Shown here piece by piece: positions 1 to 64,000 of a DNA stretch of 64,000 bases. Position 1 is the stretch's first letter. Every line of letters starts with the position of its first letter. Below the pieces are notes generated by a model. That model ran no database searches and was not told the origin of the DNA. It was given only the letters and a program-made list of their open reading frames with translations. The translations under genes were made by a program, and so were the position numbers. The stretch is from Takakia lepidozioides. Its lineage: Eukaryota; Plantae; Bryophyta. The stretch lies in the NCBI GenBank assembly GCA_030704615.1, contig CM060732.1:71362001-71426000 (forward strand), given 5' to 3'.

Positions 1-1647
1 AGCAAAAGTGGAATTGGGCTAGATATCATTCTGGAGAATACCCTTATTGACATGTATGCAAAATGTGGGAGCATAAAGGAGGCGCATCAACTATTTGACA
101 AAATGGCTACACGAGATGTGATCTCGTGGAATGCCATGATCACAGGTTCCGCTCAGCATGGGTTTGGTAGGGAGGCTTTCGAGTTCTATGAGCAAATGCA
201 ACTGGAGGGGGTGATGCCTGATAGGGTCACATTCATCTCCATTCTGAATGCATGTGACTGCTTAGGAGACCTGGACAAGGGCAAAGAGGTCCATGCTGCC
301 ATTCGCAAAGCCGGGATTGTCCCAGATATCATCTTAAAGACCGCCCTTGCTGACATGTACGCCAAATGTGGGAGTATGATGGATGCCCGTGAAGTGTTCG
401 ACAATATGGCTAAACGGGATGTGGTCTCATGGAACATCATGATTGCTGGTTATGCTCAGCATGGGTGTGCAAGGGAGGCTTTCGATATCTATGCCCAAAT
501 GCAATTGGCAGGGGTGACACCCGACAGGGTTACATTCATTTGCATTCTCAATGCCTGTGCCAGTCTAGGAGCCTTGGACAAGGGCAAAGAGGTCCATGCT
601 GAGATTTTGGAAGCTGGAATAGCTTCGTACATTAATCTGGAAAATACCCTTGTTAACATGTATGGCAAATGTGGGAGTGTACAGGATGCACGCCAAGTGT
701 TTGACAACATGGCTGAACGAAATGTGATCTCCTATAATGCGATGATAGCAGGCTATGCTCAGCATGGCTGTGGTAGGGAGGCACTGAAACTATTTGAACA
801 AATGCATCCGGAAGGCTTGAAGCCAGATGGTATCAGCTTTATTGCAATTCTCTCAGCATGTAGCCACATGGGCCTGGTGGATGATGGGTTTTGCTACTTC
901 AATTCCATGAATGGAGATTATGGTCTCACTCCTACAGTTGACCATTTCGGCTGCATGGTGGACCTTCTTGGGCGCGCAGGGCGATTGGATGAGGCTGAGG
1001 ACTTCATCAACAAAATGCCAATCGATGCAGATGCTTCAGTGTGGCGGCCATTGCTTGGTGCCTGCAGAATTCACGGTGATGTGGAACTAGCAGAGCGTGC
1101 AGCAGAAACCCTTCTGAAGTGGGATCCACAGCATGCTGCAACTTATGTGCTGCTATCAAACATCTATGCTGCTGCTGGCAGGTGGGATGGTAAAGCAAAG
1201 GTGAGACGAATGATGGAGGACAGAGGTGTCAGAAAGGAGCCAGGATGCAGCTGCATTGAGGTGAACAACCAGGTGCATACATTTGTTGTGGAAGACAAAT
1301 CCCATCCACAAATTGAGGAAGTCCATGCCGAGTTGAAGAGGTTGTCCGAGCAGCTGAAAGATGCTGGGTATGTGCCTGACACACGCTTTGTATTGCTTGA
1401 TCTGGAGGAGGAGCAAAAGGAATTTTCTCTTTGTCACCATAGTGAGAGGCTTGCCATTGCGTTTGGTCTCTTCAGCACACCCCCTGGAGCACCCATCCGC
1501 ATCATCAAGAACCTTCGGGTATGTGGTGACTGCCACATTGCCACAAAGTTCATCTCGAAGATTGTTGGGCGAGGTATTGTTCTACGGGATGCCAGCCGCT
1601 TTCACCACTTCCAAGATGGGGTTTGTTCTTGTGGGGATTACTGGTGA
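1..1647 (+). CDS. PLS-class pentatricopeptide repeat protein with E/E+ and DYW deaminase domain (organellar C-to-U RNA editing factor); 5' end outside window
   Basis: Repeated P-L-S motifs (MYAKCGS..A..VFD.M..RDVVSWN.MI.GYAQHG), PG box (RKEPGCSCIE), HSE...CGDCH zinc motif, C-terminal CSCGDYW. The frame is open from base 1 (SKSGIGLDIILENTLIDMYAK). No introns in the visible part. Confidence 0.96.
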   Translation, partial: SKSGIGLDIILENTLIDMYAKCGSIKEAHQLFDKMATRDVISWNAMITGSAQHGFGREAFEFYEQMQLEGVMPDRVTFISILNACDCLGDLDKGKEVHAAIRKAGIVPDIILKTALADMYAKCGSMMDAREVFDNMAKRDVVSWNIMIAGYAQHGCAREAFDIYAQMQLAGVTPDRVTFICILNACASLGALDKGKEVHAEILEAGIASYINLENTLVNMYGKCGSVQDARQVFDNMAERNVISYNAMIAGYAQHGCGREALKLFEQMHPEGLKPDGISFIAILSACSHMGLVDDGFCYFNSMNGDYGLTPTVDHFGCMVDLLGRAGRLDEAEDFINKMPIDADASVWRPLLGACRIHGDVELAERAAETLLKWDPQHAATYVLLSNIYAAAGRWDGKAKVRRMMEDRGVRKEPGCSCIEVNNQVHTFVVEDKSHPQIEEVHAELKRLSEQLKDAGYVPDTRFVLLDLEEEQKEFSLCHHSERLAIAFGLFSTPPGAPIRIIKNLRVCGDCHIATKFISKIVGRGIVLRDASRFHHFQDGVCSCGDYW

Positions 1648-4277
1648 AGCGCATGCAACATGAAAGAAACTGCGTAGGAAGATTATAACACCCAAAGCAG
1701 CAAATTGTCGTTCAAGGTGATAGTTGCACTTTCTGTCAGTTGACCATGGTGATGATGATGATGTTCATGTATCATTATCTGAATGGGAGTGAATTTAGAG
1801 TCCCTTTCTGAGAAGGATCTGTCAACAGATTGTGCAAGGATTTTTAAATCCTCCTGTTGTCGGGGTTGAAAGTTTTGTACCAGAACAGTATAAGGGGAAA
1901 GTGCTCAGAGGGTCATTTTTGTTGTACTGACTGGGTAAAAAATCGAGTTTCTCAGTACATGTACACCCATTCCTGCTGCTTCCACATCTTGAGACTTCTC
2001 CACTATTTAATATCATTGATGTTCCTCTGTCAGAGTTGAGCTCTCAGTTTTAAAGAACAATTAAAGGTGATCACCATACAATAGAAGTTAAGGGAGTCAA
2101 TATTTGTTTCCCTCTTGATGACACTATAAAGTGTGACAGTACAGGGCTCTCTTTTTCTATGTATTACCCAGATGCCGCAATAGCATTTAAAATATGCCAG
2201 GGTTCATGTCATGTGGAACCGCAGGGCCACTGTGGGTTTCAGCCTGGTAGGCTCCCTGAAATATCACCGAGGCTGGGAGGCCGAGGGAAATTTGAGGGCA
2301 GGCTGACAGGCTGAATCAAGTTAACATCCACACCATCCAACTCTTACTCAGAAATTCCGAAGAATCTATAAATGGATTTCAAGTGGATTTCTGGAATTTC
2401 AGGGTAGCTTCTGTCCAGGAATCCCTGACTAGATTACAAAAGGAAAACGCACCTGCCATGGATTACGTTTCTGCAGATTTGCTTGCTCCTCAGCTGTTTT
2501 GCTCCCACCAGTTTAGATTGCAACATCAAAAAGAAATTTGCAGTCTGCATGCTAGCCTAACACCTCACAAATATACCTTCCTCCAAGAGAGACATCATGC
2601 AGCAAATGTATGGCTCTTCTATGCGATTCAATGTACCCGGATTTACTTCAGAGGCAGGCCTCAGAGGCAGGTTTGTGCTGGTTAACAAGGACCTTCACAG
2701 GCTACGACGCCAACCAAGCAAATGGTTGTGAGAACTTCCCAACTACAGGGAGATCATGGCGTGCTTGAGAGCCAAGACTAAAGCCTTCATGCTTATTAAT
2801 GTCCATCAGAAAGATGTACCCATATCAGAAAACCACAAGTTGAAGCAATTTACCCGCAATCATTTTATACATGCACACAGGAAAGACATGATGTATTATT
2901 TGCCTAACTGTAATGGCTTTGCAGTTGTCTGATTGTCAGATTTCTCTTCCCATTCTTTAGGTTCATGGAATTGGCAGGGAGGCTTGGCAGAGCCTCTTGG
3001 CTTACCACAATCAGCTTCTGCTGCTGCAGCAGACTCCCTACCTAACGATGTGGCTTCTCAACTCCTACAGAACAATGATAGGGGAAGAACGGAGGACAGG
3101 AATACAACCACTGGCACTCAGAACACAGACTAATGGAGAACTTAGATCAGGAGATACACAGTAAAGTTTGAACTAGTTGAACATGCAGAAGATGGTGCTC
3201 GACATTGGAACTCACAAATGTGGGCACCAAAGCTTTGAACTTCAAGTACAACAAAACGGTCGGGGAAAAAGAGGGAGATATCCAAGAAAGGAATTGGGGC
3301 TCTGATACCATTTCAAGAATGGACATAACCCATGGCAACACTGTAACATCATTCATCTAGATGGATTGTCTAACCATTTTAAACTTCCATTACTTCTTTT
3401 ATTCGGGACGTTATGAAGTACCATTCATTTGATTTGATTTCCTAACCCTGACTCACCTTATGCATCCCACATAATCAATTTTTATGAGAAATAACAATCA
3501 GGAAGAACAAGCCATTTGTTCCAATGAAGTGGCCTCTGGATTGGTCATAGGTTATCATGTGCTTCCTACTGCTTTAAGGGCCTCCTGTCTCCAACTTCTT
3601 CTATCTCCATATATTGCAGACCTGGCTGTTTTACCACCCACAGGACTCGGGAGATTGAAAAGAGTAATGTCAAATTTGTAGATGATATATTCACACTGCG
3701 GATCCACGAAAGAAACACTGGAGTTGTAGGCATTCTGGGGATGTGCAGAAGGATGTTAGTGTGGCTCGCAGCTCACCAAGTAGAAGTGGTCCTCCAAGAG
3801 TCTGCAGCACGCCAACAGAAGAACACTGGACCATGGTTGGAGTGGGAAATAGCATGTGCTCTTCTTGACTGCAAGTAGCACAAGTACAACGATAATCAGT
3901 AGGCTTGACTTACCAAGACCCAGACCCAGATCTAAAAAGAGAGGAAGTGCAATATTCAACGAAGTACTCTCGCTAGATACAACATCTGTCATGATACTAG
4001 ACAACTTGACATTTTGGATCAGAGTATTTTGTAAAATGGGTTTCAAACCATTCAGTTCTATGCTTTTCTAAACAACCTTTGAGTACTACAAATCAGTTGT
4101 GGCAATCACGCCCATTATTCCTCATAGCTATACCTTCTCTTAAACACTCTCATTATCTCAAGACTACAGTGGTGTCGATCCCTCTTCACCTCAGACCTCC
4201 CCGATCTCTCCCTCTCCAACCTGCAATCTCAATGCCTCTCCCACACTCCCTCTATCCTCTCCCCCTCCGCAGCCACG

Positions 4278-4670
4278 ATGCTGCAAGGTGAATTTTCGGA
4301 TCTGGAACTAGGGGCGGCCCTCAACAAATTGCAAAACAACAAATCTCCTGGAATTGATGGTCTATCAGTGGAATTCTACAAAGCTCTTTGGACCGACATC
4401 TCCCAGGACTTTACCGACATGGCAAACCATCTATTCTCCATGCAATCCATGCCGCCTTGTATGTCCCAGGGGGTCATCACCCTGATCTTCAAAAAAGGGG
4501 ACAGATCTAATGTTTCCAATTACAGGCCCATCACGCTCCTCAACGTCGCATACAAAATAATAGCAAAAGTTCTGGCTATGAGTCTACAGACCTTGTTGCC
4601 TTCTCTAATTAGACCCAACCAATCTGGCTTCAAAAAGGGTAGATACATTCTGGACAACCTCCTACAAGAA
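4278..4670 (+). mobile_element. L1-type LINE reverse transcriptase fragment
   Basis: KSPGIDGLSVEFYK...GVITLIFKKGD...NYRPITLLNVAYKIIAKVLA...QSGF..GRYILDN is the N-terminal part of LINE ORF2 RT. Confidence 0.88.
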
Positions 4671-4864
4671 AAGAATGGGGCGCTCCACAAGTAGCCAGAA
4701 ACAACTATTGATCAAGGGAAAGTCTAAGAGTCAATGTCTCATGCAGATATGCTGCTACAATTCTGATCCTTATGATGGAACAATTCTGAGAGATTGGCTA
4801 TCACAGAACTTTATGATTTCAATGGGAAGATCATGAGCTTATGGAGCAAAAGAAAGCAAGATTT

Positions 4865-4925
4865 AAGCAATGAAATGAATGAAATGAAATGGTACTTTAT
4901 GACGTCCGAGGAAAGCTCAACAAAA
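4865..4925 (-). repeat. Dispersed short repeat GAGCTTTCC.CGGACGT.ATAAAGTACCATTT with (CATTT)n tail; probable LINE/SINE 3' end
   Basis: Related copies at about 3403-3440 (+), 13655-13700 (+) and 13727-13770 (+). Confidence 0.55.
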
Positions 4926-6381
4926 CAAAGTGGGGCTCTCAAACAACCAGCCGAAAAAACAACTCGTCATCAAGAGATTCTCTATGATGTAAAGACTCAT
5001 GCAGACATACTGCCAGGCATTTGTGATCCTTCTTATGAAAGACCTCAGCAAAGTATTGGCTGTCCCGGAATAGGCAAAGGTTGAGAGAAAAGGTAGTCCT
5101 CATTCTTGATTTGTCGGATGAGTAGTCCAAACCAGCCTAGGTTTTGGGAAGGTACCTGTCAAAGTTGTGACTGAACCGTCCATGAACCATCCCTGCTCTC
5201 TGCAAAGCACCTTTGCCCCTCAAATAAGAAGAGTGAACTGGTCCTCAGGGGGAAGTATCAACAAAGCTCCTGACATGCCATTTTAATGAGTTGAGCTACA
5301 CGGAGAACTAGGAGAACTCATGTAAAGGACACCAGCTTTGGAAAAGCTACATGCCAGTTCTTTCTGAAACTTTTGTTCTATCCAGCCCAGGCTTGAGTAT
5401 GGTGCAAGATTCAAATCCAGAAAAATCCAGGCCTGAGTGAGCCCATGCAGATACATGTGCTACATCACAAAGCCCACAGGTCTGTTCAGGCGGGCACATT
5501 TTTTGAAAGAAAAACCGTCTAAGACAGCCACTTGTGGCCTCTGTCAGGTCAGCAAGGACAAGTTTTGATACTTCACTCATGGAGAGGATCACTAGGGCTA
5601 ACTCTCAACACCCCCTCCATCAAGATACATGAGAGAATAAATCATGGACGTCCTCCCACATTTTCCATCCCCTCGAGAGACTGTCCCTTTAGTGGAGGAG
5701 ATATCTTGTCAATCAATCGGCATGCATCTATCAAGGACGTTTGGCACCAGCAGTCCCCCAGGAATGCCTTGCTGTGAAGGCCCTATCATAGTTTCCAACT
5801 AGTGCTGCAGCAAGATCGCTCAGCAGTCAGAAAGTCCCGGGCTGCAGGATTGGTTCCCCATCTCCTCCTGCCAGTCCAAAAACACATAAGAGCATTAAAA
5901 TCTAGAATGCCTATTCTTCCAACACCCAGCCACCCACTTCAATCCAGCAGAACAGTTATCCTAGGCTCTACCCTTTCACACCAGATGGTTCTGGCAAAGT
6001 GTGCAAGAGAAACATACACTTCTGAGATGGAGAACATCCTATCATAAGACACTAAAACTGTCCAACCATAACCAGGGTTAACATCTCCCACATACCCCCA
6101 CCCAATTATTGGAGGTACTCCTGGGATGACCGGAGATCTTCTGTCAACTCCCAAGCTGTTCGACTTAAGCTAATCAAAGCAAATACATGAGGAAGTTGTT
6201 GAAGACCAGCACAGACAGTCCCATTTTAGTTGGGGTATTTCCATGTTGTTGTAGATAGAGTCACATCAAGTCATACAATGACATAGCAACAAAACGACAA
6301 ATGTCGAGTTGTCACCTGAATGAGGTAGCATAAGCCAAGCATGATCTAGAGCTCTACCTTTCTTTCCGGAATGATGTTGAG

Positions 6382-20702
<14,321 letters not shown>

Positions 20703-22740
20703 CCTTCCGAATCGTTCAGAATCTGCAAGATCATTGCATGGAAACATCAACTTGCATTCAACAGGTAAGATCTATCTCCAAGGGAACAGTAAGTCCAATA
20801 TGGACAAACAAAGTATCTCAACCTACGCATTTCATCTCTTGATTGGTAACTTTCTCCCCTCCCAGAAAAATCTGTTTTAATGGATATGAGCGCCATGATT
20901 CGAGACAACGAGCTTGTTCAAAATGTCATCCATGGAACACGTTGCCACATTCAATTGATCAATCTCAATGGTGTATGATACTTGGAAGAGCTGTGTTCAG
21001 GCTACATATGTGGCATGCCAAACTCCTTGGACTAAGGGCGGGTTGTGTACTTGTGAAGATATTGGGGTTTATGGTCAAATCCTCAGAACCAAATTCAGTT
21101 AACGTCGGCCAGACCTTAGATTCTCCCTTCCTTCAGTTATTTTTTCTAAAATTATGCTCACACAAGGTCCGACTTTTCAATCCATTCAATATCTTCAAGG
21201 CGCCCCCTCTGTCACACAAATCTCCTTTTCCCTTAAGCTCCAAACTCCGCCCCCATTGTACATACGACTTAGACAGTTCACTGTACTCCTGGCTCCATCT
21301 AATGAGGTTGAGCCTCCTGTATGGTCCTCCTGGCTCCATCAATCTGATACAACAGGAGCGAAGACGTTGTCTTTTCTCAACCCCATCCCGTGCATATTGA
21401 TGAGCTCCCCTCACAAATACAGAGGCGCCACGCACTCTAGAAGAAATTCACTCCCTTTCCTTCTTCCTCTCTCTTGTACCCATACACGCTCATCAATCAC
21501 GCGACCAATACCTCGCGAAGCCCTTAGCTGCATACTCCGTCCATGAAACCTCCAGCTCCCCAACGACTCCTCTGGTAGCTGCCACAGCATCTGATTAATG
21601 TGACCTTTATCCAATCAAGTTCGCGGTTTACTGACCAACATACGCCAGAACAATATTATGTCCTCACTTCCCTTTACGCCTTCCACCTCGATTCTGACCG
21701 TCATAGCTCCCGGATCTCCACACCACATACCACAGTCTACGGAATCAACAAACTACACGCGCAAGCGATGAGAAAATCAGAAATTCTCATCAAGCTTGAA
21801 AGATATCGCCTAGAAGTGAGATGCCTCATTGAAATCCAGCCTGCCGAAGACTTGAAGCTCCGCGATAAGCTCACAAAAGGAAGAGAGAGATGGTGTGCAA
21901 AGAGAGACAAGGGAGCGCAGACTAGTCAATGCGCCCCAACCCCCCCCCCCCCCGCGCACCCCGCCTCTACCTCCAGCCCCACCCTTTCTCCGAACCAAAC
22001 CTCGCGCCCCGCCGCGGTTCCGAGCCTCCGGCCAGATCCCGAACCTATGGCCGCCTTCACGTATCTGACGGTTAAGATGCTTTCGGGCGCTTCTGTCAAC
22101 GGCCACCGACTCTCCCGCCGTCATGCACGACTTTGGACGACTTTGGATGTGTGACCGGCGCTGGATGGACGAACGAACGAAAGAATCCGTTCCCCATGCG
22201 GACGACAGAATGTTGGACGCGCGCCCGCGGCGGGGCTGGGGCTAAATTGACCCCTACCCTGCGGACGACATGGTATGTACATATATAGGAAACGTAGGTA
22301 GGTAGGTAGGTAGGTTAGTGGTGGGTACCTTCCGTATTCTCCAGCCTGACTCGTTGATCAAGACCACGCTGCTGCATCCCGATTCCCGAGGAAGGAAAAG
22401 AATAGTGAGGACTGAGGAGCATTCATTGTGAAGCTCACCGTACAAATGAAACGGGGTAAAAGTCAGTGGCTGGAGATACATGCTGGACAAACAGCCGGGA
22501 ACGTGGTCTTGAACTGGCCCAGTCAAGCAAGGAATTCAATGCATAGAATGAGGATGCACATAATTCAACAGTCTCTGCGACTGTAGACAGTGTACAGTGT
22601 AGAGGTGTTAGTGGCAGGGAGTCAGTGATGTCTTTGATAAGCCTGCACCCTCTTCTGACCCAACCTGCCCCGCATGAAGACTACGTGATGATGTGCAGGC
22701 TCAAATACACTTTACAGCTGATCTTTTGTCTCTTTAAATT

Positions 22741-23130
22741 CCTTTTTTTGAGAAGGGGACGAAACCCCCGAAATTGATTGATAAGAGCGGTGGCAAAAAT
22801 AACCACCCAAGGCCGTGAAGGCTTACAGAGGGCAAACTACAAACTACCCCGGAACCAATCTAACCAGCAGAATACAAACTAAGTTTACAAGCAAGAAGTC
22901 ACGAGAAGAAAAAACCGAGAAAGCAGCCAAGACGAGGCCAGCGACGGAAAGAAACGGGTGCAGGGACAACCCACAGAGCAGCCACCGAGCAACGCACAGA
23001 GCGAAACAGAACCAGAAGTTCGCCGAGAAAGTGCCAGGATGTGCAGGAACAGTAGGGAGAAGGAGCAGTCCCAAGGAGTGAGAACAACTAAGTAGAGGTA
23101 ACTGAGAAGGCCGAGTAGAAGTGGCGATGT
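22741..23130 (-). mobile_element. Probable 3' end of an L1-like LINE
   Basis: On the minus strand it ends TCAATCAATTTCGGGGGTTTCGTCCCCTTCTCAAAAAAA (small hairpin plus A tail). No diagnostic protein motif. Confidence 0.35.
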
Positions 23131-26100
23131 CAAGTTGCCTTTACAGCTAGAGTGGACTCACAATGCCCCTTTTTCTTAATTTCCAATTCAGATTTGAGAT
23201 GCAACCTTGAACTCTGCGGACCCAACGCTATTAGAGAGCAGGTGCACAGTGGGATAGCAAGGATATAATCCAAATAATTTGCTTCGAAAGTCCGAAGGCA
23301 GTAGGTACTTTTGACAGGTAAGCAGCAGAGCTCATTAGGTGCATAGAGAGTGTATTCAGTTTCACATGCAGGGAATATAGACCACTGACACTCGCAGACC
23401 GTACTGTACATGCTTGGACGACAGTCGCGGAGGTGCTTTCCTCTATGTTCAGTCTCAGTCACCTCGAGCGTGATCATAGTTGACAGTTGACAACCCGATC
23501 TACTGGTTACATGATGCACAGTCATTAAAGGTCTCGCGTCCTTCTACTCCTCGGTCCTAACGATTTTCGGAAAGTTTAGACGGAGGTAGATATCTCCTGC
23601 TTAGTGGAGAGTCTTCCCTCTTTCCCCTGGAGGCTCTCTTGGAATGCGGCATGACGTTCTAGGGGATTCGGGAATGACCTTCATAAAATAGCTTCTAGCT
23701 TAATTAGACATTATATTGTTGTACAAAGTCCCGCTCGAGTCTGTACTGGAAGTTCTTGAACATATCAGTACTCTATCTAGAGAGATCATTGACAGAGACG
23801 AGAGCCATGAGCTCTAGGCCTTTTTCCGGGCAACCCTTGGGAAGACCATATAAACACATCGACGGTGAAAAATAATCTAGCCTAGAGATAGCCAGAGTAG
23901 AATCTAAACGTGATCCCATCAAAGAACAATACGAGAAGCAAAAACTCGTTTTAAATAATATTAAATTCTCAGCAATTGCATCCTTTTGGGGAAGGGGGCA
24001 CTGTCAGAATGCCAAAGTGACAAGGCAGGGAGCTGTGGGGTCTGCATGCTTGCTTTGGCCGGATTGCACGCTGATGTTGTGTTGATCGTCTCCTATTTGT
24101 CTCTTAGATTTCCAGACGGAGCTAGAGGAAGTCCCTCTAAGAGAGAGTACGTGACTGTGTGTGTTTTTCAATGGACTCTAGAGAGCATGACATGAGCCAC
24201 ACCTAGAGTCTTCTGGGGCCCCACAAATAATCTTTGTCCTTGCACATTCAAGGTTTCATTTGAGAGGGCCCAGCCCATCAAGAGCGAGCGACTTCGCTTT
24301 CCAGTCTAGAGCCTCGACGAGCTGGAGCGTTCATGCTGACTTTAGAACTGTGGCTTCAAGGGTCCGCTAAAACAAGTTACACCGGAATCTGATATTATAA
24401 CAATCTATGCTCACACCGGATGACGCCTACTGTGATTTACAGACTACTTGACCCAGGCAATCGCCAATATTCCCAACTATATGACGTCCTACGTCGTATA
24501 CAAGTTGAGCGCAAGTGATAGCCTACACAGTCGAGAGCAGACGTGCACGAAACCATAGATTTCAATGTACAGTAATACAGACTAATAATCTACAGTGTTA
24601 CAACTAAATTCCGGTAACAATACGATACGGCGAATCTGAGTTGTAGCATACAGGGCTCAGTTACTTGCGGTGAGAGGCGTGAGGACTAATCATGAGCGTT
24701 TAGTAGCTCGAGGTTTTGCCGCCGCGCACCTCGTCTCGTGTTAGAGATCCGCAGCCATAATAGTTTAGAAGTGAGAAGTGTCTTAGTACTACTTGACAGG
24801 CCTGTGCTTCAGCAGAGAACTGTACTCCACGGTGGGTGATCTTGGCTTCTCTCTGGGTAGCGATTTGTCTTCAACACCATCTGAGCACCATCTGCAGTTA
24901 GTTAGAGAACTCACAATTTCGCACGCTCGTTTTTCTACACGGTGTTCATGTAGGTGGGAATGTAACTATTTCTCTAAAGTGAGATTGATCATTGAAACTC
25001 AGACTTGCTTTCTCACCATCGGAGAAACTATGACAGAGGAGCTACCAGAACGGAATGGGGATACAAGAACTCGGCGGCCAGCTCATCTTCCTTGGGTGGG
25101 TCTGTAGGATATTCAAAGCACCAACAAGTAACTAAGCTCTATCGGTCTGCGGAAACTGCAAGGAGAGGAGAACAATGCAGCCCGTCAGACCCATGCATGC
25201 AGTATTTGTTTCAGGTACAGCATGCAGTCTAGTGTTGTAAGACTGAAAGTCAACCATATGGTAAGGCGTTTTCGTGTCAGTTGTTGTTACAGTACTGTAC
25301 GAACTCGTTCTAAATTTTCCAAGGGTATACTGATGCACAATGAAATTACTGCCAGGGTTGCATTCTCACTGCTGGACAACCCCTCACATTTGAAAAGGAG
25401 GAGCTCAAAGAAGCTCTCTGCACAACATTGTGGCAGCATGTGCTGCGATATATCATTACATAGTGGCAGTGACATCAACAACTGTGAATCTACTACATAA
25501 GTATGATCACCTATCTGAACAGCCCGCGGATCTGGTGGCCCTGGCTGAGGAGAAGTATTACTAAAAGGTTGAACCAGGAAAAGCTATGATACCCACCTGA
25601 ATTGTTATATGTCCTGCAAACATGAAGGCAATGCTTGTGCCAAGAGTGAGCACCTGGGCACCAAAGCCATTCTGCAATAGAGGTCCTACAGAAAGCTGAG
25701 TGCTCAACAACAAAGTTCTTTATCATGAAAAGAAACAAACAAACTTTATGACGGCCATAGGAAGCTCAAAGAGCATGTGAGACAGAATGCTGCACTTCAT
25801 CTTTTGAGATGAAACAGGCTTACTAACTTAGACTACAGGTCTCTTCTTCCAAAATCTTCCAACTATATGGTTCTAGTCTAGACGTAGACATGGTTATTGG
25901 CATCTTCGAAATCTATCTAGCCATACCAAAACAATCCAAGTTGCGAGATTTCCTTCCCGTGGGGTGCTTCAGTTGCACTTGCAGTTCCCAACCACTCACA
26001 CAATCGGAGCTCATGTAGCGATGCCGGTGGACAAGATACACTAGTTCGCCAAGAGACAAGCACATTTTGCGCTCACCCTGATTAGAAAAGCAACTGGCAC

Positions 26101-26739
26101 CACACGGCGTACGACTTAGTGTTGAGCCGACTTGTGAGGGTTGGTAAAACTGACCTTTTCCTGCCTCTAACTCTCTACTCACAACACCGCTCTCACTCTG
26201 GAAATCGCTCGTGATTGACTCATGCTACTATTTCTTCCCAACTCACATATAGGAATGTTTCGTTAGTTACCGGGGAAGTTACGCTACGCCCTCGTTCGCA
26301 AACCTCAAAGGGCGGAAGTGCCGATGGGGGACAGTGAGTAAAGATTTTCCAACTTTTTTCTTTTCAGCTTATTTCTTTTATGATAGAGCTACTGATAGAT
26401 AGACTCAATCGTCGGAGGAAAAAGACAAGAAACAAAGAAATAGAAAGATAAAAATAAAAATAAAAAATAGGCCCAGCGGGCAGCCTTACAGGGAAATCCC
26501 CCGTACCATATCTTGTGCGGGATATGTCTTAAGGGGAACTTCCCTGTAAGACCCCGCATAGGGGAAACTCTGCTCTAGGAGATCGCTAGAAACACAAAAA
26601 AAAAAAAGCTGGAAATCCTTACGATTCCCACAGGTTTCACAAATCTAAGGGAGTCCCACCCTTCAGAAATTCCTAAAGACGGAATGCACTAGGCTTGTTA
26701 GGAAAACAGAAACTCTCAACTTCTGCCACACACACACTA

Positions 26740-26741
<2 letters not shown>

Positions 26742-26772
<31 letters not shown>
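26742..26772. repeat. (CT)n microsatellite
   Basis: Direct reading. Confidence 0.95.
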
Positions 26773-26774
<2 letters not shown>

Positions 26775-27167
26775 CCGTAAACTGAGATTCTACTTCTTCC
26801 AAGAAAGCACGTGACATCAATCAATCGTCTCTTGACTTCAGATAGAGGCATTTCCTTAGCATGCAGGCGGTGTGATACCCTTCCCGTCCAAGCTCCCTGC
26901 AGAGCTTTGTCTACTTTGGATTTCTGCTCAGCGGCATCTCCGACTTTGCTGTACACCTTCTTATTCGACTCCCGAGCTGTAATCTCTTGGATCTGTGTCA
27001 CCCAGTATGTAGATGATGTGTGGAAGATCGTAGAAATGAGGTAAGAACTTAATGCACACTTGCCACCTCTCACTGGATGATACGTCGGTTCTTGGCATGT
27101 CAAATTTTCCCCACCCACTCTTGAGAGTGACATAGAACTGAAGAAGTGTAAACCTGTAAACTCCAGT

Positions 27168-27263
27168 CGGGTAACACAATGTGGAGTGAAATTCCACTTC
27201 GGGTTACACAATGTGGAGTGAAATTCCACTTCGGGTTACACAATGTGGAGTGAAATTCCACTT
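27168..27263. repeat. 3 x 32-bp tandem repeat (CGGGTTACACAATGTGGAGTGAAATTCCACTT)
   Basis: Three head-to-tail units with an internal GTGGA..TCCAC palindrome and no spacers. Confidence 0.9.
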
Positions 27264-28059
27264 CCGGTGTAACTCCAGTTGGGGTTACACCATGGGGTGT
27301 GTAACTCCACAAAGTGGGTGGGGAGGATTAGACAAGGGCCCAAGAGCCCAGAATCCTCCGAAGGAATCCAATAAAAGTACCGTCAGATGGCACGACTGCA
27401 TTAAGCTCCAACCTCATTCCTAGTGTTCTAGGTCCTACTACAAAATACTGTTGGTCCTACTTAGAGAGAGAAGACTCCGGCCTTCGCCAGCCTAACTAAG
27501 AGCCACACATGCTGGCCAAGTGTTCTTTTTTGCTAGGTAGCCCTACCTTTTTTGTGACTTTTTTGTTTTTTTTACTTTCACTGTCACACAACTTTGAGAA
27601 AATCCCTTTCGCATGACATGTTGACAGATTTTTGACCTCACACAATTTTGTCATATGAAATACGAAAAATGAAAAGAAGTGTGAACTTCTTACAACTACA
27701 ATTAGTGAGCTCCAGTCCGTGAATACATATGGTATTGTCTTTACTATTTTCATGGGTTCCAACCCAAACATGTAGCATTCATACCACTTATTCTCTAACT
27801 ATAAGACTTTAGCATTTTTAACCTCTTCATACCTAGCCCCAAGCCTCTCTTCTCTCAGAGATATTTTCTTGGCTTATCACTGAGCTAGGAAATACAATAT
27901 GCCAGTTCATTGTAAGTTTGTAAGTAAAGATTTTGAGTCATGCAGTGTTGAATTAGGTGCAGTTGTTTGAATATGGCACCTCCTCCACAACGAATACTTT
28001 TGAAACAGGATCAGAAGAGGGACTCAAGAAGAATTTTCTGGCACTGTTGTGGCTGTGGT

Positions 28060-28279
28060 ACACAGTGTAAGGGAGAACAAGTCAAACAGGCACTGCACGT
28101 TTTGAACCAGCAATTCATTTTGGCTGCTAGACTCCAGTACTTAATTGTGCATTTTACAAGGGTGTATCAAGAGTAAAGACCTAGAAATGGGAAAGCAAGT
28201 GCATGCCCACATTATCCAAAATGGATCCGAGCCAAATATCCATCTACTCAACACCCCTGTCAAAAGAAAAAAAAAAAAC
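28060..28279 (+). pseudogene. N-terminal PPR gene fragment ending in an A-run
   Basis: CKGEQVKQALHVL... then CILQGCIKSKDLEMGKQVHAHIIQNGSEPNIHLLNT (L-type PPR motif), followed by AAAAGAAAAAAAAAAAA. Confidence 0.7.
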
Positions 28280-29061
28280 TAAGAATGGAGGCTGGAGCAC
28301 GCACAGGAAACAAAGAGGGAGAGCCTAGAGGTTTAAGGCTTGAAACACAAAGAAGGGCAATTGGCCTCGGTGAGGCTCCCCTAGGTGGATTTCCTAGTAA
28401 GATTAACAATAACTACTAACAATTTGTACCTTTTTTAGCCTCTCGTAGGTGGACTTACTAATAAAATTGCTAATAACTATCAGTAATCTATGGCAGATTC
28501 TCTTTATAATTTGTACCTTTCAGGCTTTGTGAGCCTCTCCTAGGTGGACTTAGTAATAAAATTACCTCTAATTATCAGAAATTTCTGCCTTTCTTTTGAC
28601 AGGCTATTTTTTTTTACTTTCATTGTGACATGCATTTTTTTCTCAATGCCTTTCTTTTGACGGACAGATTTTTTTTTGGTCTTTTTTTTTCTTGTCAAAG
28701 GCCTTGTGACAGGTGCAAAAATCAGCCTTGCCGGCCATATGGCAATGGGACTCCTTGTCAGGGTGGGCCCTATAAAGAAAACAGGCTCGGCCCGTTCCTG
28801 TCAATTTGTAGTATAATACCGGCGAGCCCAAATTCGAGGACAAGAGACATGTATGAGGCCTACCAAAGTGTTATATATAACATTTTGACTCAACTCTATA
28901 AAACTCCTTAAATAGCCCATCAAGAAAGGTATCTTTGTACAATGGATGCTATTTACAAGTATCTTTTTCCCGTGATACCTTTTTTCAAAATATTGGACCA
29001 GCTATAGTCAGTAATGAGATGACCGCTTAGAGACACGGCCATCAAAGTATATAGTCAAAGC

Positions 29062-29260
29062 GACAACCAGCATGTAGCCCAGTGGTAATGGGCACATACC
29101 ACGTTGGATGTGGTTGTGGGTTCAAACCACGGTCTGGTGTGTCATGAAGGTGTCCACCTTTCAGCTGGAAGGTAGTCGCCCTTGTGGTGAAGAGACACCA
29201 TAAGTTATGCTCCCTTCGACCCTTCGGGAGGCGTCATATATATATATATATATATATATG
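29062..29260 (+). mobile_element. tRNA-derived SINE with (TA)n tail
   Basis: A-box TAGCCCAGTGG, B-box GGTTCAAACC, (TA)n tail, and target-site duplication TAGTCAAAGC at 29052-29061 and 29261-29270. Confidence 0.8.
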
Positions 29261-29334
29261 TAGTCAAAGCAATATGTAGGATTCAAATACACATATATGT
29301 TAAAAATTTCATTATCACTCAACCTTGTATACAC

Positions 29335-31691
29335 CAGTGTTGGACGGATATAGCGTCATCATGATATCAACGGTAGGATATCAATGCATCTGGATCCGAA
29401 ATTGGCTTTTAGGACTCGGGTTAGATGCATAAGCGGCGGATATGCAAATACGAAGAAAGAAACTCTATACCCACTGTAATACCCGGCGGATATCCGACCA
29501 ATACTCGTCAATACTTGGCGGATCTCATCCCTAAGCTTAATAACCGGATGCATATCCGGATCCGTTGTTTGTCATGTTGGTAAAACACGGAACCGGGCTG
29601 ATATCTAAAACCAAAAGTTCTTAATACCTGTGGATATTAAAAAAGTTAATATCCGCCCAATACGGTATACACATACTTTCGGTTAGCTATTCATGGTGTT
29701 TTATCTTGCATCGTCCATGTCCAACGGTGGTTGATAATGACACATGCTTGTTTTCATCCAACCTAAAAAGCCATCATCTTTACACATTAGTCATCATGTT
29801 TAATGAGTCTAGAGCTCAGTTGTTTAATATGTCGAAGACCGATTTTGACCTCTCCTTGGGCAAAGGCGGCATCCCGGATTAGAGGGTGGAAAAAATAACC
29901 ACCATGAGGAGGCTTACAGTGAGGAGATTGCCCCCTAACCAAGAGTCCAAGACAATCCAAGAGTCTAGGAAGACCAGGGACAGTGAACAGGATGAGGGGA
30001 AATGCAGAAAGTGCAGAAAATATTGTCCAGCTGAAAGGGATTCTAAGAGAGAGGTAAGATAAGTGTCTAGGTCTGCAAGACCTGGTCCAATAACTTGAGG
30101 CAATGCAAGATAAATCCTACATTACACTAAAATTTGAGATGAGTCTTTATGAGCCTTTGGTCTCTGGCCCTGCGGTGTCTCCAATTGTAGCCCCCGCTTC
30201 TCCATTATGAGGGGGAGAGTATCATGCCAAAACATTACTTGGAAGGGGGAAGCCCCCGTTGTGGAGTGTACTGCGTTATTATAACATAACTCAAGCTTCG
30301 CCGTTTTTTCATGTAACTCTAGTCAGTTCATTTTATACTTAGCCACATTTGGACTAAGTCAAATTTCGAGACCAAGTGTGGGTTACACCGACTGGGGTTA
30401 CACTCCATTCTGTGTAACCCCGTGTGGAGTTCCACACGTCGTCATGTAACCCAATGTAACCCCAAGTGGAGTTACACACGTCGTCGTGTAACCCAGTGTA
30501 ACCCCAACTAGAGTTTACACTCCTTCAGTTCTATGTCACTCACAAGAGAGGGTGGGGAAGATTTGACATGCCGGAAATTGGCGTACCATCCTCTCAGAGG
30601 TTGCACATGTGTATTAAGTTCTTACATTATTTCTATTATCTTCCTTTAAATAATATAGTTACGGTCCTGTTCGTTTTGGGGTGGAGCTAAGGGAGCCCAC
30701 TATTAGTATTACTCTTATGTAGTAACTTATGTAGAAAAGAGGAGCACCACGTCGTAGAGCCTCTTTGGAGGTGGTGGCCCCGCCCCGCAATACCTTCTAG
30801 AAACGTAGCCTACATACTCCTACTCCTACCATTTACCACTTGTCCACTAACTAATTCATATTACTCCCACTTCCATTAGGAACCCGCCGTTGGCTCTTCC
30901 AATGCTATCTCTTTTTTTCATCTCCTCTAATGCCCTCTAGTTCTCCCTTTTTCTAGCTGTCCCTCTACCTAAGGCTCATCTGTCCACCCATCAAACCCCT
31001 CAAACATCTGTCCTTCCAACCCCACTTCCCCTTCCTCCCTCCTCCCTCCTCCCTCCCCTTCACTTAGTATGAATCTTTTAAAAATTAAACTTGGGTTACT
31101 CTATTAGAGTAGTTTGACATGGAACCATATGTAACCAGAAAAATTAAACTTGGGTTACTCTATGGTGGTCTTCCTCTAGCCCTAGCCTTGCGCGTATCCA
31201 TGCGTCAGCTGGAAAATGTCAATGTCGCCATTTGCTGTCCAGTGTCCAACATAATTTGCTTGAGCAGGTTGGATAGGCTATGGTAAAGGGAGGTGATGAA
31301 TACAGAGGTAATGTGGAGGATGCGTCCCAATCCATAGCTTTTCTTCACCAGACACTTGCTCTCGAAGAAATCCGTTCTCACCAATTTTCTCTTTGTAACC
31401 ATAGATTGTTTCTTTTGTTAACATCATAATTTTAGAAAACCATTAAATTATATATTAATTGCAATAACTATCCATACCCGGAAACTATTCATACCCTCAT
31501 GGTATATTTTGGCATATATATCCTTACCCGGGGGTTATATAGAAATCTGAAAAGTTAATTCACCCATACCCAGAGGGTAAATAAATCTTTGAGATTTCAA
31601 TTTATCCATACCTAGAGGGTAAATGATTTGACAAAAATAACTTACCTATATCCTAAGGGTATATTGAAATCCATATACCCGCCCAACACTG
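29335..31691. mobile_element. hAT-like termini
   Basis: CAGTGTTGGACGGATAT at 29335 and its near reverse complement ATATACCCGCCCAACACTG ending at 31691, with subterminal GGATAT and TATCCATACC repeats. No 8-bp TSD. Confidence 0.5.
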
Positions 31692-32399
31692 AAAATAACC
31701 TCTATCATAGTTGCTGCTAACATGCAGAGTGATAGTGAATGTGATATGAAGGTAAGAAGTGAAACCTCAGAAAGTGAGTTGTCTAGCGGCGTGGAGACTG
31801 ACAGCATCCATAAGCCTCATGGCACGCTTCCCATGTCTACAGACATTCAGGCTCAAGTATCAACTGCTGATGCAACAAGCTGGGGAGACCGCCCAGTTAG
31901 ATTGCATGATTATGCTCAAGATGACATTGAACTAATCAGCGGAGGGGAAGCCTTTATATCACCTTTGTCAACCAAGGTTCTCGAGGCCAAGTCGGTTGTG
32001 AATGACCACTCAATGTGTCTTTGTGTTGACTCACCCACTGACGTAGAGATGAGAATGAAAGCAAAACTCCATGCAGTAGAGAGTGCACAACCTTACTGGC
32101 ATATCATCTTTACACTCATGAACCATAGTAGTTACAGAGTTGCTGTGAATAGGTTTTCTTTCTGGCCCCAAGAAAATGTTGCCGCAATCACCACTGTGAA
32201 TTGGCCTGAAGGGGAAATGATTCTCAAGGAGCAGCCGGCATTCCTCTGCTACAGCATCAAGGTGCTCTGTCAAGGTTCATATGATTCACCAAGGATGGCT
32301 TTCAGCTGGCATTACAGGTATGACATTTCTTTGGCTGATGGCATTTTTGTTGCAATGATGCCGCCCAAGGGAAGGGGGAGAACATTTTACCATACCCGA

Positions 32400-32470
32400 C
32401 AAGGTAATAGAATTTGAACCCAGAATCACTTGGGTGGCACTCAATGCTCTATCCAACTAAGCTACTGATG
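32400..32470 (-). mobile_element. tRNA-like SINE head remnant
   Basis: Minus strand GTAGCTTAGTTGGATAGAGC...GGGTTCAAAT (A/B boxes); cloverleaf is degenerate. Confidence 0.45.
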
Positions 32471-33059
32471 GTGGTGTCTCTTTTCATTTGGAAGGTGGAC
32501 GCTTTTATAACGGCCGTAAATGGGACAACGCAGTTGCCCAAATTGTGATGGAGTAATCTCTAACCCGCTTATCTCCTTTCCATCTTGCATTAGTAGAGAC
32601 GTCCACCACTTGCAGCATATAGATAACCTCTATATGAGTTGTTTGTATCCTAGCCATGCAGTTACTTGCAACTCCAGTGGAGTGACCTCGCAAGGCAGGA
32701 AACGTTAGTCAATCTGACATTTGCACCTGGCCAAGTAATAGAAGTGCCCGGGGGGGTTGAATGCCCTGACGGCTTCTATTCCCCACCATGTTACGTGTAA
32801 ATATGTAGCTTTGCATTCCTTTACTTGGATGGGACTTCGAGAGCATTGTAAGAAGTATGGTAGTACAGGTTATGAGTCCATAAAAACATGGAAGGAGGGC
32901 ACAGGTTTCCAGAATTTGATGGTTTCAGGCATTCATGCTCTTACCGTGCCCGTCTTTTATGAGTAAATACTAGACTTCATCCCCATTTGTTGTTTCCAAC
33001 TTTGCATATGAAGTCCCTATCCCGTCCATTATAGTGTGTATGTCTCAACATACATATTT

Positions 33060-33570
33060 TTTACATGCTCACATATTGCAAGTTGTTTTGTAGTTCCCAC
33101 TAGAGCATGCTTATTCTGGAGGCTCACAGATTACTTGCACCTCAACTCTATCTAGAACTCACATAAGATTGTAACGTCCACCAAGATGTGGCCAAATTGT
33201 GGGCAGTGCTATGCGACATGTTCATGCATCACCTAAATGGAAGTGGGCATGTTCCTCAGCCCGGTGGTTGCGGCCTCTTGTACCCCAACAGCCTTCGAAT
33301 TGGGAATGTGGTTGCTTTTGCACCCATTACATTGACATGTACCTCCATGAAACATTTGATGATCCCCGTGCAAATGGGGCGGGTCCGGTAAGACCTCTGG
33401 ATTTCTGCTACTACAGTTTGTCTCATATGTGTTGTGCCCTCATTTCCTAGTAATCGTCTTTGCGCTTGTTTGCAATGCGCAGTTCGACAAGACATGGTTT
33501 CATGTGGAAGATGTTCTTCACAAGAGGCTGGAAATGCAACGTATGGTGGAAATGAAGTTGAAATGGCACA
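33060..33570 (+). pseudogene. Possible Ulp1/C48 peptidase relic, probably carried by a DNA transposon
   Basis: VPQQPSNWECGCFCTHYI resembles the C48 catalytic-Cys motif PQQxNxxDCGxF; surrounding frames are broken. Confidence 0.4.
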
Positions 33571-34250
33571 CTCCACATGGGCTGCCCAATGTCAACAAGA
33601 CTGTCGTGCCTGACAAGGACGACTACCCACTGTTCCTTCTTCATGTGTAGTTCTTTGATGTCAGTCCACTGTAGCACACTCCTCACATTCTGTTCTGTAG
33701 TTATATTTCAATGTGTCCTCATTGACATGAAGCCATTTGTAGTCCGAAAGGGTGCTTCACACATGTTCAATAAAAAGGTTGTTGGGTTGTCTCATATGTC
33801 CCTGTGTGTTGCCACACCGCATACATGACTGCAATACAGGATTCTGGTGTGGTTATCTTCATGTTCAAATTGGTCACGTACTCTTCTGTAATGATATACT
33901 CATATGGATTTCACATTACACATTGGGACTACATGTACTGCATTTGGAGTGCTCGTCCGACATGGATAACTCTCCATACATACAAGGGGCATCCCATGGA
34001 CTGCAATTATGTGGATTTCATAAAAGAACACCAGTGGAATGAAGAGTATATCGGTGGGGGGACATGAATATGAAGCATCACGAAATTGCTAAAACCCATA
34101 TCAGCAAAGTGCTTGCTAATGAGTAGTAGCCCCAAAACCTCAAGAAGAATTCATTGTTACCCAGATGCAACGAGAAGAACCTACATACATGTATCCTCCC
34201 CAAACATGGAGGTCTGCCCTACTCCTCCAAGCCAACTTCATTGCAGACAT

Positions 34251-34590
34251 TGTCAAGTTAAATAAACGCAGTGTGAAACTAACTAGAATAAATCTAGTTA
34301 TTTGTATTTAACACTTGGAATTAGTTCAAGTGTTAAGTCAGGTGTCAAGTTTAGTTTGACACCTGAACCATCTTATCTTCACGAGCTCCTCAGTCGTGCG
34401 GCTCATCTCTCTCGAGTTGAGCCTACACGACCGAGCTTCCTCGCTGCTTAGCATCTGAGTGTACTTATGGAGGGAGAGTAGGATGTTGTGGGGTGGAGTC
34501 CCCATAGCTTGGGGTGCCCTTGGCTCACTCTTATTTTAACGAGTGATTGTGTTGTGTTTCGTGTTTCTATGTCATCAGATAATGTGAGTT
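34251..34590 (+). repeat. LTR-like fragment; inverted copy of 54155-54488
   Basis: Near-identical reverse complement over ~340 bp, starting TGTCAAGTTAAATAAAC. Confidence 0.85.
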
Positions 34591-34959
34591 GCTCTTGCAA
34601 GTATTATACAGGTCTGTAGATTCGTACAATAGTGTGTATGCGTAAGCTCATTTCTTAGTTCAAGTTCAATGGTTTCGCTGTCCAAGGCTTCAACACCGCA
34701 CTCACTGTAGAGCTTCCCACACGGTGTGGTGTACGCGATCGTTCCTTGGGATCGGCCTCATCATGGGGTCGGGCAAGCCAAAGCGAAAGCGGAATGGCCC
34801 GAAAAGTGATGATCCTGGTGAGCCCGATGGGGGCGACGTGTCACCGAAGCGGCCATTTGAGGAAGCGATCCATGCTTTTGAAAACGAGGCCACTCAAGAA
34901 CGAGAGGAATCTGAGGAGTCGGAGCCCGAGGAATCCCTGGAGCTCCGACAGACCAACAG

Positions 34960-37900
34960 ATGTCTCCCATGCCAGCAGCCTTTTGGGAAGGGTTGTTGGC
35001 GCAGTTTGGCGGAACGTTGAAAGACGTGTTGAAGGCGGCTAATGCCACTTCCACTAAGGCAAAGTTTAAGGTGAAGCCTAAGGAACCCGGCACCTTCGAG
35101 GGCATCCGAAATCGAAAGGCACTCAACACCTGGCTCTTGGAGCTAGAGCAGTACTTCCGCGCGGCCAAGTTGAGTGACGAGGATCGGGTGGAAGTGGCTC
35201 CCACCTACTTGAGGGGCTATGCTCAACAATGGTGGCAGAAACGCCTTCACGACCGAGGTCCAAATCTGGAAACCGTGAACTGGAGTGGGTTCAAGGAACT
35301 TATGAAGAGACAGTTTGTGCCCCTCAACGCGTCCTGGCTCGCCCGGGACAAGATGAGGAATTTGAAGCAAACGGAAGACATTCGGGGATATATTTAGGCT
35401 TTCAATGTGCTGTTGCTCGAAGTCGCAGACATGGCAGAACCAGAAATGGTCTTCAACTTTGTGGCGGGGCTGGCCCCATGGGCTGGAGTAGAAGCCACCT
35501 AACACTAGGCAACTGAGAGGGCTGAATGTTTCTCGGATGTCCCTAGGGGCGAAAGACAAGGCCGTACAGAGCTGAACCACAAAAAGGCCCGGCGGGAGGG
35601 TGACTCCTTCCGACCGGAAAAGAAGTGGGATAGGCCACACGGCGACAATGACACATGGAAATCGAAAAGAGGGCCCTCACACGTCAAGACGGCACCCGGT
35701 GCCCCGAAAAGAAAACCAGGTGCGGCGGCTTATGACGGGCAGAAGGCGACCTTCGATGGAGTGTACTTTAATTGCGGGGAACCCGGACACATGACAAAAA
35801 AGTGCGCAAAACCCCGACAATTGAACATGACTCGGGCAACCACAGAGTTGTCCGAGGATTCCATTAGCTATTTGGTGGAGGCAGTGGTTGCCAAGACTTG
35901 CAAGGTAGGCAACTACTCTTGTGAGTTGTATCAGGAGACTGACGCCCTGCGTAAAGGGAGTCAGTTATTGTTCGTGAGTGGGATAATTTCCGGAACTAAC
36001 GTGTCGCTGTTGGTGGACACAGGAGCGTTGCACTCCTTCATGACACCGGTAACGGCACGGAAGCTGGGACTCCCGACAAGTGATGTGGGGGCTTCTATTG
36101 AGGTGCGTTCTGCTAAAGGAGAACCACAATTGGCGACGAGGTTGACGTTCGATGTTCCTCTTTAGCTCGGGAGTTGGGAGGGACGTGAGAACTTCACCAT
36201 TTGCGAGATCGATGGAGTGGATCTCATTTTGGGGATGACCTTTCTGAGCAAATCAGGAGCGGTCATAGACGATCGCAAGAGAATAGTCACGTTACCGTGT
36301 GGGAATGGTGGCGAAGTTTTACGAGTTTCGGAAATGCCCAACCTAGTGGAAGGGCGAATAAACTTGTTATCAGCAAAGGAGTGGGCCGTGGAGGAGCCAC
36401 ACGAGCCCCAGTTTTTGCTTTACGTAAGAAAAGTGAAGGGAGAAGGCGATGGGGAGCCGAGCCCAGATTGGATCAAGGGGATTTTGGAGAAATATTAGGA
36501 TGTGATGCCGGAGGATTTACCAAGCGGCTTGCCACCGCGAAGAGGAGTTGACCACAAGATTGAGGTGATACCGGGATCGGAGCCGCCTGCCAAGGTGCCC
36601 TACCGGTTGAGCCACAGAGAGTTGGTCGAGCTGAAGACTCAGCTCAAGAATCTAATGTCAAAGGGATACATCCAGCCGAGTAAGTCACCTTACGGAGCCC
36701 CGGTGCTATTCGCAGACAAGAAGGATGGGACCCTGCGGATGTGTGTCGATTACAGGGCTATGAATAAGGTGACTATCAAAAACCGATACCCTTTGCCAAG
36801 GATCGACGACCTCTTCGATCGGTTGGCAGGAGCAAAGTATTTCAGCCGGATCGATTTGCGCTCCGGGTATTATCAAATTCAAGTGGCGGAAGGAGATGAG
36901 GAGAAGACCGCGTGCAAGACAAGGTATGGTTCATATGAGTTCTTGGTGATGTCTTTTGGGCTCACCAACGCACCCGCAACCTTTAGCACTCTAATCAACA
37001 GCCTCTTCCAGGAGTGGTTGGACGACTTTGTGATCGTGTACATCGACGACATCTTGGTGTACTCGAAAACAAAGGAAGAGCACCTGGAGCACCTCAAAAG
37101 GGTGTTCCAAAAATTACGGGAAGGAAAGCTGTATGCCAAAGCTTCAAAGTGCAAATTCGGGGTCACAAAAGTGGAGTTCCTGGGGCATGTGATTACACAG
37201 GATGGGATAAAAATGGATGACAGAAAGGTGAGGGCGATCTTGGACTGGGAGCCTCCGACTTCGGTCCCGGGAGTGCGATCTTTCTTAGGACTCGCCTCCT
37301 ATTACTGAAAGTATGTAAGAAATTTCGCCAAGATCGCGGGGCCGTTGTCAGACCTTCTATGTAAATCCAAGGTATGGGTATGGAACACCTTTTGTGGCCA
37401 AGCTTTTGCCGAGTTGAAGCAGCGGATGGCGGAAGCTCCAGTCCTGAAAATCCCGGAGTTCGACCGCCCATTTGAGATTCATACGGATGCGTCGGACTTC
37501 GCGATTGGAGGTGTACTCATTTACGAAAGTAAGAAACTGAATGAAGTGGAGCGACGGTGGCCAACGCACGAGAAAGAGATGAAGGTGGTGGTGCATTGCC
37601 TTGAGCTTTGGCGCCACTATATTGGTTCCAACCCGGTGAAGGTGTTCACGGACAATGTCACGGTGAAGTATTTTGCCACGCAGCCTAAGTTGTCCCCAAA
37701 ACAACTTAGGTGACAAGACACTTTGGCAGTGTTCGACGTGGATATCCAGTACAAACCGGGACGGGACAATGTGGTGGCCGATGCTTTAAGTAGATAGTTG
37801 CAGCTCATGTTAATGTACAAGGGCGAGACGGCGCTCCAGAAGAAGATCCGGAGGCTTATCGGAAAAATGAGATGGCGAAGTTCGTGATGCGGGACTTGAG

Positions 37901-39282
37901 GATGGGGGTTAAATCGTAGTTCCTCTTGCAAAATGGACTACTCCGGTACAAGCAAAAACGTCTCTACGTGCCGAAGGGAGGGATCAGAGATAGTCTCTTA
38001 AGAGAATGCCATGATGGCCCGCTTGCGGGCCATGGCGGAGCCAAGCGCACCGCAGCACTCTTGAAAAAAGAGTATTTCTGGCCCAAACTAAGGGAGGAGG
38101 CCGAGGAGTATGTCAAGACATGCACCACATGCCAACAAAACCAGAGTGAGTACAAAAAGCAAGCGGGGCTGTTACAACCCTTGCCGATTCCAGAGGGGTC
38201 TTGGAAAAGTGTCTCGATGGATTTCATGACTGATATGCCGCTGTCAAAAGGATTCGATGCAATCATGGTGGTGGTGGATAGGTTCAGTAAAATGGGCCAT
38301 TTCATCCCCACCAAGGACATGGCAACGGCGCAGGAGACAGGGCGACTTTACTTCGCCCTCGTCTTCAAGCATCATGGACTCTCGAAGGATATTGTCTCGG
38401 ACCGCGATCCAAAGTTTACTAGTAAATTTTGGAGGGTACTTTGGAAGAAAGGGGACGAGGCTCAAAATGAGCACCGCCTTCCGACCTACGACGGACGGCC
38501 AAACGGAAAGGGTGAATTTCGTGGTGAAGCAGATCTTGCGGAATTACGTACCGGCAGACCAATCGGACTGGGTGGAGCACTTGGATGCGGCGGAGTTTTG
38601 TTATAATAACACAAAACACTCCGCAACGGGAGTTTCCCCCTTCCTATTGGTCTATGGAAAAGCACCTTTGGTGCCGACAAGTTGGGCCGCCCAGGACGTT
38701 GAGGAACCGGCAGCAGCGGCAGTGCTGGAAGAACATGAGCGTTTGTTGAAGCTCGCAAAGTACAACATTGCCAAAGCTAGGAAACGGTATGAACGGCAGG
38801 CGAATCGGAAGCGGAGGGAGGTTAAGTTTGAGGCAGGCACGGAGGTCTGGTTGAACATCAAGAATTTTCGACTACCTCCGGAAGTAAGTCCGAAGTTCGT
38901 ACCTCCGTATGCGGGACCCTTTCGCATCCGGAAGGTTATGAATGAGGATGTGTATGAATTGGAGCTGCCGGCAAACAGCAAGGTGCATCCAGTATTCCAC
39001 GTCTCCATTTTGAAGCCTTACTTCAAAGATGAAGCGCATCCGAATCGGCATCAAGTGTTGCGTCCGCCACCTGTGCTGTTGGATCATGAAAATGAACCTG
39101 AGTACGAGGTGGAGGCAGTGCTTAAGTCGATGAGGTTCAAGAATCGAGAAACGGAGTATCTCGTGAAATGGAAGGGCTATCATCATGTGGAGGCATCTTG
39201 GATGCGTGCCTCAGAAACGGGAAACGCATCCGAGGCGGTTGCAGTTTTCGAATGGCGACCTCAAAAGCGGAAGAAGCGTTGA
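34960..39282 (+). mobile_element. Decayed Ty3/Gypsy chromovirus: gag-PR-RT-RNaseH-IN-chromodomain
   Basis: Gag; Zn knuckle (C>Y)FNCGEPGHMTKKC; protease LLVDTGA; RT CVDYR/YIDD; RNaseH HTDAS; IN H..H..CTTC and SMDF..SDRD; chromodomain EYEVEAVL...EYLVKWKGY. Purine tract GGGAGAGGAAA at ~39306. Several premature stops and frameshifts. Confidence 0.95.
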
Positions 39283-42200
39283 TGTGGACATCAACCTTGG
39301 ATCGTGGGAGAGGAAATGCATGCTTAGCCTGGCTTAGCTAGCTCAGAAATCCAATTGCAAAAATTTGTATTGTACAAATTTTGTTATAAATGAAATGGTT
39401 TCCAAATGTTGTGCGTCCTATTTTGTTTGGAATGGTGATTGCATGGTATGGTTGGCTAGTTTTAGAAGCATGCTAAGCTTACAAGTGGGAGAGGTAAATG
39501 GATTAATCGTGTGTTGTGTAGTGCCGAAATCGGTTACTCACCCAAGGGCCAAGGAAACTTGCACCTTCGTTGGGCGATCACATGCTAGTGCGCACTTGGC
39601 GCGTGCGCGTACTATAATTGCGGTACCGAGGGGGTTGCCTTGTAGTGTGGGCTAACGTGGAAGCTACGTGCTCCCGTTCACGTACTATAATCGTGTAGCC
39701 TCGGGACGAAGTCGTAGTGCGGCTTCGGCGTGTTCCCGTACCTCAGGCCAGCATTTCCAAGTGGACCCAATTGTAGTGATTGGGGCGCACGGTTGGTTCA
39801 AAGGTTATCTTCCAGTAAAAAAGGGTTCAAGGCAACCTTGCTCAGGTGATGCCAAAAGCGACATCACGACGGGTCGCAAGGAATGTTGTTGCAGTAAGGC
39901 GATTTGATCCTCGGGAGGATCGTTCCTTGCCCTGAAGTGGTCAAGAAGAGTGCACTGGGGAGCTTGAGAGGCTCCACCCTTGGCCGGGACTTGGAGGAAG
40001 TCGGCCGAACTAGCTAGTGGAGCGTAGAGTCAAGTGGGGGTTTGGTTCTTAGCCATGGGACGCCATGGTGCGGAAACAAACTCCTTGATGTGGGACGCCA
40101 CAACTTGGACGTTCGTTTTTACAAAATAGACAAGTCGATGAGGACATCGACTCCCTGTTGGTAGGGGTGTGTGTCGCGGCCCTTTGCCTTGAAGGCAGGG
40201 GGTCGGGACATAAGAGGGGCTGCCCCTTGTGTGGGGCAGTGGCGACTATAGAGGCGGGGGCTGAAGCACCCTTGAGTGCCCAAGGCACTCAAGGAGGCGG
40301 AGGCGCTCACTAGGTGGAGCCCCGCACCCGGTTTGCGGTGGGGGTGGTTCCACGAGGGGTGTGGTAGCTTAGTGGGACTTAGTGGGGGTGGCATAGGACT
40401 CACCATGGGGGCGGAGACCTTGTGGTGGGAGTCGTGGGGAGTCTTGGGACTCATCACGGTCCAATGGGACCGTGGTGGGTGGGCCAAGATACACCGCGAC
40501 TCATCACCGAGAGTCGAGGGTTTTCATGGTGGTTCGCCATAAAATGGCATGGTTGTTTGTGAAACCCCCGCGGACAGTCACAGAAGTATATATAGGGAGT
40601 AGTAACCCCGAGAACGGTGCAAGCCCGTTGGTGTCCAAAAACTAATGAGTAAGCGAGCGAGCCGGAAAGCGACCAAGGAATGGGGAGCTATTCCGGACTG
40701 CCATCCACCAAAGGGAATTTCCTCTAGGCCCAAATTGGTGGAGGGTTTTTGGGAAGAGTAAAGGGGGACTGTTATGTCCCGGTGAGCAGCCGAAGCTCCG
40801 AGTTGGCCCGACGGCCAGGTTGGGAGTTAGGCGCGTGCATCGAAGCCAGTAACTATGACTTGAAGGGGAGCTTACCGAAGTGGGGTGCGTGACACCCAGC
40901 ACAAGCAAATCCATGGAGACAAGAGAGTGTGTGGCCCGGACATGGATATTGCACGGTGGGCTCCTATGCGTTGGGCATCGATTGGGGTGGTGTCTAGCGG
41001 TAATGGGAATCGTGGACTCTCACGTGATTTGAAAGCTGAGGTTGCGCATGATAAGGATGCATACACGGCTCCCATAATCTGTGCACGGGTTTGTGTTGTG
41101 GAGCATTTGTGCAGTTTTAAGAGTGGTTGGTGGTGAGGCTCGATAAGCCTATCAGCTATATCTATGTTGTTATCGAGCTACAAGCTAGTATGTGAGGAGC
41201 GCGTTAAAGGTGTTGCTCGTGAGCTTCATCTTCAGCCGCAAATATGAGAATACCATCATGCAGGTAGTTCCATTGTTGTTGTGACCACTACCTAAGTGCG
41301 ATGAGCTGTTTGCATTTGCTTAGATGTTGACGGGACCAACAGAAGCATAATGTGCAACCTCATATGACGCTCCTAGATGTGAGTTCATGATCAATCTAGT
41401 GGAGATGTGGTAGCAAAAAACAAAAAAAATAAACGAAGAGATGTAGCGGAACTTCAGATCTGCAGATGTCCAGATCTTCAGTGAACCGCAACATAAATAG
41501 ATGAACTTGCTGCGGTTCAACCATGTTGACTAAGATCACGTCTTGAGCGGCCACCACGGCCAGCCAAAATGACAACATATGTTACGGTCTGTTTTCAGTT
41601 GCACATTTCGGTGGTGGTCAGCAGTGCACAAAAATAAGATATAGTCATTGCGGCTGGTGCTTTAAGGCAGACCAGATGTATGGTGCACAAAGGTTGATGA
41701 ATGAGGCCTAAGACAACATCCGGGCCTGAAGTTTAAAGACCCCGAACCTGTGATTATACTTGCGGGACTTACCATTCGTCCTAGCATTGAACGTTGTGGA
41801 GCTGGTCAGCCAACTCACATCAGAGTCACTGGTGGTTACTAGCAATGGGTGGGAAGTCGGTGTGCGACTATAGCCCAGCCACCATGAAGGAGTGGTTGTG
41901 GGCTGGTTGATGTGAGGTTGTCTGGCCGCACATCGCGAGGAAGCAAACAAATGGATGGACAGGGTCAGGCTAGATTTTCTAGCAAGTGCATAATTAAGCT
42001 GCTGTCCAACAAGCGTAGGAGCTGATCATGAAGCAGGCCAAAGGGGCGATGAAATAGACCAGAATGGAGGTCAGTATGAATTCCAACTTATGATTGAAGA
42101 TATTTGGATTTTATGGTGGGAAGAGGAAGACACAGCTTCGCGTACCAAGACAAGAAAGAGTAGTAAGAAGGAAGGCAAGCAAAGAAGGGGGTCTGCATAG

Positions 42201-42587
42201 AGCTAAAGAGTCTAGCAGGAAAAGAGACTGCAGCCAGAAACTACTGCCATAACTTGGAAACAGAAAGGCACCGAGCTAAGGAGAAGAACTGAAAATCAGC
42301 TAACAATGTCATAAGAAAGCTGGGCCCTAGGCCTAGCCTTCCACTTCCTAAAAGATCTACAGATGGAGAGACATCCCTGCAGGGGTCGTGCTCTTCAGCT
42401 CAAGACCAACCAATTGATCATCTATCCATGCAGGGTTCTTGTAGCTATCCTTCCACAAGGAATCATATGTAATCTGGAGATTGAAATCCGGCCCTCTTGG
42501 ATGAATCTGGACCCATCACTCTATCCCTGCTCCTTCAGCTATCCATGCCTCTGCCCAAAACACGTATATATGTATCATGTATCAGAG

Positions 42588-42590
<3 letters not shown>

Positions 42591-42631
<41 letters not shown>
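42591..42631. repeat. (GA)n microsatellite
   Basis: Direct reading. Confidence 0.95.
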
Positions 42632-42634
<3 letters not shown>

Positions 42635-45149
42635 TTACCATGTCACATTCCCAATCTTTGGGGGAGCATACAGTTCGTAATCAAAAAGCCCTTTAAAAAT
42701 ACTGGCTTGGTAATTCTTGGGTTCAAATAGCTTAAACAAGTATGTTGTAAGCTCAACAGGTCTTTGAGAAAACCATTCCAGCAGGCCTAAGAGTGAGAGC
42801 TTTGATGAAAACAATTCCCTATTACAGCTTTAAAGGACTTGTATGTTCCTAAAAGCACAAGCTGAACTGATTGTACTTCCATAAGTAGATGCAGGGCTAT
42901 GGTATGTATCCCAGGGCCTTATCCAGTCACTCTGCCAAGTTTTAGAGAGATCCTCAAAATACCAGTCTGTAATCAGGTTATAATCTCCATGGGGAGCCTA
43001 AAGAATGTATGTGTTCTTAAAAAGGCTTACCCAATGCCTTACTTAATACATTCTAAACTGGTGAGGCATAAACAACACTGTCTGACTCTCCAAAAGGCCA
43101 GAAAACAGGTCTGGAAAAATGCATCCAATGTCACACTTGCATCACCAAACCCTTGTCATCACAACCAGCCCAAACCTTCACAATAAGGTCTGATTTCTAG
43201 GAGGCCCAGCCCATTTACTTCCCTGACTTAACAAATTTGGTTACCAAACCAGAATCAAAGTAAAGGTTTAAGGCATATCCCCCTTGAAGCAGAAAATTGC
43301 AACAACGGCAGCTTGCAGCATATCTTATCCCTCCTGCAATAACCAGATCATCTGCAAGCCAAAGAGTTCATGCCAAGTGAAATCCCTCACCTGCGCCCGT
43401 CCCAAAAACAAACACAAAAAATGTTTTGTGTGTTAGTGAGGATGCGCGAGGTGAATTACAGGATTTCACAGTTGCTATCCATGTCGGTTCTTTGTGGTGT
43501 CGCATCTATGCTTTCTTCTGCTGGTTCTTGTGATCTTTGCATGCTTTATGGCTCATTTTGTGGAGTAGGACAATGCAGTGTTCATCATCTGAATTTGAAC
43601 GAGCACAACAGAATGCAACGGGAGGAGAGTTGAGGACAGGTTGTATCTTGTAATACAGGCCGCTTCCCCACCTCCATAACCGCCGCTGCTTCATCAATGA
43701 GGAAAAAACGTAGGCAAACATAACAGTATGTCATTTGCCATCGCGGGAGATGAAAGTGTCTGCCGTCATCGCGCGTTCAAAAAACAAGAACACACCCGTT
43801 CGGATCTTGCTGCTCGGGCATTCAGCCGCCATCGAGCATTCGTCCGCCATCGCCCTCTTCCAGAGAAAAAAAACACGCACGATATCGTGCTGTGTCTAGG
43901 GCAGAGAGACACTTAAAGGAAAACCACCCGCGATTTCATCCACCATCCGGTATGGATGGTATCAGACCAGGATGAAAAATGGGCATTCAATAGGTTTAAA
44001 TCAAAGGAGCATAAACCTAAAATGCATTGAAATGCATATCTGCCTGTAAATCATCCAGTTTATGGTTATAACAAATTTCATTCAATATGAATGAAACCTT
44101 AAAAAACCCTCTTGGATGAACCTGGACCTCTATCCCTGGTCCTTTAGTTACCCCTGTTTGTGTACAAATCATGAATACTTGCTGCTAGCAGCTGACACTG
44201 ACGGCGTGAAGTTCTTCCAGCAAACCCCAACCCTAATTATTACAGTAGTTCTAATTCTAAATTGCATCTACTTCTCTCTAGTGTAGTCCAACATGCATTC
44301 ACCTTTTTGTCTCCATTGTCTCGCCATTGACTGGGGTCGGAAAAGTGTTCATTCCAAAGCTTCTCCTCATCTCTATTACCTGTTTTTTGATACTTTCATG
44401 TTGCCAAACAGAGCAAAACATGGTGAAATAGGTCAAAGAAGAAGGTATCCTCACCACATTGTCCTTTACCTTGTATCATGACCCATAGAGGATTTGACCG
44501 ACCATCAGCCCAAAAGGATCCCTTGTGTGTGCTGCTTGTATTTGTAGTCAGGTAATGTTGGATTGGTATGTGAGATCGAACCACCACGGTGCAGTTGAGC
44601 AGGCAGAGATTGAAACACGGCCTGCTAAGACCAAGCTGACTCTCCCAAGAACGGCGAGCATCTCCTCGTCTCGTCTCTCTCTCTCCCAAAACGGCGAGCT
44701 CACAAGAATGTTGGGATCTTCTCCTCGTCTCCTCTCCTCCTCCTTTTCTCCTTCCTGCATCATTTGCTCAAGAGTAGGAAGGTCTGCAAAGCCTCCATCC
44801 CACGCCCCTGCATATCCTACAATCATCGCGTTCCATGACACAACATCAAATAGATGGTAAAACGCAGGAGACAAAAAAGCCTAAGTCCCAGCCCGGTGTA
44901 AAGTTCGGCGGTGTAATCTTCAACCGTTAGATCTTAAACAATCTAGACCGTTAGATCCTTTAAAATCTAACGATTCAAAATAATTTCCATCACATGATCT
45001 AACCTTGTACAACCACGTATTTTAATCTCATATATCTTGCGATCCTTGTTAAGCCACGTCCATCCAGGTCCAATTTATTGAACAGATATCAAAACGACAC
45101 ACCGTATAGGCGGATGGATGAACCCATCCATTGAATGAATTCATTAATG

Positions 45150-45616
45150 TATATGCCTTTTAAATGACATGTGTAGTGATGTAGTCATATATATAGAGTT
45201 ATGAAACAATTTGCAGTAAGGGACTCATAAGTTTATATGCCATGTCATCGATGGATAAACTCATCCAATGGATGAATACATTCATGTATGTGCTTTCAAA
45301 ATGACACGTGTAGGGATGTAGTCGTATAAATAGAGCTGTAAAACCATCTTCAGTCATGGAGTCACAAGATTCCATGAAATGTCGTCCACGTCTAGTCAAA
45401 CATATCACACTAGTCATAAAACCATCCTTGTCATCATGGTCAACCAATGTTTGACCAATGCTCCCTAATTTTCCGGAGTCATGTAGTGATATCCATTACT
45501 ATAAAGTGATAAAACTATGACTGCAACGCATTTTAGCGCTCTGTAGTCATGTACCTAGTGCCATTTTTATGACTCCGCCAAATCCGTAGTCCTAAAAACG
45601 CTCATCTCTTGTAGTG
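45150..45616. mobile_element. CACTA (En/Spm) element right terminus
   Basis: Ends AAAAACGCTCATCTCTTGTAGTG (reverse complement CACTACAAGAGATGAGCGTTTTT) with many GTAGTCAT/ATGACT subterminal repeats. The left boundary is uncertain. Confidence 0.75.
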
Positions 45617-45788
45617 ACTGTCTCTATTGTACTCAAACTCTATAGACCAAGAGGTCGGGTACAAGAGTAGCCCCATCGTTAGTCGTCGTCTTGCAATCTG
45701 TGAACTTGAGTCATGATCTTGTGTGTTGGTCTCCTAGTAGCTTGGCCTTGCGTTTCTTGGTAGCCTTCCATGGTTGTATCCACTCCCA

Positions 45789-48612
45789 CTATCCAATGCA
45801 ACTCGGACATAACCAATCCCCATCTGGAACCATCTCAAGAGGTGGAGTCAAGCATCCCATATGCCAACCTCTAGAGCATTGATCACACAGCAGCATGGTG
45901 GCTGCCCCTCTAGCAAACCCACACAACATGCACCTCAAACCTGCAAGTACCACTGCCAGGTTTGGGTCAATCCTGCCATCGACATTGGGAATGTGACATG
46001 ACGCGCAATTACGCACATGATCCTTCCAATCATGCCATCCCGACCCTCCAAGATCAGGACGTCTGAGGGCAATACCTCTCGAACCCTCAAAATAACACGT
46101 CATGCAGTCACATCCATGGTCGTTGGAACAGTCTGCTGCAGATAAACATAGTCACCAAGGTGAAATCTCCGAACCCCAGGTCGACTACTCCCACCACGTA
46201 TGGTAGCATACCTCAACGTATCACGATGTTGTGCAATGGCAAGGTTCTCGAAAACCATGGGCATGACTTTCTTGAACAACTCCGCGTAGTGACCACATGC
46301 ACGTGCCCACACGTCCGGATCGTCAAGATTGAGGACTACTACAGCCTCCAAGTGAATAGATGCAAGCAAATCTGGCTCTCAGCCAAAGAGAAGGAAATAA
46401 GGCGAGAACGAGGCAAGTGATATTTGTCTGCTGAACCTGTAGCCCATGGCTAACCAAGATAGCTGAAGGTCCCAATCTCCAAGGTGTTCCTTCTGCAAGC
46501 CATATTTGCGCAAACCCCTCATAACCGTTTGCACAACCCTCTCTGCCAAGCCATCGGCCTCAGGATGATCCCGAGAAGTGATGCGGTGGTCTATCAAGGC
46601 CTTGTCACACAACGCCTAAAACTCCCCCAAGAACTCTCTCCCTTGATCCGTGAGTATCTTAACTGGAGCACCGAATCGGCTAAGTACACGATCCAAGAAT
46701 GCATACGCAGCTCCCTCACTAGCCTTATTAGGCAATGGAACCAACTCGATCCACTTGGAGAAGTGCTCCACCATCACCAACACGTACTTGTTGTGGCGCA
46801 TTGTCAGTGGCAACGGCCCTGCGAAGTCAAAACTCCACCTGTAGCCCAATCCCATGATTGGAAGAGGGTGCAATTGTGGTATAGGGGCGTTGAATGAAGC
46901 ACGCACCCTGTCACACACCATGCACCTAGCCACAAATTGTTGCACCTCTGTGTGCATACCACGCCACCAATACTGCAGCAGACTATGAGTGCGTCGCACC
47001 CCAAAATGCCCCAACTCCTCATGGGCATGCCGCACTAACCGTGCCCGCTGTGTTGGGTGAGGCACAATCCTCACTCGACCATCCTCCCACACTTGGAGCT
47101 GGTGTGTCCCCTCCCATTTGAACCTCTTAATGGCTCGTTGTAGGATCCGATCCCTCTCCTTGGCAGTCACAGTGGCTGTCGTGTCTCCAGTGCGGAGATA
47201 ATCCAACACAGCTGAATCCTCATGTATATCTTTGGCGCCACCTTGCTCATTGCTGGCCTTAGGGTCCTCAGACACTCGGTCTACAGTCATCCCTGTTGTA
47301 GGTCCAACCTGGCCTTCCGCTGCCAAGATACACAAAAATGCATATGCATGCCATCCGGGCACCATCTCCTCGTCCGTCTTACCATGCCACTGAGCTCCAG
47401 TGTCATCCTGCTGGCTCGTGCATGGATTGCGACTCAACCCATTCGCATCCTGATTGACCAAACCCGGTCGATGCACAACCTGAAAGTCATACTCTTGAAG
47501 TATGAGTGCACACCGTGCAAGCTTCCCGTAAGCTTGCCTGACTCCATCAGCCTCTTGAGTGGCTGGTGATCCGTGACAAGGGTGAAGAGATTGCCGTATA
47601 GATAGCACCTGAAGTGTGTCAACGCCCACACTGTAGCTAAGCACTCTCCCTCATATGAGCTGTACTTAGCCTCTGAAGCATTGTTCGAGCGGCTAGCATA
47701 AGCCACTACGAACTCTCTTCCCTCATCATCCACCTATGTGAGCACCGCTCCAAGCCCCAGCATGCTCCAATTTGTATGCAGCTGAAAATGACGCCCCCTG
47801 ATAGGTCGTCTCAAGATGGGTGTCGAGGTCAACCTCACCTTGAGCTCTTGAAAAACTCGTTCTTGCTCATCTTCCCACTGCCACTCCTGGTCCACCTTGG
47901 TCAATTTGGTTAGAGCCTTTGCAATGGCACTAAATCCCTTGACAAACCGTCTATAATAGTTTGCCAACCCCATGAAAGCTTGAACTCGGCTCACATCCGT
48001 GGGACGTGGAATCTGTGCAAAGGCCTCTACCTTAGTCTGTTGTATCCTCAATCCTTCAGGATATATCATATGACCCAGATACTCAATCTGGTTGTGGAAA
48101 AACTTGCACTTCCCCGGATGTAACTTCAATCCGTGCGCCCTCAAGCGCTCAAATACCACCTGAAGGTGTCTCTCATGCTCCTCCACCGTAGCACTAAAGA
48201 TGATGATGTCATCTATGTAGCACCGAGCAAACTCCACCCCTGCTAGAATCATGTTCATGACTCTCTGAAACTCTATAGGAGCATTCTTAAGCCCAAATGG
48301 TAAGAACCGCCACTGGTATAGGCAATCCTTCCCGTGCTCATTGATCCCCCAGAATGTCGTCTTCTGCTTATTTGCCTCTTTGATCGGCAACTGGTGATAT
48401 CCGGATCGTAAATCCAAAGTGCTAAAGACCTTGGCATGCCAATGGCATCAAAGATCTCCTCTGGTATTGGCATGGCATACCTATCGGACTTGGTCTGACG
48501 ATTTACAGGCCGGTAATCACCGCACATACGTCTCTCCATCCAATTGCCATAGACATCCTTCTTGGCTGGCATCACTGTGGCTGAAGCATACTCTCCACCA
48601 GATAGCTCAACC
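45789..48612 (-). mobile_element. DNMT-Gypsy piece A: RT-RNaseH-integrase-PHD (pseudogenised)
   Basis: RMCGDYR, DLRSGYHQ, YIDD; RNaseH EGECLA/TDHQPL; IN H..H..CMVC, DFAGP, TDQG, DGLAER; terminal PHD finger. Confidence 0.93.
45798..45932 (-). other. PHD finger at the integrase C-terminus
   Basis: CMLC-x11-CDQC-x4-H-x2-C-x14-CPSC (C4HC3) with the typical LTPPL..VP.G.W.C signature. Confidence 0.92.
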
Positions 48613-48861
48613 CATGCAGAGGATGTGCCACCTCCAGCAGAGCAGGATGACATGCATGGTACGGCGGAGTTGCCTGCCATGGTTGCTCACACTCTATTAC
48701 GGGGTACGAGCAAGGATTTGCAGCAGGCTGCTGATGGACGGGTACAACAAGCCTGGGTAGAGGCCTTCGTACCGTCAAGAGAAGAGGAGAGTGCGGTGAT
48801 TGCACCAGGACCACCTCAGTTGTCGCCATTGGACACCACACCTCTTGTGTGACAGTGCCCG

Positions 48862-49830
48862 GATGAAGGCATATGCCTTCAAGACTTGTTTGGCGGGATC
48901 AGCACTGGATTGGCTGCAGTACTGCAGGCAGGTGTACGAGTTCGACGTTACCTGTATGTGGAGAGGGATGAGACTGCACGACGCGTCTCACTGTGCCATA
49001 TTGCTCAGTTGGTACAACAGTACCCTGATTTGTTGCCAGTGTCTGCAGTTCGTGGATACCAACAAGCCTTGCCAGCAAACCTTTCGTTGATGGGGGCGCA
49101 GGATTTGGAGCGGGTTAGCTCCATTGATCTGGTAGTGGCAGTTTGGCCCTGCCAAGGGCATTCATCAGCCGGGCATGACAATGGATTGCGAGACTCGAGG
49201 ACGGGTCTGTTTTGGAGATGGTGCGGATTTTGCGCGCCACTTGCAGCTTCATCAAGCTGTATCTCCAGCATACATATTGGAGAATGTGCCACTGATGGGT
49301 GATTCTCGGGCCAGGGTGATGGCCAGTGTGCATCAAGTCCGGTCGTGACTTGGGTCAGCAGTGTTGCTGGATGCAGCTGCAGTGGGGTCATGGGCTCATC
49401 GTCCACGGCTATGGTGGACTAACTTGATGCCACCCGCACTGCTCAAGCGTGCATTTGATGGGGCTGCGGCCAGCACACCTCACAGTGGATAGCATTTTGG
49501 ACACATGGAGACAGTCTCAACGTGTGAGATACGATGACCGTTTGCCTTTGGCAGTGGTCAACAGGGTGGGTCAACCACGAGCAACATTACCTACACTGCT
49601 CAGCTTCCCAGGATCCCATGCTTTTAGGGATGGTGGACCTGGCCTCTTGTGGGATAGCCAGTTGCAACAATTAGTGGAGCCCAATGCTGACGAGCGCGAG
49701 CGGGCGATGGGTTTACCACAGGTACCACGGTGGTGTCATATCTTTCTGAGGCATCACGTCGTCAGATGTTGGGGCAAGCAATGGATCTCAATTGCTTGAC
49801 CTCGATTATCAGCTTGGCTATGGCTGAGCA
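48862..49830 (+). pseudogene. DNMT3-like C5 cytosine DNA methyltransferase domain inside the Gypsy polyprotein
   Basis: Motif I ICLQDLFGGISTGL (48871); motif II RYLYVE; motif IV IDLVVAVWPCQGHS (PC at 49147-49152); motif VI ILENV (E at 49280); motif VIII LLDAAAVGSWAHRPRLWWTNL (~49400); motif IX ERERAMGF; motif X SRRQMLGQAMD (~49770). Correct order across frameshifts and stops. Confidence 0.92.
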
Positions 49831-50245
49831 GCGCAGAGTATGGAGTACACTTCCCTTCATGGTCTCCCTGCCTACCGAGACGGTACAGGCAGCGAGTGGG
49901 GGCGAGCAGGTGAGGACCACGAGGTGCAGGCCGCATCCATGGCACATGTGGGAGGTGCTCGAGGTTCAGAAGGAGTTGGCAGCCAAGGCGGCGGTGATGG
50001 ATCAGCTTGGGGATTTTTCTCGGATTGAGGAGGTCCTCAAGGATGGGATGATGGGGCAGGATGAGACATTGTCACTGACAAAGGAGGCAGTGGTCACTGC
50101 TCAAGAGGTTGCAGCATAGCAACCACGGGACGCGTCTTCTACCTCTAAGCCTGCTGGACTCAAGGTTGCAGTCACGGAGGACAACTGGGAGCCTGATGTT
50201 GGACCTATAGTCACTGGAGGAGAGAGACGACGTATACGGCGGTTC

Positions 50246-52845
50246 TTGAGGGCTTACAGGAACTGCTTTGCCTTCAGTTTGAAGAACTTGGGAGCACTGA
50301 AGGGTCAAGAGATTCGCATTGAATTGGCTACTGACACGCCAATCTTTCGGAGACCCTATAGATACAGTGACATGGAGAGGTCCTTGATTCAGATGAGAAC
50401 TCAGAACCTTTGGGAGGCTGGTTTGGTGGAGCTATCTGGGGGAGAGTATGCTTCAACCACAGTGATGTCAGCCAAGAAAGATGTCTTTGGCAATTGGACG
50501 GAGGGACGTATGTGCGGTGATTACCGGCCTGTAAATCGTCAGACCAAGTCCGATAGGTATGCCATGCCAACACCAGAGGAGATCTTTGATGCCATTGGCA
50601 TGCCAAGGTCTTTAGCACGTTGGATTTACGATCCGGATATCACCAGTTGCTGATCAAGGAGGCGGATAAGCAAAAGACGACATTCTGGGGGATCAATGAG
50701 CACGGGAAGGATTGCCTATACCAGTGGCGGTTCTTACCATTTGGGCTTAAGAACGCTCCGGCAGAGTTTCAGAGAGTCATGGACAGGATTCTAGTAGGGG
50801 TGGAGTTTGCTCGGTGCTACATAGATGACATCATCATCTTTAGTGCTACGGTGGAAGAGCATGAGAGACACCTTCAGGGGGTATTTGAGCGCTTGAGGGC
50901 GCACGGATTGAAGTTACATCCGGGAAAGTGCAAGTTTTCCACAACCAGATTGAGTATCTGGGTCACATGATATATCCTGGAGGATTGGGGGTACAGCAGA
51001 CTAAGGTAGAGTCTATTGCACAGAATCCACGCCCCACGGATGTGAGCCAAGTTCGAGCTTTCATGGGGTTAGCAAACTATTATAGACGGTTTGTTAAGGG
51101 ATTTAGTGCCATTGCAAAGGCTCTAACCAAGCTGACCAAGGTGGACCAGGAGTGGCAGTGGGAAAATGAGCAAGAACAAGCTTTTCAAGAGCTCAAGGCG
51201 AGGTTGACCTCGGCGCCCATCTTGAGACGACCTATCAGGGGGCGTCATTTTTAGTTTGCATACAGATTGGAGCATGCTGGGGCTTGGAGCGGTGCTCACA
51301 CAGGTGGATGATGAGGGAAGAGAGTTCGTAGTGGCTTATGCTAGCCACTCGAACAACGTTGCAGAGTCTAAGTATAGCTCATATGAGGGAGAATGCTTAG
51401 CTGCAATGTGGGCCGTGGCACACTTCAGGTGCTATCTATACGGCAATTTCTTCACCCTTGTCACGGATCACCAACCACTCAAGTGGTTGATGGAGTCAGA
51501 CAAGCTTACGGGGAAGCTTGCACGGTAGGCACTCATCCTTCAAGAGTATGACTTTCAGGTGGTGCATCGACCGGGTTTGGTCAATCGCAATGCAGATGGA
51601 TTGAGTCGCAATCCATGCACGAGCCAGCAGGATGACACTGGAGCTCGGTGGCATGGTGAGACGGACGAGGAGATGGTGCCCGGATGGCATGCATCTGCAT
51701 TTCTGTGTATCTTGGTAGCGGAAGGCCAGGTTGGACCTGCAACAGGGATGACTGTAGATCAAGTGTCTGAGGACCTTGAGGCCAGTAATGAGCAAGGTGG
51801 CGCCAAAGATATACATGAGGATTCAGTTGTGCTGGACTACCTCCGCACTGGAGACACTGCAGCCACTGTGACTGCCAAGGAGAGGGATCGGATCATACAA
51901 CGAGCCATGAGGTTCAAGTGGGAGGGGACACACCAGCTCCGAGTGTGGGAGGATGGTCGAGTGAGGATTGTGCCTCACCCAATACAGCGGGCACGGTTAG
52001 TGCGGCATGCCCATGAGGAGTTGGGGCATTTTGGGGTGCGATGCACTCATAGTCTACTGCAGGGGCAGTATTGGTGGCGTGGTATGCACACAGAGGTGCA
52101 ACAATTTGTGGCTAGGTGCATGGTGTGTGACAGGGTGCGTGCTTCATTCAACGCCCCTACTCCACAATTGTACCCTCTTCCGATCATGGGATTGGGCTAC
52201 AGGTGGAGTCTTGACTTCGCAGGGCCGTTGCCACTGACCATGCGTCACAACAAGTACGTGTTGGTGATGGTGGAGCACTTCTCCAAGTGGATTGAATTGG
52301 TTCCATTGCCTGATAAGGCTAGTGAGGGAGCTGCGTATGCATTCTTGGATTATGTGCTCAGCCGATTCGGTGCTCCAGCTGAGGTACTCACGGACCAAGG
52401 GAGAAAGTTCTTGGGGGAGTTTCAGGCTTTGTGTGACAAGGCCTTGATAGACCACCGCACCACTTCTCGGGATCATCCTGAGGCCGATGGCTTGGCAGAG
52501 AGAGTTGTTCAGACAGTAAAGAGGGGTTTGCGCAAGTATGGCTTGTAGAAGGGACACTTAGGATATTGGGACCTTCAGTTACCCTGGTTAGCCATGGGCT
52601 ACAGGTTCAGCAAGCAAGCATCACTTGCCTCCTTCTCACCATACTTTCTTCTCTTTGGCCGAGAGCCGGATTTGCCTACATCCATTCGCAGAGAAGTTGC
52701 TATAGTTCTTAACCTTGACGATCCGGACGTGTGGGCACGTGCATGTGAGCAGCGTGCAGAGTTGTTCAAGAAAGTCATGCCCATGGCTTTCGAGAACCTT
52801 GCCATTGCACAACATCGTGATACGTTGAGGTATGCTACCATACTC
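50246..52845 (+). mobile_element. DNMT-Gypsy piece B continued: RT-RNaseH-integrase, truncated before the PHD
   Basis: RRPYR, RMCGDYR, YIDD (~50818), HTDWS, TDHQPL, integrase zinc-binding and DDE core. Near-identical inverted copy of piece A. Confidence 0.95.
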
Positions 52846-53810
52846 AGTGACAAAAGGCATTAAATCAATCTATTGTATCTGAGTTCAGCCGCTCATGTTG
52901 CCAGACTTTGGATTCGAATTTACATTATACATGGATCCATGATATGATGATTTGCCCAGCCCTGTCGTACGTGAACTCACAATTGCTTCCATACTGTTAC
53001 AGTATCCATTATACACCATGATGGTCTTCGATCAGTGGCTGATTGGAATTCCAATGGCATATGTTATCACTACAAGGAGTAAAACTAATCTGCTACCATG
53101 GATGTGCGCCCTGAACCAGCAAATGACCAATGCGCGGCCACTTTGGCATCCAAATGTGTTCATTGTTGACGATGCAAATGCTGAGATAAACGCCATTAGG
53201 TCTGGGTCTACTTTAAAATGGAATGTCAAATAACATGCACAAGCAGTTGTGGAATAATTGAACATGAACTGTTATGGATCATCCATGATTTGTGTGGTCT
53301 ATACTTCATGTAACCTTTTTTTCAATATGTGCATGTATTGGTTCATGTTGCTGACTATATTAATCAGGTCTATTTGGGGATGCATGTGCCATCTTTTTGT
53401 GCTTATGGCATGTCCGAAGAGCCTGGTTGAAAATGCGGTGTCCAAGATAAAAGACCCTGCCAAACGCGTCGACGTTTTACATGACTTAGGGAAATTATGT
53501 ATGATTCCAGGGGGTTTTTGGTGATGCTGCCGTTGCATGGACTGCGTATAAAGATCATTGGCCTCTGGGAAAAGTATCCCACCTTAGAAGAATTTATGCA
53601 TTACCTAGAGACATATTGGCTACCAAAAGCAGACATGTGGATCATGGGTTCTCAAAAAATACCACATGCATCTCAAGACACAAACGCAACAAATGAGGCA
53701 TATCACGGCAATATGAAAGCCCAACTTTAGAGCACAAAGAGCGTCCTCACCAACCGCCGAGTTGATTGGCTAATCTCGGAGCTTGTTGGGGATGTTCTTA
53801 CTCATTGTGG
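52846..53810 (+). mobile_element. Mutator (MULE) transposase fragment
   Basis: YPLYTMMVFD..GIPMAY, FIVDDANAEINAIR, LCLWHVRRAW (CxxH) after a GT-AG intron (~53200-53367), and DTNATNEAYH (catalytic E). Confidence 0.8.
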
Positions 53811-54140
53811 AAAAGTGTTGAGCACCTCTGCATGAGTACAATGGCACTTTCTGTGTGGTAAAGAGAACAACTTATGGATGTGCCGTTTCATTTTGCAGGC
53901 ATGGTATGAAGTCGTGTTTCTGGACCATGCCCGATTCGGATGTTTCCGTGGCAATTCATACGAATCCTATTATGAAGATATGAAAATGATCTTTCAATGG
54001 ATATGTTGATGTTGCAACTGTTTTTTTCTGAAAAGTTGCAGGTTGTCATCTATGTTGTCGTGCGTATACGTATCGCTACACACTACATTGCTGTCCAAAC
54101 CACACCACACATATATGCACAATGAAGTAGTCTACCACAA

Positions 54141-54575
54141 TGATATGAAAACTAAACTCACATTGTCTGATGACATATAAACACGAAACACAACACAATC
54201 ACTCGTTAATATAAGAGTCGAGCCAGGGGCACCCCAAGCTATGGGGACTCCACCCCACAACATCCTACTCTCCCTCCATAAGTACACTCAGATGCTAAGC
54301 AGCAAGGAAGCTCGGTCGTGAAAACTCACCTCGAGAGAGATGAGCCGCACGAACTCGTGAAGATAAGATGGTTCAGGTGTCAAGCTAAACTTGACACTTG
54401 ACTTAACACTTGAACTAATTCCAAGTATTAAATACAAATAACTAGATTTATTCTAGTTAGTTTCACACTGTGTTTATTTAACTTGACAGCTGTCGTGCGC
54501 ATACGTATCGCTACACAACTACATCGCTGTCCAAACCACACCACACATATATGCACAATGAAGTAGTCTGCCACA
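54141..54575 (-). repeat. Probable 3' LTR of the DNMT-Gypsy, preceded by a polypurine tract
   Basis: Minus strand: AGGGGGG-CGAT-TGTGGCAGAC...CATATCA (TG..CA, ~435 bp). Its first ~86 bp are repeated at 54056-54140. Confidence 0.6.
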
Positions 54576-54663
54576 ATCGCCCCCCTAGCTGGTGGTTAGG
54601 TCCCTCTAACTCCAGATAGCTACAAGATGTAATAGCCACAGCCGCACTAAGTCCTCTATCACT

Positions 54664-57600
54664 CACTACAACAGATGAGCGTTTTTATGACTGCACATAT
54701 GACTATTTTTTCAGTCCTATATGCGTTCATGACTATATCACTCTGTAGTGAAAAAAGCCCTGTCATAGCGACTAGTCTTTAGGACTGCGTTTTGCAAGTC
54801 ATAGCCGTGACTGCGTGCGTGGTACCTGGAGTCATGCTGTAGAGAGGATGTAGTCACAACTATATGATTTATATATGACTAACTATATGACTACATGTCT
54901 ACAAAGTATAACTCCATTGGAGAGGCGTTAGAGAGACATATGTAGCACTCCGGATGTACACGTGTCCACATAGACAACATATATATGACCCACACGTGGG
55001 GAAGAATATCGTATCATATAATGCCACGTTGCCATGATGTAGTCATGAGTATATAACTTCATGACTAAAGAGGTTTTTTAATAATATTTTAATTTAATAA
55101 ATTAAATCATACATAATATTTAGATTATTAATTGATTTAAATTCTCATTAGGTATCTAGGAAAATAGAATGGAATCCATTGTTGTCTTTTATTATTATTT
55201 TTATTTTTGTTAACAAAGAGGGATAGTGGGGACAGTGGCCTCTAGAACTTTATAGGTAATGGACATAAAATGTCCTTGGATACAAAGAGGAAAAATAACC
55301 TCTGGATAGAGTGCCATAGAGGCTGACATTGTCAGGTGCCTGTCATGGCAAATACCCACTAGCATGTTTTGGACGAAAATTCGACACTCTCGGTTTTAAT
55401 GAAACAGGTTCGGGCCTATTGGCGGGGCTCAGTCAATTATGCACGCCTAGGCTATGGAGAGCCTGACCCGAGACCTGCAATGGGGCAGCCATACTTCCTG
55501 CACCAACGAGAGTTGTGGCGTGGTTTGGGCAGTGCTAGATTAGCACGATGAATGCACCAAAGAGGGAGCATTGTGGAAGCAGCCGCTTCAAGTGTCATCT
55601 CGGCTTCAGTGCAGATTACCCTGGTTGGGATGAAGAGCGCCGTAAGGGCAGCCACTCTATACTGATCCATTGAGTACAGATCCGGAATGGGAGTTGCTAG
55701 TATTTATGGAATCAGTAGCCGGTTGGTAGATTTCTGCTTGGACGATTGAACTTGGATATTGGCTGACAGACAGTCTACGGCAAGCTGATGCGAATGGCAT
55801 AACATGAGATGAAGCATTGATCATTTCAAACTGTCAATCTGCCAGGCTTTTTACATTAATGGACACACTGTCTACCTGCTACCGAGCTTCAGCGTGCCAC
55901 TGTAAATATTCATTGTAATTCCCCAAGACCCGCCCATGTGTGGAGAACTCGAGACGGCGTGGCTGTTCAGATGGAAAATCGGGAACCTGCAGGGAACAGA
56001 GGGCACAAGTATGGATATCACTCCTCCGACAGATCAACCCTGGATATGGAAAAGAGGTTTTTTGAAATTAATTTTGCGTCTGATCTTGGTTGGGCGTTGG
56101 GCTAGAGTTCCTGAAATCAACAGGTAGTCTTGGCCCTTCAGTAATATACGATTTCGTGAGCAGCACGGTGGCCCGACCTGAGTTGATGCCTCCAGTTCGT
56201 GTGGCTTTGGTTTTTGATAGTTATTGATCCCACAAAAACCGTTAGTTAACGGGAAAAAAAAACAAATCAAATAGCCCTATTGTTAATTAAATGGACAAAT
56301 AATATGTTTTTGGGATTAGATAAACTTTGGTTGGTCATATCTTTGTCAAAAGAGCTCCGTTTGACACAGTTTTTAGGGGGATAGTTGCAGAAAGGGGAAA
56401 TCTACCTACCTAGACAAAAAAATCTATAGAATTTTTCTAATATAAATTAGATCCTCCCCACATCTATTTGAGGTCTATTAAAGAAGCTGATTCAACTCAC
56501 TGAGCTTCCTAATTGTAACACACATGTTACTCTTTGACATTAGTGTATGGCTAGAGAGGAAATGGAGAGTGTCGGGATGAGGGCATGTTGGGGTTAGGAA
56601 TTGCTTTAGTCTCTCCTCCCCATAGCTTTCTACCTTCTCGGTAGGCCAAAACCTTTCCATAGATGGAGGCAAGAGTCAGTCCAGGTTTTTGGGCTGGGGT
56701 ATTCTGCAAGAGCAGCACTGCGGAGGGATTTTGGTATGGGGGTGTTGATGTTTTGATTCTTGTGTTTGGATCCCTCCCACACCTGCATGCTTGACTGTGC
56801 GTCATGTTGGTTTTGTGTGGGCGCTTGCTTTTATAGGGGTTAGACCGGATTTGATCACTAGTCAATTCTAGAGTATGCTGTCAGTGGTGAGGCTGGAGTG
56901 ATGACCAGCAAGACCACCAGTGTTTCTTCTATGGTGAGGCTGGGTTGATGACCAGCCAACCATATGAGTTTTTGCGGTGGATGCAGGTGCAGGATCCCTT
57001 AGCCACTGGGATATGACCCTTAAACTGCAATAGGTGCCTACCCGTGTCACTATTAGAATTAGTATTAGAGCCTTATAGTGTCATGTGGGGGAGGTGTGGG
57101 TTGTGAGTATCATCACGGAGTTACCCAATGGTTTTGAGGGGAGTACGGCTACAGACAGTAGCAGTGAGAGTGGGTTCACAAGACGAGGTGTTCGGTTCAG
57201 ACCACCTTCACCTCCACCCTCAACTAGTGCAGAGTCTGACACAGACTCAGAGGCTTCATCAACAGGTGTGCAGTTTCCTTTGTCATTGTTGTGGGACGAC
57301 ATGGAGGAGATCCAAGGGGCCTCGTAGGTACCACTACAACATATCGCGGTAGTTATGATTGCCAAACCATGGTAGTCATGGTTTTCATGACTTTGACCAT
57401 GACTGCACCATGTTTTTATATGAAATTGACCTCCCGCAGTTGTTCATACGTCTGTAGTCATATGAACGACTATTTAAATAGTCGTCTGTATGACTACATG
57501 GCTCCGGAATGGACGGAAGGCTGGTCAACGGCAATTGACCAGATTTAGCTCACCATTCATAGTCATTTCCATGACTACAGTGTACATAGATGAGGTTACA

Positions 57601-58179
57601 TAGTCATGATGACTACTGGGGATTTTGTAATTTGGTGTGTATAATACAATTAAAACACCATATGATCATATGAATGACTAATGGGTGTATTGGTTAATAG
57701 GTAGTGAACTATAACTCTTATAATAAAGAGGTTGCAGGTTCAAACTCCTCTAAGTACAATCAAATGGATAAGATGGCCATAGGGTTAGTAGGTGAAGTAG
57801 GGATAGCACGTGGTGCCATAGATGGACTGCTACGTGGTTTTTTCATTATTATAAAATGCATTATGCCACGTGGCACAATGCGGTGCGACGCAACGTTTGA
57901 CATATGTTTTTATTTTTTAAGTTTTTTTAATTTAATTTAATTTTTTAAATCAATTGCGCCTCACCACGTGGCACGGCAGCGGCGGCTGCTGTATGGTATA
58001 TATGACTGCAGAGAGAGATATCACTTGGTTCATATGACTGTAGTCATCCAGACCGTACCATCCTGTACTCATTGTATTGACTTGGTTTGCACGACTTACA
58101 GTCATAGAAGTCATATATACCGTTTATGACTACAGAATAGTCATATATACAGTCATAAATACCGGGATCTGTTATAGTG
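54664..58179. mobile_element. Non-autonomous CACTA-type sequence bounded by CACTA termini
   Basis: Left CACTACAACAGATGAGCGTTTTTATGACT; right (reverse complement) CACTATAACAGATCCCGGTATTTATGACT. Dense ATGACT/AGTCAT subterminal repeats at 54664-55070 and 57360-58160. Flanking 3-mers (ACT/TAC) do not match. Confidence 0.75.
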
Positions 58180-61100
58180 TACTCTGGAGCTGTGGGCACA
58201 ATCGAGCTGGATGACTTTATCCAGGAGTTCGACAGTTGGTGTGATTTGCAGCAAATACGCAATCCACAGCTGTTCACCCCATTCATGGCGTGGAAGGGAC
58301 TGTTCCAACATTTGGAAGGCCCGCCTATGGACGATTACCACGAGGTCAGGCGAGGATATGAAGCAAAGATTGAGGAGTGGAGGATGTATTGGTCATCTGA
58401 CTACGTCTCCATTACTCGAGGCACGACGCGACCGGTAGCTGCATTAGCACCAATATCTCACACTGCCAGCACTAGTAGTGGAACAAGTAGTGCCGGTACT
58501 TTTGCAGGTGATATCAGTTCTAAAGGTGCTACCACTCCTCCTGCCATGACTACAACACATGTGCCTAGATTCAACCCGGTGATGGAGTTCTTCTAGGAGT
58601 TGCGGAGGAACTACCAAGGCGTATGGACAGAGAAGTTGCGAAGTTTGCAAGACTTCCAACGCAAGTCCAGTGAGAGCTTGCGAGAGGCCTATACTCGTAT
58701 GAGGCGTTTGATAAGTGTGATCCAAGGGGTCACTGAAGCTCAGGCAATCCAACTCTGGTATGGAATTTTGGACAAGGAACTCAGGAGAAGGGTGCGGGAT
58801 GCAACCCTGTTACAAGCGGCCCAACCCACCTTAGCAAATGTGTTTCTGCTGGCTGAGCGGATTGAGCTCAACATGGTGGAGGAGCGTGTAATGACCATTG
58901 GGTTTGGCAAAGACATGCCACGAGGTGTGTCTGCCAACCAACAAACGCAGCACACTGTACCGCAGCGTGGTCATGGGGGCAAGGTTGCCCAACCCAAATT
59001 CCATGGAGCTTACAGGGGACCTCAGGTGCAGAGGCAAGTAGCTTCTCTTGCAGGCCAACAACAACTAGGGGTGGTGTGTTGCTGTTGAGGAGGAACGGGA
59101 GGTGGACCCTCAGGTCTTGGAGCTGATATCACCTGAGTTATGGCCATGGTAGCAAGCCTTTACTCTAGCTGCTGAAGCCGGTTGGCCATGCCTTGGTCAA
59201 CGCCCTGACCTCCACGTCCTTGGCCATACTGTGCTTGGCCTCGTCCTGCACTCTTTGAGGTGCTTCACCTCGCCCCCGGCAACCATTGTTCCCTTGGAAC
59301 TGGCCTCGTCGCAACTCAGGGTGCAAGTCATAACACTAGGCCTCTCCATGCCCATACTTGCCACAATGCCCACACTGCAACTGTGCAGGTTGTGCTTGTG
59401 CCGACCCTTTGCCGCTCTCTGGGCAATCCTTCTTGACATGGGGTCCTCCACTCATCCTGACAGAGGAGACATGGGAGGCATGGGATTTATGTGTGGGGCA
59501 GCACTAGGGTAGAACACCCTATGACCGTTCATCTAAAGATGACGGAAGATCTAACGGTGAATTTTTGTCATTTTTACCCCGGATAAATTGATAAGATGCC
59601 CCACATCTGGGGCATCCCAACACATTTGGAAGTGCATGATTTCATGAAATCCACACAAAGTTATGGGGTTTCAAAGTTGAACCAATCCGAATGCTTGTGT
59701 GAAGTTTGAGCCTTACAACCACTCATATTTCTTGGGGGTTCTATCAAACAACTGTTTGCCAAGTGGCAAAAATGAGCAGTCTTGGGCCAGCAATGGTCGC
59801 TCATGCAGGCCTGACCCAAGCAATTATAAGGTGAACGGTCATAGGAACTATAACGGTCATAGGGTGTTTTATCCTACCACTACTGCAGGTGGAATCTGCT
59901 GCAGCCGTCACTCGAGGAGCAGCACGAGTTCCTGAGCCACGAGGTGCAGAGGTGGAGTTGGATCCACAGCGTGGGGAGGCAAGCTGTTAGGCTAGGATGC
60001 CTCAATCATTCATCTTGGCGGAGACAGTGTCGATGACATCCATGGCACCTAGTTCTCGCCCGACGGATACCGAAGCAGAGGCCGTTATTGTACCATTGGG
60101 GAGAGCTACACTCCAGCACTGATACCTGCTGCCAAGGCTAGTGTAGCCAGTGTATTGATAGGGGCGGCCACCTCTGTGTGTCAGGCCCTACTGTTCTCAG
60201 CAACTATAATTGCGATGCCGGGGGTAAGACCAGCTGTAGTGTTCAGACTAGCAGCAACACTCTGTGAGAGTGAGGAGGTCACTTCATCTTCAGCGGAGTT
60301 AGTGGAAGGTGTAGTGGCAGAGGGATCCTTGGATTTGAGGGTCAAGACTGCCACGGCTGCGCCATGGCAACCTGCAGCTGCCAGGTTGACAGAGCTGCCA
60401 GCTAGGCCAACCTTTGAGCGCGCCATGGTGACACTTGAAGTTGTCTTGTTAGACAACCAGGATGACATTTTCTCTTTGAGTGGACTGGCAAGCAAGAGGT
60501 ACTGGCCACTACGGGTCTTTGTTGGACTCGGGAGCTCAGCCATTGATGTTGGGCAGAGCTGCTATTGCAGATTTGGGCCAGCAGACATCTCTTTGCTGGG
60601 GGCGCATGATTTGGAGCGGGTTGGCCCTATTCACTTGGTAGTGGCAAGTTGGCCCTGCCAAGGGCATTCATCAACCGGGCATGACAATGGGTTATAAGAC
60701 TCAAGGTCACGCCTGTTTTGGGAGATGTTGAGGGTCCTGTGCTATTTACAGCTTCAGCAGACAGACTCTCGGTATAGATCTTGGAGAATGTGCCATTGAT
60801 GGGTGATTCTTGGGCCAAGGTGATGACCAGTGTGCATCAAGTGCGGTCTTGGATTAGGTCAGCAGTGTTGATGGATGCAGCTGCAGTGGGGTCATGGGCT
60901 CATCGCCCATGATAGCCAGTTGCAGCAGTTAGTGGAGCCCAATGTTGACGAGCGCGAGCGAGCGATGGGTTTTACCACTGGTACCACGGTGGTGTCATCT
61001 CTTTCTGAGGCATCACATCGTCAGGTGTTGGGGCAAGCAATGGATTTCAATTGCTTGACCTTGATTATCAGCTTGGCTATGGTTGAACAGCGCAGAGTAC

Positions 61101-61677
61101 GGAATACACTTCCCTTGATGGTCTCTCTACCTACCGAGACGGTACATGCAGCGAGTGGGGGCGGACATGTGAGGACCACAAGGTGCAGGCCGCATCCATG
61201 GCACACGTGGGAGGTGCTCGAGGTTCAGAAGGAGTTGGCAGCCAAGGCGGCGGTGATGGATCAGCTTGGGGATTTTCTCGAGTTGAGGAGGTCCTTAAGG
61301 ATGAGATGATGGGGCAGGATGAGGCATTGTCACTGACAGAGCAGGCAGTGGTCACTACTCAAGAGGTTGTAGCATAGCAACCACGGGATGCGTCTTCTAC
61401 TTCTAAGCCTGCTGGACTCAATGTTGCAGTCACGGAGGACAACTGGGAGCATGATGTTGGACCCATAGTCACTGGAGGAGAGAGACAACGTATACGGCGG
61501 TTCTTGAGGGCTTACAAGAACTGTTTTGCCTTCAGTTTGAAGAACTTGGGAGCACTGAAGGGTCAAGAGATTCGCATTGAATTGGCCACTGACACGCCAA
61601 TCTTTCGGAGACCCTATAGATACAGTGACATGGAGAGGTCCTTGATTCAGATGAGGACTCAGGACCTCTGGGAGGCC
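58180..61677 (+). mobile_element. DNMT-Gypsy piece C: gag-protease(part)-DNMT(part)-RT start, with internal deletions, an inversion and a MITE
   Basis: Gag 58180-59081; DSGAQ ~60523; second DNMT copy VVASWPCQGHS (~60650), ILENVP (~60780), ERERAMGF and LGQAMD; RT start to LWEA at 61677. Confidence 0.9.
59507..59874. mobile_element. 368-bp MITE with TA target-site duplication
   Basis: TIRs GGGTAGAACACCCTATGACCGTT / GGATAAAACACCCTATGACCGTT. The empty site CACTACCACT is visible in copy D (~62760-62770, minus strand). Confidence 0.85.
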
Positions 61678-64000
61678 TTCCAGCAACTCTCCAGGCCAAC
61701 TAACTGCAGCTGTAAAGGCGGCTAGTGTTGGCAGCTTGCCCTGTTGGGCAACCGCAATACCCCCAATAAATGTCATAGGGAGCTGTGCACGACGACCATC
61801 CCCTGACTGCCATCCAGGCCTATAGGATGCTGACTCCTCCCAAAAGTCCAGGGTGAAGCCCATGGGATATAACACTGCCCCACCAACAAGGACATCGTAA
61901 GAGACCGCGTCTGTCACAATGGCCTTGGCTCGCATCACTGAGCCATCTACATGATGATCTGGTTGTAGTCCAATGGCCAACTCACGCCGTGTCATGCCCC
62001 GAGCCTGCTCTGATCCTCCCAGAGATGTCTGTATCTGGAAAGGACAAGGCTCCATATCCGCCTCCATGAGGCCCAAACCTGCAATAGCAGCTCTGCCCAA
62101 CATCAATGGCTGAGCTCCTGAGTCCAACAAGACCCGCAGTGGCCGGTACTTCTTGCTTGCCGGTCCACTCAAAGTGAAAATGCCTCCCTGGTTGTCTAAC
62201 AAGACAACTCCAGGTGTCACCATGGCGCGCTCAAAGGCTGGCCTAGCTGGTAGCTCCGTCAACCTGGCAGCTGCAGCTTGCCATGGCGCAGCCGTGGCAG
62301 TTTTGCCCCTCAAATCCGAGGATCCCTCTGCCACTACACCTTCCAGTAACTCCGCAGAAGATGAAGTGACCTCCCCACTCTCGCAGAGTGTTGCTACTAG
62401 TCTGAACACTGCAGCTGGTCTTACCCCCGGCGTCGCAATCATGGTTGCCGAGAATAGTGGGGCTTGACACATAGAGGTGGCTGCCCCCAATAACACACCG
62501 GCTGCACTAGCCTTGGTAGCAGGTGTCAGTGCTGCACGTGTAGCTCTCCCCAATGGCATAGTAACCTCCGCCTCGGTAACAGTCGGGCGAGAACTAGGTG
62601 CCATGGATGGCGTCAACACTGTCTCCGCCAATGTGAATGACTGAGGAAGCCTCGCCTGACGGCTTGCCTCCCCACGCTGTGAATCCAATTCCACCTCTGC
62701 ACCTCGTGGCTCAGGAACTCGTGCTGCTCCTCGAGTCACGGCTGCAACAGACTCCACCTACACTAGTGGTAGTGTTGCTCCGCACATGAATCCCATGCCT
62801 CTCATATCTCCTCCCTCAGGAGCAGGAGGTGGACCATCCCGCCTTGGAGCCGGTACCACCTGAGCTATAGCTATGGCAGCGAGCCTCTGCTCTAGCTGCT
62901 GAAGCCGGTTGGCCATGTCTTGGTCAACACCCTGACCTCCGCATCCTTGGCCATGTTGAGCTTGCCCTTGGCCTGCACCTCGTGCCCAACCACCTCGTCC
63001 TCTCTGGGCTGGTCCACCTCGCCCCCGGCCACCATTGTTCCCTTGGAACTAGCCTAGGCGCAACTCAGGGTGCAAGTCATAACACTGGGCATCTCCATGC
63101 CCATACTTGCCACAATGCCCACACTGCAACTGTGCAGGCTGTGCTTGTGCCGGCCTTCTGCCACTCTCTGGGCAATCTCTCTTGACATGGGGTCCTCCAC
63201 ATGTCCAACATATCACCCCTGGTTGCTGTTGGCCTGCAAAAGATGCCACGGGCCTCTGCACCTGAGGTCCCCTGTAAGCTCCATGAAACTTGGGTTGGGC
63301 AACCTTGCCCCCCTGACCACGCTGTTGGGCAGTCCCTTGTACCTGTTGGCTGGCAGCTGCACCTCGTGCAAGCATGTCCTTGCCAAATCCAATGGTAACA
63401 ACTCGCTCCTCCACCATGTTGAGCTCAATCCGCTCAGCCAGCAAAAACACATCCGCTAATGTGGGTTGGGCCGCTTGTAACAGGGTTGCATCCCGCACCC
63501 TTCTCTTGAGCTCATTGTCCAAAATTCCATACCAGAACTGGACTGCCTGAGCTTCAGTAACCCCTTGGATCACACTTATCAAGCGCCTCATACGAGTGTA
63601 GGCCTCTCGCAAGCTCTCACTGGATTTGCGCTGGAAGTCTTGCAAACTTCGCAGCTTCTCTGTCCGTACACCTTGGTAGTTCCTCCGCAACTCCTGGAAG
63701 AACTCCACCACCGGGTTGAATCTAGGCACATGTGTTGTAATTGTGGCAGGAGGAGTAGTAGCACCTTTTGAACTAGTACCACCTGCAGAAGTGCCGGCAC
63801 TACTTGTTCCACTACTAGTGCTTGTAGTTGGAGATGTTTGTGTAGCTGCTGGTGTCACCGCTGCCCTTGTGCCTCTAGTGATTGAGACATAGTTAGGTGA
63901 CCAATACTCTCGCCACTCCTCAATCTCCACCGCATGTCCCCGCCTAAATTCATGGTAATCATCCATGGGCGGCCCCTCAAGGTGCTGGAATAGCCCCTTC
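61678..64000 (-). mobile_element. DNMT-Gypsy piece D: gag with two CCHC-type knuckles and aspartic protease; runs off the window
   Basis: Gag ORF 63966-63049 with CWTCGGPHVKRDC and CGHCGKYGHGDAQC. Protease LLDSGAQ...YDVLVGG is in the same frame; the two intervening TAGs are CAG in copy C. Confidence 0.92.

Follow-up and report, generated by a model that had tools for sequence, protein, structure and literature searches.

Does a Ty3/Gypsy retrotransposon in a land-plant genome carry a DNMT3-like cytosine methyltransferase of its own, or does the methyltransferase-like sequence at 48862-49830 of the window (the whole stretch of 64,000 nucleotides analysed here) only happen to lie next to one? 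The original prediction, made from the letters alone, took the former position, and our analysis comes down on the same side: a retrotransposon-borne DNMT3 in a land plant is real, it is of a kind known from Klebsormidium, and its layout and host range are new. We consider it very probable that both copies in the window, dead and rearranged, come from a bryophyte Ty3/Gypsy family in which the first open reading frame (ORF1) ends in a DNMT3-like C5-methyltransferase (C5-MTase), and that intact relatives would likely make a Gag-protease-methyltransferase precursor and methylate the DNA of their own element. The host can be taken to be a land plant, as had been proposed, because a PPR gene, intact and with a DYW deaminase domain, lies at 1-1647 of the window. 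The best homologues of its product, from Ginkgo-type, Diphasiastrum, Ceratodon, Sphagnum and further sources, are no more than 59% identical.

The methyltransferase domain and its rearranged surroundings

The longest open piece of the domain (48853-49302, plus strand, in what we call copy B) matches the C-5 cytosine DNA methyltransferase family PF00145 with E 6e-6 and 26.3 bits, above the curated Pfam cut-off of 22 bits, and the cores of motifs I (LFGG), IV (PCQ), VI (ENV), VIII (RPR), IX and X are all legible in their normal order across four frame segments. The full, non-permuted set of C5-MTase motifs that had been claimed for this stretch is thus present. By tblastn, residues 789-1268 of the Marchantia protein P0006 align to 48601-50047 in frames 1, 2, 3 and 2. 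Two in-frame stops (48850-48852 and 49346-49348) and three frame changes (near 49215-49235, 49459-49467 and 49709-49721) interrupt copy B. At every one of these broken sites variant forms occur among other copies of the family in sequencing runs: nearly all other run copies read differently at the internal stop, and a sizeable share differ at the frame changes, including a 5,009-nt contig of run X6 that differs at all of them. The element-specific insert of ~25 amino acids that had been placed after motif II does exist, but it measures ~20 residues relative to human DNMT3A, the extra residues lying before motif IV (profile positions 149-172 against residues 57-62 of the human DNMT3A chain).

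The second, partly deleted DNMT copy that had been noticed near 60578-61090 is confirmed by its DNA identity to copy B (82.7% between 60577-60909 and 49071-49405; 94% between 60911-61676 and 49653-50418) and by its flanks, as it sits between a protease remnant (60146-60556) and the N-terminus of a reverse transcriptase (RT; 61378-61676). It lacks motifs I-III and the stretch equivalent to 49406-49652, which is part of the target-recognition region. The DNMTs of both copies, each broken or partly deleted, are dead, as had been stated from the outset. The parts of the two elements are arranged in the window as follows.

45789-48612, minus strand: piece A, with RT, RNase H, integrase and PHD finger (~45798-45932), the 3' portion of the element begun by piece C (Pfam; P0021 tblastn)
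48612-48613, no strand: left inversion junction between A and B (A-B homology stops at 48612, which equals 50425)
48613-50119, plus strand: 3' end of copy B ORF1, with linker, DNMT3-like domain (core ~48862-49836), tail and terminal TAG (PF00145; P0006 tblastn; breaks read from the sequence)
50117-50119, plus strand: in-frame TAG between the DNMT tail and the RT of copy B, followed by CAA CCA (piece C has its TAG at the equivalent place, 61375-61377, in the same context)
50120-52843, plus strand: copy B ORF2, with RT, RNase H and integrase, ending before the PHD finger and with several frame changes (Integrase_H2C2, rve; tblastn P0021, P0031)
58180-61676, plus strand: piece C, with Gag, a zinc-knuckle segment inverted within the piece (59091-59451), remnants of protease and DNMT, tail, TAG and RT N-terminus (tblastn P0006, P0014, P0021; self-blastn)
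60563-61216, plus strand: DNMT remnant of piece C, with motifs IV-VIII and IX-X (P0006 residues 943-1057 and 1136-1243; matches to copy B)
61676-61677, no strand: right inversion junction between C and D (C-B homology stops at 61676, which equals 50418)
61677-64000, minus strand: piece D, with Gag, zinc knuckles, protease and linker, the 5' portion of the element continued by copy B (P0006 tblastn)

Piece D runs past the end of the window and aligns in one frame to residues 52-789 of P0006 (E 0.0, from 63999 down to 61678) with two in-frame stops only; its Retrotrans_gag and aspartyl-protease matches are weak. Piece A matches RVT_1, RT_RNaseH_2, Integrase_H2C2, rve and PHD (E 3.2e-11) in Pfam.

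The RT-RNase H-integrase arms of pieces A and B (46198-48612 and 50425-52843) are inverted copies of 92.4% identity, and the Gag-protease arms are inverted too. The end of piece D and the start of copy B coincide at residue 789 of P0006, and the end of piece C and the start of piece A at residue 773 of P0021. A single inversion of 48613-61676, with one break before the DNMT of one tandem element and the other break after the DNMT of its neighbour, suffices to explain both junctions as judged from these alignments. Re-inverting the segment yields two collinear minus-strand elements, D+B and C+A, which are ~8-15% diverged and lie ~5.3 kb apart, and since the inversion read through in this manner gives collinear elements, both DNMTs come to lie between the protease and the RT of their own element. 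In contigs of other family copies (runs X1, X5 and X6) the D-type end continues straight into copy B (48611 onward). No contig spanning an inversion junction was found among the contigs listed in other runs (one junction, X, was covered); the inversion may stem from a mis-oriented segment of the assembly, and the window contains no N letters. Two other explanations of the inverted arms were considered and dropped: a DIRS-like structure, as the arms are coding (RT-RNase H-integrase and Gag-protease) and one inversion explains both junctions, and a fold-back assembly artefact, because the arms differ by 7.6%.

Each of the two window elements accordingly encodes Gag, CCHC zinc knuckle, protease and DNMT, then a conserved in-frame TAG, then RT, RNase H and integrase, and one of the two still has its PHD finger. 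The order Gag, protease, RT, RNase H, integrase recurs in D+B, in C+A and in a near-intact peat-moss locus, L038, which supports a Ty3/Gypsy-type assignment at the level of sequence, in keeping with the identity first proposed, as do the rve integrase with its PHD finger and the plain long terminal repeats (LTRs) of a peat-moss relative. That relative (L056) has TG..CA LTRs of ~330 bp set 8.5 kb apart. No LTR pair for the window copies was found within the window, where a 33-44 nt match near their ends corresponds to a short, partly palindromic repeat motif. A chromodomain at the integrase C-terminus is absent by Pfam, a PHD finger standing in its place.

The conserved stop modifies the original prediction in two respects. 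The DNMT was said to lie directly upstream of RT; it is upstream, but ~95 codons and the in-frame TAG intervene. Likewise, the proposed order Gag-PR-DNMT-RT-RH-IN-PHD stands as a domain order and not as one polyprotein, given that the conserved stop splits it into two frames. We compared the DNMT/RT border in 58 tblastn rows, drawn from the window together with 80 fetched loci: 52 show TAG (37) or TAA (15) followed by CAA C, four differ in the stop or its context, and two lack a stop within 60 codons. L038 carries zinc knuckle, DNMT, stop and RT-RNase H-integrase in one frame (PF00145 on L038:3195-4508, 49 bits, E 7.6e-13). Marchantia gene models such as P0006 end about a dozen codons or less from the conserved stop, and P0021 and P0031, in which DNMT is followed by RVT_1 and then RNase H, join DNMT to RT by skipping the stop region.

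In plant viruses, a UAG followed by CAR-YYA is a leaky stop. In the window the stop is followed by CAA CCA, which fits this rule, so the stop between DNMT and RT is probably leaky, and by this analogy its read-through is a prediction that probably holds; most peat-moss copies carry CAA CCC. RNA folding also returned a 12-pair pyrimidine/purine stem that begins 15 nt past the stop and is kept in 9 of 9 sequences, among which there are no compensatory changes; as a possible aid to read-through the stem is only a lead.

Could the DNMT nonetheless be a chance neighbour or a chimeric artefact, that is, a fragment of a host gene beside a retrotransposon or the product of mis-assembly? The window is heavily rearranged, with its inverted arms and deletions, and some Marchantia gene models are chimeric (P0021, for one, skips the stop region), all of which would suit such an origin. 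Against it, at least four bryophyte sources and 121 metagenome stretches show the domains in identical order and frame, the stop at the border is conserved, the divergence of the arms speaks against duplication by assembly, and the X6 contig, which is independent of the window, runs collinearly from DNMT into RT. We regard a chance association as barely credible. The domain belongs to the element, as first argued from the two window copies, with the same order found in Marchantia, Calypogeia and Sphagnum proteins, in L038 and in both window elements.

Relatives, selection and likeness to DNMT3

An initial search returned 47 homologues, the best of them 73% identical, and named sources among them are Marchantia polymorpha, Calypogeia fissa and Sphagnum. 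A metagenome scan added 121 peat-moss relatives, from which 80 loci were kept, and the protein cluster of these relatives includes entries of Sphagnum jensenii and S. troendelagicum. Family members lacking the domain would have weakened the case; instead, it is present in the Marchantia, Calypogeia, Sphagnum and metagenome relatives. In a tree of the family alone, the 29 bryophyte rows group as one clade (support 100/99), with copy B at its unresolved base and P0204 nearest at 72% identity. The family is high-copy and partly young in the source organism: in run X1, 16,826 contigs align to 2.9 kb of the element at 95% identity or more, of which 6,488 reach at least 99%. Open Gag-protease-DNMT frames are annotated in M. 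polymorpha. Several bryophyte gene models named 'DNA (cytosine-5)-methyltransferase' or 'CCHC-type domain' are in fact retrotransposon frames, and annotators should be warned of this.

Searched with a profile, a set of 1.84 billion representatives yielded 4,795 proteins at E<=1e-3 and 1,139 at E<=1e-10, with 314 clusters at E<=1e-30. Klebsormidium nitens did not appear among the sequences that the searches brought up. When 22 long representatives were scanned, 18 showed the order RT-RNase H-DNMT-integrase, two had DNMT before RT, and in two DNMT alone was visible; 15 of the 18 relatives with the first arrangement also have a PHD finger after the integrase.

No part of ORF1 is conserved as well as the DNMT core. 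Between P0006 and L038 this core is 67% identical, compared with 50% for Gag, 54% for protease, 33% for the linker and 60% for RT-RNase H, and the same ranking was obtained against P0050, P0003 and P0005. Between two peat-moss lineages the DNMT has a dN/dS of 0.19-0.22, and between copy B and the peat-moss lineages pN is 0.20-0.24 with pS at 0.75-0.79 (saturated). As read from these substitution rates, the domain is shown to be under purifying selection between lineages (dN/dS ~0.2). Within one recent subfamily dN/dS is higher (0.39-1.02, median 0.59; 105 pairs among 15 indel-free copies), as expected because the copies are decaying, and every one of 49 full-length DNMT stretches chosen among the 80 peat-moss loci contains a stop when translated.

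Among the family proteins covering each motif, motif I is kept in 57 of 60, the PC of motif IV in 47 of 52, the ENV of motif VI in 43 of 48, the RxR of motif VIII in 37 of 46, motif IX in 31 of 37 and motif X in 28 of 32. All six motifs are both covered and kept in 19 of 61 family proteins; in the 40-50%-identical group all six are present in 11 of 11. Neutral evolution with loss of PC and ENV, which would have spoken against a working enzyme, is not what these motif counts and the dN/dS between lineages describe.

The choice of DNMT3 over MET1/CMT, and of a domain not permuted as in DRM, also held up, by profile ranking, collinearity and fold ranking. A profile of seven family DNMTs searched against PDB sequences placed DNMT3A (1.8e-13), DNMT3B (4e-11) and DNMT3C (1e-10) on top, followed lower down by tobacco DRM (7e-8), Dnmt2 (~1e-4) and M.HhaI (1.5e-3); no DNMT1 or CMT (chromomethylase) chain appeared up to E 1 in this search. 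The three profile-matched stretches are collinear with DNMT3A, and DRM aligns through its C-terminal half only. The profile is needed for this signal, the lone 149-residue piece reaching E ~0.7 against PDB sequences, and matches in the protein atlas were to generic C5-methylase clusters only.

An AlphaFold model of the relative P0002, built with 39 sequences, reached pLDDT 84.7 and pTM 0.87 (an initial run with 7 sequences, at pLDDT 40, was left out of fold comparisons). With this model, all 33 Foldseek matches listed (ranks 1-50) are DNMT3A, DNMT3B or DNMT3C, with E 2e-18. VIA-align, an aligner independent of Foldseek, ranked DNMT3A first (Z 27.0 over 269 residues, rmsd 2.5), then DNMT3B (26.2), M.MpeI (23.9), M.HhaI (20.9), DNMT5 (17.4), DNMT1 (16.2), ZMET2 (16.1), MET1 (14.8) and DRM2 (9.5 over 133 residues). 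By sequence profile and predicted fold, the family domain is closest to DNMT3A/B, and it is on this double ranking that its probable placement in the DNMT3 clade rests.

Proposed mechanism and competing roles

What would such an enzyme do for the element? A leaky stop would make RT-RNase H-integrase(-PHD) a rare read-through product and leave Gag-protease-DNMT abundant, with the enzyme made at the level of Gag. Together with Gag, the precursor would enter the virus-like particle; there the protease may release the enzyme, which in turn would methylate newly made cDNA or recent insertions. The PHD finger of the integrase might steer integration by reading histone tails. That the DNMT of the family deposits 5mC is something we infer from its motifs and modelled fold.

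One alternative is that the domain is non-catalytic, a nucleic-acid-binding or structural module that resembles a methyltransferase. Two of the three RT-RNase H-DNMT-integrase relatives P0059-P0061 have an altered ENV, as might be expected of such a module, but the bryophyte clade and its sister group retain PC, ENV and RxR at the frequencies given above, and the predicted fold superposes on active DNMT3A over the 269 residues already mentioned. We therefore judge a purely structural role to be very unlikely.

Alternatively, the enzyme could work in trans on host chromatin, for example by marking the neighbourhood of insertions or by disturbing host silencing, together with the integrase PHD finger. 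The element does combine a chromatin reader (the PHD finger of piece A) with a writer of DNA methylation, the PHD finger persists past the integrase in most of the distant relatives (15/18), and the available text of de Mendoza et al. 2018 (PMC5890265) leaves room for a role of this type. The position of the domain in the Gag-protease frame, on the other hand, predicts that it is packaged with the particle, and we see action in trans as possible but unlikely. Methylation of the element's own DNA is the reading we prefer.

A bolder version holds that a young, high-copy land-plant lineage, with open ORF1s in Marchantia, makes its own DNMT3 at the level of Gag and methylates its cDNA ahead of integration, and that it belongs to a very large superfamily of PHD-integrase Gypsy elements, numbering at least 314 clusters, whose methyltransferase has shifted from one of two polyprotein positions to the other. 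Taken as a whole this is speculative and rather doubtful; if it were true, exchange may have taken place in streptophytes between transposable elements and the DNMT3/DRM genes of their hosts.

Because the enzyme is encoded with the abundant Gag, before a probably leaky stop, and a PHD finger lies on the integrase, particle-associated self-methylation can be tested. The described cases of retrotransposon DNMTs are from algae that are hard to manipulate, and Marchantia offers routine genetics and methylome methods.

Comparison with known systems

The role of retrotransposon DNMTs 'remains unclear' according to the passages available from de Mendoza et al. 2018 (PMC5890265), which demonstrate that TE enzymes of Symbiodinium methylate CG de novo and from which the idea of self-methylation comes. 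The same source describes Gypsy-Dnmt3 in the charophyte Klebsormidium nitens, where one ORF encodes DNMT, RT and RNase H; the species table of that paper includes Physcomitrella and Selaginella, with Marchantia and Sphagnum absent from that table. In the accessible portions of Sarre et al. 2025 (PMC12344493) and of a 2026 preprint, such elements are attributed to 'streptophytes' with reference to the 2018 paper, and one supplementary table of PMC12344493 is without Marchantia. Our search of the full-text literature, including passages on methylation in Marchantia and mosses and with subscription journals and figures outside its scope, found no land-plant report of a DNMT-carrying retrotransposon.

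SymbioDIRS-Dnmt3 and SymbioLINE-Dnmt of Symbiodinium, as far as the available text of PMC5890265 describes them, are also retrotransposons with a cytosine methyltransferase, but they are of the DIRS or LINE class. The EpiLTRs of Euglena and Cymbomonas carry one too, but according to the accessible part of the preprint (bioRxiv 10.64898/2026.05.21.726589) their DNMT is sister to the DNMT4 clade and is accompanied by an adenine methyltransferase and a chromodomain. Chromoviruses resemble the family in having a chromatin reader at the integrase C-terminus, which is a chromodomain in chromoviruses and a PHD finger in the family. The window also contains a chromovirus, at ~34.9-39.3 kb, whose RT is 33-42% identical to that of the DNMT family.

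Host DNMT3 enzymes, represented by the human DNMT3A/B structures, provide the best profile and fold match to the family and have collinear motifs; MpDNMT3b is an example from a plant host (as described in the part available of bioRxiv 10.1101/2021.02.12.428880). The family differs from host DNMT3 in that identity is ~22-25%, ~20 residues are inserted before motif IV, neither PWWP nor ADD is present on the chain, and the domain is part of a retrotransposon precursor.

The metagenomic RT-RNase H-DNMT-integrase-PHD elements (P0059-P0061, and the 18 of 22 representatives above) have a homologous DNMT (33-39% identity, E 1e-55 to 1e-72), and their integrase and PHD finger are 46-47% and 42-48% identical to those of the window, except for the integrase of P0061 (32%). 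Their DNMT lies past RNase H, whereas that of the bryophyte family lies before RT, and some of them add a Tudor or G-patch domain.

The closest published counterpart in plan is KnitGypsy-Dnmt3, which, like the bryophyte family, encodes a non-permuted DNMT3-like domain inside a streptophyte Gypsy element and is under purifying selection (Ka/Ks below 0.2 in the available account in PMC5890265, dN/dS ~0.2 between lineages in the bryophytes). The published description nevertheless sets the two apart, at least in the parts available: KnitGypsy-Dnmt3 has its DNMT in the Pol ORF with RT/RNase H, whereas in the bryophyte family the DNMT ends the Gag-protease frame, 5' of RT and of a conserved stop; its repeats are said to be DIRS-like in arrangement, in contrast to the plain ~330 bp LTRs of the peat-moss relative; and its host is a charophyte alga, whereas the hosts of the bryophyte family are land plants.

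Rearrangement and mosaic divergence of two tandem copies

Two tandem retrotransposon copies of the DNMT family (bryophyte Ty3/Gypsy elements carrying a DNMT3-like domain between protease and RT) have been cut by a single inversion at differing internal points, one before the DNMT domain and the other after it:

48613-61676: inversion, 13 kb, with junctions at 48612/48613 and 61676/61677

The window therefore holds two sets of inverted coding arms, in which piece D (Gag-protease) and copy B (DNMT to integrase) belong to one element, and piece C (Gag to the start of RT) and piece A (RT to PHD) to the second. Within piece C, a zinc-knuckle segment of ~360 bp (59091-59451) is reversed relative to the remainder of the piece; it has a match in piece D at 62818-63200 that runs the same way along the window, and its match to P0006, a Marchantia ORF1 protein of the family, is on the minus strand.

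Comparison of copies B and C (49071-50418 versus 60577-61676) revealed 82.7% identity in the middle of the DNMT domain versus 94% across its end and the start of RT, a mosaic pattern suggestive of gene conversion or recombination among family copies.

A candidate signal between DNMT and RT

The stop between DNMT and RT, with its downstream sequence, was compared in both window copies and in L038, a near-intact peat-moss locus:

50117-50230: first window copy
61375-61490: second window copy
4509-4630 of L038: peat-moss counterpart

In all three, CAA CC directly follows the stop. A pyrimidine-rich run ~15 nt past the stop could form 12 pairs with a purine-rich run ~70 nt downstream, and this potential is kept in nine of nine sequences, with no compensatory changes among these. 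This potential stem may be a read-through signal.

Relatives of the DNMT family

The topology of the DNMT tree, built from family members only, is at odds with host relationships: the Marchantia group is sister to the main Sphagnum group, Calypogeia lies outside both, and peat-moss DNA also contains a second, deep lineage (L038). Either coexisting old lineages or transfer of elements between hosts could account for this mismatch. Some metagenomic relatives with the order RT-RH-DNMT-IN-PHD carry extra modules: in P0235 a Tudor domain follows the PHD, and in P0275 and P0285 a G-patch sits between DNMT and integrase.

Other features of the window

1-1647 (+): PLS-class PPR gene, apparently intact, represented by its 3' part; it encodes E, E+ and DYW deaminase domains (E 6.9e-43 for DYW)
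4128-4694 (+), 9363-9839 (-), 11723-12124 (-): two fragments of reverse transcriptase from other retroelements, and one exon of a protein kinase
~34900-39300 (+): separate Gypsy element (chromovirus), chromodomain after integrase
52943-53233: weak MULE transposase fragment, beyond the end of copy B
54155-54488: repeat of 334 bp, recurring inverted at 34251-34590

Copy B ends abruptly at 52843; the MULE fragment and the 334-bp repeat both lie in the adjoining region, 52843-54700. The DYW-type PPR gene argues for a land-plant host that edits organelle RNA, and such a host is probably not a liverwort of the Marchantia type. The chromovirus differs from the DNMT family, their RTs being only 33-42% identical.
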